A stretch of DNA of 31,275 bases, taken from the IMG/VR virus record IMGVR_UViG_3300030060_002742, positions 1 to 31,275 of that record, one strand, 5' to 3'. The translations under genes were made by a program, and so were the position numbers. The DNA is from a virus. A model generated the notes under the pieces. That model worked only from the letters and a program-made list of their open reading frames with translations, had not been told where the DNA came from and did no database searches. This document shows positions 1 through 31,275 of the stretch, piece by piece; within the stretch, counting starts at the first letter, position 1, and each line of letters begins with the position of its first letter.

Positions 1-99
1 ATCGGTTACTCCTTAGTGTAAAAGGTTCGACTTTCATTAAATCTACTATTAAATGTAACTAATAATATTTAACGAGACAACGATAACATAACGATAACA
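1..99. repeat. Terminal overlap copy 1 (identical to 31177-31275)
   Basis: Base-by-base comparison by eye: atcggttactccttagtg...cgataacataacgataaca occurs at both ends. Identity stops only because the window ends. Confidence 0.95.
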
Positions 100-114
100 T
101 AACGATAACAAACG
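71..114. repeat. 11-bp tandem array AACGATAACAT x2 + AACGATAACAA, preceded by the degenerate AACGAGAC
   Basis: Units start at 79, 90 and 101, about one helical turn apart. The array lies in the non-coding region between the xis-like gene and the capsid gene. Confidence 0.85.
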
Positions 115-132
115 TAGGGTCTTGATTTTGAA

Positions 133-152
133 CACCGTTTATGATAACGGTG
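133..152 (+). promoter_or_regulatory. Hairpin CACCGTT-tatgat-AACGGTG, about 100 nt upstream of the capsid gene
   Basis: Perfect 7-bp inverted repeat with a 6-nt loop and no following T-run, so it is not a classical terminator. Possible RNA processing or stability element. Confidence 0.4.
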
Positions 153-253
153 AATTATGGACAAGCCATTGTTCGCCCCATCTGTGATTGGACAGTATCC
201 AAAGCCCCTTTTACGGACAAGCGATTTCACCTTAATTTTTTTGGAGATATACA

Positions 254-1108
254 ATGGCAACAACCCTTTCGCCAGCCTTTATTAAATTATTTGAGGCGGA
301 AGTCCATCAAGCCTATCAAGGAGCTGCTGTATTAAGAAACGTCTGTCGAACAAGGACAGGTGTTGTAGGAAATACAGCTCAGTTTCCAAAATTAGGTTCT
401 GGCGTTGCAACGGAAAGGACACCTAGCACGGACGTTGTTCCTGTAGGGGGCGTGTTCTCAGCCGTAACAGCGACTATGAAGGACTTTAGTGCATCAGAAT
501 TTTCTGATATTTTTAATCAACAAAAAGTCAACTTTGACGAAAGATCAGAACTTGCTCAGTTAGTAGGTTCAGCTATCGGACGTAGAGAAGATCAAGTTAT
601 CTTGGACGCTTTGACAGCAGCTACCCCTGCTGCAACTGTAGCTAATACGGTTGTAACTTCAGGTTCAGCTTCTGCATCAGACCTCAATATTGGTAAGATA
701 TTAGCAGCCAAGAAAACTTTAGATACGAACTCTGTGCCACCTGATAACAGGCATTTGATTATTCATGCGAATAACCTAGCTGGTTTATTAGGTGATGAAA
801 GAGCCGTTTCTGCTGACTTCCAAACAATTCGTGCCTTATCCAATGGTGAGGTCAATACCATCTTAGGTTTCCAAGTTCACATGGTGGGCGACAGATCCGA
901 AGGTGGATTAGCAATTGATGGCAGCTCTGACAGAACTTGTTTTGCTTTTCATAGAGATGCAATTGGTCTAGCCGTAGGCATTCCACCAAAGACAGAAATC
1001 AACTATATACCTGAGAAAACTTCTTTCTTGGTAACATCTATGTTTTCTGCTGGTGCGATTTCTATCGATGGCAATGGTCAAGTTGATATTACCTGTAGGG
1101 AGAGTTAA
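254..1108 (+). CDS. Major capsid protein (284 aa)
   Basis: GGAG lies 7 nt upstream of the ATG. It is the first large gene after the scaffold gene in the terminase-portal-scaffold-capsid order, and its size is typical of an HK97-fold coat protein. Confidence 0.75.
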   Translation: MATTLSPAFIKLFEAEVHQAYQGAAVLRNVCRTRTGVVGNTAQFPKLGSGVATERTPSTDVVPVGGVFSAVTATMKDFSASEFSDIFNQQKVNFDERSELAQLVGSAIGRREDQVILDALTAATPAATVANTVVTSGSASASDLNIGKILAAKKTLDTNSVPPDNRHLIIHANNLAGLLGDERAVSADFQTIRALSNGEVNTILGFQVHMVGDRSEGGLAIDGSSDRTCFAFHRDAIGLAVGIPPKTEINYIPEKTSFLVTSMFSAGAISIDGNGQVDITCRES

Positions 1109-1110
1109 TC

Positions 1111-1392
1111 ATGGCTTTTGATAGAACTGGATGGAATCCAATAGGCGGTACATCAAAAAAAGGTTTAGCTCCGCAAATGTGGTCCTATACCTCAACAGAT
1201 GCAAAGACAGATATCGATGCTTCTGGTTATTTTAACGATGTTTCAGATGATGTTAGTGTGGGCGATCTTATCTATGTTCATGCTTCAACAGGTGGAACAA
1301 GAACTTATAGTTTGCACCCTGTCGTATCCAATGCGTCAGGTGTTGTAGATATAGGTGATGGTACAGCTATTAGTGCAACTGATAGTGACTAA
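1111..1392 (+). CDS. Small head-region protein, function unknown (93 aa)
   Basis: Starts 2 nt after the capsid stop. Position is that of a decoration or head-completion protein. No motif recognised. Confidence 0.55.
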   Translation: MAFDRTGWNPIGGTSKKGLAPQMWSYTSTDAKTDIDASGYFNDVSDDVSVGDLIYVHASTGGTRTYSLHPVVSNASGVVDIGDGTAISATDSD

Positions 1393-1407
1393 ATAAAAGG
1401 TGACGTA

Positions 1408-2022
1408 ATGGCTGCTGGCGATACAGATGTTTCTATTTGCTCCGAAGCATTAATACTTTTAGGTCAATCAGCCATTACTTCCTTTGATGACGGTACTGCT
1501 GGATCAGGTGCAGCAGCTAAAATATATCCAAAAGTTAAATCCGCTACGTTAGGCATGTATCCGTGGACGTTCACACTTGCCAAGGTTCAACTATCACGAT
1601 TAGCCGACGCTCCCACAAATGTCTGGCAATATGCTTATGCTCTACCCTCTCAAATGCTTACAGGAGTGCCACGACGGGTTTTTGCGTCCGATAGTGTAGG
1701 GGCTACTGTAATAAAAAATTACGAAATTCAAGGTAGTTCTTTACTTACGGATTTTGAGAAAATCTTTGTGGACTTTCAGCAAACGGTAGACGAGCAATCT
1801 ATGCCAGATTACTTTGTTAAATTATTGACTTATCAAATGGCTTGGCATCTAGCGATACCAATTACAGATCAGGCTACCATGCTTGACACATATAGAACCA
1901 TTGCTTTAGGAACTTTGGCTGAAAGTGGACGAGGTGGGTATTTTCGGACGGCTACTAGCATCGATAGTGCTGGTCAAAGCACGACAGTTATTGGGGATTA
2001 TTTACTGACAGAGGTTCGCTAA
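1408..2022 (+). CDS. Tail tubular protein A / adaptor (T7 gp11-like, 204 aa)
   Basis: AAGGTG RBS. The N-terminal pattern ICSEALILLGQSAITSFDD...YPW.F resembles gp11-family adaptors. It lies directly upstream of the nozzle gene and is coupled to it by TAATG. Confidence 0.6.
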   Translation: MAAGDTDVSICSEALILLGQSAITSFDDGTAGSGAAAKIYPKVKSATLGMYPWTFTLAKVQLSRLADAPTNVWQYAYALPSQMLTGVPRRVFASDSVGATVIKNYEIQGSSLLTDFEKIFVDFQQTVDEQSMPDYFVKLLTYQMAWHLAIPITDQATMLDTYRTIALGTLAESGRGGYFRTATSIDSAGQSTTVIGDYLLTEVR

Positions 2023-4064
2023 TGAGCCGTGTAACTGTATACCAGTCAGATTTTAGTTCAGGGGTTCTTGATCCTCTATTGTTAGGCCGTATTGATTTGG
2101 ACCAATATAAAAAGGGTTTAGAAGAAGCCAAGAATGTAATTGTTTTACCTCAAGGTGGTTTTGAACGTAGACCAGGCACACGCTTCATGCTTGATCTAAC
2201 GTCCCATTTAGGAAGCGGTATTACAGCTACACAAGGGATTAGGCTTATTCCTTTTGAGTTTTCTACCAGTCAGTCTTTCATGCTTGCGTTTGTAAAGAAC
2301 TCTACATCATCAAGTAACAATGTTAGGATGTTTGTCTTTGCGTCAAAGGTACAGATTACAGGGATTAATGGCGGTTCTGATCCGTACCTAGAAGTTTCAA
2401 TGGGAGACATTGACTTATCCAAGGTAAACTTTACGCAATCGGCTGATACTCTTATTCTAGTTCACGAAGATATGTCTCCTATAAGCATTGTAAGAGGAGC
2501 AAGTAATTCTTCTTGGACAGCAGCGACTATTGCTTTAACGATCCCAAAACACGCTTTTACATTAGGTAAGGCTCAAATCTCAGGTAATGTTACACCCTCT
2601 GCTACTTCCGGCTCAATCACCCTAACCTCGGCTGGAAGTAGCTTTACCTCTGCTCATGTTGATCAGTTCTTTACAAGAGATGATGGTTTTGGACGGGTTC
2701 GTATTGTAGAGTTTGTGTCTTCTTCTGAAGTCATAGGTGTTGTAGAAGTACCTTTTTTAAACACGACGGCAATAGCAGATACAGCCCACCATATCGAAAA
2801 TGGTTATGAAGATGCTTTCTCAACATCAAGAGGGTTTCCAAGGTCAGCAACTTTTCACGAAGGTCGGTTGTTTTTTGGTGGCACGAAATCGTTACCTAAT
2901 ACTTTGTTTGGAAGTAGGGTTAATGACTTTTTTAACTTCAAACAATCTCAAGCTCTAGACGACGATGCTTTAAAAGCGAACCTGAGTTCTGACCGCCTAA
3001 ATGCGATTACAAATGTTTTTGCTGCTCGTGACTTACAAATCTTTACAACAGGCGGTGAGTTCTTTGTTCAGCAAACAGAGATTACACCGATTACGCCTAC
3101 CAATCTCACAGTCAAATCAGCCACTAAGAATGGATCAAAAGAAGGTATACGACCTGTTCAAACATCTGATGCAACTTTGTTTATTGATCGTAATGGCGGT
3201 GGCTTGAGAGAGTTTCTCTATAATGATGCACAGTTAAACTATAATGCGAATAACGTATCTTTCTTGGCTAGTCACTTGATCAAGACCCCATTGAAGATGG
3301 CTATCCGTCAATCCACCGATACAGACGAAGGTGATCTTTTATTGATTGCAAATGGTACTGATGGATCTATGGCTTGTTTTTCTATACTTAGACCATTGAA
3401 TGTTGTTGCTGCCAGTGAGTTCGTTACGGATGGTAGTTTCATTGATGTCTCTGTTGATGTTACAGACATTTATACCGTGGTCACACGAACCATAAATTCA
3501 GCAACAAAACACTACGTAGAACTCTTTGATGCTCAAAGAACTACTGATTGCAATTTACAGTTTTTCTCAGGTTCATCCTCTCCAGATGGATCACTTCCCG
3601 GCAGTACTTCTGTCTCTGGCCTTTCTCACTTAGAGGCTAAAACGGTTAAAATCCTTAGAGATGGTTTCGTGTTGTTGGATAAAACCGTGTCGTCAGGTTC
3701 CGTCACAACGGACGTTACTCCATCCGAATACGTAGAGGTCGGACTTGATTACACGGTTGAAGTGAAAACATTACCTTCGGAACCCAACCTGTCCACAGGT
3801 CCAGTTCAATCTAGAAAACGTAGAATTATGGAAGTGACCCCTATTTTAAAAACAACACAAAACGTATCCGTCAATGGCTTTGATGTTCACTTTCGAACCT
3901 TGTCAGATACGCTTGGTTCAACGATTACTGCTTTTACAGGCCGAAAAAGGATTGGCCCTCTTTTAGGTTTTTCAGAAACAGCACAGATTACCTTTTCTCA
4001 ATCTCAACCACTATTCATGACGGTTTTATCCGTAGAATATAAACTAAGTACGGCAGCGAACTAA
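2022..4064 (+). CDS. Tail tubular protein B / nozzle (T7 gp12-like, 680 aa)
   Basis: N-terminus ...FSSGVLDPLLLGRIDLDQYKKGL..N.IVLPQGGFERRPGTRF is typical of podovirus nozzle proteins. Size and position also fit. Confidence 0.7.
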   Translation: MSRVTVYQSDFSSGVLDPLLLGRIDLDQYKKGLEEAKNVIVLPQGGFERRPGTRFMLDLTSHLGSGITATQGIRLIPFEFSTSQSFMLAFVKNSTSSSNNVRMFVFASKVQITGINGGSDPYLEVSMGDIDLSKVNFTQSADTLILVHEDMSPISIVRGASNSSWTAATIALTIPKHAFTLGKAQISGNVTPSATSGSITLTSAGSSFTSAHVDQFFTRDDGFGRVRIVEFVSSSEVIGVVEVPFLNTTAIADTAHHIENGYEDAFSTSRGFPRSATFHEGRLFFGGTKSLPNTLFGSRVNDFFNFKQSQALDDDALKANLSSDRLNAITNVFAARDLQIFTTGGEFFVQQTEITPITPTNLTVKSATKNGSKEGIRPVQTSDATLFIDRNGGGLREFLYNDAQLNYNANNVSFLASHLIKTPLKMAIRQSTDTDEGDLLLIANGTDGSMACFSILRPLNVVAASEFVTDGSFIDVSVDVTDIYTVVTRTINSATKHYVELFDAQRTTDCNLQFFSGSSSPDGSLPGSTSVSGLSHLEAKTVKILRDGFVLLDKTVSSGSVTTDVTPSEYVEVGLDYTVEVKTLPSEPNLSTGPVQSRKRRIMEVTPILKTTQNVSVNGFDVHFRTLSDTLGSTITAFTGRKRIGPLLGFSETAQITFSQSQPLFMTVLSVEYKLSTAAN

Positions 4065-4519
4065 TGGCAACAATTGGAACAATATTTACAGGTGCTGCAC
4101 TAGCTACAAATATGATGGCTGCTCAACAGCAAAGAAGAGCTGGTGCATTAACGCAACAACGATACAATGTTCAGGCAGAGAATGAACGTCTGAAGTATCG
4201 CTTTGAAGCCAATAGAAGTAGACAACAAACTGCACAAATACTTAGAAGAGCCAATGAAACACTTGCTTCAGCCAATGCTGGTTCGTATCGTAGAGGAGTT
4301 GATCCCTCTACATTTAACCTTGCGATCAACACGAGAATTCTTTCTCCGGCAATTACTGATTTAATTCAATCAGATGTCAACACACAACTTGCTGAACTTT
4401 CAGGCGAAGCACAATATGCTGATTTAATTAAGGCCGGGGAAATAGCCAAAGAAGGAGGAATTGCTGCTGGAACTATGACAATGGCAAGTGGTTTTCTTAA
4501 TGCAGCGAGGATTGGCTAA
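4064..4519 (+). CDS. Internal virion/ejection protein, small (151 aa)
   Basis: TAATG-coupled to the nozzle gene. Hydrophobic N- and C-terminal segments with a Gln/Arg-rich centre. Position is equivalent to T7 gp13/14. Confidence 0.5.
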   Translation: MATIGTIFTGAALATNMMAAQQQRRAGALTQQRYNVQAENERLKYRFEANRSRQQTAQILRRANETLASANAGSYRRGVDPSTFNLAINTRILSPAITDLIQSDVNTQLAELSGEAQYADLIKAGEIAKEGGIAAGTMTMASGFLNAARIG

Positions 4520-6420
4520 TGGTAGCTCCTTATAAGCGTACGGGGTTGATGACCGCTAGTTTTCAAGGGGCAAGAGGTGCAGCCTTAACTGAAGGTATTC
4601 GATCAGCTAATGCTTTGACTAGTCAGCTTAGTCAAATGTCTAATTTCTTTTTTAACCAAGCAGCACAACAAAGACGTATTGAAGGTCAAGAGTTTGGAGC
4701 TGCCAATGCACCAACCTTTGAAGAACTATTAGAAGCACAAAAGCAAGGAAAAAATCTTCTTGACTTTGCACCCACAGTATTTGGTCGTTCAGCAAAAGAA
4801 GCAGCATTAGCTACAGTAGAAAATGAAGTTACAGTAGATGCACAGAAAAGATTTGATGAACTTGCTTTCGAAGCCAATAAAAAAATGGTTAGTCCTACTG
4901 TTTTAAGGGATGATTTAGATGCAACTATTTTAGGATACAGTGAGGTTTTACAAGCAACATCCCCTGCCCTTGTAAGAAATTTGTCTGCAAAATTATCTTT
5001 AAATGCTAACAATATATTTGATAGCTATAGAAAATCTTACGCAAGAGCATCAGCACAAAAATCAACTCTTGTAAATGTAGCTGCTCTCAATGTTGCAGAA
5101 AGAAATGTAATAGACGCATGGCAAAACCTCTTGGATGAACCTGATTTAACTGAAGATAAAGTTAAGGAAGAAGAAGTAGTTTTAAAATTAATTTATCAAA
5201 ATGAACTTATGAAAAATGGTTCAAAGACAACAAAGTCTGACATGAATAGAATTGATAAAGCTTTTAGGGATATTGCAAAAGCAAAGGTACAAAACTTTTT
5301 AGTTAATAACAGGGGAAATTTAAGTTTTAATATTGAGGCTATTCGTAAAAAATTTGGTGTTAAAGGCATTGATCCACAAGATGTAACAACACCAACAATA
5401 AATGGAATAATTAATTTTTTAACCGATGCAGAAAAAAATGCAATAATTACAACATCACTTGCAAACTATAGCGCAGAAAACACCCTTATTCAACAACAAG
5501 ATAACGCTTATGAAAATCGTCGAAAAGCTGCAAATGAAAGACTTTTAGTTTCAACCATTAATCTTTTATCAGGAATGCCAGTTGAGTTAGAGAACGGCAC
5601 AAAAATAATTCCTTATGATAATGAAGGTGTTTTAACAGAAGATGCAAGTCTTTTGCTAAATACTATAGCAAATAGGGCTCTAAATAGTGGAGCAGAAAAT
5701 GCAGAACAAATTTATAATGATATAACTACATCTATTAATGATGCAGATGGAAAAGTATTTAGATCACAACCAGGGTTAAAAGCAAGATTAGCACAAAAAA
5801 TAAGCAGTGGAAGTTTTACTTATCAAGACCTAGCAACTAATGCTCCTAATTTAAGTGCAAAAGATTTAGCAGAATTAAAAATACAATTAGATGGCGTTAA
5901 GGATGTAGATTTAGAAATAGCTCTAAATAATGGTGCAGAAGCTTTAAATAATTATGTAAGAGAAACTGAAGCTTTAGCTTTTTTTCATCCAAGGTATGAA
6001 GATCAAAGACTATACTTCAACTACGAAAATTATATGATTAAACAATTACTTAAAGCAAGACGAGGTGGTGAACCTTTTGATGCGGAGTTAGCTAAAGATA
6101 AATGGTTTACAGAATTTAAAGGTGATCTTAAAAAACAATATAAAATAGAGTACACATCTAAATTTAATTCAATAACTAATCAAATTCTTACTGGCTCTGA
6201 CAGTGCAAAAGTACCCAAAAAACAACTAGGTCAAAACTTATCTAATCTATTGGAAAATATAGTTAAAAACACTGAACGACAACAATCAGACTATCAAGCG
6301 ATTTTAAATGAACTAAGAAAGCAAAGGCAAAATAATTTTAACAACAATTCAGTTTTTCAAAAGCAAGGACCACAGGTAATATTTTTATTAGAGAAATTAA
6401 TAGAGAATATGAATGAGTGA
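4519..6420 (+). CDS. Internal virion/ejection protein (633 aa)
   Basis: TAATG-coupled long ORF between the nozzle and fibre genes. No enzymatic motif recognised. The function call is positional only. Confidence 0.5.
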   Translation: MVAPYKRTGLMTASFQGARGAALTEGIRSANALTSQLSQMSNFFFNQAAQQRRIEGQEFGAANAPTFEELLEAQKQGKNLLDFAPTVFGRSAKEAALATVENEVTVDAQKRFDELAFEANKKMVSPTVLRDDLDATILGYSEVLQATSPALVRNLSAKLSLNANNIFDSYRKSYARASAQKSTLVNVAALNVAERNVIDAWQNLLDEPDLTEDKVKEEEVVLKLIYQNELMKNGSKTTKSDMNRIDKAFRDIAKAKVQNFLVNNRGNLSFNIEAIRKKFGVKGIDPQDVTTPTINGIINFLTDAEKNAIITTSLANYSAENTLIQQQDNAYENRRKAANERLLVSTINLLSGMPVELENGTKIIPYDNEGVLTEDASLLLNTIANRALNSGAENAEQIYNDITTSINDADGKVFRSQPGLKARLAQKISSGSFTYQDLATNAPNLSAKDLAELKIQLDGVKDVDLEIALNNGAEALNNYVRETEALAFFHPRYEDQRLYFNYENYMIKQLLKARRGGEPFDAELAKDKWFTEFKGDLKKQYKIEYTSKFNSITNQILTGSDSAKVPKKQLGQNLSNLLENIVKNTERQQSDYQAILNELRKQRQNNFNNNSVFQKQGPQVIFLLEKLIENMNE

Positions 6421-7435
6421 ATTTTACGATGCTATTTCCAAATCAAGATCAAGAAGGCAAAGTGGTCTTGCATTTAATCAAACCTTTACACCAGAAGGTT
6501 CATTCTTTTCGTTAACAAAAGAAGATGCAGCTAGTATAGGTGCAGTACGGTCAGAAGGTTATAAACCAATTCCTACTGAACAAGGTGGTGGTACGGATCG
6601 TGAGTTTATGACAGAAGTAAATTTATCTGATCCAACTACAGATCTTGGTAAGGTATGGATAGAAAATAGCAAAAAACTTTATGAGTTGTCTAAAGGTGAG
6701 AGCCAACAAGAACAAGCAGCAAAGTTTAATACTGATCCTGTACCTGATATGTTATTCAATCCAGCCAAAGGTAGAGATTTAAGACCTAAATCTGTTAAGA
6801 CATTTCAGGAGAATAAGGTCAATAAAGAACCTCAAACAGATCAAGAGTTTGCTCAATGGGGTATTAACCATATTGGTTATATTAACTACAACCTTTCATA
6901 TCTTGGTGTTAAAGCAACAGAAACAGTTTTAAGTAATGACCCAGAAACATCTTTGGCATTGTATCAAATGATGAATATGTACGATGAACTACCAAACTTT
7001 ACTAAAGAAGGCACAATAAGAACTGTAAAAGGTTTAGCTACTGATCCACTTACATACATAGGATTGTCTACGTTGGGTCTTGCTGCACTTGGTAAAAATA
7101 TTGTTGTTAAAATGACAAAGAGTAAACTTAAAAAATCATTAGCTAACAACATCAAAGACAAATACGGTATGGACATTTTACTTGCTATTGAAGGTGGCTC
7201 ATACATGGGTGCTGACGATATTGCAAGACAAACAATAGCTATTAGTGCAGAAGAACAAGAAGGTATTGATGCTGGACAAACAGGAGAAAGTATTGCCACA
7301 GGTGCTGTTCTTGGTCCTGTAGCTGGTCGAGCATTGAACGTAGCTGGTAAAGGGGTATCTGCTGCAACCTCCAAAGCAAAAGAAATAATTAAGAATAGAA
7401 CTGAAAAATCAAAGGAAACTCCTGATGGTTCGTAA
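6413..7435 (+). CDS. Internal virion/ejection protein (340 aa)
   Basis: 8-nt overlap with the preceding gene. The C-terminal half is Gly/Ala-rich and hydrophobic (LSTLGLAALG..., AVLGPVAGRALNVAG), consistent with membrane insertion. Confidence 0.5.
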   Translation: MSEFYDAISKSRSRRQSGLAFNQTFTPEGSFFSLTKEDAASIGAVRSEGYKPIPTEQGGGTDREFMTEVNLSDPTTDLGKVWIENSKKLYELSKGESQQEQAAKFNTDPVPDMLFNPAKGRDLRPKSVKTFQENKVNKEPQTDQEFAQWGINHIGYINYNLSYLGVKATETVLSNDPETSLALYQMMNMYDELPNFTKEGTIRTVKGLATDPLTYIGLSTLGLAALGKNIVVKMTKSKLKKSLANNIKDKYGMDILLAIEGGSYMGADDIARQTIAISAEEQEGIDAGQTGESIATGAVLGPVAGRALNVAGKGVSAATSKAKEIIKNRTEKSKETPDGS

Positions 7436-10400
7436 ACTTATTCAAGAAGGACTTAGAAAAGGTACTGATGCATTTGCCGATACACTTGGAAATGTTGGGA
7501 AAGAAGCCAAAGCTAAAATATATGGTCCTGATGCTCCAGAAGAAGATATAATTGTTTCTAAAAAAACAGGTACTATTACCGTTAAAGAACTTGGTAATTC
7601 TGAAATTGATGCTATAGACAAAGCAATTAAAGGAGCTGGTTTTAAGGGTAATGTTAATTATGGTTTAGATTTTAAAAAACTTGGGACGCTACTTAAAGAT
7701 AGATTTGACGATGGTACGGTAGATGATCCTTTTTATAGTGATTTTGCAGCACAAGAAGTCTTTGGACTTATGCAACACATAAAAGAAAATAATGCTGAAC
7801 TTTTTAAATATTTTAGAAGAGAAAAAAAATCTCTTATCGAACTTGCAGAAAGTGTAAAAGGTACACCTCTTGAAACAACAATAGCTACTTTTGTAGGCAG
7901 AGTACCAGGCAAAGACCCATTGCCACTACCTGAAGATACATTAGCTGGTCTTATAGCAAGTTATAGAATAACAGATGAATTATTAGCCATACAAAAGGAG
8001 CAGTTAAAAACACAGGATCTAGAGAGCAAAAAACTATTATCACAAAGGTTTGCTTTATTAGGTCAAATACAGGTTAGTTTATCTGCTTCTGTTTCTGGAA
8101 ATGTATCTGAATATGCTAGAGGTATGTCTGTTGTCAGAGGTTTTGCAACTATGTCTGATTTTAACATAAATACCTATACTGAAAATTTAAATCGTATAAT
8201 TAAAGACTTACCAGTTAATGCTTTTGAATGGGATCAAATGTCACCAGCAGAGCATAATCTTATGGCTCTTCAATATTCACAATTACACCCTGCTGGTAAA
8301 AAGTTTTTTACTAAAAATCTATATAATTGGATACCAAAAGCAGGTGCAAAAACATACGATACAATTATGGAAATATATGTCAATTCTGTACTTGCAGCAC
8401 TACCAACACACATGGCCAATGTAACAGGTGGAGCTGTATTTCAGGCTATGTTGATTGCTGAAAAAGGTATGGCAGCAAGAATTGGACAGGTTCGACAGGG
8501 TATAGGTAGAGCTGTTGGAATGAATATGAATAACGCTGATAGAGTGCTTGTCGGTGAAGCTATGGCAGAAATACATGGTGTTCAAATGTCTTTAATGAAC
8601 GCATTTAAGGTTTTAGGTAATTCTTTTATCACAGGAGAAAGGTCAGATTTTCAATCTAAAATTGATTTAAGAGATTTACAAGCTATTGGTAATGAAGAAA
8701 GTATCCCTGCAATATTAAAAAATCTAGGTCGAAAAGATTTATTTTTAAATGTTATTGATATTGTAGGAATTATGACAAGAATGCCAGGTCGTTTTTTAGC
8801 ATCTGAAGATGAGTTTTTTAAGGTGCTGTCTAGAGAAAGAGTTAAATACAGGGAAGCTTTTAGAAGAGCATCATTAGTACAACAAGAAATACTTAAAGCG
8901 AACTCAAGTGGCATATACTTAGGCAATAGAGAACAAGTACAAGAATTAGCTAACAATAAATTTTCTGAGGTATATGAGGATATTTTATTGAACACTAGTC
9001 AAAACAAACATGAAGATGTTTATCAAATGATGAAAGACGAAGCATTAGAAAGTACATTTCAAAATCCATTAGAGGGAATACAGGCTTCATTTGCTAAAAT
9101 AGCTAATATACCAGCACTGAAACCATTTTTCTTTTTGTTTGTTAAAACACCTGTCAACTTATTTAATCAATCTGCTAACAGGGCATTTCCGTTTTCTCCT
9201 GTTTATAAAGCAATAACCAAAGGACCAGGTGCTGTTTCTGGTAAAGAATACGATGAAGCCTTGGCAAAGCTTGCGACAGGTTGGGGTATTTTTGTTACAA
9301 TGCAAAGTATTATGCATTCTGGTATTGCTGACAACATAGTAAGGTTTGTTTCTGGTGCTGGATATGAAGAAGATTATAAATTAAAAGGAACACTTGGTCC
9401 TAATTTTAAAGGTAAACTACGTCAAGCAGATACAGGTAAACAACCATACGCTATAGAAATGAAAAACGCAGACGGCAATTGGGAAAGCATTTCATTACAA
9501 AGACTTGATCCTATATCTGGTACTATAGCTATGATGATAGATACCGCCTTAATGCTACAAAATATGCCAGACGATGAAGGTATGTTATCTGCTGTTACAG
9601 ATGCTTCATTAGCCACTATATTTGCACTTGCAGAATTTTCATCTTCACAAACCTATTTACAAGGTATGTCTGATATTATGCGTGAATTTCAAAATCCTAC
9701 TGGTGAACAAGGAAAAGCCTTTGAAAGATTGGGAAGGTTTTTTGGTGGTAAGCTTGTTGATATAGGAACAAATGTAACTGGTTCTGCTATGGGTCGTATG
9801 TCCTTTGGTCTTGGTAATGCAGCAAATGAATATTTAGGTTATCCAGTTATAGGAGCTACATCTTTTACAGGTATGATGGAAAGAATGAAAGACCCAAGAG
9901 GTAGCAATACTGAGTTAACAGAAATGCAAATGGGTAATTACAATAATTATAATGATATGCCATCGTTTATGGTTGGTGCGTTTAAAGCTTTAAATCGTGC
10001 AAAAGCAAGAGACCCTGTATTCTCTGCATCTGTAGAACCAAGTTTAGATTATTGGGGTAATAATTTAATGCAAGGTGAAGGTAGAGAATTTACTATAGAT
10101 ACACCCTTTGGAAAAGAAGTTGTTGTTAGACCAAGAATGGTAGTAGGTTTAGGTAAAAAACAAATTATAAAACCAAGTATAATTGAAGATGAACTCCACA
10201 GAATAACAATGGCTGGCGGTCCTGTCCTTGAACCTCGTCATAGAAAATACATAGAGATAGGTGGAGAATATATAAACCTGACAGCAGAAGAACAAACCGC
10301 ATACAACAGGACTTTTAATTCTATAGATGAAAATGGAAGATTACCTGGTATGGTTGGATATAATCCAGAACTTACTGTCCAGAAAAAAATGGAAAGAATA

Positions 10401-10622
10401 ATTGGTACAGAAGCTTATCAAGATAATGACAGCATTGAAGATCAATATAATGAATTAACAGCACCAATATCAGATCATAAAAGTCTTACAAAACAAGTAC
10501 TTACTAACAGAAAATTTTATGGAATAAATATTAACGAAATTGGGTCAGAAAGGTTGTTTAAGATATTTGATACGAAAGAAGAAGACAAAGCATTAGAAAT
10601 GTTGAAAAAAAGCGTACGATAG
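7425..10622 (+). CDS. Large internal virion/ejection protein (1065 aa; positional analogue of T7 gp16)
   Basis: Largest non-fibre ORF, overlapping the previous gene by 11 nt and lying immediately before the tail fibre. I could not recognise a transglycosylase motif. Confidence 0.5.
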   Translation: MVRKLIQEGLRKGTDAFADTLGNVGKEAKAKIYGPDAPEEDIIVSKKTGTITVKELGNSEIDAIDKAIKGAGFKGNVNYGLDFKKLGTLLKDRFDDGTVDDPFYSDFAAQEVFGLMQHIKENNAELFKYFRREKKSLIELAESVKGTPLETTIATFVGRVPGKDPLPLPEDTLAGLIASYRITDELLAIQKEQLKTQDLESKKLLSQRFALLGQIQVSLSASVSGNVSEYARGMSVVRGFATMSDFNINTYTENLNRIIKDLPVNAFEWDQMSPAEHNLMALQYSQLHPAGKKFFTKNLYNWIPKAGAKTYDTIMEIYVNSVLAALPTHMANVTGGAVFQAMLIAEKGMAARIGQVRQGIGRAVGMNMNNADRVLVGEAMAEIHGVQMSLMNAFKVLGNSFITGERSDFQSKIDLRDLQAIGNEESIPAILKNLGRKDLFLNVIDIVGIMTRMPGRFLASEDEFFKVLSRERVKYREAFRRASLVQQEILKANSSGIYLGNREQVQELANNKFSEVYEDILLNTSQNKHEDVYQMMKDEALESTFQNPLEGIQASFAKIANIPALKPFFFLFVKTPVNLFNQSANRAFPFSPVYKAITKGPGAVSGKEYDEALAKLATGWGIFVTMQSIMHSGIADNIVRFVSGAGYEEDYKLKGTLGPNFKGKLRQADTGKQPYAIEMKNADGNWESISLQRLDPISGTIAMMIDTALMLQNMPDDEGMLSAVTDASLATIFALAEFSSSQTYLQGMSDIMREFQNPTGEQGKAFERLGRFFGGKLVDIGTNVTGSAMGRMSFGLGNAANEYLGYPVIGATSFTGMMERMKDPRGSNTELTEMQMGNYNNYNDMPSFMVGAFKALNRAKARDPVFSASVEPSLDYWGNNLMQGEGREFTIDTPFGKEVVVRPRMVVGLGKKQIIKPSIIEDELHRITMAGGPVLEPRHRKYIEIGGEYINLTAEEQTAYNRTFNSIDENGRLPGMVGYNPELTVQKKMERIIGTEAYQDNDSIEDQYNELTAPISDHKSLTKQVLTNRKFYGININEIGSERLFKIFDTKEEDKALEMLKKSVR

Positions 10623-10656
10623 TGTATGTTCACAAACTAGAAGTGGGGATTAATTT

Positions 10657-13600
10657 ATGACCGATATAGTAGATGTAGCTCGACGGGTACAGTATACAGG
10701 CAATGGCTCTGCCGGACCGTTCAGTTTTAGCTTCCAGGTCAATGCGACAACGGAGATAAAAGTTTTTGTTGGAACAACTCAAAAAACAATCACAACGCAT
10801 TACACTGTTAGCCTTACATCTTCAGGTGCAGGTTCAGTATCGTTTACATCTGGAAACTTTCCAACAAGTTCAGAAACGATTACGATTGTTTCAAGTGTTT
10901 CCCTAGCAAGATCCTCAGTCTACACTACAGGTGGCCCCTTGACAGCAAGTGCGCTTGAAGCAGACTTTGACACGAACATAATGATCCTTCAGCAATCTTC
11001 CCAAAAGGTTGATCGAGCGTTGGCTGCTCCAGAGTTCGATGCCACAACCATTGACATGACCCTGCCTGAAAAAGACAGCCGAAAGGGTAAGATACTTGGT
11101 TTCAATGCAACGTCAGGTAATCCTGAGGTCGTAGGAGAAAATGCAACAGTTACAACGATATTTAATGCTATTGGTGATAATACACTTACTTTAACAGGCG
11201 TTATTACTGGTGGTTCCTTAGTTGCAGATAACATTACTATTGATGGAACAGAGATAGATTTAAGTAGTGGAGATTTAACCATTGATGTTGCTGGAGATAT
11301 ATATCTTGATGCTGATGGTGGAGATATTTTTCTTAGAGATGCTGGAGCAACTTATGGATCACTAACCAACAATAGTGGTAATTTAATAATTAAATCTGGC
11401 ACAACAACATCTGCCACGTTTACTGGAGCTAATGTAGCTTTTGCTGGCAATGTAACTGTTGATGGTAATCTTGATGTAACTGGATCATTTGATATGTCAG
11501 ATGCTAATATAACAAACATAGGTAGCATTGCATTAGATACAATTACAAGTGATGGCAACACTATTACTCTGGATGCAACTACAGACATTGTTTTAGATGC
11601 TGGTGGTGCAGACGTTACTTTAAAAGATGATGGTTCAACTTTTGGTTCTTTAACTAATAACTCTGGTGAATTGCAAATTAAATCAGGTTCTACCCCAACA
11701 GCAGCCATAGAGTTTTCTGGTGCAAATACTACTTTAAAAGGAAACCTTACTGTTGATGGTAACTTATCAATGGGAACAGATAGTATTACAAATGTAACTA
11801 CGATTGCAGCTAATTCTTATTTAAATAATTCTGGTGATTTAACATTAGATAGTTCTTCAAATATTGTTTTGGATGCAGATGGTTCTCATATATTCCTTAA
11901 AAACAATGGCACAGAGTTTGGTGCTTTAGTTGATAGCAGTGGGCAATTACACATAAGGTCAGGATCAGATGGAACAAGTAGTTCTAATACAGCTATTGAA
12001 CTAAGTAATGGAAACGTAACTTTTTCCAACACGGTAACTATTTCATCTACTAATCATTTGCGTTTTGGTGATAGTGGGACTTACATTCATCAATCAGCAG
12101 ACGGTGTTCTTGATCTTGTTTCAGACAATGAAATAGAAATAAATGCCACAACGATAGATATGAATGGTGCTGTTGACATTAGCGGAAATCTTTCTATTGG
12201 GGGTAATCTTGATGTGACAGGCTCATTTGATATGAGTGATGCCAACATTACAAACATAGGATCTATTGCTCTTGATACGATTACAAATGATGGGAGTGAT
12301 ATTACACTTGATAGCTCTGGCACAATTATTCTTGATGCTGATAATTCTGGTCAAATTGAATTTAAAGACAATGGTGTTTCCTACGGTTCTGTAAATTCGA
12401 GTGGTGGTACAGGAATGAACTTGCTTGTCAGTCAAGCAGATGAAAACTTTGAAATTTATGGAACCGATGGTTCAACTGTTATCAAAGCTTTAGAAATATC
12501 TATGGCTAACGATGGTGCTGCACTCTTTAAATCTAGTGTTACGGCAACGTCTTTCGTTGGTGCGCTGACAGGAAATGTCTCTGGAAACGTGTCAGGAAAT
12601 GCTGAAACAGTGACGATCACTGCAAATAATTCTGCTAATGAAACCGTATATCCTGTATTTGTAGATGGTGCTACTGGTACTCAAGGATTAGAAAGCGATA
12701 CTGGTCTTTCATATAATCCAAGTACAGGTCTTTTAAGCACAGACAGTTTAATTACTGGAGCGAGTACGTTCACTGGAAATGTCTCTCACAATGACAATGT
12801 GAAAGCTATTTTTGGAACAGCTGGAGATTTAGAAATATATCATGATTCAGCAGGTTCTTACATAGATGACACTGGCACTGGTAGATTATTTTTGAGGGGT
12901 TCTGATAGAGTTCAAATACAAAAATATAATAGCGACAGTGGTTTAGTAGAAGATGGGATTACATTTTTAGAAGATGGGGCAGTTAAAATTTACCACGACA
13001 ACGCTAAGAAACTAGAAACAACATCTAGTGGTGTTACTGTTACTGGCTCTGTTACTGTTGATAATATCGTCGCAAGTAGTGATCTTACAATTGATGCAGG
13101 TGGGGGTGATATTTTATTAAAAGATGATGGCGCACTTGTTGGAACACTTGGTGGATTTGCATCAAATAATGTAGTTATAAAATCAGAAGTATCCGATGGT
13201 GATGTTATTATTCAAGGAAATGATGGTGGTTCAGGAATTACTGCCCTTACACTTGATATGTCACAAGCAGGGGAAGCTGATTTTAATAGCGCAATAAAAG
13301 TTGGGGGTGGTATTGTTGCTCACCAAACTAATAGAGGTGTTTTAGAATACAGTAGTAACAATTTTATGATGAGAGCCTATGGTGCTAGTTCTGGAGATGG
13401 TTTTATTACTTTCAAAACTGGTGGTGGTGGAGGCTCTACAGATACAGAAGCACTACGTCTTGACAGCTCTCAAAATGCCACGTTTGCTGGCAGCGTCACC
13501 GCTAACAATATCGTTGCAAGTGGAGCTGCTTCGTCTTTCAACTCTGGTGGCACAAACGTAGTAGCGTCCTTTACATCTACAGATGCCACAAGCGCAATTC

Positions 13601-14196
13601 AGCTTGTTGATAATACAGGCAATGTTGAGTTAAGTGCATTAGGAAACACGTTTCAAGTGCAACCTGGAGGGGGTTCAGCAGCACTTATTGTTAAGGCAGA
13701 TGCTGTTTTAGTGGGCATGACCTCTGATAATTACTTGGCTGCTGACGATGGTATTCAGTTAGTTCCAACTGGAAGTATTAGGATTGGAAGCAGTGGAACT
13801 TCAGCTAAAAACGTAATGTCTTTTGTGAACAACACAGGTGGGACACCTGCAGAAGTTGGTGTTATCCAAACTAGCGGTTCATCAACAACCTATGCTACGT
13901 CGTCAGATTACAGGCTTAAAGAAAACGTAGTAACAGATTGGGATGCTACATCAAGACTTAAAGAACTCAAGCCAAGTAGATTTAATTTTAAGATAGACAA
14001 AGATAAAACAGTAGATGGGTTCTTAGCACATGAGGTTTCAAGTATTGTGCCAGAGGCTGTTACAGGAACAAAAGATGAAGTAGATGAAGATGGTAATGCA
14101 GTTATGCAAGGCATAGACCAAAGCAAACTAGTGCCATTACTAGTGAAGACAATACAGGAACTTGAAGCAAGAATAGCTAAATTAGAAGGAGGTTAG
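10657..14196 (+). CDS. Tail fibre/spike with repeat-built shaft and C-terminal peptidase-S74 intramolecular chaperone (1179 aa)
   Basis: The N-terminus (RVQYTGNGSAGPFSFSF...ALEADFD.N...LQQ) resembles podovirus fibre virion-attachment domains. At least five repeats of about 70 aa carry the pattern D..LDA.GG.I.LKD.G..FG.L.N.SG.L.IKSG. The C-terminus SSDYRLKENV...FLAHEV...QELEARIAKLE is the classic S74 autoproteolytic chaperone signature. Confidence 0.85.
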   Translation: MTDIVDVARRVQYTGNGSAGPFSFSFQVNATTEIKVFVGTTQKTITTHYTVSLTSSGAGSVSFTSGNFPTSSETITIVSSVSLARSSVYTTGGPLTASALEADFDTNIMILQQSSQKVDRALAAPEFDATTIDMTLPEKDSRKGKILGFNATSGNPEVVGENATVTTIFNAIGDNTLTLTGVITGGSLVADNITIDGTEIDLSSGDLTIDVAGDIYLDADGGDIFLRDAGATYGSLTNNSGNLIIKSGTTTSATFTGANVAFAGNVTVDGNLDVTGSFDMSDANITNIGSIALDTITSDGNTITLDATTDIVLDAGGADVTLKDDGSTFGSLTNNSGELQIKSGSTPTAAIEFSGANTTLKGNLTVDGNLSMGTDSITNVTTIAANSYLNNSGDLTLDSSSNIVLDADGSHIFLKNNGTEFGALVDSSGQLHIRSGSDGTSSSNTAIELSNGNVTFSNTVTISSTNHLRFGDSGTYIHQSADGVLDLVSDNEIEINATTIDMNGAVDISGNLSIGGNLDVTGSFDMSDANITNIGSIALDTITNDGSDITLDSSGTIILDADNSGQIEFKDNGVSYGSVNSSGGTGMNLLVSQADENFEIYGTDGSTVIKALEISMANDGAALFKSSVTATSFVGALTGNVSGNVSGNAETVTITANNSANETVYPVFVDGATGTQGLESDTGLSYNPSTGLLSTDSLITGASTFTGNVSHNDNVKAIFGTAGDLEIYHDSAGSYIDDTGTGRLFLRGSDRVQIQKYNSDSGLVEDGITFLEDGAVKIYHDNAKKLETTSSGVTVTGSVTVDNIVASSDLTIDAGGGDILLKDDGALVGTLGGFASNNVVIKSEVSDGDVIIQGNDGGSGITALTLDMSQAGEADFNSAIKVGGGIVAHQTNRGVLEYSSNNFMMRAYGASSGDGFITFKTGGGGGSTDTEALRLDSSQNATFAGSVTANNIVASGAASSFNSGGTNVVASFTSTDATSAIQLVDNTGNVELSALGNTFQVQPGGGSAALIVKADAVLVGMTSDNYLAADDGIQLVPTGSIRIGSSGTSAKNVMSFVNNTGGTPAEVGVIQTSGSSTTYATSSDYRLKENVVTDWDATSRLKELKPSRFNFKIDKDKTVDGFLAHEVSSIVPEAVTGTKDEVDEDGNAVMQGIDQSKLVPLLVKTIQELEARIAKLEGG

Positions 14197-14197
14197 C

Positions 14198-14509
14198 ATG
14201 GCAGCGACTTGGAAAATTGTAGATACTGAATATAATTTGACATCAGATCATGGAAAAAATTTAATTACCACTCTTCATTGGCAATGCACCGATGTAGATG
14301 GAGATCATGGTGGTAGAGTTTATGGCTCAATAAGAATACCTGAACCATCAGGTACGTTCATTCAATATGAAAAGGTTACGGAGGCAAACTGCATTGCATG
14401 GTGTAAATCTGTGATCGGAGATGAAAAAGTAAAGGCTTATGAAGATAGTGTAGCTAATCAGATTGCATTAAGCAAAGCACCCACGCAGGGATCAGGAAAA
14501 CCGTGGTAA
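14198..14509 (+). CDS. Conserved-looking hypothetical protein downstream of the fibre (103 aa)
   Basis: GGAGG RBS within the end of the fibre gene, with the ATG 1 nt after the fibre stop. No function recognisable. Confidence 0.6.
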   Translation: MAATWKIVDTEYNLTSDHGKNLITTLHWQCTDVDGDHGGRVYGSIRIPEPSGTFIQYEKVTEANCIAWCKSVIGDEKVKAYEDSVANQIALSKAPTQGSGKPW

Positions 14510-14524
14510 TAAAGGAGAACTAAT

Positions 14525-14578
14525 ATGCCAATGGGAAAAGGCTACGGCACAAAGAAAAAAGGTGGTAAAAAGAAGTGA
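14525..14578 (+). CDS. 17-aa lysine-rich mini-ORF MPMGKGYGTKKKGGKKK
   Basis: Strong AAGGAG RBS with a 7-nt spacer. Its stop overlaps the GTG of the next ORF (GTGA). It is below the ORF-track length cut-off. Confidence 0.35.
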   Translation: MPMGKGYGTKKKGGKKK

Positions 14579-14736
14579 ACCTTCGAGACGTTTTTAAGGA
14601 TTTAGAAGTTCATAAGGCTGTCAGTGAAGAACGCTGGACAGAAATTCTTAGTCGTGTAAAACGTCTAGAGATGGTACTTGTGGGGGCATCTGGAACAACG
14701 ATCGTTTTGCTTATAAGTCTGGTTGTCAAAACGTAA
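14575..14736 (+). CDS. 53-aa tail-anchored membrane protein (GTG start)
   Basis: MNLRDVFKDLEVHKAVSEERWTEILSRVKRLEMVLVGASGTTIVLLISLVVKT has a C-terminal TM segment. It fills an otherwise empty gap, and its stop overlaps the next ATG (TAATG). Confidence 0.45.
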   Translation: MNLRDVFKDLEVHKAVSEERWTEILSRVKRLEMVLVGASGTTIVLLISLVVKT

Positions 14737-15227
14737 TGTTTGCTGAAGTTCTTACAGGGCTATCGCTTGTCAAGGCAAGTGTGTCCTACATTAAAGACAC
14801 CATTAGCACCGCCAAAGATATGACTGAGATTGTTGATGCTGTCGATCAACTGCTTGATGGCGAACAACAAATTAATAAAGATAGATCTAAAAAAGATGGT
14901 ATAAGTTTCAAGGATCAGCTTGGTATTAAAGGAGTGGCTCACGAAGTCATTGATGCAAAGCTTGCTGCGGAAATGCGATATGAAATGTCCGTGTTGATAG
15001 ACCAAAGGTTTGGGCATGGAACTTTTCAAGAGATTGTAAATCTTAGAGCAAAGCGCATACAGGAAGCAAAAGAAGAAGCAAAAAAAATAGCTAAAATTAA
15101 GAAACAAAAGAAAGACGAGTTGCTTGAAATAATTGCTGTAGTTCTTGCGATTTTGATTGTTGGTGGATTACTTTTGACCGTTTTTGCGACCTGGCTCAAA
15201 GCAGAACCAGAGGTGTCTAAAATCTAG
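14736..15227 (+). CDS. Tail-anchored membrane protein with Lys/Glu-rich coiled region (163 aa)
   Basis: The single hydrophobic segment LLEIIAVVLAILIVGGLLLTVFATW lies near the C-terminus. It sits in the lysis region, but its function is unknown. Confidence 0.55.
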   Translation: MFAEVLTGLSLVKASVSYIKDTISTAKDMTEIVDAVDQLLDGEQQINKDRSKKDGISFKDQLGIKGVAHEVIDAKLAAEMRYEMSVLIDQRFGHGTFQEIVNLRAKRIQEAKEEAKKIAKIKKQKKDELLEIIAVVLAILIVGGLLLTVFATWLKAEPEVSKI

Positions 15228-15329
15228 ACGTAACTTTCATAATATGTTACGGTTGACTTTGATAATTTTACTCGTGGTTGTTTGCTTTTACGAGGCAATG
15301 CACACGGAACCTTGGTGGTTGCACATAAA

Positions 15330-15674
15330 ATGAAAAAGACATTAGAAAAAGATAGTGCATGGTCAAAAGCGGATACTAATGGAGATAATGTAGTTTCGGA
15401 TGCCGAACTAGATGCAGCTTTGGCAAGAGAAGAAAAACGTATCCGTATGGATAACAACGATAAGAAAGAAGATCAGATAAGATTACTGATTTGGTTTCAA
15501 TCTATTTGCACGGTAGCGTTTGTGATTGTCCTGGTTATTCCAGAAGTCATTCCTGAAAGCAGACTTAACCACTTGGCAGGGATTTCCAGCACATTTATCA
15601 TTAGTAACTTAGGTATTATTGGTAGCTATATCGGTGCTTCAGCGTGGACGAAAGCTAAAGAAAATGGCAAGTGA
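15330..15674 (+). CDS. Two-TM membrane protein with N-terminal canonical EF-hand Ca-binding loop (114 aa)
   Basis: I chose the internal ATG at 15330 (MKKTLEKD...). DTNGDNVVSDAEL (15372-15410) satisfies every position of the PROSITE EF-hand loop pattern. Two hydrophobic helices follow. Confidence 0.55.
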   Translation: MKKTLEKDSAWSKADTNGDNVVSDAELDAALAREEKRIRMDNNDKKEDQIRLLIWFQSICTVAFVIVLVIPEVIPESRLNHLAGISSTFIISNLGIIGSYIGASAWTKAKENGK

Positions 15675-15927
15675 TCCAAGATTAAAAAAAGTTGGCGTAT
15701 CCGGATACAATAAACCAAAGCGTACCCCTAATCATCCTACAAAATCCCATGTGGTTGTTGCTAAGAAAGGCAATCAAATCAAGACCATACGATATGGTCA
15801 GCAAGGAGTTACAGGTGACAAAGGCGATACGGCACGATCTCGTAGTTTTAAAAAGCGTCATGCAAAAAACATAAAGAAAGGTCTTATGTCGGCTGCTTAT
15901 TGGGCGAACAGGACAAAATGGAGTTAA
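15664..15927 (+). CDS. Basic 87-aa protein (KPKRTPNHPTKSHVV...SAAYWANRTKW)
   Basis: The ATG at 15664 overlaps the previous stop by 11 nt. From memory the sequence resembles a widespread viral family of unknown function. This is not verifiable here. Confidence 0.55.
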   Translation: MASDPRLKKVGVSGYNKPKRTPNHPTKSHVVVAKKGNQIKTIRYGQQGVTGDKGDTARSRSFKKRHAKNIKKGLMSAAYWANRTKWS

Positions 15928-15931
15928 CGAT

Positions 15932-16351
15932 ATGAGTTTATTGAGTAGTTTAATTCAGCCTGTTTCTAAGTTGTTGGACAAAGCCATACCAGATACGGAC
16001 CTCAAAAGAAAGCTTAGTCATGAGATAGCTATGATGGCAGAGAAGTCTGCTGCCGAAGCTGTTAAAGGACAGTTACAAGCAAACATAGAACAAGCCAAGC
16101 ACCCTTCTCTTTTTGTTTCAGGCGCACGCCCAGCGATCATGTGGATTTGCGCTCTAGGACTATTAACTCAGTTTTTTTTAATGCCGATTGCTGAATGGAT
16201 AACTGCCTTATGGTATCCAACTGTGGAACTTCCAAACCTATCTACGTCAGAACTTACAGGTCTAACCCTTTCATTGTTAGGTTTATCAGGCATGAGATCA
16301 TGGGAAAAAAGCAAAGGTGTTGCCAGAGAAAATATGAAAGGAACAAAGTAA
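15932..16351 (+). CDS. Holin-like membrane protein (139 aa; resembles the 3-TM GTA-type holin family)
   Basis: Amphipathic N-terminus followed by GARPAIMWICALGLLTQFFLMPI and further hydrophobic segments. It lies 420 nt upstream of the endolysin gene. Confidence 0.55.
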   Translation: MSLLSSLIQPVSKLLDKAIPDTDLKRKLSHEIAMMAEKSAAEAVKGQLQANIEQAKHPSLFVSGARPAIMWICALGLLTQFFLMPIAEWITALWYPTVELPNLSTSELTGLTLSLLGLSGMRSWEKSKGVARENMKGTK

Positions 16352-16503
16352 TGGCTGAACTAACCAAAAGACAAAAGACAGCTCTTTCAAGACACGCCAA
16401 ACATCATACTGCAAAGCACATGACCTCTATGAAAAAAGACATGAGAGCAGGTAAAACTTTTACACAAGCACATAAAAACGCAATGAAGAAAGTGGGGAAA
16501 TAA
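16351..16503 (+). CDS. 50-aa basic mini-protein MAELTKRQKTALSRHAKHH...AHKNAMKKVGK
   Basis: TAATG overlap with the holin stop. 14 of 50 residues are K/R, with 5 His. Below the ORF-track cut-off when started at this ATG. Confidence 0.5.
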   Translation: MAELTKRQKTALSRHAKHHTAKHMTSMKKDMRAGKTFTQAHKNAMKKVGK

Positions 16504-16619
16504 TGCCATTTAAAAAGTATTCGCCAAAGCAAAAGAAACTCGCAAGGGTAGCAGCACCTAGAAATAAAATTACAGGGGCAGATTTTAAAAAGTTAAAAAA
16601 AATGAAAGGTAAAAAATAA
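16503..16619 (+). CDS. 38-aa basic mini-protein MPFKKYSPKQKKLARVAAPRNKITGADFKKLKKMKGKK
   Basis: TAATG overlap on both sides. 15 of 38 residues are K/R and one is acidic. Confidence 0.45.
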   Translation: MPFKKYSPKQKKLARVAAPRNKITGADFKKLKKMKGKK

Positions 16620-16771
16620 TGTCACTTTATAGAAATATACACGCAAAAAGAAAAAGAATAGCAGCAGGTAGTGGAGAGAAGATGCGTAAACCAGGGTCAA
16701 AGGGTGCGCCAACAGCAGCTAACTTTCGTAAAGCAGCAAAGACAGCAAAGAAACCTAAAAAGAAAGGTTAG
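16619..16771 (+). CDS. 50-aa basic mini-protein MSLYRNIHAKRKRIAAGSGEKMRKPGSKGAPT...KKPKKKG
   Basis: TAATG overlap with the previous ORF. It ends 2 nt before the endolysin ATG. 17 of 50 residues are K/R and one is acidic. Confidence 0.5.
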   Translation: MSLYRNIHAKRKRIAAGSGEKMRKPGSKGAPTAANFRKAAKTAKKPKKKG

Positions 16772-16773
16772 TT

Positions 16774-17226
16774 ATGACTTTTAAATTATCAGCCAACAGC
16801 ATGAGCAAAATGACAGGCATCAAGAATGAATTACATACGATAGTTTGTGAAGCCATACGCCTAACTAAAGTAGACTTTGGTGTTATCTGTGGTCTTAGAA
16901 CTCAAGAAGAACAGGATGCCCTTTTGGCAAAAGGTGCAACACAGACAAAAACGAGTAAGCACATGACAGGAGATGCCGTAGACCTCATGGCGTACGTTGG
17001 TTCGAGAGCAAGTTGGGAACTAAATTTGTATGATGATATTGCAGATGCCATGAAAAAAGCAGCTAAAAATAATAATGTAAAGATACGTTGGGGTGCAGCT
17101 TGGCACATAGATAACTTTGCAGAATATGAAGGTACTGCCGAGGATGCTATGAACGATTACATTGACCTAAGAAGAAGCCAAGGGCGTAGACCGTTCATAG
17201 ATGGTCCTCATTTTGAATTAAATTAA
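16774..17226 (+). CDS. Endolysin, peptidase M15 (VanY/L-Ala-D-Glu peptidase-like, 150 aa)
   Basis: Motifs GLRTQEEQDAL...KGA..T..SKHMTGDAVDL...IRWGAAW...DGPHFEL match the zinc-binding H/D/H architecture of M15 phage peptidases. Confidence 0.85.
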   Translation: MTFKLSANSMSKMTGIKNELHTIVCEAIRLTKVDFGVICGLRTQEEQDALLAKGATQTKTSKHMTGDAVDLMAYVGSRASWELNLYDDIADAMKKAAKNNNVKIRWGAAWHIDNFAEYEGTAEDAMNDYIDLRRSQGRRPFIDGPHFELN

Positions 17227-17451
17227 ATCTCTTATTATCTTGATAGCTCTTGGGTGAGCCTTCTTCGTCTCAATAAATCCTCGTTGAACGAGTTGATCTA
17301 TGAGTGAAGCCATTGAAGCCCTGCTTTTGTGACCTGTGTGTTGCATAATTTCCTCATAGGATGGCATATATTTATGTTTACGATAGTATTTTTTCATAAA
17401 CTTCAAGACTTGAACTTGACGAGGTGTAAGTGGGAAATCTTCCATAATCAT
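17218..17451 (-). CDS. LexA N-terminal DNA-binding-domain-only protein (77 aa; no S24 peptidase domain)
   Basis: LTPRQVQVLKFMKKYYRKHKYMPSYEEIMQHTGHKSRASMASLIDQLVQRGFIETKKAHPRAIKII aligns along its length with E. coli LexA [66 protein letters not shown] (recalled sequence). The ATG overlaps the RecT stop (ATGA). Confidence 0.75.
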   Translation of the reverse strand: MIMEDFPLTPRQVQVLKFMKKYYRKHKYMPSYEEIMQHTGHKSRASMASLIDQLVQRGFIETKKAHPRAIKIIRDLI

Positions 17452-18011
17452 TTTGGTTGCTCCTCAGACTTAGTTTCTGGCTCGCTGACGACCTTCATTT
17501 CTGGGTAGTCTTCTGCTTCTTCTCTGGTAATCACACCTGCCATAGCGTCAGGAAATCCATCTCTCAAAGCAAAACCTCTGGCTCTCATTTGTAACATCCT
17601 ATCAGGATATGATTTCCACGGTCCTCGTGTAGTTAGGTCAGCTTTCTTTGCATCTCTCCAAGAAAATGTTTTAGTGATCTCTTCTATCTCACCACCCTGA
17701 AGTCTTTTGACAGTGCAAGTAGCAGTTCGGTCATCACCTTCACCATCGATCGTTTCTTTGATCCCTTTACAATCGGGATGTCGCCTCACCAATCCGATCA
17801 AAGCATCACCCCAAAGCGTAGGTCTACCGTTAATGACAGCAATGTTTTGAAGTGCTTGAAAAGGATTTAGACCCATGGAAAGACCTGCTTGGATTGCAAC
17901 AAGACAATCAAGTGGTTTGCCACTGTAGGTTTTAGGCACTAGGTTTGAGCTTGAAAACTGTTTGGCAAGCCTCTCGAGTTGAGCGTAGTCCTTTGGAACT
18001 AAATTAGTCAT
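17448..18011 (-). CDS. recT: RecT-family single-strand annealing protein (187 aa)
   Basis: GLNPFQALQNIAVINGRPTLWGDALIGLV...WKSYPDRMLQMRARGFALRDGFPD matches RecT-family patterns. It lies immediately downstream of a YqaJ-type exonuclease. Confidence 0.7.
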   Translation of the reverse strand: MTNLVPKDYAQLERLAKQFSSSNLVPKTYSGKPLDCLVAIQAGLSMGLNPFQALQNIAVINGRPTLWGDALIGLVRRHPDCKGIKETIDGEGDDRTATCTVKRLQGGEIEEITKTFSWRDAKKADLTTRGPWKSYPDRMLQMRARGFALRDGFPDAMAGVITREEAEDYPEMKVVSEPETKSEEQPK

Positions 18012-18935
18012 CTAAATCTCCCTGATTGAAAATCTTTTGTGAGAACGTGCAGGTTTGGCCGGCATCATTTGCTCTGGTTTGGCTGAAACATTGACTGTTT
18101 TGTGTTCAATCAAATAGTTTTTAAAAGTTGCCCGTTCTGAATTAAGCTTTTGCATCACCCCCTGGATTTGAGCATCAATATTTTCCAGGCTATCCTTCCA
18201 CTTGGTCGCTTCTGCTTTGGCAGTCATTCGGCTGTCCAACATCACCTCCATCTGTCGTGCAAACGCATGGTCATCCAAGTTGATGACTGGAGGTTGCTCA
18301 TTGTCCTCCTCGTAGGGAATATCTTTGTCAACCTTGTACCAAAACTCTCGAACTTTACTCATAATTATGGCAATCATCTTCTCTGACCTTTTGTACGGAT
18401 AGAGCTTTACATTTAGATCATTACCCATTTTTGAGATGATCCCGAACCTAGCACCTGTACACGCCATTTGGGTTTGCAATTGCCATTCATATCTCATGAT
18501 GGGGGGAACCGTAGACTTACTTTGAGCATCAGTTTTAAATTCATTAATAATCAAGGATCTCATAGGAAAGTCATTTCCCATTGGATTTGGAATAATTAAG
18601 TCCTTATCGACTTTGAACTTACTGTCACAAGAACAACCAAGACGTTCCTCAACAATGCGATCTGCTCCATTGACTTCAATAATTTCTAGATTGGTCCCTT
18701 CCATCATTGCCTCACGAATTAAATTGTAGCTTTGAAGTTTCACAAAAGGCTCAAGCCAAAGACCTCTTTTCATTGCTTTTGTAGGCTCTTGTAGCAAGGG
18801 AACCACCCCTTGCTTGATTGCCACCCATTGTTTTCTAAGCTCTTCTTTGGTTTGACCTGAAAAACTATTTTCACCTTCAACAATCGTTGCGACTGTAGTT
18901 GCTCCAACTTCCTTTCCATCAACTGTGTGTTTCAT
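18012..18935 (-). CDS. YqaJ/lambda-Exo-like PD-(D/E)XK exonuclease (307 aa from the ATG at 18935)
   Basis: Motifs MKRGLWLEPFV, CSCDSKF, INEFKT (ExK) and YEWQLQTQMACTG match YqaJ-like recombination exonucleases. The ATG at 18935 forms a TGATG overlap with the upstream stop. The GTG at 18947 is an alternative start. Confidence 0.7.
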   Translation of the reverse strand: MKHTVDGKEVGATTVATIVEGENSFSGQTKEELRKQWVAIKQGVVPLLQEPTKAMKRGLWLEPFVKLQSYNLIREAMMEGTNLEIIEVNGADRIVEERLGCSCDSKFKVDKDLIIPNPMGNDFPMRSLIINEFKTDAQSKSTVPPIMRYEWQLQTQMACTGARFGIISKMGNDLNVKLYPYKRSEKMIAIIMSKVREFWYKVDKDIPYEEDNEQPPVINLDDHAFARQMEVMLDSRMTAKAEATKWKDSLENIDAQIQGVMQKLNSERATFKNYLIEHKTVNVSAKPEQMMPAKPARSHKRFSIREI

Positions 18936-19165
18936 CAGAACCCCCACACTTCAGGCCAAGAACATGTCTGAGACATGGCACAACCAACAGCTAAAAAAAT
19001 GTAAATTGAAACAAACAAACAAACTGCTCCGAAAATTTCAGTCAAAGTCTCTTTAAGTTTGTTAAGTTTGTTGAGTGTAGCAAGTCTGTTAGGGTCAAGA
19101 AAATCTGACACGTTATATATTATGCGAATAATTTCACTGTAGTAGGTTATAAGTATTTGTTTCAT
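18935..19165 (-). CDS. Small membrane protein (76 aa)
   Basis: AGGAG RBS upstream (gagcagaggagattgctgaaATG). C-terminal TM segment IFGAVCLFVSIYIFLAVGCAM. Function unknown. Confidence 0.5.
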   Translation of the reverse strand: MKQILITYYSEIIRIIYNVSDFLDPNRLATLNKLNKLKETLTEIFGAVCLFVSIYIFLAVGCAMSQTCSWPEVWGF

Positions 19166-19272
19166 TTCAGCAATCTCCTCTGCTCAATTTTGTCCACAAT
19201 CTAAAAGGGTAGTTCCATTTTGTCTATTGACCAGGATGCAACCCTTTTAATCTGAACACCTGTTTTTTTTGC

Positions 19273-19692
19273 CTATTTGGCATTCATAAAGCTCCCGTCA
19301 GGAAACCCCATTTTTGTTGGCGACGCTCTTCTTTTTAGTTCTGATCCAGCATGAGTGACAATGAGCTGCGCAAAAATCACGGTGCGATACATATCAGTTT
19401 TAGCATACCCTGTTTTTGTAAGTCCCGAGCGACCACGGATCAGGTTGTCAAGTTCATTAGCTGTTTTTCTTAAAACTTGGATGGCATCTTTTACGTGTTG
19501 ATGATTACACAATGGAACAGTAATGCGACTTGCTACTTTTTTACGGTGAAACAACATATATTGCTCATCAGATAGATTTTCTTGTGCAAACTGTTCCCGT
19601 TGCTTTGCATTGAGATTGGGCAATATAAGCTTTTCTCTCAAAGCGTGACCGCCTAAATCCTTTGTGTCATGTCTGTTCATTTGGCTTTCCAT
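19273..19692 (-). CDS. Hypothetical protein (139 aa from the ATG at 19692)
   Basis: Long ORF in the leftward operon upstream of the exo/recT genes. No motif recognised. The track start at 19695 is a TTG one codon upstream. Confidence 0.55.
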   Translation of the reverse strand: MESQMNRHDTKDLGGHALREKLILPNLNAKQREQFAQENLSDEQYMLFHRKKVASRITVPLCNHQHVKDAIQVLRKTANELDNLIRGRSGLTKTGYAKTDMYRTVIFAQLIVTHAGSELKRRASPTKMGFPDGSFMNAK

Positions 19693-19749
19693 CAATGTTC
19701 ATTTTAGTTTCGGTTTTTGTTTGTGCAAGTTTTTTAAATAAACCGCAGT

Positions 19750-20223
19750 TTAAAATATAAACTCAAGTTCATTTCGTGAACTACTACAAAACGTATAATA
19801 TTCTTTGGCTGATTTAATCATCATTTCGCAAACCTGATAGCATTGAATATTGGGATTTAGGTCGGTTGGTTTTGAAATAAACCACCCTTCTTCCACGCAA
19901 TGTTTAAAGACAAGTGAGACAAATGCTTTTTTAAGACTTGGGAACCTTTCTAGGATTTGTTTTTGTGTTGACCATCTTTTCATAAAAGTCCTCAACGTCA
20001 CAAATGCACCAATCAGGCGTTTGTCGCTGTGACTCCTAAAAAATTGTGTGCATCTTCGCTGAAAGGGATCGTTTGTGCGGATGGGATAATTTTTATAATT
20101 TAAAAGTGTAATTTCGTTGCATAGGTTTGTGAGAATGCTGTCTATAGGTGGTGACGCAGCTTGAATTTTCCTAATTTTTATTGGCATGAGTTTTGCAGTT
20201 TTTTGTCTAGTTCTTAACTTCAT
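19750..20223 (-). CDS. Putative winged-helix DNA-binding protein, candidate repressor (157 aa)
   Basis: The ATG at 20223 overlaps the recombinase stop (TAATG). The central segment RLIGAFVTLRTFMKRWSTQKQILERFPSLKKAFVSLVFKHCVEEGWFISK has a MarR-like wHTH pattern. The repressor role is inferred. Confidence 0.4.
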   Translation of the reverse strand: MKLRTRQKTAKLMPIKIRKIQAASPPIDSILTNLCNEITLLNYKNYPIRTNDPFQRRCTQFFRSHSDKRLIGAFVTLRTFMKRWSTQKQILERFPSLKKAFVSLVFKHCVEEGWFISKPTDLNPNIQCYQVCEMMIKSAKEYYTFCSSSRNELEFIF

Positions 20224-20993
20224 TATTTTTCTCCATAAATTCGTTTGACTAAGTTTGAAACATTCGACGGACCCCACTTGCCACCACGACGGGTCTTGTA
20301 CATGTCAGTGTGATTGTTAAGATAGGATGCCATTTCACGTAAACTGTAGCCTTGTTTGACAAGATCGACGATGACAGGTCGCATCCTTTCAGCAAAAGCA
20401 TCTGCTTCCTCCTGAATAGCTTCATGCCCCTTCTCTCTTGCGTCTTCCATGTTTGAGTGAATGCCTAGCTGGGTGATCTTCTTCCCTGACTTGGTGGTGT
20501 AGTGACCTTTGTTCTCAATGACTTCATTGATGCGTCCCAACGCTGATTTTGTGTTTAAAGATATTTTTTCTCGCATGTCCTGGGCCATGGCGACTTTGAT
20601 GGCAAGAACAAGCTTGTTTTGCTTTGGATCGGCAGACAACATAGGATCGTCACAGACAATCAAGTTTACCTTCCCAGTCTCAACATAGCGCTCAAAGAAT
20701 TGAAGCCCATGCCAAGCAGTCCTGAACAGTCTGGAGATCGAGCTGACAATGACTGTCGCTTTCTTTTTCTTGGCTGCGTCCATTGCTTCCTTCAAAACAG
20801 GTCTTTTGTCAGGATGAACTTTACCACTGATGTTTTCTTCAAACCATTCAACCGTATGATCGCCACCGTTGAGGAAGTCACGAATGTCTTTTTTATCTCT
20901 CTCTGTTTCCTGTTTATTGGTCGATACACGGACATAAGCTATGTAGTTTCCTTTGTGTGGCTGACCAGATGTGCTTTGGTTAGCTGGTGACAT
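20223..20993 (-). CDS. Small serine recombinase (resolvase/invertase catalytic domain plus C-terminal DNA-binding region, 256 aa)
   Basis: YIAYVRVSTNKQ contains the catalytic-Ser motif. Also present are VIVSSISRLFR and a C-terminus ADAFAERMRPVIVDLVKQGYSLREMASYLN...RRGGKWGPSNVSNLVKR, typical of short recombinase-family proteins. GGAGAA RBS lies 6 nt upstream. Confidence 0.85.
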   Translation of the reverse strand: MSPANQSTSGQPHKGNYIAYVRVSTNKQETERDKKDIRDFLNGGDHTVEWFEENISGKVHPDKRPVLKEAMDAAKKKKATVIVSSISRLFRTAWHGLQFFERYVETGKVNLIVCDDPMLSADPKQNKLVLAIKVAMAQDMREKISLNTKSALGRINEVIENKGHYTTKSGKKITQLGIHSNMEDAREKGHEAIQEEADAFAERMRPVIVDLVKQGYSLREMASYLNNHTDMYKTRRGGKWGPSNVSNLVKRIYGEK

Positions 20994-21038
20994 TAAATGT
21001 TCTCCTTTGTATCTATAACAGTTCGTTTAATGTTCGTC

Positions 21039-21068
21039 TTTACTGTACATATACCAGGATGGTACATT
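21039..21068 (+). promoter_or_regulatory. Candidate rightward promoter (TTTACT-N18-TACATT) for the RHH operon
   Basis: Hexamers at 21039-21044 and 21063-21068, about 45 nt upstream of the RHH ATG. Sigma-70-like by eye only. Confidence 0.35.
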
Positions 21069-21074
21069 GTGCAA
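21046..21074 (-). promoter_or_regulatory. Candidate leftward promoter (TTGCAC-N17-TATGTA) for the recombinase operon
   Basis: On the minus strand the -35 is at 21074-21069 and the -10 at 21051-21046. It interdigitates with the rightward promoter, so each -10 abuts the other promoter's -35. Confidence 0.35.
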
Positions 21075-21111
21075 GACCTAGATGTTACTTTTTTTTGAAC
21101 GAAGGTGAATT

Positions 21112-21261
21112 ATGAAGCAGGTACACATTAGAATAAACGACGAAGTCTATGAAAAACTTAAAGAATTAGCCGAGAAGGATCGTAGATCAATGGCTAGTTT
21201 GGCCGAATACATTTTATCAAAAGGCTTGCACGATTTTAAAAAAGAGCTTGAAAAAGCATGA
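21112..21261 (+). CDS. Ribbon-helix-helix (CopG/Arc/MetJ-type) DNA-binding protein, 49 aa; candidate Cro-like regulator
   Basis: MKQVHIRINDEVYEKLKELAEKDRRSMASLAEYILSKGL is a textbook RHH beta-strand plus two helices. GAAGGTG RBS. Missed by the ORF track because it is under 60 aa. Confidence 0.75.
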   Translation: MKQVHIRINDEVYEKLKELAEKDRRSMASLAEYILSKGLHDFKKELEKA

Positions 21262-21482
21262 CCCCGGAGTTCAGTCAACCAACACTTGCATTTTTGCTTT
21301 TGGAGTTCACTTCCCTTGCCGATTGTCAGGTTGTCGTAAAGCATCTGGTTGGTTTCATCCATCACAATTTGTTCGTGAATTGTCACAATCACGATGACAG
21401 CTATGCATTTTGGTTTGAACACTGGATGCAACACAATCATTTTCGAGAAGTTCCACCTTCAAGACCGAAGGTGCTTGAATGA
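21258..21482 (+). CDS. His/aromatic-rich 74-aa hypothetical protein
   Basis: ATGA overlap with the RHH stop and ATGA overlap with the next gene. Translational coupling and the downstream RBS hairpin argue that it is translated. No homolog recognised. Confidence 0.4.
   Translation: MTPEFSQPTLAFLLLEFTSLADCQVVVKHLVGFIHHNLFVNCHNHDDSYAFWFEHWMQHNHFREVPPSRPKVLE
21454..21473 (+). promoter_or_regulatory. Hairpin CACCTTC-aagacc-GAAGGTG sequestering the RBS of the DUF1064 gene
   Basis: Perfect 7-bp stem. The right arm is the AAGGTG Shine-Dalgarno, 5 nt upstream of the ATG at 21479. Confidence 0.55.
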
Positions 21483-21817
21483 GGTTTAACAAGTTCAATG
21501 CCCACAAAACCGAGGTCGATGGCATTTTATTTGACAGTAAGAAAGAAGCCACAAGATATAGTGAATTAAAGTATTTGGAGAAAGCAGGTCAGATACACAA
21601 CCTGGAGCTTCAACCCAAGTTTGAATGTATAGTGAAGGAGAAGAAGATATGTACCTACAGAGCAGATTTCAGATATTTCGACAAGTTCCAGAGGGGCGTG
21701 TTGGGTCAGGAAGGAACTATGGTAGTCGAGGACGTAAAGGGCTTCAAAACACCAACCTACAGGTTGAAAAAGAAGCTGGTCGAGGCATTGTTCCAGGTGA
21801 AGATAACCGAATTATGA
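21479..21817 (+). CDS. DUF1064-family protein (PD-(D/E)XK nuclease-like, 112 aa)
   Basis: NKFNAHKTEVDGILFDSKKEATRYSEL..LEKAGQI..LELQPKF......YRADF.Y......VEDVKGFKTPTYRLKKKL matches the DUF1064 pattern known from phage replication modules. Confidence 0.8.
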   Translation: MRFNKFNAHKTEVDGILFDSKKEATRYSELKYLEKAGQIHNLELQPKFECIVKEKKICTYRADFRYFDKFQRGVLGQEGTMVVEDVKGFKTPTYRLKKKLVEALFQVKITEL

Positions 21818-22110
21818 TTACAACAATTGACTTAGCCTTGGTTTTTCAAGAAATAACAAAAATTTCATTTACGGTTATGTATGAGGATTGTCGAAAGGAC
21901 AACGAGTTCATTCACCTGCGTTTCATGTGGACAGGCGTTTGTCGTTTCTTCAAGCGATCCTATCCTCAAATCGCTAAAACAATTAGAAAGGATCATTCGA
22001 CTTGCGTGTTTTATTACAAGCGTCATCTAATGATGATGGACAAATACGACTGGTACTCAGAAAGCTACCTTCTTTTGTTGGATGACACACTGGATCGTTT
22101 TGGGGTTTAA
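21814..22110 (+). CDS. DnaA domain-IV-like helix-turn-helix protein (98 aa, stand-alone)
   Basis: ATGA overlap with the DUF1064 stop. EFIHLRFMWTGVCRFFKRSYPQIAKTIRKDHSTCVFYYKRHLMMMD parallels E. coli DnaA ...[44 protein letters not shown] (recalled sequence), including the DH[ST]T motif. Confidence 0.65.
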   Translation: MITTIDLALVFQEITKISFTVMYEDCRKDNEFIHLRFMWTGVCRFFKRSYPQIAKTIRKDHSTCVFYYKRHLMMMDKYDWYSESYLLLLDDTLDRFGV

Positions 22111-23088
22111 ATGTTGGATATGCCACCAAATAAAACCTCCAAGCAAGTCTTAAGGGAAATAAACAAGGCTCGACAAGACATCCTTCGGCCACCCAAAGAA
22201 CACAACACCTGTGAAACCGGCAAGGAACAGGATCAAGCATTCTCCGCATTCTTCAAAGCACCGAGCAGAGCCTTACAGGACAAACGACTTGCAACAAGAC
22301 CAAGGACTTTTATTATTCTCTGTGCCTTATGTCAGTTTATTGGACCAACAGGATACTGTTATCCCAAGCAAGCACGGATCGCACGACAGCTAGGCATGAC
22401 ACAACAAGGGGTGAGTAAACATATTAGATTGCTGGTTGATTATGGGTATGTCGATAAGGTTCGGAATGAGTATAAGTTTCGTAAAAACGGACATACATCA
22501 GCCACCTGGCGCATACTTTTTGATCCATCAATTGACCAAGAACAAGGGTACAAAAACACCCTCGAACACGATGAACGATTTCAAGAGCAAGAAGCCGAGG
22601 AAACCATGAAAAAAGTAAATGAAAACAATAAGAAGAGTAAGTTATCCACAGAGTTATCCACAGGTAGGCAAAAACAGGCAAAAAAGAAGGAAAAAGAGGG
22701 TACAAAAACAACCCAATTAGGTTGTATGACCCCACAACCCAATGAGGTTGTACAAAAACTGACCAATAGAACTAATATATTTAATATTATAGGAAAAGAT
22801 ATTTGTAAGCTTTATGCTCATTTGTTGGACGACATCGTTGGAGGTCGAGGTGAGTGGCGGTGGGACGAGAGGCAAGAGCAAATAGCTCAAGGGTTCTTAG
22901 ACAAGGGAATGACAGTCGATAGCTTCAAGGCATCAGCAAAGAGAACTCTGTACAGTTGCAAGAAGGAGAGCAGACGACCACCCTACTCGCTTGCATTCTT
23001 TGAACAGGCCATGCCACAAACAAAGAAACCCACCTTGTCAGCTAGTGATGTCATCAAAAGAGTAACCAACAAGAGTAAAATAAAATGA
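22111..23088 (+). CDS. Replication initiator-like protein with N-terminal winged-helix domain (325 aa)
   Basis: ILCALCQFIGPTGYCYPKQARIARQLGMTQQGVSKHIRLLVDYGYVDKV is the HTH pattern of phage O/replication-initiator proteins. A charged low-complexity linker carries the DnaA boxes. It sits in the replication module. Confidence 0.6.
   Translation: MLDMPPNKTSKQVLREINKARQDILRPPKEHNTCETGKEQDQAFSAFFKAPSRALQDKRLATRPRTFIILCALCQFIGPTGYCYPKQARIARQLGMTQQGVSKHIRLLVDYGYVDKVRNEYKFRKNGHTSATWRILFDPSIDQEQGYKNTLEHDERFQEQEAEETMKKVNENNKKSKLSTELSTGRQKQAKKKEKEGTKTTQLGCMTPQPNEVVQKLTNRTNIFNIIGKDICKLYAHLLDDIVGGRGEWRWDERQEQIAQGFLDKGMTVDSFKASAKRTLYSCKKESRRPPYSLAFFEQAMPQTKKPTLSASDVIKRVTNKSKIK
22640..22663 (+). promoter_or_regulatory. 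Two perfect consensus DnaA boxes (TTATCCACA at 22642-22650 and 22654-22662) within a 12-bp tandem duplication AGTTATCCACAG x2
   Basis: Read directly: gtaAGTTATCCACAGAGTTATCCACAGgt. It encodes the duplicated LST-E-LST in the initiator linker. Confidence 0.7.
22664..22710 (+). repeat. Phased A-tracts (AGGCAAAAAC AGGCAAAAAA GAAGGAAAAA GAGGGTACAAAAAC)
   Basis: A5-6 runs begin at 22670, 22680, 22691 and 22704, roughly one helical turn apart and immediately 3' of the DnaA boxes. This suggests intrinsic bending or an unwinding-prone region. Confidence 0.5.
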
Positions 23089-23105
23089 CTGTTCATAACT
23101 TAGAG

Positions 23106-23126
23106 GTTCGTTTACATTGTGTACAT
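23106..23126 (+). promoter_or_regulatory. Composite motif GTTCGTTTACATTGTGTACAT shared with the switch region
   Basis: It contains GTTCGTTTA (also at 21021-21029), TACATTGTG (also at 21063-21071) and TGTACAT (also at 21044-21050). It lies just after the initiator stop, before the first good ATG (23151) of the next ORF. Confidence 0.45.
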
Positions 23127-23150
23127 CTGCTAAATTACGTACAAAAAATA

Positions 23151-23369
23151 ATGCAATCTTTTTACACGATGTCCACGACCCCACCAAGAAAAAACGACCT
23201 TACGCCCCCCCCCGTTGCTAAGTATAGTAGGGGTATCCCACAAAACTTTTTCCAAGATTTCGTCTGTTGCCTTTGCGGTAAGGACGCTACTTTATCTCAT
23301 GGTCAGACTGATAGTTTGTATTGCGTAGAACATCATCCTGATTGGCAGAAAATCAAAGAAAGGAAGTAA
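23151..23369 (+). CDS. Small Cys/His protein (72 aa from the ATG at 23151), possible zinc ribbon
   Basis: CCLCGKDATLSHGQTDSLYCVEHH fits a CxC...CxxHH pattern. The start was moved downstream of the shared operator-like motif. It contains a C9 homopolymer (23205-23213). Confidence 0.45.
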   Translation: MQSFYTMSTTPPRKNDLTPPPVAKYSRGIPQNFFQDFVCCLCGKDATLSHGQTDSLYCVEHHPDWQKIKERK

Positions 23370-23370
23370 C

Positions 23371-23652
23371 ATGGATAAATACAAGAGATTTAAATTTCTT
23401 ACTTGTGAGCAACTAATAAAGTTCTACGAAAATGATGACAGTATAAATCAGGAAATAGATATGTCTTTAGACCCACCTTACTCATTTATGCTTCCAGAAC
23501 ATCTTAGTGAATTGTGGAAAAAAGAAGGTCTTAAACCATCAAAATTTACTTTAGATTTATGGAAAACTGACGCTGAAAGAATAAACGATTTAAGAAAAAT
23601 AAGAAAAAGAGATGGAATTACAAAGTACATACCAAAATGTTGTTTTAATTAA
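23371..23652 (+). CDS. Hypothetical protein (93 aa)
   Basis: The ATG is 1 nt after the previous stop, preceded by AAGGAAG. AT-rich ORFan. Confidence 0.5.
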   Translation: MDKYKRFKFLTCEQLIKFYENDDSINQEIDMSLDPPYSFMLPEHLSELWKKEGLKPSKFTLDLWKTDAERINDLRKIRKRDGITKYIPKCCFN

Positions 23653-23706
23653 AAACGCTGTAAACGATGTAAACGCAACTATCAAACGTATCAAACGTAT
23701 CAAATA
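23653..23706. repeat. 9-bp-phased AAACG array: TGTAAACG x2 (+AAACG) then TATCAAACG x2 + TATCAAATA
   Basis: AAACG motifs start at 23653, 23662, 23671, 23684 and 23693, with a decayed copy at 23702. The array lies in a 177-bp non-coding gap. Confidence 0.8.
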
Positions 23707-23756
23707 AAGGTATTTTTTAACAAATGTCGCATAAAAAACAACAAAAAGGAGCTAAA

Positions 23757-23840
23757 ATGCAAGAAATCGTAGATACGGACAAAGAACGCAAGGAATTTGA
23801 AGGACTGAAAAAAATGATGGAGAAAATGAATGGAAGATAA
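23757..23840 (+). CDS. 27-aa mini-ORF MQEIVDTDKERKEFEGLKKMMEKMNGR
   Basis: Near-ideal AAGGAG RBS with a 5-nt spacer. It overlaps the next ORF start by 11 nt. Very short, so uncertain. Confidence 0.3.
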   Translation: MQEIVDTDKERKEFEGLKKMMEKMNGR

Positions 23841-24288
23841 AGATTTTGAATATTATGAACAATATGATGCTGATTGTAATCCTATACATTTAATCTGGAA
23901 TTGTCGAATTACTGACAGAGAAAGACTAAAACATCCTTTTGTTGGAATGTGCGGATGGAAGTTTAAGGATACAGATGATCTTACAAAAAAGGTACATCCA
24001 CATCAGCATTTCATCATTCATGCAGTTGCTAATGATATGGTTATTATTCGTTTGTTTAGCTGGTTGGATGGTACTCCTACACACATGGAAGCATATCCAC
24101 TAGAGGACATAAAGAAATGGCATCTTTTTACTAATAACAAGGACATGAACGAAAGTTATTACCATGACTTTCCTACAGGATCTATGACTGGTCTAGACAA
24201 AAATAAGAAAAAACAAACTAAAAAAACTAACTACACTTTGGCAGAAATATCCAAGATGTTTGAAAAAAAAATAGATGCAAAACTTTAA
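23830..24288 (+). CDS. Hypothetical protein (152 aa)
   Basis: GGAG lies 7 nt upstream. AT-rich ORFan with no motif recognised. Confidence 0.55.
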   Translation: MEDKDFEYYEQYDADCNPIHLIWNCRITDRERLKHPFVGMCGWKFKDTDDLTKKVHPHQHFIIHAVANDMVIIRLFSWLDGTPTHMEAYPLEDIKKWHLFTNNKDMNESYYHDFPTGSMTGLDKNKKKQTKKTNYTLAEISKMFEKKIDAKL

Positions 24289-24499
24289 ACAAATAATTTT
24301 TAGCAAAGAAGAATATGAGATGCTCTGTGAAATAATTGCAGTAAATTACAAGCATCCTCAGTACATTGATGGCAGCATTGTTTGCAATGGAGATCAATTA
24401 GAAACATGGAAGAATATAAACAAGAAAATTAGGGGTGAAGAATTTGCACCCCCCCTGGTAAAGATAGCAACAATAAATGGAGAAAAAGTAAATGGCTAG
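24275..24499 (+). CDS. Hypothetical protein (74 aa)
   Basis: Overlaps both neighbouring genes, by 14 nt and 8 nt. Contains a C7 tract at 24449-24455. Confidence 0.45.
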   Translation: MQNFKQIIFSKEEYEMLCEIIAVNYKHPQYIDGSIVCNGDQLETWKNINKKIRGEEFAPPLVKIATINGEKVNG

Positions 24500-24905
24500 T
24501 TTAAACAAAGTAACCTTGATCGGTAATGTAGGACGAGATGTAGAGATTAAGGTTTTTGACAATGGGGGTAAGATTGCCAAGTTTCCATTAGCGACGACGG
24601 AAAGTTACAAGAACAAATCGGGAGAGAAAGTAGAGAACACCACTTGGCATAACATTGTTATTCGTTCTGAGGGATTGTGTAGAATTGCTGAGATGTATGT
24701 TGGGAAAGGTTCTCAGATTTGTGTTGAAGGAAAGATTTCTGTGAGAGAATATTCAACTAAAGATGGCAACAAGGCAAAGCAGACGGAAATTGTTGTTGAT
24801 AGCTTTGGGGGTCAACTTATTCTTCTTTCTAGGAAAGATCCTAAACCTCAACAGTCTTTACAGAACTTAGGAAATTTTGATCAACAAATAACTACGGGGG
24901 TTTAA
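24492..24905 (+). CDS. ssb: Single-stranded DNA-binding protein (137 aa)
   Basis: LNKVTLIGNVGRDVEIK......AKFPLATTESYK.KSGEKVE.TTWHNIV......AEMYVGKGSQICVEGKI..REY is the canonical OB-fold SSB pattern. Confidence 0.9.
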   Translation: MASLNKVTLIGNVGRDVEIKVFDNGGKIAKFPLATTESYKNKSGEKVENTTWHNIVIRSEGLCRIAEMYVGKGSQICVEGKISVREYSTKDGNKAKQTEIVVDSFGGQLILLSRKDPKPQQSLQNLGNFDQQITTGV

Positions 24906-25303
24906 TGAAACGGGTTGGAGGTATAAAGGGCATTCGTCAGATTACCCGAAGGATTAAGGGTTCTAATGTTATTATGAATAACCGGGATCGGTTAGCTCAA
25001 GAACTTGTTGCTTTGGGAACTTCTGACATTACGGACATTATGACTTGGGATGATGAGGGAAATGTGGAGATAAAAGCCTCTAAGGACATAAAGCCTGAAG
25101 CATTGAGGTCTATTCGTAAGATAAGGGTATTGCCTGGTCAGGGCATTGAGGTTGAGTTGATTGACAAGGTTAGGGTGTTGCAGACACTTGCGAAAAGCGC
25201 AGGGTTATTGGAAAGCGAGAAACATGCGGATAGGCCAGCCGTGGTAGAGGTTCAGATGTTAGGCCCCGGTGATAATACTTTTAAGGAAAAGAAAAATGAC
25301 TAA
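24905..25303 (+). CDS. Terminase small subunit-like protein (132 aa)
   Basis: TAATG-coupled to ssb and directly upstream of the large terminase. The C-terminal ...IRKIRVLPGQGIEVELIDKVRVLQTLAKSAGLLE resembles the C-terminal half of Terminase_2-type small subunits. Confidence 0.55.
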   Translation: MKRVGGIKGIRQITRRIKGSNVIMNNRDRLAQELVALGTSDITDIMTWDDEGNVEIKASKDIKPEALRSIRKIRVLPGQGIEVELIDKVRVLQTLAKSAGLLESEKHADRPAVVEVQMLGPGDNTFKEKKND

Positions 25304-25460
25304 GAAATCAATTGTGGATCAATTTAGACTAAAACCGATTGCCCTAGAAAACAGAGCTAAAACTATGGGAAAAAGAAAGTATAGTTTAAATAAAATCAAG
25401 AAAGATTGTTTACGTTTTGAAAGATCGGTAGGTGTAAGAAATGACCCCCTTAAAACTTGA
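25296..25460 (+). CDS. Possible 54-aa basic ORF between the terminase genes
   Basis: The ATG overlaps the TerS stop region, and the ORF overlaps the TerL start by 20 nt. No motif recognised. It may be spurious. Confidence 0.25.
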   Translation: MTKKSIVDQFRLKPIALENRAKTMGKRKYSLNKIKKDCLRFERSVGVRNDPLKT

Positions 25461-26952
25461 TTTTAGATCCTCTCCCGTTATCTGGAAGTTTCTTAATAAT
25501 AATTCTTTTGTTCGGGCTTTAATGGGTCCAGTAGGATCGGGAAAGTCTTATGCCTGTTGCGCTGAATTGTTTAAACGAGCGGTAAGTCAAAAACCTTCTA
25601 AAAGAGATGGAATACGCTATTCACGGTTTGCGGTTGTAAGAAACTCTTATCCCATGCTGAAAACAACAACCTTGAAGACCTGGCTAGAATTATTTCCTGA
25701 AGATACCTGGGGGCCAGTTCGCTATGCACCACCAATTACTCATCATTTAAAATTACCTTCTAGAGAAGGAGCTGCCGGAGTAAACATGGAAGTAATATTT
25801 TTAGCTTTGGATCAGCCCAAAGACGTACGAAAGTTATTATCCTTGGAACTTACTGGTGCTTGGGTCAATGAAGCCAGAGAGCTTCCCAAGGCAGTAATTG
25901 ATGGACTTACGCACCGTGTTGGCCGTTATCCTTCCAAAGCCGATGGTGGACCAACTTGGCGAGGAATAATCTTGGATACAAACCCTATGGACAGCGATCA
26001 TTGGTATTTTAATCTAGCTGAAAAAGAAACCCCCAAAGGAGAATTTGCTTGGAAATTCTTTAGACAAAATGGTGGGGTTATGGAAATAGAAAGTAAGAAC
26101 GTACCGGCTGATAGTCCAGAAGCAAAAGGATTTATTTTTTCGGCTGGTAAATGGTGGGAAACAAATAGCAAGGCAGAGAATTTAGGCAATCTTCCTTCTG
26201 GATATTATGAGCAGCTTTTAGGGGGTAAGAAATTAGATTGGATTAGATGTTATGCTGAGGGTAAGTATGCATTTGTTCAGGAAGGTAAACCTGTCTGGTC
26301 GGAATATGATGATGATACGATGGTTGACGACCTTGTTGTTGAAGAACATATTCCAATACAAATTGGTTTGGACTTTGGATTAACCCCTGCTGCTGTTTTT
26401 GCTCAGAAAATGCCTAATGGACGGTGGCACATATTGCATGAACTTGTGACTTTTGACATGGGTCTAGAACGCTTTTGTCATATTTTAAAATCAGAAATAA
26501 ATAATAGATTTCCAAACATTAGCGTACAAATCTGGGGCGATCCTGCTGGTATGCAACGGGATCAAATCTTTGAAACAACGGCCTTTGACCATTTAAAAAC
26601 CCATAATTTATTGGCTAGACCTACGGCTACAAACGATTTCAAGGTACGAAGAGAAGCTTTAGCTGCTCCAATGGGAAGATTAATTGAGGGGAAGCCTGGG
26701 TTATTGGTTGATCGTAATTGTGTTCGTCTTAGAAAAGCTCTTTCTGGTGGCTATCATTTCAAAAGAATAGCGATTGGAGCCGGTCAAGAACGGTTTAAAG
26801 ATACGCCAAACAAAAATGAGCATTCACATATTGGCGACGCTGGGGGATATTGTTTGTTGGGAGGAGGAGAACATCGAAGAATAACCAGAGGAACGTCGCC
26901 ACAATTTAGACAACCTGTCCAAGCCAATATTGATTTTGATGTTTTTGCCTAG
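25441..26952 (+). CDS. terL: Terminase large subunit (503 aa)
   Basis: Walker A LMGPVGSGKSY, a Walker B-like LTGAWVNEA, and a C-terminal nuclease-region pattern (GLDFG..PAA.., WGDPAG, HIGDA). Confidence 0.9.
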   Translation: MTPLKLDFRSSPVIWKFLNNNSFVRALMGPVGSGKSYACCAELFKRAVSQKPSKRDGIRYSRFAVVRNSYPMLKTTTLKTWLELFPEDTWGPVRYAPPITHHLKLPSREGAAGVNMEVIFLALDQPKDVRKLLSLELTGAWVNEARELPKAVIDGLTHRVGRYPSKADGGPTWRGIILDTNPMDSDHWYFNLAEKETPKGEFAWKFFRQNGGVMEIESKNVPADSPEAKGFIFSAGKWWETNSKAENLGNLPSGYYEQLLGGKKLDWIRCYAEGKYAFVQEGKPVWSEYDDDTMVDDLVVEEHIPIQIGLDFGLTPAAVFAQKMPNGRWHILHELVTFDMGLERFCHILKSEINNRFPNISVQIWGDPAGMQRDQIFETTAFDHLKTHNLLARPTATNDFKVRREALAAPMGRLIEGKPGLLVDRNCVRLRKALSGGYHFKRIAIGAGQERFKDTPNKNEHSHIGDAGGYCLLGGGEHRRITRGTSPQFRQPVQANIDFDVFA

Positions 26953-26968
26953 AGATTTAGAGAAAGCT

Positions 26969-27421
26969 ATGAAAATGGACGGCATATTTAGCCGGTTAGT
27001 CCCTTTTGATCCCTTTCATCTTACCTTAATGGAATATAGACCCCTCGATGAAGCTGTCCTTTCGGCCAATTTAGACTTCATGGTAACGGATGGTTTGTCC
27101 TTTTCAGCCTTTCATAGAAACAACTGCATCCTTTGTTTTGGCATACAACCCATTTGGAAAGGCAACGCTGAGATTTGGATGCTTGTGAATAAAAATATTG
27201 GACAGGATCGGTTTGTTTTTCATAAGGCAGCCAAGCGATTATTCCCCTTTATTGGCAAATGTTTACAACTCGTTCGCTTACAATGCCATGTCTGTTCAGA
27301 GAATGTTCAGGCTACCAAATGGATTGAGAAAATGGTATTTAATCAGGAAGGTTTATTAAAGCATTACGGGCCAGAGGGACGGGATTACTTCATGTATGCA
27401 AGATACTTCAAGGGGGAATAG
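26969..27421 (+). CDS. GNAT-fold acetyltransferase-like protein (150 aa from the ATG at 26969)
   Basis: The C-terminal LVRLQCHVCSENVQATKWIEKMVFNQEGLLKHYGPEGRDYFMYARY resembles the acetyl-CoA-binding beta4-alpha3/alpha4 region of GNATs. The track start at 26930 is a TTG inside terL. Confidence 0.5.
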   Translation: MKMDGIFSRLVPFDPFHLTLMEYRPLDEAVLSANLDFMVTDGLSFSAFHRNNCILCFGIQPIWKGNAEIWMLVNKNIGQDRFVFHKAAKRLFPFIGKCLQLVRLQCHVCSENVQATKWIEKMVFNQEGLLKHYGPEGRDYFMYARYFKGE

Positions 27422-27423
27422 GC

Positions 27424-28248
27424 ATGGGTGGAAATGCAGCATCAGAGATAACCAAAGATATTACGGTTGGTCCAAAGCAAGGACCATCTAAACCTAAAAC
27501 AAGTTTTAAGAATGTTGTTGGAGCAGAAAGTTTTGATTATGGAAAAGCTCTAGGGACTAACATGTCTTTGATAGCAAGTGTTCCGAAAGAAAACAAACCC
27601 AATCGAGGTGACAACTTAGAAGATAATTATACTAATAGAACTAGGGCGAACTACGGTACAAAAGGAATTACAAGCCATAAGCAAATCGATGCGTTGGCTG
27701 CTCAAGGAATAAAATTTGTCAATGATGGGTTTGGGACGATTGGATATATCAATGATGAGGGTAACTTTGTTCCTGTTTCTTACAGTGCCAGTAGACGGGT
27801 AAACGTAATTGGAGCTGGTGCTACGGACGAAGATTTACAAAAGATTATCGATCAAATGTCTGGAAATAACGGTCAAACTACTACGGAGACTGGAAATGCT
27901 TTGTCTATGGCAGAAAGTACGTCTGCTGATACCTTACAATCCTCTCAAACTGGCGTAAAAATTTCGGATGCTGCTAAACAACAGGCAAGTGCTTTAGGGC
28001 TAGAGCTTGTGAACACCGATACAATTCAAGGCAGTTCAGCAGCCGATACTCTCCAGAAAAAACAACAGGCATTACTTGAAGCAGAAAGACGACAACAAAT
28101 CAGAAGATTGATTGCCAGAAACCGACGAGCAAGGTTTGGGGGTTCCAGGTTATTAATGTCAGCAGCAAGGGAGAACCCAAGTGTAGGAATTGCTCAAACC
28201 CAAAGTTCACTAAGTCCAAGAACAAACCCAAGGGATACTTATGGCTAA
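27424..28248 (+). CDS. Hypothetical virion-module protein (274 aa), Gln/Arg-rich C-terminus
   Basis: Long ORF between the GNAT-like and portal genes, overlapping the portal start by 8 nt. No motif recognised. Confidence 0.55.
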   Translation: MGGNAASEITKDITVGPKQGPSKPKTSFKNVVGAESFDYGKALGTNMSLIASVPKENKPNRGDNLEDNYTNRTRANYGTKGITSHKQIDALAAQGIKFVNDGFGTIGYINDEGNFVPVSYSASRRVNVIGAGATDEDLQKIIDQMSGNNGQTTTETGNALSMAESTSADTLQSSQTGVKISDAAKQQASALGLELVNTDTIQGSSAADTLQKKQQALLEAERRQQIRRLIARNRRARFGGSRLLMSAARENPSVGIAQTQSSLSPRTNPRDTYG

Positions 28249-29812
28249 ACTTTCACCAACAGAAGTAAAAAAAAGATACGATAAAACCAATACGCATAAA
28301 CGCCAGTGGAGAGCAGTCTACGAAGATGCGTATCGATACGCTTTACCCATGAGAAACTTGTATGACGGTTATTACGAAAGCGCACCTGGTCAAGATAAAA
28401 TGTCGAGGGTTTTTGACAGTACTGCAATCCAATCTACTCAAAGATTTGCCAATCGGTTACAATCAGGCGTGTTTCCACCCCAAAGAAACTGGTGTCGATT
28501 GACCCCTGGTGAAGATATACCCAAAGAACAACATACAGAAGTACAAACGATTTTGGATAACTATTCCGAAAGGATGTTTTCTATCTTACGTCAGAGTGCT
28601 TTCGATCAGGCTATGGGCGAGTTTTTACTTGAACTAGCGGTGGGTACGGCTGTGATGTTGATACAACCTGGGGATGATGTTACGCCTATTCGATTTACTT
28701 CTGTGCCTACATTTTTGGTTTCTTTTGAGGAAGGACCGTTTGGAACCGTTGATAAGGTCTACAGAAGAATAAGACGGCCGTTCAGAGTATTAGAATTGGA
28801 GTATCCAGACGTAAAAATTCCTGAAGAACTTAAGCAAAAATTTTCAGGGGATGACAGTGAAAACATTGATTTGATTGAAGCAACCTATTTTAACAAAGAG
28901 GACGGTAATTATTATTACCAAATTGTTGATGAGATGGGGCAGTATGAACTAGTTTTTAGGGAGCTATCTTCGTTTCCTTGGGTTATTGCACGATACATGA
29001 AAGCCTCCAATGAAATTTATGGCCGTGGACCCGTATTAACGGCATTGCCGGATATTAAATCCTTAAATCGATCTATTGAACTTACCCTGAAAAACGCCAG
29101 CCTGTCGATTGGAGGGGTATTCACGGCAGCAGATGATGGGGTTCTAAACCCTTCTACAGTACAAATTCTCCCAGGTGCTATCATTCCTGTTGCTCGTAAT
29201 GGGGGTCCACAAGGAGAGAGTTTACGCCCTTTACCTCGTTCTGGTGACCCCCAACTTTCACAGATTGTAGCTAATGATTTAAGGCAATCAATTAAAAGAA
29301 TTATGCTTGATGAAAGCTTAACGCCTGACAATATGTCGGCTCGTTCTGCAACAGAAATAAGTGCAAAACTTTCTGAACTTTCACAAAATTTAGGCTCGGC
29401 ATTTGGCAGATTAATTAATGAAACCATGTACCCTGTTGTTCGAAGAACATTAGAGATTATGGACGAGCGTGGAATGATCCGTCTTCCGTTAAAAATAAAT
29501 GGTGTTCAAGTAAAAATTGTACCCTCGGCTCCACTTGCCCAAGCTCAAAACATGGAACGGGTGTCTGAAGTTTTACAGTTTGCACAAATCGTGCAACAAA
29601 CACCAATAGGTCAGTTTGTTTTAAAACAAGATGCTTTTCTTGATTACCTAGCTAAATCGATGGCAGTGCCTAGTGAAATAATAACAACACCTATGGAGAG
29701 AATGGAGTTGCAAAAACAAGCAATGGCTATGGCTCAAGCACAGGCACAGGGACAAGGACAACCAATGGAGCAGCAACCAAATGAAGCAACAGCAGAAGAA
29801 ACCGTCAATTAA
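28241..29812 (+). CDS. Portal (head-to-tail connector) protein, podovirus type (523 aa)
   Basis: Size, position downstream of the terminase, an N-terminal RYDK....R.W...YEDAYRYALP pattern and an acidic/Gln-rich C-terminal tail. Confidence 0.85.
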   Translation: MAKLSPTEVKKRYDKTNTHKRQWRAVYEDAYRYALPMRNLYDGYYESAPGQDKMSRVFDSTAIQSTQRFANRLQSGVFPPQRNWCRLTPGEDIPKEQHTEVQTILDNYSERMFSILRQSAFDQAMGEFLLELAVGTAVMLIQPGDDVTPIRFTSVPTFLVSFEEGPFGTVDKVYRRIRRPFRVLELEYPDVKIPEELKQKFSGDDSENIDLIEATYFNKEDGNYYYQIVDEMGQYELVFRELSSFPWVIARYMKASNEIYGRGPVLTALPDIKSLNRSIELTLKNASLSIGGVFTAADDGVLNPSTVQILPGAIIPVARNGGPQGESLRPLPRSGDPQLSQIVANDLRQSIKRIMLDESLTPDNMSARSATEISAKLSELSQNLGSAFGRLINETMYPVVRRTLEIMDERGMIRLPLKINGVQVKIVPSAPLAQAQNMERVSEVLQFAQIVQQTPIGQFVLKQDAFLDYLAKSMAVPSEIITTPMERMELQKQAMAMAQAQAQGQGQPMEQQPNEATAEETVN

Positions 29813-30065
29813 CCAACCAGGATGGGAAGGACTTGACGCTGTTTTTAGTGATGAAGTGCAACAATCGACACAACAGGACAAAGAGTTTTTAGATGCTTTT
29901 TCGACTAAATCCGGGCAGAAAGTTCTTCATGATTTGGAAAAAAGATTTTTACAGCAACCTTCGTGGGTTCCTGGGAGTAATGAACATTATGGCTACTACC
30001 GTGAGGGGCAAAATTCCGTAGTGAACTATATGAAAAATAAAATGAGGAGAGCATTAAATGGCTGA
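29781..30065 (+). CDS. Small head-morphogenesis-region protein (94 aa)
   Basis: Sits between portal and scaffold. G.KVLHDL...YYREGQNSVVNYM is reminiscent, from memory, of small Bbp19-like proteins found at this position in some podoviruses. The start is uncertain because it overlaps the portal gene by 32 nt. Confidence 0.45.
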   Translation: MKQQQKKPSINQPGWEGLDAVFSDEVQQSTQQDKEFLDAFSTKSGQKVLHDLEKRFLQQPSWVPGSNEHYGYYREGQNSVVNYMKNKMRRALNG

Positions 30066-30852
30066 AGAAGAAAAGTTAGAAGAAGAGAAAGTGGAGGAAA
30101 CAGCAACAGAAGAAAAACCACAGGGGTTGATGGCTGAAGCAAAAAAAGAAGAAGAAAAAATAGAAGATGAAGAAATAAATCACGACGTTAAGGAAGCAGA
30201 ATTAAAAAAACCTGATTATCTCCCTGAGGAATACTGGGATGAGGAGAACGGAACTAAACTTGAGGCGTTGATGGACGCATTTACAAAACAGGAAAAAAGC
30301 TATCAGGAACTTCGCAAAAAGATGTCTCGGGGAGATCATAAGCCTCCTGAAAAGTATACATGGGAAAACCTTGGAGAAGTTGATCCAGATGATGCTTTAC
30401 TTGGAACCTATACGGAATGGGCCAAGGAGAATGGCATTACTCAAGATGCTTTTGATAAATTGGGTCAGGCATTTACAGAATATCAGAATAATTTTGTTAA
30501 AGATGCTGAGATGGACCTTGAAAAAGAACGTCAACTATTGGGAAAGAATGCAAATGAAATCATTAATAGCAATGTGGAATGGGGTCGTGGGTTGGTTGCC
30601 AAGGGTGTTTTCACGGAAGCAGACTACGACCAACTCGAAATCCTTGGGGGATCAGCCAAAGGCCAAAGGGTTATCCAGAAAATCAGGGGCATCACAGGGG
30701 AAAAGGAAATCCCCATTGCGTCAATCGAGGGCGAAGCACCAGACCAAGAAGAACTTATGATGATGGTTCAGGATGCCAGATACCAAAATGATCCGACCTA
30801 CCGTAAGAAAGTAGAGAAGATGTATCAGGAAGCCTATTCCAATTCATATTAG
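30058..30852 (+). CDS. Scaffolding protein (264 aa)
   Basis: Highly acidic Glu/Lys-rich N-terminus with helical character. Located between the portal and capsid genes. Confidence 0.65.
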   Translation: MAEEEKLEEEKVEETATEEKPQGLMAEAKKEEEKIEDEEINHDVKEAELKKPDYLPEEYWDEENGTKLEALMDAFTKQEKSYQELRKKMSRGDHKPPEKYTWENLGEVDPDDALLGTYTEWAKENGITQDAFDKLGQAFTEYQNNFVKDAEMDLEKERQLLGKNANEIINSNVEWGRGLVAKGVFTEADYDQLEILGGSAKGQRVIQKIRGITGEKEIPIASIEGEAPDQEELMMMVQDARYQNDPTYRKKVEKMYQEAYSNSY

Positions 30853-31049
30853 CTAGATGTATTCTCTTGGTTTTGAACAATAGAGGGGTCTCCAAAATTC
30901 TTATCAATCCACCACATTGGGATCTGTATACTTCTACCAATTCTTACGACAGGTATTAACTCAGCATCTATATCCCTTAAAACTTTGCTATATGAGTAAC
31001 CTGTTTTCTTTGCATACTCTTTGGGCTTAAGGCTTATTCTTTCTGTCAT
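30849..31049 (-). CDS. Excisionase/AlpA-type (HTH_17, MerR-like) DNA-binding protein, 66 aa from the ATG at 31049
   Basis: LKPKEYAKKTGYSYSKVLRDIDAELIPVVRIGRSIQIPMWWI is the excisionase-family HTH pattern. AAGGAG RBS lies 7 nt upstream of the ATG at 31049, whereas the track start at 31097 is a GTG. The stop overlaps the scaffold stop convergently. Confidence 0.7.
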   Translation of the reverse strand: MTERISLKPKEYAKKTGYSYSKVLRDIDAELIPVVRIGRSIQIPMWWIDKNFGDPSIVQNQENTSS

Positions 31050-31074
31050 TCGGTTACTCCTTCTATTAAAAAGT

Positions 31075-31104
31075 TTGACGTTCGTTCTATCTGACACTCA
31101 TAAT
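31075..31104 (+). promoter_or_regulatory. Candidate rightward promoter TTGACG-N18-CATAAT pointing toward the capsid gene
   Basis: Hexamers at 31075-31080 and 31099-31104. The -10 overlaps the -10 of the opposing xis-like promoter. Confidence 0.3.
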
Positions 31105-31127
31105 AACACTTATTGTAGGTAATTCAA
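31100..31127 (-). promoter_or_regulatory. Candidate promoter for the xis-like gene (TTGAAT-N16-TATTAT)
   Basis: On the minus strand the -35 is at 31127-31122, inside the palindrome, and the -10 is at 31105-31100, about 50 nt upstream of the ATG. Confidence 0.35.
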
Positions 31128-31136
31128 TTACCCACA
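31114..31136. promoter_or_regulatory. 23-bp near-perfect palindrome TGTAGGTAATT-C-AATTACCCACA (perfect core GGTAATTCAATTACC, 31118-31132)
   Basis: 10 of 11 arm positions are complementary. It overlaps the -35 of the candidate xis-like promoter. Confidence 0.6.
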
Positions 31137-31176
31137 ACACGGAACAAGGATAAAAATATGCCCATTCCAATATATT

Positions 31177-31275
31177 ATCGGTTACTCCTTAGTGTAAAAG
31201 GTTCGACTTTCATTAAATCTACTATTAAATGTAACTAATAATATTTAACGAGACAACGATAACATAACGATAACA
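31177..31275. repeat. Terminal overlap copy 2 (identical to 1-99)
   Basis: Same as above. A length of exactly 99 nt looks like an assembler k-mer overlap, but a true direct terminal repeat cannot be excluded. Confidence 0.95.

What the first reader, a model, noticed from the sequence alone, without database searches (positions are those of the whole stretch)
15330..15674. Canonical EF-hand calcium-binding loop on a two-TM phage membrane protein in the lysis region
DTNGDNVVSDAEL (nt 15372-15410) satisfies all 13 positions of the PROSITE EF-hand loop pattern as I recall it: D-x-[DNS]-x-[DENSTG]-[DNQGHRK]-x-[LIVMC]-[DENQSTAGC]-x-x-[DE]-[LIVMFYW]. An acidic helix and two hydrophobic helices follow. 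A Ca-sensing membrane protein next to a holin could link lysis timing or superinfection exclusion to divalent-cation status. I am not aware of a described EF-hand lysis regulator.
Basis: partly seen in the sequence, partly recalled or inferred. Interest (0 to 1): 0.6.

Follow-up and report, generated by a model that had tools for sequence, protein, structure and literature searches.

The report
EF-hand two-helix phage lysis-cassette protein
A small two-pass membrane protein encoded beside this marine phage's cell-bursting genes carries a textbook calcium-binding loop, the best-conserved feature of a very large unnamed phage family, so calcium may help time host lysis, but nothing has been tested.

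Summary
Residues 15-27 fit every position of the PROSITE EF-hand pattern, and this is the only match in the six-frame translation of the window.

The loop is not chance. The protein belongs to a family with at least 252 clusters at 50% identity and over 590 IMG/VR loci. In 225 unique members the calcium-ligand positions are the most conserved columns: D 100% at loop position 1, D 97% at 5, E 98% at 12.

Charge distribution predicts N-in/C-in topology, which puts the EF-hand in the cytoplasm. An AlphaFold2 model (pLDDT 81) shows its exiting helix running unbroken into TM1.

Family members sit inside lysis cassettes built on six endolysin types. This includes cultured phages CRP-1, CRP-207, CRP-701, CRP-810 and Limnohabitans DC31. 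In T4-like pelagimyophages the gene lies in the baseplate cluster instead.

Pfam, PHROGs and the ESM Atlas give no function, and I found no paper.

My best reading, at about 45%, is a holin- or antiholin-type lysis regulator that senses cytoplasmic calcium. Calcium binding and any lysis role are untested.

Earlier reports of this scan reached the same reading for this family on other genomes.

The parts
15330..15674 (+). Gene for the 114-aa EF-hand two-TM protein (P0001), here called FAM
   Evidence: Translation. 18 close homologues. 252 cluster representatives.
15342..15371 (+). Entering (E) helix region of the EF-hand, residues 5-14. Conserved L5, S9 and aromatic 11.
   Evidence: AF2 helix 10-14. 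Column statistics: L5 91%, S9 91%, Y/F/W 83% at position 11.
15372..15410 (+). EF-hand loop plus the following hydrophobic residue (residues 15-27)
   Evidence: PS00018 match. Pfam EF-hand_1 E 0.017, below the cut-off. Family conservation: D100 / D,N100 / D97 / G83 / VIL98 / ST94 / E98. The family profile hits calmodulin and other EF-hand chains in the PDB at E about 1e-6.
15399..15482 (+). Exiting (F) helix continuing as a charged stalk (residues 24-51). Includes the juxtamembrane motif N42-x-D44-K-K-x-D48-x-x-R51.
   Evidence: AF2 models one continuous helix over residues 24-69. The motif is conserved even in relatives that lack the EF loop.
15483..15539 (+). TM helix 1 (residues 52-70), with W55 conserved in 95% of members
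   Evidence: Hydropathy, AF2, column statistics.
15540..15581 (+). Short, net-acidic connecting turn (residues 71-84), predicted periplasmic
   Evidence: Family mean of 0.94 K/R against 1.86 D/E in this segment. AF2 places the turn at residues 70-75.
15582..15647 (+). TM helix 2 (residues 85-106), with a face of small residues: S/A92, G/A95, A/G98, G102, A105
   Evidence: Hydropathy, AF2 helix 76-113, column statistics.
15648..15671 (+). Short basic C-terminal tail (residues 107-114), predicted cytoplasmic
   Evidence: Family mean of 2.54 K/R against 0.71 D/E.
14736..15227 (+). Upstream gene P0002 (163 aa, C-terminal TM, phrog_32327). A recurring but not obligatory partner of FAM.
   Evidence: phrog_32327 E 7e-7. 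A homologue lies in 17 of 166 FAM loci, mostly at gene position -1. Also seen in CRP-1 gp58 and DC31 _00113.
15664..15927 (+). Downstream basic 87-aa protein (phrog_7595). Its start overlaps the end of FAM by 11 nt.
   Evidence: phrog_7595 E 7e-32. The same gene order occurs in Roseobacter phage CRP-207, gp72 then gp71.
15932..16351 (+). Holin, three-TM GTA type
   Evidence: Pfam GTA_holin_3TM E 7e-13. phrog_3427 'holin' E 4e-29.
16774..17226 (+). Endolysin, M15 peptidase
   Evidence: Pfam Peptidase_M15_4 E 1e-5. phrog_465 'endolysin' E 4e-47.

Best explanation
P0001 is an inner-membrane protein of a complete 31-kb marine podovirus genome that has direct terminal repeats. It is a helical hairpin with both ends in the cytoplasm. 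The 50-residue N-terminal domain is a single canonical EF-hand. Its exiting helix continues through a charged stalk straight into TM1. A lone EF-hand normally pairs with a second one, so the protein probably works as a dimer or higher oligomer held together by EF-hand pairing on the cytoplasmic face. I propose that it is a holin-class or antiholin-class component of the lysis cassette and that it reads cytoplasmic free calcium. That level is kept very low against millimolar calcium outside. It should rise when the proton-motive force fails or the first membrane lesions form. Calcium binding would re-orient the E and F helices. Through the rigid F-helix/TM1 rod, this would change how the TM hairpins pack with each other or with the neighbouring three-TM holin. 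The result would sharpen or set the moment of lysis. Shown: the loop, its conservation, the architecture and the gene neighbourhoods. Inferred: topology, dimerisation, calcium binding, the lysis role and the direction of the effect.
For: Loop and chance: the loop fits PS00018 and is unique in the window.

Family size: 252 cluster representatives at E<=1e-3 and more than 590 IMG/VR loci. Only 9 hits appear in 185,579 species genomes, all of them MAG contigs. The ESM Atlas shows neighbouring clusters that are 98-100% viral and all 'hypothetical'.

Conservation: the calcium-ligand columns carry the highest information in the protein. Loop position 1 is D 100%, position 5 is D 97% and position 12 is E 98%. 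The loop survives at about 30% identity in CRP-207, Melnitz, HTVC008M, CRP-1, CRP-701, CRP-810 and DC31.

EF-hand identity: the family profile hits calmodulin and other EF-hand structures. EF-hand Pfam models hit 31 of 59 members. The best local Foldseek superpositions are EF-hands, at rmsd 1.2 A over 40 columns.

Topology: the connecting loop is net acidic, the C-tail is basic, and the N-domain carries about 8 K/R.

Model: AF2 pLDDT is 80.9 with one continuous helix over residues 24-69.

Lysis context:
- FAM lies directly upstream of the holin, which is followed by the M15 endolysin, in close relatives L003-L016.
- The order endolysin, i-spanin, o-spanin, FAM occurs in L060. Endolysin, i-spanin, FAM occurs in L069.
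- GH24, GH108 and Hydrolase_2 endolysins lie nearby in L019, L017 and L045.
- Deposited annotations show the same placement in CRP-1, CRP-701, CRP-810, DC31 and CRP-207.
- 38 of 99 loci with full flanks have a recognised lysis gene within 2.5 kb. This is a lower bound.

Weak holin signal: Phage_holin_3_6 is the only recurring non-EF Pfam signal, in 6 of 59 members, best E 3.4e-4, below the cut-off.
Against: No experiment exists for any member.

In the window itself a separate holin is present, and FAM is separated from it by another gene. FAM is therefore not needed to explain hole formation here.

The commonest IMG/VR context, about 42 loci plus HTVC008M and Melnitz, is a T4-like baseplate hub cluster. 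Another common context is DNA metabolism. Neither has a recognised lysis gene nearby.

Among the 149 best cluster representatives, roughly one in five shows no EF loop. At least 14 of these are full-length proteins that keep the stalk motif and both TM helices. The core function therefore does not strictly need calcium.

The Pfam EF-hand scores are below the gathering cut-off (15.1 against 25.4 bits).

The N-terminal 30 residues of the model have only moderate confidence (pLDDT 61-76).

The topology is a prediction from charge counts.
Confidence: 0.45

Rival explanations
1. The protein is a holin or holin partner, but the EF-hand is only a structural dimerisation module. It is always metal-loaded (Ca or Mg) and senses nothing.
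For: Single EF-hands must pair to fold, so a role in oligomerisation follows from the architecture alone (established knowledge of EF-hand pairing). Full-length EF-less relatives keep the rest of the protein, as expected if other N-termini can replace the module. The lysis-cassette placement is the same as for the main reading.
Against: All calcium-ligand positions, including the bidentate Glu at loop position 12 (98%), are kept more strictly than anything else in the protein. A bare dimer interface would not need this. In a low-calcium cytoplasm (topology), a canonical loop would mostly be empty unless calcium rises.
Confidence: 0.2
2. The protein has no lysis role. It is a membrane protein for another task. 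One option is superinfection exclusion, as with T4 Imm, a small two-TM protein. Another is a membrane anchor for tail or baseplate assembly. Either could use calcium influx as a cue.
For: In T4-like pelagimyophages the gene sits between the baseplate-hub assembly gene and a tape-measure-like gene. In the window it follows the tail-fibre module. 61 of 99 fully flanked loci show no recognised lysis gene within 2.5 kb.
Against: The gene abuts or overlaps holin, endolysin or spanin genes in many unrelated phages with six different endolysin types. This includes cassettes far from structural genes, such as L060, L069 and CRP-1. T4-type phages scatter their lysis genes among late genes, so the myovirus context is not informative (established knowledge of T4, where the holin gene t follows tail-fibre genes). 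Exclusion genes are usually patchy early morons, not broadly conserved genes within late operons.
Confidence: 0.2
3. The EF-hand match is a chance feature of an Asp/Asn-rich segment and the protein does not bind metal.
For: The Pfam score is below the cut-off. The shuffled N-terminus gives a match 0.13% of the time.
Against: The loop is conserved with canonical ligands in about 95% of 225 unique family members and across 30%-identity relatives from podo- and myoviruses. The profile hits true EF-hand structures.
Confidence: 0.02

Closest known systems
Class II holins and pinholins (for example S21 68 of phage 21; recalled from general knowledge, sequence not compared here)
   Same: Both are small phage inner-membrane proteins with two TM helices and predicted N-in/C-in topology. 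TM2 has a face of small residues and the C-terminal tail is basic. Both are encoded in lysis cassettes next to endolysin and spanin genes.
   Different: FAM has a 50-residue cytoplasmic EF-hand domain that no described holin has. In this window and in many relatives a separate three-TM holin is present. No significant sequence match to any holin family was found; there are only sub-threshold Phage_holin_3_6 hits. Hole formation is untested.
Antiholins and holin regulators (lambda S107, T4 RI and RIII, P1 LydB; general knowledge)
   Same: Both are small proteins encoded next to the holin and thought to set lysis timing by sensing a cell-state signal. Known signals are membrane potential for S107 and superinfection for RI.
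   Different: The proposed signal (cytoplasmic calcium) and the sensor (an EF-hand) are not known for any antiholin. No homology was found. Interaction with the holin is untested.
Canonical EF-hand proteins (calmodulin, Entamoeba CaBP1, polcalcins)
   Same: The 12-residue loop has ligands at positions 1, 3, 5, 9 and 12, G at 6 in most family members, and a hydrophobic residue at 8. Flanking helices are present. There are profile hits to these structures and local superposition at 1.2 A.
   Different: Each chain has only one EF-hand, and its exiting helix is fused directly to a transmembrane helix. Pairing would have to occur between chains, as in domain-swapped polcalcins and EhCaBP1 assemblies.
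EF-hand-like calcium sites in phage endolysins (CHAP domains of staphylococcal lysins; found in the literature search, abstracts only)
   Same: Calcium-binding loops occur in phage lysis proteins.
   Different: Those are soluble enzymes in which the site supports catalysis. This protein is a non-enzymatic membrane hairpin.

Membership tests
EF-hand (PROSITE PS00018; Pfam EF-hand_1/5/6/7) | 12-residue loop with oxygen ligands at positions 1, 3, 5, 9 and 12, a hydrophobic residue at 8 and a hydrophobic residue at 13 | tested here: met
   Regex match at residues 15-27. The family columns are canonical.
EF-hand (PROSITE PS00018; Pfam EF-hand_1/5/6/7) | Helix-loop-helix: the loop is flanked by an entering and an exiting helix | tested here: met
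   AF2 gives helix 10-14, a loop, then a helix from residue 24, with moderate pLDDT of 61-76. Local superposition on EhCaBP1 and calmodulin EF-hands gives rmsd 1.2-1.4 A over 36-40 columns, with non-significant E-values.
EF-hand (PROSITE PS00018; Pfam EF-hand_1/5/6/7) | Score above the Pfam gathering cut-off | tested here: not met
   15.1 bits against 25.4 for P0001. The best E-value among 59 members is 9.5e-6. A single short repeat rarely reaches the cut-off, so this weighs little.
EF-hand (PROSITE PS00018; Pfam EF-hand_1/5/6/7) | EF-hands occur in pairs within a domain | tested here: not met
   P0001 has only one loop, and typical members also carry one at the N-terminus. Pairing would need a second chain. 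The multimer could not be modelled with the tools on hand.
EF-hand (PROSITE PS00018; Pfam EF-hand_1/5/6/7) | Binds calcium | not testable with these tools
   Needs ITC, 45Ca overlay or Tb3+ luminescence on the N-terminal domain.
Class II holin | Small protein with two TM helices, N-in/C-in | tested here: met
   114 aa. Two hydrophobic helices. Charge counts favour N-in/C-in. The topology is a prediction only.
Class II holin | Encoded next to the endolysin in the lysis cassette | tested here: met
   In the window it is on the same strand, 257 nt upstream of the holin and 1.1 kb upstream of the endolysin. It is directly adjacent in CRP-1, CRP-207, CRP-701, CRP-810, L003-L016 and L060.
Class II holin | Sequence membership of a described holin family | tested here: inconclusive
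   There are no holin hits above the cut-offs. Phage_holin_3_6 is sub-threshold in 6 of 59 members. PHROGs gives only phrog_27150, of unknown function.
Class II holin | Forms lethal membrane holes that release or activate the endolysin | not testable with these tools
   Needs expression and lysis assays.
Antiholin | Encoded beside or within the holin gene | tested here: met
   FAM lies directly upstream of the three-TM holin in L003-L016, CRP-701 and CRP-810. In the window it is one gene away.
Antiholin | Binds the holin and delays or blocks triggering | not testable with these tools
   Needs co-expression, two-hybrid or pull-down experiments.
T4 Imm-type superinfection exclusion protein | Small two-TM inner-membrane protein expressed early, which blocks DNA entry | tested here: inconclusive
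   The size and TM count fit. The gene lies in late, same-strand structural and lysis operons rather than in early regions. No sequence comparison with Imm was made.

The most novel reading that the evidence does not exclude
Calcium acts as the second messenger of membrane failure in phage lysis. In this reading a very widespread family of marine and freshwater phage membrane proteins uses a cytoplasmic EF-hand to detect calcium entry. It converts that signal into all-or-none holin triggering, or into release from an antiholin block. In pelagimyophages such as HTVC008M and Melnitz, where I saw no holin annotated near the gene, this protein could be the missing holin.
Probability: 0.3. Interest if true: 0.8.

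Novelty: new variant of a known kind. Interest (0 to 1): 0.62.

Why it matters
Lysis timing sets phage burst size and therefore carbon release from the ocean's dominant bacteria. Hosts of cultured carriers include SAR11, Roseobacter and OM43. Holins are known to be triggered by loss of membrane potential. No lysis protein is known to read calcium, and EF-hand signalling in bacteria and phages is poorly understood. If this family couples lysis to calcium, it would add a new input to the lysis clock. It would also give a function to a gene found in hundreds of uncultured phage lineages. Finally, it would offer a compact, natural calcium-gated membrane switch. Cultivable carriers (CRP-1, CRP-701, CRP-810, DC31) make the idea directly testable.

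Tried and rejected
Neighbourhoods came from IMG/VR loci instead, using my own simple ORF calling.

Failed locus scans:
- The EF-less protein P0058 found no IMG/VR locus. I therefore could not examine the genomic contexts of EF-less relatives.

Structure searches:
- Foldseek against the PDB gave nothing significant (best E 3.7).
- VIA-align against 48,161 chains gave only generic helical hairpins and bundles, all with Z<8. This says nothing for or against a holin fold.

Family libraries:
- PF07332 has no match in the window.
- I did not obtain a PF07332 alignment, so no profile-profile test of the weak holin signal was run.
- PHROGs gives only weak hits to phrog_27150, of unknown function.

Signals and literature:
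- Promoter and terminator scans around the cassette did not exceed shuffled expectation.
- Literature searches for EF-hand with holin, lysis cassette or pelagiphage found only endolysin EF-hand-like sites and unrelated mentions.

Method notes:
- A first regex-based loop census was too strict and picked up some false segments. I replaced it with hmmalign column counts.

Full report
**The observation**

The window is a complete 31,275-bp virus record with direct terminal repeats.
- Structural genes run from 254 to 14196 on the + strand: major head, tail proteins, an internal virion protein and a 1179-aa tail fibre.
- They are followed on the same strand by a tight run of small genes that ends with a holin and an endolysin.
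- A repressor-like gene, RecT, RecE-like exonuclease and a serine recombinase lie on the opposite strand. Replication, terminase and portal genes come after that.

The ORF in question runs from ATG 15330 to the stop at 15672-15674 and gives 114 residues. Residues 15-27 (nt 15372-15410) fit the full PROSITE PS00018 pattern. This is the only match in the six-frame translation of the window.

Shuffles of the N-terminal 51 residues match 0.13% of the time. A single hit is therefore unusual but not decisive by itself. Two hydrophobic helices follow, at residues 52-70 and about 85-106.

**The loop is conserved**

A first search found 18 metagenomic homologues at 59-96% identity, and all complete ones keep the loop. 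These are too close to be informative.

A profile search of 1.84 billion cluster representatives gave 252 clusters at E<=1e-3 and 41 at E<=1e-10. Most are 100-125 aa and share one plan:
- an N-terminal K-K-L-x-x-x-S-x-aromatic stretch
- a D-x-D/N-G-D-G-x-V/I-S/T-D-x-E-L loop
- a charged stalk with the motif E-N-x-D-K-K-x-D-x-x-R
- W-F/A at the start of TM1
- a short turn
- TM2

In 225 unique sequences aligned to the family model, the loop columns are as follows:

| Loop position | Residues |
|---|---|
| 1 | D 100% |
| 3 | D 63%, N 37% |
| 5 | D 97% |
| 6 | G 83% (N 10%, as in this window) |
| 8 | V/I/L 98% |
| 9 | T/S 94% |
| 12 | E 98% |

Apart from K3, these columns carry the highest information content in the protein.

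Relatives at about 30% identity in cultured phages keep the loop. These are Roseobacter phages CRP-207, CRP-1, CRP-701 and CRP-810, Pelagibacter myophage HTVC008M, Methylophilales myophage Melnitz and freshwater Limnohabitans phage DC31.

Other EF-hand evidence:
- The family profile hits calmodulin and other solved EF-hand proteins at E about 1e-6, summed over their repeats.
- Pfam EF-hand models hit 31 of 59 members, none shown to reach a gathering cut-off.

The loop is therefore a genuine, selected EF-hand. Roughly one in five of the 149 best representatives shows no loop, and at least 14 of these are full-length proteins that keep the stalk motif and both TM helices. So the EF-hand is an add-on to a two-TM core, although a nearly universal one. 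In the IMG/VR loci, 151 of 152 family genes have the loop, and the exception is cut off by a contig end.

**Architecture and topology**

Across 35 diverse members, charged residues are distributed as follows:

| Segment | Mean K/R | Mean D/E |
|---|---|---|
| Connecting loop | 0.94 | 1.86 |
| C-terminal tail | 2.54 | 0.71 |
| N-terminal domain | about 8 | about 12 |

By the positive-inside rule this favours N-in/C-in. A 50-residue N-tail with that many positive charges is also unlikely to be exported without a signal peptide. That second point is inference from established topology rules. The EF-hand is therefore predicted to face the cytoplasm.

AlphaFold2 with a 59-sequence alignment gives mean pLDDT 80.9. 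The model has a short helix at residues 10-14, the loop, one unbroken helix over 24-69, a turn at 70-75 and a second long helix over 76-113. The exiting helix of the EF-hand is thus continuous with TM1. Confidence is only moderate (61-76) over the first 30 residues.

TM2 has a face of small residues at positions 92, 95, 98, 102 and 105. Such a pattern is typical of tightly packed membrane helices.

Each chain has only one EF-hand. From general knowledge, EF-hands fold in pairs, so pairing between chains is expected. I could not model multimers.

**Genomic context**

In the window the gene order on the + strand is:
1. tail fibre
2. DUF7936 protein
3. a 53-aa protein with a C-terminal TM helix
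4. P0002 (163 aa, C-terminal TM helix, phrog_32327)
5. FAM
6. an 87-aa basic protein (phrog_7595), whose start overlaps FAM by 11 nt
7. a three-TM holin
8. three tiny basic proteins
9. the M15 endolysin

Contexts elsewhere that include lysis genes:
- In the closest IMG/VR relatives the order is tail fibre, FAM, holin, M15 endolysin, with FAM directly before the holin.
- L060 has a phrog_181 endolysin, an Rz-like i-spanin, an o-spanin and then FAM. L069 has the endolysin and i-spanin followed by FAM, and by my own reading of the ORFs L073 has an endolysin and i-spanin upstream of FAM.
- L066 has two ORFs that read as an i-spanin and an o-spanin (my reading, not scanned), then a P0002-like gene and FAM.
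- L019, L017 and L045 have GH24, GH108 and Hydrolase_2 endolysins close by.
- Deposited annotations of cultured phages agree. CRP-701 and CRP-810 have FAM, 'holin family protein', then a glycoside hydrolase. CRP-1 has FAM then 'putative endolysin', followed by a protein with a lipobox and a C-terminal TM helix. CRP-207 has 'putative lysozyme' then FAM. DC31 has a P0002-like gene, FAM, an i-spanin-like protein and an L-alanyl-D-glutamate peptidase.

The same small gene therefore sits inside lysis cassettes built on six different endolysin types in unrelated phage groups. Of 99 loci with at least 2.5 kb on both sides, 38 have a recognised lysis gene within 2.5 kb. This is a lower bound, because my reference set was small.

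**Contexts that do not fit**

The single commonest IMG/VR context, about 42 loci, is that of T4-like pelagimyophages. HTVC008M and Melnitz share it. There the order is baseplate hub, hub-assembly catalyst, FAM, then a tape-measure-like protein. A second common context has an exonuclease and a deoxyribonucleotidase upstream and an unknown 260-aa protein downstream.

T4-type phages scatter their lysis genes among late genes. This is general knowledge: the T4 holin gene follows tail-fibre genes. These contexts are therefore neutral rather than contrary. They do leave room for a non-lysis role.

The P0002-like gene accompanies FAM in 17 of 166 loci, mostly immediately upstream. It is a recurrent partner, not an obligatory one.

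**What is known about the family**

Pfam gives only sub-threshold EF-hand hits. The one recurring non-EF signal is Phage_holin_3_6, also sub-threshold, in 6 of 59 members with best E 3.4e-4. PHROGs gives weak hits to phrog_27150, of unknown function. The ESM Atlas places the protein among viral 'hypothetical protein' clusters.

Only nine hits occur in 185,579 species genomes, all on MAG contigs. The family is therefore viral rather than cellular.

Full-text searches found EF-hand-like calcium sites in endolysins but no EF-hand holin, antiholin or similar membrane protein. The library lacks most subscription journals, so this is not proof of absence.

This scan has flagged the same family on several other genomes, and earlier follow-up reports reached essentially the same reading. 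I formed my reading before seeing them.

**Mechanism**

The best-supported picture is a cytoplasm-facing EF-hand rigidly coupled to a TM hairpin, encoded with the lysis genes.

From general knowledge, bacterial cytoplasmic free calcium is sub-micromolar, while seawater holds about 10 mM. Any loss of proton-motive force or first membrane lesion should therefore raise cytoplasmic calcium sharply. A canonical loop with a bidentate Glu at position 12 is suited to detect that rise.

I propose that calcium binding changes EF-hand pairing or helix orientation. Through the continuous helix, this would change the packing of the TM hairpins with each other (holin-like) or with the three-TM holin (antiholin-like). 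The effect would be to make triggering sharper or to time it.

The steps stand as follows:
- Shown: the loop, its conservation, the architecture and the neighbourhoods.
- Inferred: topology, dimerisation, metal binding, the lysis role and the sign of the effect.

I give this reading about 45%. The rivals are:
- a purely structural EF-hand on a holin-class protein (about 20%)
- a non-lysis membrane role such as superinfection exclusion or tail-assembly anchoring (about 20%)
- a chance motif (about 2%)

The remainder is unassigned.

**Verdict**

The protein is a new variant of a known kind: a holin-class lysis-cassette membrane protein bearing an EF-hand. It belongs to a very large, unnamed and uncharacterised phage family. 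Interest is moderate to high because cultivable carriers make the calcium-lysis link directly testable.

Noticed in passing
window:14736-15227 (+); also L163:1754-2215, L165:1954-2436, L066:4317-4799, L017:3249-3671: This is a roughly 160-aa protein (phrog_32327, unknown function) with an amphipathic N-terminus, a long charged helix and a C-terminal TM helix. It repeatedly sits just upstream of the EF-hand gene, in 17 of 166 loci. It may be a second unnamed lysis-cassette component.
   Followed up: partly
window:14575-14736 (+): This is a 53-aa ORF with a coiled-coil-like N-terminus and a C-terminal TM helix, abutting P0002. Its layout resembles XhlA-type holin-associated proteins. A 90-aa protein in L060 (3090-3362) with the conserved L-W-I-Y-T TM segment gave a sub-threshold XhlA hit.
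   Followed up: no
window:14198-17226 (+): No spanin was recognisable in this phage's cassette: no N-terminal-TM coiled-coil protein and no lipobox protein. Relatives such as L060, L066 and CRP-1 do have i/o-spanin or u-spanin-like genes.
   Followed up: partly
window:15664-15927 and 16345-16771 (+): Four small, very basic proteins (phrog_7595, phrog_31838, an unscanned 38-aa ORF, and phrog_16028) are interleaved with the holin and endolysin. The phrog_7595 gene follows the EF-hand gene in CRP-207 as well.
   Followed up: partly
window:14001-14189 (+): The 3' end of the tail-fibre gene is 77-78% identical at the DNA level to several Pelagibacter podophages. The endolysin resembles those of Roseobacter phages. 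This hints at a SAR11 or other marine alphaproteobacterial host.
   Followed up: no
window:17218-20993 (-): The minus-strand block holds a small repressor-like protein, RecT, a RecE-like exonuclease and a serine recombinase/integrase. This suggests that the 31-kb podovirus with terminal repeats is temperate.
   Followed up: no
L069:5398-8460 and L073:5428-8972: In two IMG/VR phages the EF-hand gene is followed by what read, from their N-terminal sequences only, as a J-domain (DnaJ-like) protein, in L073 a peptide-deformylase-like protein, and a roughly 750-aa Clp-like ATPase. This is an unusual chaperone/protease block next to a lysis cassette.
   Followed up: no
L163:3261-3602 (CRP-1 gp54): This 113-aa protein has an N-terminal lipobox-like signal and a C-terminal TM helix, directly after the endolysin. 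The layout matches a unimolecular spanin, but the deposited annotation is 'hypothetical'.
   Followed up: no
L002:6967-8327 and L166:4984-5258: Both Melnitz and HTVC008M carry an adenylate/guanylate cyclase gene a few kb from the EF-hand gene.
   Followed up: no

Follow-up and report, generated by a model that had tools for sequence, protein, structure and literature searches.

Bacterial LexA carries an N-terminal winged helix, a linker, an Ala-Gly site, an S24 Ser/Lys domain and a dimer interface, and its self-cleavage involves the Ala84-Gly85 site together with Ser119 and Lys156 of the C-terminal domain. Stand-alone LexA DNA-binding domains are common in phages. The pelagiphages HTVC103P, HTVC104P and HTVC106P encode single-domain proteins annotated as 'transcriptional repressor LexA', and proteins of the same architecture and size are found in Bacillus phage 11143 ('LexA DNA-binding domain protein') and Mycobacterium phage Wildcat. 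A characterised member is gp6 of the Bacillus tectivirus GIL01/Bam35, a truncated LexA homologue of 66 aa, which activates transcription from the late promoter P3 and has a palindromic binding site of its own (PMC6182141). It is encoded in an early operon of the phage and has no cleavage or dimerisation domain.

Here, we analysed a stretch of 31,275 nt (IMG/VR record IMGVR_UViG_3300030060_002742, hereafter the window), which is a complete ~31.2-kb marine podovirus genome related to the OM43 phage MEP301, and followed up a first-pass annotation of a 77-aa LexA-like protein encoded in it. In ocean metagenomes, relatives of the capsid protein of this phage group number in the thousands. A scan of IMG/VR and GTDB genomes for close relatives, a host or a prophage returned only unrelated gut-phage proteins; megablast of the window against phage records and Rfam and tRNA scans across the window gave no match.

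Identity of the 77-aa protein and its position behind recT

The gene and its relevant neighbours are as follows.

16774..17226, plus strand: gene for the M15 endolysin, converging on the LexA-domain gene; the two genes share their terminal 9 nt
17218..17451 (stop codon included), minus strand: stand-alone LexA-type winged-helix gene, 77 aa, ATG start (profile, sequence and AlphaFold evidence)
17448..17465, minus strand: translational coupling signal GAGGAG-N8-ATGA (from the sequence; the ATGA overlap is also present in the relative L178)
17448..18011, minus strand: recT, RecT-family single-strand annealing protein, 187 aa (Pfam RecT, 33 bits; phrog_561, E 3.4e-50)
18012..18935, minus strand: RecE/YqaJ-like recombination exonuclease (phrog_434, E 6.5e-19; weak YqaJ match; public 307-aa gene call)
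19750..20223, minus strand: post-recombinase winged-helix protein, 157 aa (helix conserved across lineages)
20223..20993, minus strand: gene for a small serine recombinase, which opens the leftward operon (Pfam Resolvase, E 1.6e-21; phrog_125)
21112..21261, plus strand: Arc-like ribbon-helix-helix (RHH) repressor, first gene of the rightward operon (Pfam RHH_5/Arc; phrog_3431)

The earlier reading of 17218-17451 as a LexA winged helix that ends right after this domain was confirmed by profile, sequence and structure comparisons. The Pfam profile LexA_DNA_bind (PF01726) matched residues 7-69 over profile positions 3-65 of 65 with an E-value of 2.5e-13 and 50 bits (cut-off, 23.7 bits). In a phmmer search of PDB sequences, the top match was T. 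maritima LexA (residues 2-69), and E. coli LexA was also aligned (residues 4-70). The AlphaFold model (pLDDT 90.2) has the topology H-H-H-E-E, and its nine best PDB fold matches were all LexA, with TM-scores of 0.79-0.83 and an rmsd of 1.0-1.4 Å over 65-69 residues, while non-LexA winged helices reached a TM-score of at most 0.70. The N-terminal domain of bacterial LexA (PDB 1JHH, 3JSO and 3K2Z) shares this fold, with a TM-score of about 0.8 and an rmsd of 1.0-1.4 Å.

Phage relatives were numerous. The best PHROG match was phrog_3502 (E 2e-17), and PHROGs 24920 and 362 matched as well, the last being annotated as 'transcriptional repressor'. Stand-alone domains of pelagiphages, cyanophages and Bacillus phages were matched by tblastn, the annotated phage proteins named above at 30-37% identity, BFVD holds many entries with the same fold under the name 'LexA repressor DNA-binding domain-containing protein' and with lengths of 65-85 aa, and an exhaustive search gave 1141 clusters at 50% identity, with 94 of the best 150 being 130 aa or shorter. 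As such domains are common in phages and gp6 has been characterised, the window protein belongs to an already known kind, to which it adds another member.

The protein ends about 4 residues past the wing, at residue 77, which corresponds to about residue 73 of LexA, and its sequence contains no Ala-Gly dipeptide. Its score against the NCBIfam LexA equivalog TIGR00498 was 47 bits, below the cut-off of 110.95 bits, and the match covered only model positions 3-70 of 203. When E. coli LexA and nine full-length LexA-like proteins (ten queries in total) were run against the window by tblastn, only their N-terminal ~70 residues matched, at 17227-17445, and no match to an S24 domain or to the C-terminal part of LexA was obtained anywhere in the window in any frame (E<0.1). 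These results bear out the earlier statements that the Ala-Gly site, the S24 Ser/Lys dyad and the dimerisation domain are absent and that no downstream exon or frameshift restores an S24 domain. A 170-aa 'longer relative' (P0004) was rejected as a chimera with an adaptor-derived peptide. We conclude that the 77-aa protein is almost certainly a LexA-type DNA-binding protein without the cleavage module; very probably, it would bind DNA as a sequence-specific transcription regulator. As the linker, the cleavage site and the S24 domain are all missing, the protein should be insensitive to RecA*. The first-pass argument that RecA* cannot inactivate it, which follows from the established self-cleavage of LexA and the absence of the cleavage module, is sound.

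The family profile of the window protein aligned with gp6 from end to end (hhalign 98.7%, E 4.7e-16, 26% identity over 65 columns), and pairwise BLASTP between the two proteins gave no match. Both consist of the LexA winged helix only and lack the cleavage and dimerisation domains, but they differ in length (77 aa vs 66 aa), in virus (a marine podovirus vs a Bacillus tectivirus) and in genetic context, as the gp6 gene follows a DNA polymerase gene and the window gene is coupled to recT. The window does not contain the gp6 site GaCACAnnTGTGaC, and Lys38, which is essential for gp6 binding, aligns with Ala45 of the window protein; thus, if the protein acts in a gp6-like manner, its specificity would be different. 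Activation of a late promoter was shown for gp6 and would apply to the window protein by analogy only. According to the paper on 3JSO, E. coli LexA reportedly contacts bases through Asn41, Ala42 and Glu45, whose positions are taken by Ala45, Ser46 and Ser49 in the alignment with the window protein.

On the minus strand, the recT stop codon TGA (17450-17448) overlaps the ATG of the LexA-domain gene (17451-17449), and a Shine-Dalgarno sequence GAGGAG is located at 17465-17460, in agreement with the translational coupling to recT described earlier; the 9-nt overlap with the end of the convergent endolysin gene was likewise confirmed. Through this coupling, the LexA-domain protein would be the last product of a leftward early operon encoding, in order, the serine recombinase, the winged-helix protein, two small proteins, the exonuclease, RecT and the LexA-domain protein. 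The LexA-domain gene is probably expressed early. Unlike the window gene, HTVC106P gp18 lies among early hypothetical genes with no recT nearby.

Conservation of the gene and variation of its recognition helix

In the related lineages L173, L177, L178, L179 and L184, the LexA-domain gene lies directly after recT with overlapping stop and start codons, and all related lineages with a RecT retain the pair. This is the case even though the recombinases of these lineages are only 38-48% identical and the adjacent RecT varies from 187 to 349 aa. MEP301, which has an ERF protein in place of RecT, has no LexA domain. The possibility that L178 lacks the LexA-domain gene was rejected, as the ORF is present there and was merely uncalled.

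Compared with its orthologues, the LexA-domain gene has a dN/dS of 0.07-0.16, which, together with the occurrence of an identical 77-aa protein on 12 marine contigs, indicates that the ORF is a genuine gene. Purifying selection acts on it, and the recognition helix that it encodes is hypervariable. This helix (helix 3, about residues 44-56) is the most variable part of the domain among orthologues, even between near-identical phage genomes, and it is different in every lineage; between the window and its closest relatives, dN was 0.46-0.59 in helix 3 vs 0.12-0.15 elsewhere. The helix 3 type is SRASMASLI in the window and SKSRIAAIM in close relatives. A compensated frameshift was rejected as the source of these differences, since the substitutions run codon by codon. 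Such diversification is the pattern expected of phage-specific operator/regulator pairs. In most orthologues, helix 3 starts with S-x-S-x-[VI] or S-x-x-[ST]-[VM], a pattern also seen in an annotated Bacillota LexA and in alpha-like short proteins. An N-terminal extension, I-M-x-D-F-P, precedes LexA-type helix 1 and is conserved in several lineages.

Lambdoid CI/Cro-type regulators are likewise small phage proteins whose recognition helix diversifies between close relatives. However, they use the lambda-repressor helix-turn-helix, whereas the window protein uses the LexA winged helix, and the LexA domain, unlike them, has no covarying operator set; the operator at the divergent promoter instead changes together with the Arc-like RHH protein.

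Candidate binding sites in the phage genome

The genome is compact, and only four noncoding stretches are able to hold a site. A further 'gap' with an inverted repeat, 15228-15281, was rejected as noncoding, since a small membrane peptide is encoded there. The control elements considered are as follows.

21046..21074, minus strand: putative leftward promoter P_L, TTGCAC, 17-nt spacer, TATGTA (predicted from the sequence; conserved in eight lineages)
21052..21064, no strand: predicted operator in the P_L spacer, the palindrome TACCA-N3-TGGTA, attributed to the Arc-like RHH protein
21021..21035, minus strand: direct repeat GAAC-N7-GAAC at about +4 to +18 of P_L, in the form of an alphaproteobacterial LexA box
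19675..19728, minus strand: internal promoter-like site TTGCAC-16-TAAAAT followed by phased GAAC-N7-GAAA-N7-GAAC (from the sequence)

Scanning the window for SOS boxes gave no excess of the E. coli type: there was no perfect CTGT-N8-ACAG site, and 8 sites with one mismatch were found vs 11.6 expected. The Gram-positive type, GAAC-N4-GTTC, occurred once, inside the coding region of a tail gene, and the gp6-type CACA-N2-TGTG did not occur in the window. For the alphaproteobacterial box class GTTC-N7-GTTC (PMC8565304, PMC9578287), four sites were found vs 1.0 expected, only one of which is in a regulatory region. The recurrence in relatives of the copy in the endolysin gene is explained by the conserved residues R-T-x-x-E-Q that it encodes.

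Two regions, 20994-21111 and 31098-31176, had been put forward as possible targets of the LexA domain. The former does contain operators, but these track other phage proteins better. The P_L palindrome was rejected as the LexA-domain operator, as it covaries with the Arc-like RHH protein: the symmetric change from TACCA/TGGTA to TAGCA/TGCTA tracks a single change in the RHH beta-strand, His to Asn, and one P_L operator is common to lineages with different LexA-domain helices. In the latter region, relatives lack the accessory insertion to which the 25-bp palindrome (31113-31137) belongs, which does not support the palindrome as a target, and no late promoter could be delimited in the window. 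A 15-bp palindrome, GTTCACGAAATGAAC (19767-19781), was also rejected as an operator, as it corresponds to the codons S-S-R-N-E-L of the upstream gene; it showed no link to the helix type.

The GAAC-N7-GAAC box at P_L is conserved, allowing one mismatch, in six further lineages, with L178, L179, L184, L186 and L187 carrying it at the corresponding position, and its arms are invariant while its spacer is variable (8/8 vs 2/7 columns, Fisher P 0.007). On the sense strand of the ~4-kb leftward operons, GWAC-N7-GWAC occurs only at P_L and at the internal promoter, vs about 0.25 expected per strand; the internal promoter-like site precedes the sub-operon whose last gene is the LexA-domain gene. On the other hand, the motif is at chance frequency genome-wide when one mismatch is allowed, and P_L is not an outlier in GAAC/GTTC tetranucleotide density, for which only a tandem duplication in L168 stands out. 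MEP301 has neither the box nor the LexA domain. The box accompanies the LexA domain in four of five lineages. The exception, L173, has the LexA domain but neither the box nor the post-recombinase winged-helix gene; the box therefore tracks the latter gene better, which makes the 157-aa protein a better candidate binder of the GAAC-N7-GAAC boxes than the LexA domain. Among the sites examined in the window, we found no operator assignable to the LexA domain.

Possible roles of the LexA-domain protein

Most likely, the 77-aa protein serves the phage as a transcription factor that is insensitive to RecA and whose operator is lineage-specific. As a small factor of the gp6 kind, it would act independently of RecA*, bind a phage operator that differs between lineages, and hand over control from the early-left operon, either to a different phage promoter or back to promoters of the phage, and it would most likely leave host SOS boxes unoccupied. 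That its target is on the phage genome rather than at host SOS boxes is a tentative assignment, to which we give a chance just short of even.

The protein might instead be an uncleavable LexA surrogate that occupies host SOS boxes, keeping the SOS regulon or SOS-triggered defences and resident prophages off while single-stranded DNA made by the phage exonuclease and RecT activates RecA, which we consider unlikely. The missing cleavage module would suit such a role, and co-translation with recT wherever RecT exists, together with absence from the ERF-using MEP301, fits a need arising from recombination intermediates; the helix 3 start shared with a Bacillota LexA and alpha-like short proteins and the alphaproteobacterial form of the box at P_L are also in its favor. 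However, a mimic of a single host repressor should be constrained to keep its base-contacting residues fixed, and helix 3 is the least conserved part of the domain, so that the earlier proposal of an SOS blocker is not supported. Without a dimerisation domain, the protein would bind dyad or direct-repeat boxes with low affinity unless it self-associates on DNA, and the related suggestion that it poisons LexA would need the very dimerisation domain that is absent. Moreover, OM43, the host of the nearest cultured phage, is not an alphaproteobacterium, and E. coli-type boxes are not in excess in the phage. Slightly less probable again is the broader idea of a conserved anti-SOS device of abundant marine podoviruses, in which a RecA-proof surrogate made in fixed proportion with RecT silences the host SOS response. 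If the protein did act on host SOS boxes, it would represent a new phage route to disconnect recombination from the host damage response.

It is similarly unlikely that the LexA domain is an auto-repressor binding GAAC-N7-GAAC-type repeats at P_L and the internal promoter, giving RecA-independent feedback through boxes possibly shared with host LexA. In form, the box is an exact match to the alphaproteobacterial LexA motif (PMC8565304, PMC9578287), and its invariant arms, its fixed place in related lineages, its restriction to the two promoters and the joint absence of box and domain from MEP301 would all agree with this. Yet L173 keeps the domain without the box, the post-recombinase gene tracks the box better and the recognition helix of its product is conserved; helix 3 of the LexA domain, by contrast, varies although the box does not. 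In addition, GAAC/GTTC density alone does not single out P_L significantly, and the motif, if one mismatch is tolerated, occurs in the genome about as often as expected by chance. A role as an accessory of the recombination module, with the winged helix tethering or targeting RecT/exonuclease or the serine recombinase to DNA as a directionality or loading factor, seems to us the least probable. The strict adjacency to recT with stop/start overlap across RecT proteins of such different sizes, the loss of the domain where ERF replaces RecT and the conserved I-M-x-D-F-P extension are consistent with it, but HTVC106P and GIL01 carry the stand-alone domain with no recT nearby, and in compact phage genomes, adjacency within an operon says little about whether the proteins interact physically. 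We know of no precedent for a LexA-type domain as a recombination accessory.

Two features could merit experiments, namely the invariant coupling of recT and the LexA-domain gene and the fast-changing recognition helix on a conserved scaffold, whose variants form a natural series for specificity change in LexA-type winged helices. If the protein is an ordinary gp6-like regulator, the value of the finding would be mainly annotation: it would provide a named regulator for an abundant uncultured group of marine podoviruses and the first map of the control region of this group, with its leftward promoter, Arc-like operator and GAAC-N7-GAAC box.

Identity and genomic setting of the LexA-domain protein

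Bases 1–99 of the window are identical to bases 31177–31275 (99 nt), which makes it a closed circular assembly of an entire phage genome, ~31.2 kb (about 31,176 bp) in size. It carries T7-like portal, capsid, terminase, tail and lysis genes, and no polymerase gene was found among its encoded functions. Among cultured phages the closest is MEP301, which infects OM43 (portal 58% identity), followed by pelagiphages; it shares the layout of the window, its leftward operon being likewise short (resolvase, exonuclease, annealing protein) and converging on the lysis genes. Tara Oceans and other marine metagenomes are the source of the contigs, and the capsid protein has thousands of relatives. A genome scan for the host found none. 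The genes considered here are as follows.

20223–20993, minus strand: small serine recombinase, first gene of the leftward operon
19750–20223, minus strand: 157-aa winged-helix protein, second gene (the post-recombinase winged-helix gene), followed by two small proteins, a RecE/YqaJ-like exonuclease and RecT
17218–17451, minus strand: LexA-domain gene, ATG start, 77 residues, last gene of the leftward operon
21112–21261, plus strand: Arc-like ribbon-helix-helix (RHH) protein, first gene of the rightward operon, followed by replication, packaging, structural and lysis genes

The first-pass annotation had described the 77-aa product as a LexA winged-helix domain that ends right after the domain, and every search bore this out. 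It matched Pfam LexA_DNA_bind (PF01726) over profile positions 3–65 of 65 (E 2.5e-13, 50 bits; gathering score 23.7), while all other winged-helix Pfam families scored under their thresholds. The NCBI LexA equivalog model was matched over its first 70 of 203 positions only, with 47 bits against a cut-off of 110.95, and a PDB sequence search returned Thermotoga maritima LexA residues 2–69 on top, along with other LexA proteins. The AlphaFold model (56 homologues, mean pLDDT 90.2) has the order helix-helix-helix-strand-strand; its best nine PDB structural matches were all LexA (TM 0.79–0.83, rmsd 1.0–1.4 Å), and non-LexA winged helices reached a TM of 0.70 at most.

The chain stops about four residues past the wing and contains no Ala-Gly dipeptide. 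When E. coli LexA and nine full-length LexA-like proteins were used as tblastn queries, only their N-terminal ~70 residues matched, at 17227–17445, and no LexA C-terminal domain was found in any frame of the window, so that no overlooked frame restores an S24 domain. The protein is thus a LexA-type DNA-binding fold without a cleavage or dimerisation module. From established LexA biochemistry, it would not be open to RecA* inactivation, and the earlier argument that it cannot be cleaved is sound. The LexA dimer interface is located in the missing domain; the protein would therefore be unable to form mixed dimers with LexA, and the proposed poisoning of LexA is not supported.

Translational coupling to recT was also recovered as proposed, with the recT stop and the LexA-domain start overlapping as ATGA behind GAGGAG, as was the 9-nt overlap of the 3ʹ end with the convergent M15 endolysin gene. 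Two contigs with an identical LexA-domain protein carry different endolysins, an M15 peptidase (L001, 10226–10678) and a GH108 enzyme with a PG_binding_3 domain (L002, 10231–10746), the lysis module swap falling exactly at this convergent junction. Public gene calls on an identical Tara contig lack a DUF1064/Holliday-junction-resolvase-like gene at 21479–21817 (Pfam E 9e-23, PHROG E 5e-34), which shares sequence with an ORF at 21625–22110 in the 5ʹ part of that ORF.

A conserved gene with a diversified recognition helix

In all retrieved related lineages with RecT, the LexA-domain gene comes after recT, its start codon overlapping the recT stop. Orthologues within the window clade are 73–77% identical, and the gene still follows recT in L173, L177, L179 and L184, lineages whose recombinases are only 38–48% identical to that of the window. 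L178 had appeared to lack the gene, which we rejected: an uncalled 70-aa LexA-domain ORF, ATGA-coupled to recT, lies at 9064–9276 (E 5e-22 against the family profile). As public gene calls missed it, counting presence and absence from them would give wrong results. In MEP301 an ERF protein takes the place of RecT, and the LexA-domain gene is missing.

Between orthologues the dN/dS of the gene was 0.07–0.16, indicating that it is real and constrained. The recognition helix (helix 3) is the exception, diversified amid purifying selection: when the window was compared with its closest relatives, dN was 0.46–0.59 for residues 42–53 and 0.12–0.15 for the rest of the protein. A frameshift pair was rejected as the source of these differences, because the substitutions go codon by codon.

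Helix 3 of the LexA-domain protein in related lineages
Window: SRASMASLI
Close relatives: SKSRIAAIM
L173: SDSVIIECL
L177: STNSVFMLL
L178: SSSHNIWRY
L179: PLSTAHGLV
L184: SSTSVHRIL

Stand-alone LexA domains are an established class that phage databases already annotate. BFVD holds many viral proteins of 65–85 aa with this fold named LexA DNA-binding domain proteins, PHROGs has families for them, and tblastn relatives in pelagiphages, cyanophages and Bacillus phages are labelled "transcriptional repressor LexA" or "LexA DNA-binding domain protein". An exhaustive search returned 1141 clusters, the majority of the best ones short. Its top match, P0004 (170 aa, 68% identical over residues 1–56), was rejected as a longer relative: it is a chimeric assembly, with SYTHLRAHETDS in its tail, which we take to be translated sequencing-adaptor sequence. 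Some metagenomic relatives (P0005, P0007, P0008, P0010, P0012 and P0009) carry two tandem LexA_DNA_bind domains in one chain of ~150–200 aa, P0009 with two such domains plus an S24 peptidase. An unannotated stand-alone LexA-like domain (helix SKSGIGRLL) also lies on an alphaproteobacterial replicon, the Methylobacterium aquaticum megaplasmid (L181, 1582–1848), next to a transposase and a helicase-like gene.

Candidate operators

The genome is compact, and only four noncoding stretches have room for operators: 20994–21111, 19693–19749, 19166–19272 and 31098–253. The first contains three elements.

21074–21046, minus strand: predicted leftward promoter P_L, TTGCAC-17 nt-TATGTA, conserved in comparison of eight lineages
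21052–21064: operator-like palindrome TACCA-N3-TGGTA, in the P_L spacer
21035–21021, minus strand: direct repeat GAAC-N7-GAAC, about +4 to +18 of P_L

The arms of the palindrome are invariant and its spacer is free (10/10 versus 0/3 columns, P 0.0035). A TAnCA-N3-TGnTA operator occupies the same place in L184, L187, L178, L179 and L186, and the changes, to TAGCA-N3-TGCTA or TATCA-N3-TGCTA, are symmetric. They track the β-strand of the Arc-like protein (KQVHIR in the window, KQINIR in L187, PLY[IV]R or [VA]LF[CV]R in other lineages) at its His, Asn or Tyr/Phe. They do not follow the LexA-domain helix, and the palindrome was rejected as its operator; from this covariation we assign it to the RHH protein, as a putative, clean repressor–operator pair.

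The GAAC-N7-GAAC repeat likewise has invariant arms and a free spacer within the window clade (P 0.007), and versions with no more than one mismatch occupy the corresponding position in L178, L179, L184, L186 and L187. Close relatives have a second copy at an internal promoter-like site of the leftward operon, where the window (19675–19728) has phased GAAC/GAAA repeats. GWAC-N7-GWAC repeats also occur in L168 (about 3728–3742) and L092 (about 1620–1634), and such repeats might hint at an alphaproteobacterial host. In L168 (3650–3710) and L094 (287–347) the post-recombinase gene ends in a tandem triplication of 19-bp units, GTTCACGnnATGAACnnnn, so that three GAAC-N4-GTTC palindromes arise upstream of the internal promoter; of such units, one perfect (19767–19781) and one decayed copy are present in the window.

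On the capsid side, a 25-bp palindrome, TTGTAGGTAATTcAATTACCCACAA (31113–31137), lies in the promoter-like region of an adjoining 82-aa minus-strand gene (30849–31137 locus), which has a weak excisionase-type match and may alternatively encode 66 aa from an ATG at 31049 with a good ribosome-binding site. Both are missing from L187 and L188, where the capsid leader comes immediately after the scaffold gene; they thus make up an accessory insertion that separates the scaffold gene from the capsid gene. The palindrome, in the region 31098–31176 suggested earlier as a target, is therefore unlikely to serve a protein universal in the group. Upstream of the capsid gene (79–111, and 31255–31275) is a tandem run of three 11-nt units, AACGATAACAT, and the palindrome region has a 13-nt direct repeat, TCGGTTACTCCTT, on either side (31050–31062 and 31178–31190); these may represent an origin, a packaging site or the scar of a recombination event. 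The noncoding stretch ~155–226 just 5ʹ of the capsid gene, conserved in L187 (~9895–9950; capsid 77% identity), holds two copies of GGACAAGC[CG]ATT and had no Rfam match; it could be a late promoter or leader element.

Possible roles of the LexA-domain protein

Bacillus tectivirus GIL01 gp6 is a truncated LexA homologue consisting of the DNA-binding domain alone, as is the window protein; it activates the late promoter P3 by binding a palindrome of its own that overlaps the −35 element, and is conserved in tectiviruses (PMC6182141). It aligned end to end with the profile of the window protein's family (probability 98.7%, E 4.7e-16), and the window has no gp6-type site. With a probability a little short of one half, we read the LexA-domain protein as a gp6-like phage transcription factor with a putative lineage-specific operator on the phage genome. 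It is co-translated with RecT as the last product of the leftward operon and would be insensitive to RecA*; in this role it would connect the early-left operon with a different promoter of the phage or exert feedback on phage promoters.

The first-pass annotation had thought of both phage operators and the host SOS response. Phage operators do exist in 20994–21111, but nothing points to SOS blocking, and E. coli-type SOS boxes did not exceed chance in the window, where the one Gram-positive-type box lies in a tail gene; a surrogate binder of host SOS boxes is unlikely. We give an equally low probability to auto-repression through GAAC-N7-GAAC. This box has the form of the alphaproteobacterial LexA box (PMC8565304, PMC9578287) and an apparent natural target for a LexA-type protein, but the comparative pattern argues against it: L173 keeps the LexA domain and has neither the box nor the post-recombinase winged-helix gene, that gene is present with a conserved recognition helix wherever the box is, and the box stays constant while the LexA-domain helix varies. 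Host LexA is a further candidate binder. That the protein is an accessory linked to RecT instead of a transcription factor seems more doubtful still, and the remaining probability falls to explanations beyond these four. Two features stand out in this very abundant group of marine phages: the coupling to recT is invariant, and the recognition helix evolves fast.

Follow-up and report, generated by a model that had tools for sequence, protein, structure and literature searches.

A stand-alone, strongly diverged DnaA domain IV homologue encoded in a conserved replication module of a marine phage

We analysed a single stretch of phage DNA (the window; 31,275 nt, positions 1–31,275 of IMG/VR record IMGVR_UViG_3300030060_002742), which belongs to a marine, podovirus-like phage. 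On its minus strand lie genes for a serine recombinase, RecT and a YqaJ-like protein; the plus strand carries a ribbon-helix-helix gene, a module of DUF1064, DnaA domain IV-like (DnaA-IV) and initiator genes, and genes for a single-stranded DNA-binding protein (SSB), the small and large terminase subunits and structural proteins. Terminase, portal, tail, holin and endolysin genes are all present. The nearest isolate by large terminase is the Methylophilales (OM43) phage MEP301 (65%), in which we found no counterpart of the DnaA-IV replication module. A scan of GTDB genomes for prophage copies, as a clue to the host, returned only one 2-kb Saccharibacteria MAG contig and was uninformative. Promoter and terminator signals between 20900 and 25500 of the window were at or near background.

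The replication module is compact. The DUF1064 gene (21479..21817, +; Pfam E = 9.3e-23) matches PHROG 190 (E = 4.8e-34), which carries the annotation Holliday junction resolvase. It overlaps a 98-codon open reading frame (ORF; 21814–22110, +), the ATG of which (21814) shares the tetranucleotide ATGA (21814–21817) with the DUF1064 stop codon TGA (21815–21817). The product of this ORF reads MITTIDLALVFQEITKISF...DHSTCVFYYKRH...DRFGV, and its TAA (22108–22110) immediately precedes the ATG (22111) of a replication initiator gene (22111..23088, +). The initiator has an N-terminal winged-helix HTH_36 domain (E = 5e-11); among its matches are many PHROGs for replication initiation and O-like proteins.

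From the letters of this DNA alone, it had been proposed that the 98-aa product resembles only the C-terminal DNA-binding domain of DnaA and has no AAA+ or oligomerization domain. Both statements held. Taken by itself, the window protein matched the Pfam profile Bac_DnaA_C (PF08299) with E = 0.0022 and 18.4 bits, which is sub-threshold given the gathering score of 31.5; all six family members scanned, however, matched the same profile, with a best E of 9.5e-9, so that the expected hit was obtained for the family and missed for the single sequence. A profile built from six family sequences found DnaA structures in the PDB (3pvp, Mycobacterium tuberculosis, E = 4.4e-5; 1j1v, Escherichia coli, E = 6e-5; 8btg, Bacillus subtilis, E = 1e-3), the match to 1j1v spanning family residues 10–90 against 9–90. 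Direct comparison with E. coli domain IV by hhalign gave 94% probability and E = 9e-8. A single-sequence phmmer search of the PDB returned only noise (thioredoxin-like, E > 0.2).

The predicted structure agrees with these profile matches. An AlphaFold2 model of the domain, computed from a 22-sequence alignment (pLDDT 92, pTM 0.85), consists of six helices and has the arrangement of DnaA domain IV, a helical domain in which a basic loop is followed by a helix-turn-helix. The best eight Foldseek matches in the PDB were all DnaA domain IV, and beyond them TM scores fell below 0.45. As anticipated, the model superposed closely on DnaA domain IV: on the M. tuberculosis DnaA DNA-binding domain (3pvp), TM was 0.84/0.87 with an rmsd of 1.8 Å over 95 columns, and on E. 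coli domain IV (1j1v) it was 0.77/0.80. Compared with cellular DnaA domain IV as a group (PF08299; 1J1V from E. coli, 3PVP/3PVV from M. tuberculosis), the phage protein has the same fold (TM 0.77–0.87, rmsd 1.8–1.9 Å, 90–95 columns) and the same helix order, and it keeps equivalents of P423, D433, H434, T435 and T436, but it is only 15–19% identical and is unattached to domain III or domains I–II. No AAA+ (Bac_DnaA) or any other Pfam domain was found in the window protein; with neither the AAA+ domain III nor domain I, it is not a DnaA-type initiator.

Searches of phage resources returned little. Neither the window protein nor the 22 family members matched any PHROG, the window protein had no match in NCBIfam, and tblastn with it against 50,697 phage records found nothing. 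With the domain of subfamily B as the query, the sole tblastn match in isolate phage records was phiGT1 gp62. A weak secondary match to HTH_38 was seen in five of six family members. On the strength of the profile, profile–profile and predicted-fold evidence, the product of the window gene is a DnaA domain IV homologue that stands alone and has diverged strongly. The 15–19% identity to cellular domains points to an old, diverged branch rather than a recent capture of a host gene and, together with the sub-threshold Pfam score of the window protein, suggests that DNA specificity may have drifted.

All relatives came from marine metagenomes, four at 60–100% identity and more distant ones by exhaustive search. 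A profile search widened the family to about 23 protein clusters, most of them with a precomputed PF08299 match; across these clusters, which form three subfamilies and reach down to ~30% identity, 14 residues are invariant. In alignment with E. coli DnaA, P51 of the window protein corresponds to P423, D60 to D433, H61 to H434, S62 to T435 and T63 to T436, and R27/K28 align with R398/R399 to within one position. D60, H61, T63 and R27 are invariant across 22 family sequences. The base and groove contacts that Fujikawa reportedly described for E. coli DnaA in 2003 are R399, P423, D433, H434, T435 and H439. Five of these six positions are kept, and the basic loop is reduced, with one invariant arginine in the family versus KRRSR in E. 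coli. The position of H439 is F66 in the window protein and Phe, Tyr or Trp in the family; our alignment places a tyrosine there in M. tuberculosis DnaA, so an aromatic residue at this position is compatible with box binding. The contact-residue list for DnaA domain IV is partly restated in PMC9638019.

Gene order is also conserved. DUF1064, DnaA-IV, initiator and SSB genes follow one another in all related loci of the three subfamilies, with 560–850 bp of other genes between the DnaA-IV and initiator genes in several relatives. Scanning IMG/VR with the initiator, in search of relatives without a DnaA-IV gene, recovered essentially the same contigs. In an unrelated phage (L032), a canonical DnaA_C protein (Pfam 1.1e-13) is placed after DNA polymerase A. 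That the gene is constantly found with replication genes, even in an unrelated phage, points towards a role in replication control. We conclude that this is a real phage gene within a conserved replication module, the origin of which lies inside the O-like initiator gene.

The gene had been described as a 98-aa, ATGA-coupled unit. The ORF, the ATGA overlap and the junction with the initiator are exact, but translation probably starts further upstream, within the DUF1064 gene. Public gene calls for the DnaA-IV protein are 153–162 aa long. In the window, an ATG at 21649 opens a probable full coding sequence (21649..22110, +) of 153 aa, made up of a ~55-aa leader predicted to be disordered and the DnaA-IV domain (21814..22110, +), and a Shine–Dalgarno-like AAGGAG (21635..21640, +) lies 8 nt upstream of that ATG, within the DUF1064 coding sequence. 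The 3′ third of DUF1064 would then be dual-coding (21649..21817, +), with the leader in the −1 frame. Each of the 18 distinct DUF1064 genes, and that of subfamily C (L034) as well, leaves this frame open from an ATG whose position is conserved: −166 in subfamily A (21649 in the window) and −148 in subfamily B. GGAG is found 8 nt before the ATG in subfamilies A, B and C despite different DUF1064 residues there (KEKK, KGEK and NGRK). Subfamily B has no ATG, GTG or TTG at or just past the DUF1064 stop, and L010 has no such start before the domain core; in spite of these missing junction starts, the amino acid sequence of the domain's first helix is conserved.

When DUF1064 synonymous codons were resampled with phage codon usage, the probability of an open frame was 5e-5 for the window, 6.5e-4 for L001, 8.5e-4 for L004 and 5e-4 for L034; the same −1 frame in the 5′ part of DUF1064 contains 5–8 stops. 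Third-position T before AA, AG or GA codons of DUF1064 was absent from the overlap (0/302, versus 108/411 upstream), although third-position T is otherwise common there (17% of codons). As a control, chance open −1 runs of at least 55 codons made up 4 of 874 runs in the window genome, and the case for dual coding therefore rests on conservation in three subfamilies, the paired Shine–Dalgarno sequence and ATG, and the avoidance of T, rather than on run length. The leader itself (residues 1–53) is poorly conserved in sequence and has pLDDT < 50, in line with predicted disorder.

Taken together, these patterns suggest that translation most likely starts at ATG 21649, served by a ribosome-binding site within DUF1064 and yielding 153 aa, and that the 98-aa ORF is very probably a domain rather than the whole gene; an additional 98-aa isoform from the junction ATG is possible in subfamily A. 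Other accounts of the upstream extension fared poorly. An N-terminus added by a gene-calling artefact is rejected in view of the missing junction starts, the conserved Shine–Dalgarno sequence and ATG, the open frame and the avoidance of T. A programmed −1 frameshift between DUF1064 and DnaA-IV was rejected because no conserved slippery heptamer is present (the window alone has G AAA AAG, and subfamily B has CTC AAG AAG AAA), and it would leave the conserved Shine–Dalgarno sequence and ATG unexplained. Non-canonical junction starts in subfamily B were also discarded, as GGAGG lies just 1 nt from the CTG and L004 has TTA. The overprinted start on DUF1064 is a clean example of a conserved dual-coding region. 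The DUF1064 gene is uncalled in L001–L005; its annotation depends on whether the long or the short DnaA-IV ORF is called.

Two consensus DnaA boxes had been noted downstream of the gene, and both are exact copies of TTATCCACA, arranged as a direct repeat with a 12-bp period (22642–22650 and 22654–22662, +) within the initiator's linker region, which reads KLSTELST at this point. The exact box occurs in these two copies and nowhere else in the 31-kb window. Near-consensus boxes with at most one mismatch number 15 in the phage, against 9.9 ± 3.2 expected, an enrichment that is not significant. Beyond the boxes and an A-rich spacer lie two 19-nt palindromic iterons, ACAACCCAAT(T/G)AGGTTGTA (22708..22752, +, starting at 22708 and 22734; repeat family D5), which are the presumed binding sites of the initiator. 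An AT-rich stretch just past the iterons (22770..22793, +), read from the sequence, is a candidate unwinding element. We saw no other repeated candidate operator near the gene besides the DnaA boxes and the iterons.

Iterons of the form ACAAC-N5-9-GTTGT occur at the same place in every related lineage, in two to four copies. Both boxes are kept in the window clade (L016, L017, L019, L020 and L021), 45 bp from the iterons. In a diverged lineage with an initiator only 33% identical (L001-3, L009, L010, L012 and L024), one exact box stands directly against the first iteron. That the exact 9-mer persists while the rest of the linker cannot be aligned speaks for selection on the DNA itself, and its conservation in two diverged lineages suggests that the boxes are functional. 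The L008/L018 clade (initiator 69% identical) has lost an 81-nt segment bearing the boxes, and in the L004/L005/L025 clade the iterons number four and boxes are lacking; neither origin region contains a box, exact or with one mismatch. In both box-less clades the DnaA-IV gene is still intact, and its DH(S/T)T recognition helix is unchanged. Co-occurrence of the gene with intragenic boxes, which the original prediction had raised, was thus found in two lineages and was absent from two others that carry the gene, and the phage boxes are therefore not an obligatory target of the protein.

As read from its repeats and gene context, the putative origin is lambda-O-like in lying inside the initiator gene, with plasmid-like DnaA boxes added. 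In phage lambda, the origin lies inside the initiator gene O, and the layout in the window is the same, with repeated dyad-symmetric iterons and an AT-rich stretch as at ori-lambda. Plasmids such as pSC101, F, RK2, R6K and P1 oriR have iterons beside consensus DnaA boxes and an AT-rich stretch, and origins of this type rely on full-length host DnaA. The window origin shares their layout of iterons adjoining a DnaA box. We know of no plasmid iteron or lambda element that encodes a domain-IV-only protein beside its initiator.

A stand-alone DnaA domain IV is itself less new than had been assumed. Foldseek against BFVD returned dozens of phage proteins of 92–190 aa named ‘Chromosomal replication initiator, DnaA C-terminal’ (probability 1.0, TM 0.7–0.8), among them I6RTB7 of Nonlabens phage P12024L, a protein of Flavobacterium phage vB_FspS_tooticki6-1 and many ‘uncultured Caudovirales’ entries, and gp62 of Sulfitobacter phage phiGT1 is annotated ‘DnaA C-terminal domain IV’. 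With so many phage proteins already annotated in this way, the stand-alone domain is known as an annotation. Like the window protein, these proteins are small and have essentially the domain IV fold only, and they often sit among replication or early genes. The window family differs from them in being more diverged, a separate branch without PHROG or tblastn matches, and in having a fixed DUF1064 partner with an overprinted leader, an O-like initiator and a box-bearing origin. What is particular to it is the start overprinted on DUF1064 combined with an iteron origin that carries DnaA boxes. We searched the literature for a functionally characterized phage protein consisting only of domain IV and found none, the one precedent returned being GafA.

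In DnaA, domain IV is the part that reads the 9-bp box by itself. Isolated domain IV binds DnaA boxes specifically (PMC5835720), and the structures 1j1v and 3pvp are of isolated domain IV on box DNA. By analogy, the phage protein may bind sites of the DnaA-box type as a monomer, with the basic loop and a recognition helix of the form P...DH(S/T)T making the contacts. Outside this domain, nothing in the protein is folded. Without an AAA+ domain and domain I, it would be incapable of oligomerization, unwinding or helicase recruitment; it would sit on the boxes it occupies and shut out full-length host DnaA. The predicted outcome is modulation of DnaA-dependent initiation and of DnaA-regulated promoters. 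Since lineages without origin boxes keep the gene, the constant targets would more likely lie in the host, at boxes of oriC and the DnaA regulon, than in the phage, whose two boxes have the look of a landing pad for host DnaA of the plasmid kind.

We therefore rank first, on the persistence of the gene without origin boxes and the exact match of the boxes to the cellular consensus, a competitor acting at host DnaA boxes, with the phage boxes serving as the landing pad for host DnaA; we hold this reading tentatively, at somewhat less than an even chance. In its favour, the recognition helix is unchanged where origin boxes are absent, and the boxes equal the cellular consensus exactly and are kept across lineages with 33% identical initiators. 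Its main internal tension is that such a competitor would get in the way of host DnaA at the phage boxes too, and yet its gene lies immediately upstream of the initiator. The divergence of the protein, the single invariant arginine of its basic loop, the lack of enrichment of near-consensus boxes and the precedent of the transcription activator GafA also count against it.

Alternatively, the protein could be a positive accessory factor at the phage origin, one that binds the tandem boxes, bends or organizes the origin together with the O-like initiator and replaces host DnaA there, with the disordered leader as a possible contact for the initiator or the host helicase. The TAA of the DnaA-IV gene runs straight into the initiator ATG, and the order of the two genes is kept in three subfamilies. 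In the window clade 45 bp separate the exact boxes from the iterons, in the L001 clade the two adjoin, and the boxes are conserved where the surrounding linker is not. We nonetheless consider such a role doubtful: L008/L018 and L004/L005/L025 keep an intact gene without any origin box, several relatives have those 560–850 bp of other genes before the initiator gene, and exact host-consensus boxes are what recruitment of host DnaA predicts. Unlikely as well, in our judgement, is a transcription regulator that reuses the domain IV fold with its own non-DnaA-box specificity to control early or late phage genes or host genes. Such reuse is documented: the DNA-binding domain at the N-terminus of GafA is DnaA-like and acts as an activator at RcGTA promoters, and Hyphomicrobiales have a small DnaA-like gene, separate from gafA, ahead of it (PMC9638019). 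GafA thus likewise carries a domain IV-like domain outside DnaA, in a phage-derived element and sometimes as a separate upstream gene, and the strong divergence of the window protein, its reduced basic loop and the weak HTH_38 match in five of six members would suit a regulator. GafA, however, has a sigma-like C-terminal part that binds the omega subunit of RNA polymerase; we found no sigma-like or DUF6456 domain in the window protein or in its downstream neighbour, which is the HTH_36 initiator. The DnaA-typical D-H-(S/T)-T and proline base-contact positions are kept, the gene sits in replication modules and not at late-operon promoters, and apart from the DnaA boxes and iterons we saw no repeated operator candidate nearby. 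The sub-threshold Pfam score of the single sequence and the absence of matches in PHROGs and isolated-phage genomes might raise the suspicion of an ORF open by chance, or of the decaying 3′ end of a captured dnaA. This is highly improbable: about 23 clusters retain the 14 invariant residues at ~30% identity, the fold is confidently predicted, gene order is conserved and the upstream reading frame has been actively maintained, and for practical purposes conservation refutes a non-functional gene.

The same genome encodes a second isolated regulator domain. The ORF at 17218–17451 (−) matches the LexA DNA-binding domain (PF01726, E = 2.4e-13) and has no protease part, which bears out the earlier claim of a LexA-DBD-only gene. 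For the host-box competitor, this fits a pattern of isolated domains from host regulators. A broader proposal, which we regard as possible but rather doubtful, is that the phage deploys two decoys, each a host master regulator cut down to its DNA-binding domain, one from DnaA (domain IV) and one from LexA (the N-terminal domain); the DnaA decoy would occupy boxes at oriC and in the regulon, stop host initiation and free the replisome for the phage origin, its expression being hard-wired by the overprinting on DUF1064. Proteins made of an isolated DnaA domain IV are widespread among phages, and if they are DnaA-box decoys, phages would have in them a simple, general means of stopping or redirecting the initiation of host replication, and they would also serve as a ready-made tool for blocking DnaA boxes. 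The locus is a good test case: the protein is small, the phage origin holds its likely site as two exact tandem repeats, some natural relatives have origin boxes and others lack them, and the genome also carries the LexA-DBD-only gene.

The last 56 codons of the DUF1064 gene, the upstream neighbour of the gene for the stand-alone DnaA domain IV-like protein (DnaA-IV), form a conserved dual-coding stretch (21649-21817, +), since in the -1 frame they also encode the DnaA-IV leader. The Shine-Dalgarno-like sequence (SD) of the DnaA-IV gene is internal to DUF1064 (21635-21640, +), and an internal SD and ATG within DUF1064 are conserved across the three subfamilies of the DnaA-IV family. At DUF1064 third positions, stop-creating T was shunned site by site, with 0 of 302 in the overlap versus 108 of 411 in the upstream part of the gene, which served as the comparison. 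Public annotations in which the long DnaA-IV ORF was chosen leave DUF1064 uncalled (for example, those of related loci L001-L005). Unusually long open -1-frame runs were also observed in two further genes of the window, at 22111-23088 (67 codons) and 30058-30852 (73 codons); they may have arisen by chance or may mark additional overlapping genes.

The origin layout lies within the initiator gene (22545-22800, +) and comprises, in order, a AGGGTACAAAAACACCC repeat, the pair of DnaA boxes, a spacer rich in A, the two palindromic iterons of 19 nt (presumed initiator sites) and an AT-rich stretch. Copies of AGGGTACAAAAACACCC lie at 22545 and 22697 (+). Between lineages, iteron number ranges from two to four and box number from zero to two, as if boxes and iterons had been swapped for one another. 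Elsewhere in the window, a box with one mismatch, TTGTCCACA, occupies a short gap (19190-19198, +) just upstream of a small ORF (18935-19165, -); boxes with at most one mismatch were not enriched in the window, so this one is probably a chance occurrence.

Several relatives carry extra genes around the DnaA-IV gene. In locus L020 (1-2751, VTLG01006652.1), two copies of the DUF1064/DnaA-IV pair stand one either side of a two-gene cassette, whose products are 280 and 303 aa long; the 303-aa gene appears, by sequence, to resemble the DNA_methylase (PF00145) gene of L001. An insertion of 560-850 bp separates DnaA-IV from the initiator gene in L016, L017, L009 and L010. The DnaA-IV junction seems to be an insertion hotspot for additional genes, or else variants have been joined into a chimeric L020 contig. 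Subfamily B has a conserved 68-71-aa ORF (MQTKMYMLMVFMNFTDPDACQEM...; L001 6458-6673, L004 4228-4434) between the DnaA-IV and initiator genes that is absent from the window.

Replication modules of different phages repeatedly contain stand-alone domain IV genes. Locus L032 (Ga0208645_1000516, a 40.9-kb contig), from a phage type unrelated to the window phage, encodes a protein of 149 aa (2441-2890) in which a canonical Bac_DnaA_C domain (1.1e-13) is joined by a C-terminal extension that is a possible coiled coil. Its gene directly follows that for a family A DNA polymerase and precedes genes for a winged-helix protein and a helicase-like protein.

In the window, the gene immediately downstream of the RecT-like gene (17218-17451, -) encodes a 77-aa protein that consists solely of the LexA N-terminal DNA-binding domain (PF01726, E = 2.4e-13, above threshold) and lacks the S24 peptidase part; this protein might bind SOS boxes while being uncleavable.

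Follow-up and report, generated by a model that had tools for sequence, protein, structure and literature searches.

A candidate replication origin with palindromic repeats and DnaA boxes inside the initiator gene of an uncultured marine podovirus

The origin of bacteriophage lambda, ori-lambda, lies inside gene O, and its inverted-repeat 19-mers bind dimers of the O protein (PMC5043065). A second design is that of P1, F, RK2 and pSC101, where DnaA boxes adjoin the iterons and the helicase is first placed at the DnaA boxes (PMC4980987). For P1, one DnaA box is described as sufficient and its position as flexible (PMC4980987). In RK2 oriV the order of elements is DnaA boxes, iterons, AT-rich stretch and GC-rich stretch, and the orientation of the boxes is critical (PMC4980987). 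Among marine podoviruses, the OM43 phage MEP301 has been described as dependent on host replication, and the MEP301-like group is reported to encode no polymerase and to depend on its host for DNA replication (PMC8024684). Neither an origin nor an initiator has previously been described for this group, and the element reported here is a candidate origin for an uncultured branch of it.

The DNA under study, which we call the window, is a stretch of 31,275 nucleotides from an uncultured marine phage. Its ends overlap by 99 nt, which bears out a circular genome of 31,176 bp, as proposed in an earlier interpretation made from the letters alone (the sequence-only reading). The phage is a podovirus, virulent-looking or temperate, and not a plasmid. 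Our comparison set comprises 58 related loci from marine metagenomes; a search of GenBank phages gave no close DNA-level match to the window. With 65% TerL identity, MEP301 is the closest relative in culture. It lacks both a perfect DnaA box and a homologue of the initiator, gp55 giving no more than a weak HTH_36 match, and is therefore unusable as an experimental stand-in. Since no prophage copy was found among 185,579 genomes of the GTDB, we do not assign a host.

The open reading frame at 22111-23088 (+ strand, 325 aa) matches replication initiators. Its Pfam matches are to HTH_36 (E 5e-11), MarR_2, HTH_24 and HTH_20 only, the Rep family (Rep_3 and relatives) being absent, and residues 45-200 match the PHROGs families 'replication initiation protein' and 'replication initiation O-like' with E-values of 4e-10 to 1e-4 (4e-8 to 6e-5 for the O-like families alone). 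An N-terminal winged helix (residues ~60-140) is followed by a linker predicted to be disordered (~174-224) and a C-terminal helical domain (~225-300). The AlphaFold2 model, built from 14 sequences, has a pLDDT below 50 at residues 174-224 and of 81-89 at residues 225-300; with a mean of 59 it is poor, and no Foldseek match of this weak model in the PDB had an E-value below 2. When an initiator profile is compared with PDB sequences, it detects generic ArsR/MarR winged helices only, and the initiator's matches in GenBank phages are limited to HTH proteins of Rhodobacter phages, within their winged helix. As the model is weak and has no structural relative, it is from the similarity of the N-terminal winged helix that the label 'initiator' derives. 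The candidate origin element falls within the part of the gene that encodes the charged, predicted disordered linker.

Two 19-nt palindromes lie in this region: iteron 1 (ACAACCCAATTAGGTTGTA, 22708-22726), with arms ACAACC/GGTTGT, and iteron 2 (ACAACCCAATGAGGTTGTA, 22734-22752), placed 26 nt after it. The offset is not a multiple of three, and the same DNA is read in two frames, as TTQLGC in the first repeat and as QPNEVV in the second. The iteron pattern has no further occurrence without mismatch in the genome. Both repeats are unchanged in 7 of 7 aligned clade-A genes, with the DNA between them varying, and clade B (37-39% protein identity) has repeats at the equivalent position of the gene. 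Every lineage carries two to four palindromes at this location, and the arms differ by lineage and are identical within a genome (ACAACC/GGTTGT, CACAAG/CTTGTG, TACTAC/GTAGTA or GTCAAC/GTTGAC), the pattern expected of sites for a co-evolving dimeric protein; their palindromic form likewise suggests that they are bound by a dimer. Comparison by eye of the initiator recognition helix with the arms reveals no simple code, SRQMR being paired with both GTCAAC and TACTAC. The sequence-only reading had taken the DnaA box, and not a phage iteron, to be the repeated element. The palindromes at 22708-22752 contradict this, as they are universal whereas perfect boxes are absent from 15 of 35 relatives. 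Another repeat, AGGGTACAAAAACA(C/A)CC (at 22545 and 22697, and as GTACAAAAAC at 22750), was rejected as a part of the element, its first site not being kept in relative L001.

Upstream of the palindromes, AGTTATCCACAG at 22640-22651 is repeated exactly at 22652-22663. This tandem duplication yields two perfect DnaA boxes, TTATCCACA (22642-22650 and 22654-22662), both on the + strand, head-to-tail and 12 nt apart, confirming what had been noticed from the letters alone; the repeats begin 45 nt downstream. The pair encodes LSTELST in the initiator reading frame. No other perfect box exists on the 31,176-bp circle, and one-mismatch matches are not enriched in the window (15 against 9.9 expected). 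At the local base composition about 0.001 perfect boxes are expected by chance per 161 nt around the repeats, which places the pair far beyond chance. The flanks are those of R4 (cagAGTTATCCACA) and R1 (GTTATCCACAGGG on the box strand) of E. coli oriC; the exact TTATCCACA with R1/R4-like flanks would make both boxes high-affinity R-type sites by the E. coli yardstick, from which the preference of the phage's own host may differ.

The spacer between boxes and repeats (22666-22708, + strand) contains two copies of AGGCAAAAAC and four A5-6 tracts, which start at 22670 (A5), 22680 (A6), 22691 (A5) and 22704 (A5), that is, at spacings of 10, 11 and 13 nt. Relative L001 retains the phasing (10, 10 and 13 nt) despite different amino acids. 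In L002 and L012 the spacer and the boxes are missing together, lost jointly as one indel of 72-81 nt, and the spacer is also absent from other clades. The phased A-tracts of the sequence-only reading are thus present as described, but within the family only the box-bearing members of a single clade retain them. A possible role for the spacer is an intrinsic bend between boxes and repeats.

Downstream of the repeats follows an AT-rich stretch (22765-22810), a putative DNA-unwinding element. Its core, 22770-22809, has an AT content of 85%, which ranks at the 99.8th percentile among the 40-mers of the genome. The stretch is bordered by a GC-rich block (22820-22870) that encodes a conserved RGEWRWDERQ motif; at 33-45% AT, this block ranks among the lowest 1% of 40-mers. 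An AT-rich stretch comes after the repeats in every clade inspected, and the order of box(es), repeats and AT-rich stretch holds in all sequences inspected, the GC-rich block being next in the window. We delimit the candidate origin as 22615-22810, on the basis of suppressed synonymous change (about 22615-22777) and the adjoining AT-rich stretch. At codons for identical amino acids, the fraction of synonymous differences in clade A averages 0.31 for the gene but only 0.00-0.07 over codons ~169-222. Clade B, with a gene mean of 0.43, shows 0.00-0.25 across the box codons, the repeats and the AT-rich stretch. This collapse in two clades supports a nucleotide-level element in the initiator linker; whether the motif is conserved beyond the needs of the protein was a check proposed in the sequence-only reading. 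A search of 20900-25400 against Rfam gave no match.

The tandem duplication also occurs in nine or more relatives whose protein identity is 74-81% (L001, L011, L018, L019-L023 and L026), while L010 has a single box copy and L002, L012, L024 and L025 have none. Box position relative to the first repeat was measured in 15 loci (106 kb): 16 of 16 perfect boxes lie between -66 and +49 nt of it and none elsewhere, with chance expectations of 1.2 boxes overall and about 0.001-0.002 per zone. A count in 44 additional loci (about 162 kb) found all 27 perfect boxes inside the initiator ORF and none outside, for a combined 43 of 43 within the initiator gene in about 268 kb of related DNA. A perfect box is present in 20 of the 35 non-redundant relatives, and grouping the initiators at 60% identity gives six clusters, all with box-bearing members (states ++, +, -, +- and 0). 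Either orientation occurs, the encoded peptide being LST or, for the - orientation, xVDN, where x is H, R or P and yet the third-position T needed by the box stays fixed. This recurrence in six lineages, in both orientations and with differing peptides, together with the fixed T, supports selection of the boxes as DNA and not for the encoded peptide. Box-less relatives also lack the LST peptide repeat, so that the contrary case envisaged in the sequence-only reading, the peptide retained without its boxes, does not occur among them.

Box number, orientation and distance to the repeats all vary among relatives. With 15 of 35 relatives lacking a perfect box, DnaA cannot be a requirement throughout the phage family, and dependence on host DnaA would be conditional at most. 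The comparison is best read as pointing to an indispensable core of palindromic repeats and AT-rich stretch, to which the DnaA boxes would be an auxiliary module that is gained and lost.

We propose, at a probability of roughly 60%, that the phage origin is the region at about 22615-22810, where the initiator gene encodes the linker, and that it works as follows. Winged-helix initiator dimers would bind the two 19-nt palindromes and host DnaA the two R1/R4-type boxes (22642-22662), with the phased A-tract spacer perhaps bending the DNA so that DnaA can meet the initiator complex. DnaA and the initiator would then open the adjacent 85% AT stretch, bordered by the GC-rich block, and DnaA, probably together with the initiator C-terminal domain, would recruit the helicase of the host, as is the case for P1, F, RK2 and pSC101. 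By analogy, the best reading is a lambda-type intragenic iteron origin that would also recruit host DnaA in a P1/F/RK2-like manner. The replication gene list of the phage is short, consisting of the initiator and a single-strand DNA-binding protein gene (24492-24905, + strand; Pfam SSB, E 1.7e-27). Pfam and PHROGs searches of a set of ORFs that takes in a minority of those in the structural region detected neither a helicase or helicase loader nor a primase or polymerase, which argues for a host helicase brought in by DnaA and probably the C-terminal domain.

As in lambda, the candidate origin sits in the initiator coding sequence, between the N-terminal DNA-binding and the C-terminal domains, and the analogy drawn in the sequence-only reading fits. 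Also shared with ori-lambda are 19-nt dyad-symmetric repeats followed by an AT-rich stretch (PMC5043065), the repeats here being putative binding sites. The N-terminal winged helix of the phage initiator matches 'O-like' PHROGs, although sequence similarity to lambda O is undetectable beyond it. There are two repeats here (2-4 in relatives), as against four in lambda and five in P1. Unlike lambda, the phage has no P-like or DnaC-like helicase-loader gene among the neighbouring ORFs (Pfam, PHROGs), and putative high-affinity DnaA boxes flank its repeats; ori-lambda is not known to contain DnaA boxes, nor lambda initiation to use DnaA at the origin.

The combination of DnaA boxes, initiator repeats and an AT-rich unwinding element is that of P1 oriR, F oriS, RK2 oriV and pSC101, and the phage probably shares with them a dependence on host helicase, primase and polymerase. 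However, plasmid iterons are direct repeats located outside the rep gene and bound by Rep monomers of the RepA/RepE/TrfA type, whereas the phage has palindromes inside the gene and an HTH_36/O-like initiator. Box orientation, critical in RK2, is variable in the phage family, and in many of its members the boxes are dispensable, in contrast to P1, F, RK2 and pSC101. The boxes are identical in core and flanks to R1 and R4 of E. coli oriC; here, however, they are head-to-tail and 12 nt apart, and an array of low-affinity DnaA sites is not evident. If our reading is right, a single element can unite the lambda layout, in which the initiator gene harbours the origin, with the plasmid layout, in which DnaA boxes adjoin the iterons.

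Could the boxes serve a protein of the phage instead of host DnaA? A gene for a stand-alone DnaA domain IV homologue (98 aa, 21814-22110, + strand; a TARA gene call of 98 aa backs the start) lies immediately upstream of the initiator gene, as it does in most relatives, with or without boxes. The family, 42 unnamed clusters from marine metagenomes only, has one match in GenBank phages, annotated as hypothetical. Its profile matches nearly the full length of DNA-bound E. coli DnaA domain IV (1J1V, residues 1-88 of 94, E 3.4e-10) as the best PDB hit, and also matches M. tuberculosis, B. subtilis-type, Thermotoga and Aquifex DnaA chains. Residues aligned to R399, P423, H434 and T435 are retained throughout the family, and the one aligned to D433 in all but clade B; we take all five to be DNA-contact positions in 1J1V. 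The boxes are of the type best bound by domain IV. A phage protein of this kind could mark or license the phage origin, or exclude host DnaA.

We nevertheless consider it unlikely that the domain IV protein, and not host DnaA, binds the boxes. The gene is present without any perfect box in at least 15 loci, and conversely L017 and L030 have boxes although the 1.7 kb or more of upstream DNA contains no such gene. Gene and boxes thus do not co-occur, which lends no support to the recruitment of the phage's DnaA-IV-like protein entertained in the sequence-only reading; the gene is possibly related to the boxes. DnaA domains I and III are responsible for oligomerisation, DNA opening and helicase contact. 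Unlike DnaA, the phage protein consists of domain IV only, without domain I, domain II or the AAA+ domain III, so that on its own it could only compete or tether. The window's copy scores 18.4 bits against Pfam PF08299 (Bac_DnaA_C), below the 31.5 cut-off, although most relatives' proteins have precomputed PF08299 matches.

A more speculative version, which we regard as quite improbable, is a two-layer takeover: the domain IV protein would occupy R-type boxes in the host, at oriC or the dnaA promoter, as well as at the phage origin where boxes exist, host initiation would be shut down, use of host DnaA at the phage origin would be switched, and the box module would be repeatedly gained and lost as hosts change. 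Were this so, the phage would be encoding a dominant-negative imitation of the bacterial initiator's DNA-binding head, a mechanism of which we found no description in the literature searched. The stand-alone domain IV is a conserved, uncharacterised protein family that may interfere with host replication initiation.

Returning to the element itself, we think it very unlikely that it is regulatory and not an origin, with the initiator autoregulating through the palindromes and DnaA acting as a transcription roadblock or modulator, which would couple initiator expression to the replication state of the host. DnaA influences transcription from lambda pR, palindromic sites with DnaA boxes are also typical of operators, the element sits in a transcribed gene, and the loose box geometry fits a roadblock better than an origin. 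However, an operator in the middle of the gene it regulates would be unusual, and promoter-like sites are not enriched at the element in a promoter scan. Terminator-like sites are slightly above shuffled sequence (6 against a mean of 3.0, sd 1.7), those inside the element being the palindromes. In the sequences inspected, boxes, iterons and AT-rich stretch come in the order of known origins, the extreme AT-rich stretch lying beyond the repeats as seen from the boxes. Moreover, an origin must exist somewhere in the genome, and a search around the replication genes turned up no second conserved cluster of repeats.

That the true origin lies elsewhere and the linker element serves another purpose is highly improbable. 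The site at 23653-23706, named as the alternative in the sequence-only reading, is intergenic, AT-rich and tandemly repeated (AAACGATGT, TATCAAACG), but the array is absent from all 62 loci searched and lies amid accessory ORFs that are missing from L001 and L018. An element near 23185-23262 is conserved in three clades in different coding contexts; however, it has neither repeats nor an extreme AT stretch and more closely resembles a promoter or terminator region. The GC-skew plot that had been suggested as a check lends no support to an origin: cumulative skew tracks gene orientation, with no more than a slight local dip at about 19-21 kb, where the direction of transcription diverges. Least credible of all, and already largely refuted, is the absence of any DNA-level function, with the 12-nt duplication due to replication slippage, to which a charged, predicted disordered linker is prone, and the conservation due to protein needs or to mRNA structure, each palindrome being able to fold as a small hairpin: the 9-mer occurs in opposite orientation and with another peptide in other clades, the repeats are read in two frames, synonymous sites are frozen, the RNA fold of 22630-22800 is no better than that of shuffled sequence (z -1.3), and independent hairpins would not need one arm sequence per genome.

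A clump of perfect DnaA boxes together with lineage-specific palindromes in an HTH_36 gene may be of use as an origin signature in the annotation of viral metagenomes. The natural variants with two, one or zero boxes, in either orientation, form a series for the contribution of DnaA at a non-chromosomal origin. TTGAGTACC is an example of a sequence in which both boxes of the window are altered synonymously.

The box region of the window, in the linker-coding part of the initiator gene, reads AGTAAGTTATCCACAGAGTTATCCACAGGTAGGCAAAAACAGGCAAAAAAGAAGGAAAAAGAGGGTACAAAAACAACCC. Here AGTTATCCACAG at 22640–22651 is followed by an exact second copy at 22652–22663, giving two TTATCCACA 9-mers on the + strand (22642–22650 and 22654–22662). 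The window has no other perfect DnaA box, and boxes with one mismatch are not enriched in it (15 observed vs 9.9 expected). Four A5–6 tracts start at 22670, 22680, 22691 and 22704. Tandem perfect boxes and four A-tracts inside the initiator gene are as the sequence-only reading described them. It was wrong to see the DnaA boxes as substitutes for phage iterons, having overlooked two 19-nt palindromes: ACAACCCAATTAGGTTGTA (22708–22726), directly downstream of the box region, and ACAACCCAATGAGGTTGTA (22734–22752). In a genome-wide pattern search, ACAAC-N7-GGTTGT without mismatch was found only at these two. On their 3′ side lies the most AT-rich part of the initiator gene (22770–22809; 85% AT, 99.8th percentile of 40-mers), followed by a GC-rich block (22820–22870, bottom 1% of 40-mers). 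From 5′ to 3′ the element comprises DnaA boxes, a putatively bent spacer, the dyad repeats, then the AT-rich stretch with the GC-rich block beyond it, and we would read it as an origin or initiator-binding element, with a probability of roughly 0.75. A further sequence, AGGGTACAAAAACA(C/A)CC, has two copies at a distance of 152 nt (22545–22561 and 22697–22713), and GTACAAAAAC at 22750–22759 is a third; these copies flank the boxes and repeats. The sequence may be coincidental, because its first copy is not conserved in L001, a related metagenomic locus.

To measure synonymous difference, we counted how often the codons differ at positions of identical amino acid in codon alignments. In the window's initiator clade (clade A, seven genes) the value is 0.00–0.07 over codons ~169–222 (22615–22777) vs a gene mean of 0.31; in clade B, a related lineage with 37–39% protein identity (five genes), it is 0.00–0.25 from the box through the repeats into the AT-rich stretch, with a gene mean of 0.43. 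Synonymous change is also low (0.12) over the first 12 codons of the initiator (22111–22150), which abut the stop codon of a DnaA domain IV gene, probably owing to a translational-coupling or ribosome-binding constraint. Because the palindromes are 26 nt apart, the same palindrome DNA is read in two frames, as TTQLGC and QPNEVV. Across the seven aligned clade A genes the palindromes are invariant and the intervening stretch is scrambled, the pattern expected of two protein-binding sites. Clade B keeps ACAACTTCCAGAGGTTGTA and ACAACCCCCAGAGGTTGTA in the same place and with the same 26-nt spacing. More distant lineages carry two to four palindromes, again in that place, with different arms that are uniform within each genome: CACAAG/CTTGTG in locus L017, TACTAC/GTAGTA in L015 and L032, and GTCAAC/GTTGAC in L016 and about 20 others. 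Such lineage-specific, genome-uniform arms are what one would expect if a dimeric initiator co-evolved with its sites. Independent RNA hairpins are the weaker reading: they would not need one shared arm sequence, and the RNA fold is unremarkable. No Rfam family matches the candidate-origin region. Judged from these alignments, selection on the element acts on DNA, not protein. Conservation beyond the needs of the protein, which the sequence-only reading had wanted checked in relatives, is therefore borne out by frozen synonymous sites and by palindromes read in two frames; its proposal of a DnaA-box origin within the initiator gene gains from this DNA-level selection, and the replacement of iterons by boxes falls. 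Overall, its interpretation is supported in part.

The DnaA boxes cluster around the palindromes in the family as a whole. Of the perfect boxes in the first 15 loci (106 kb), all 16 lie at −66 to +49 nt relative to the first palindrome, with a chance expectation of 1.2 boxes overall and ~0.001–0.002 per zone. A further 44 loci (~162 kb) hold 27 boxes, spread over 21 loci and all within the initiator ORF. The family forms a natural series of box states. Within the window's clade there are two tandem + boxes, one in L010 and none in L002, L012, L024 and L025; in clade B a single − box starts 31 nt ahead of the first palindrome, and the L028 group has one + box abutting it. L032 combines TTATCCACC with a perfect box 20 nt apart, its close relative L015 has two one-mismatch boxes, and in L017 a + box and a − box flank the first palindrome. 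The GTCAAC clade has a − box in some members and none in most, and the very distant L062 has one − box. At least one perfect box is present in 20 of 35 non-redundant initiators (97% identity clusters), and box-bearing members occur in all six initiator clusters at 60% identity. LST is the peptide encoded by the + boxes; that of the − boxes is xVDN, in which x varies (H, R or P) and the third base of its codon is always the T that the box requires. Both orientations share the extended context AGTTATCCACA(G), which is identical to that around R4 and R1 of E. coli oriC, and in the sequences inspected the boxes are always found at the end of the repeat array opposite the AT-rich stretch. In the window's clade, boxes and A-tract spacer form one 72–81-nt module, present or absent as a unit; where it occurs, the A-tracts keep their phasing (10, 10, 13 nt) although the encoded amino acids change. 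On this distribution the boxes are real, selected DNA sites, accessory to a core of palindromes and AT-rich stretch.

A candidate ligand for the boxes is the 98-aa DnaA domain IV homologue encoded just upstream (21814–22110, +). The protein most likely starts at 21814, which matches the TARA gene call, and not at 21625: the upstream part of the longer ORF (21625–22110) overlaps a DUF1064 gene in another frame, and its N-terminus therefore appears spuriously 'conserved' in ORF-based alignments. A profile of eight family members matches 1J1V, the complex of E. coli DnaA domain IV with a DnaA box (E 3.4e-10, residues 1–88 of 94), and the DnaA of four other species; the copy in the window itself does not reach the Pfam cut-off. 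The alignment to 1J1V places the family's invariant Arg at R399, a Pro at P423 and D-H-S/T at D433-H434-T435, which we take to be DNA-contact residues. The family's 42 clusters are unnamed and come only from marine metagenomes, and it has one match in GenBank phages, annotated hypothetical; this uncharacterised stand-alone protein adds to the interest of the locus. By hmmsearch of all loci, most relatives carry the gene 5′ of the initiator whether or not they have boxes: it is present without any box in at least 15 loci, and in L017 and L030, which do have boxes, it is missing from the 1.7 kb or more upstream. Co-occurrence therefore lends no support to the suggestion that the boxes recruit this phage protein; it may act on host boxes instead.

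In the initiator ORF (22111–23088), Pfam identifies an HTH_36 winged helix (E 5e-11), and the PHROG matches are to 'replication initiation protein' and 'O-like' families. The ORFs screened include RecT, a small serine recombinase, an Arc-like repressor, the DUF1064 resolvase, the initiator, SSB, terminase and T7-like head genes. Genes for a helicase, loader, primase or polymerase were not found among them, in line with what was concluded for OM43 phage MEP301 (PMC8024684), so the origin would have to recruit the host helicase. The lambda origin lies inside the initiator gene and has dyad repeats for initiator dimers and an AT-rich stretch (PMC5043065), and the element in the window resembles it in all three respects, of which the sequence-only reading had named the first. 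In iteron plasmids (RK2, P1, F, pSC101) the host helicase is passed from DnaA boxes to opened DNA (PMC4980987); DnaA boxes are the shared feature here. However, the phage has no P-like loader among the ORFs screened, unlike lambda, and its initiator is not a Rep_3/RepE-type protein, unlike those of the plasmids, so that it is a full member of neither system. We somewhat favour a hybrid, in which a DnaA module of the plasmid type is an optional addition to a lambda-type origin inside the initiator gene. A dimeric phage initiator would bind the palindromes, and host DnaA at the boxes would help to load the host helicase at the origin; for host DnaA as box ligand and helper in loading, the odds seem to us even.

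The genome is a 31,176-bp circle, of which the window carries a 99-nt overlap. GC skew, a check asked of the sequence, tracks gene orientation. The alternative start site named earlier, an intergenic array at 23653–23706 (AAACGATGT ×2.6, then TATCAAACG ×2.8), is absent from 62 of 62 loci searched and sits among accessory ORFs that are not present in L001 and L018. An ~80-nt conserved element lies ~400 nt downstream of the candidate origin (23185–23262; L001 ~1105–1175, L003 ~5935–6005, L028 ~3450–3525). It consists of AAAAAACGACCTTACG, a run of 7–9 C, a TATAGT-like hexamer and GGGGTAYCYCACAAAACTTTTT; its CACAAAACTTTT core is found in 19 loci from three initiator clades. It is inside a 94-aa ORF in the window's clade and intergenic in clade B and the L028 group, has no Rfam match, and may serve the next operon as promoter or terminator, or else be a small RNA.

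Initiator relatives were drawn from IMG/VR viral contigs, a 5.8-billion-protein collection with its encoding contigs, and JGI/ENA metagenomes. The 58 distinct loci are apparently all metagenomic and largely marine, and none was found among 185,579 reference genomes. No GenBank phage is close to the window at the DNA level; its capsid genes are T7-like, and its terminase protein is 65% identical to that of MEP301 and 44% to that of Pelagibacter phage Hodr. In MEP301 (L064), the closest cultured relative, the 201-aa gp55 (34057–34662) matches HTH_36 weakly, and next to it are two gaps without annotation (region 33148–34056). There is no perfect DnaA box anywhere in MEP301, and its origin may be built differently. 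Finally, a tandem of AACGATAACAT ×3.4 at 79–114 and 31255–31275, partly within the 99-nt terminal overlap, lies upstream of the major capsid gene (254–1108) and could be a packaging or regulatory site.
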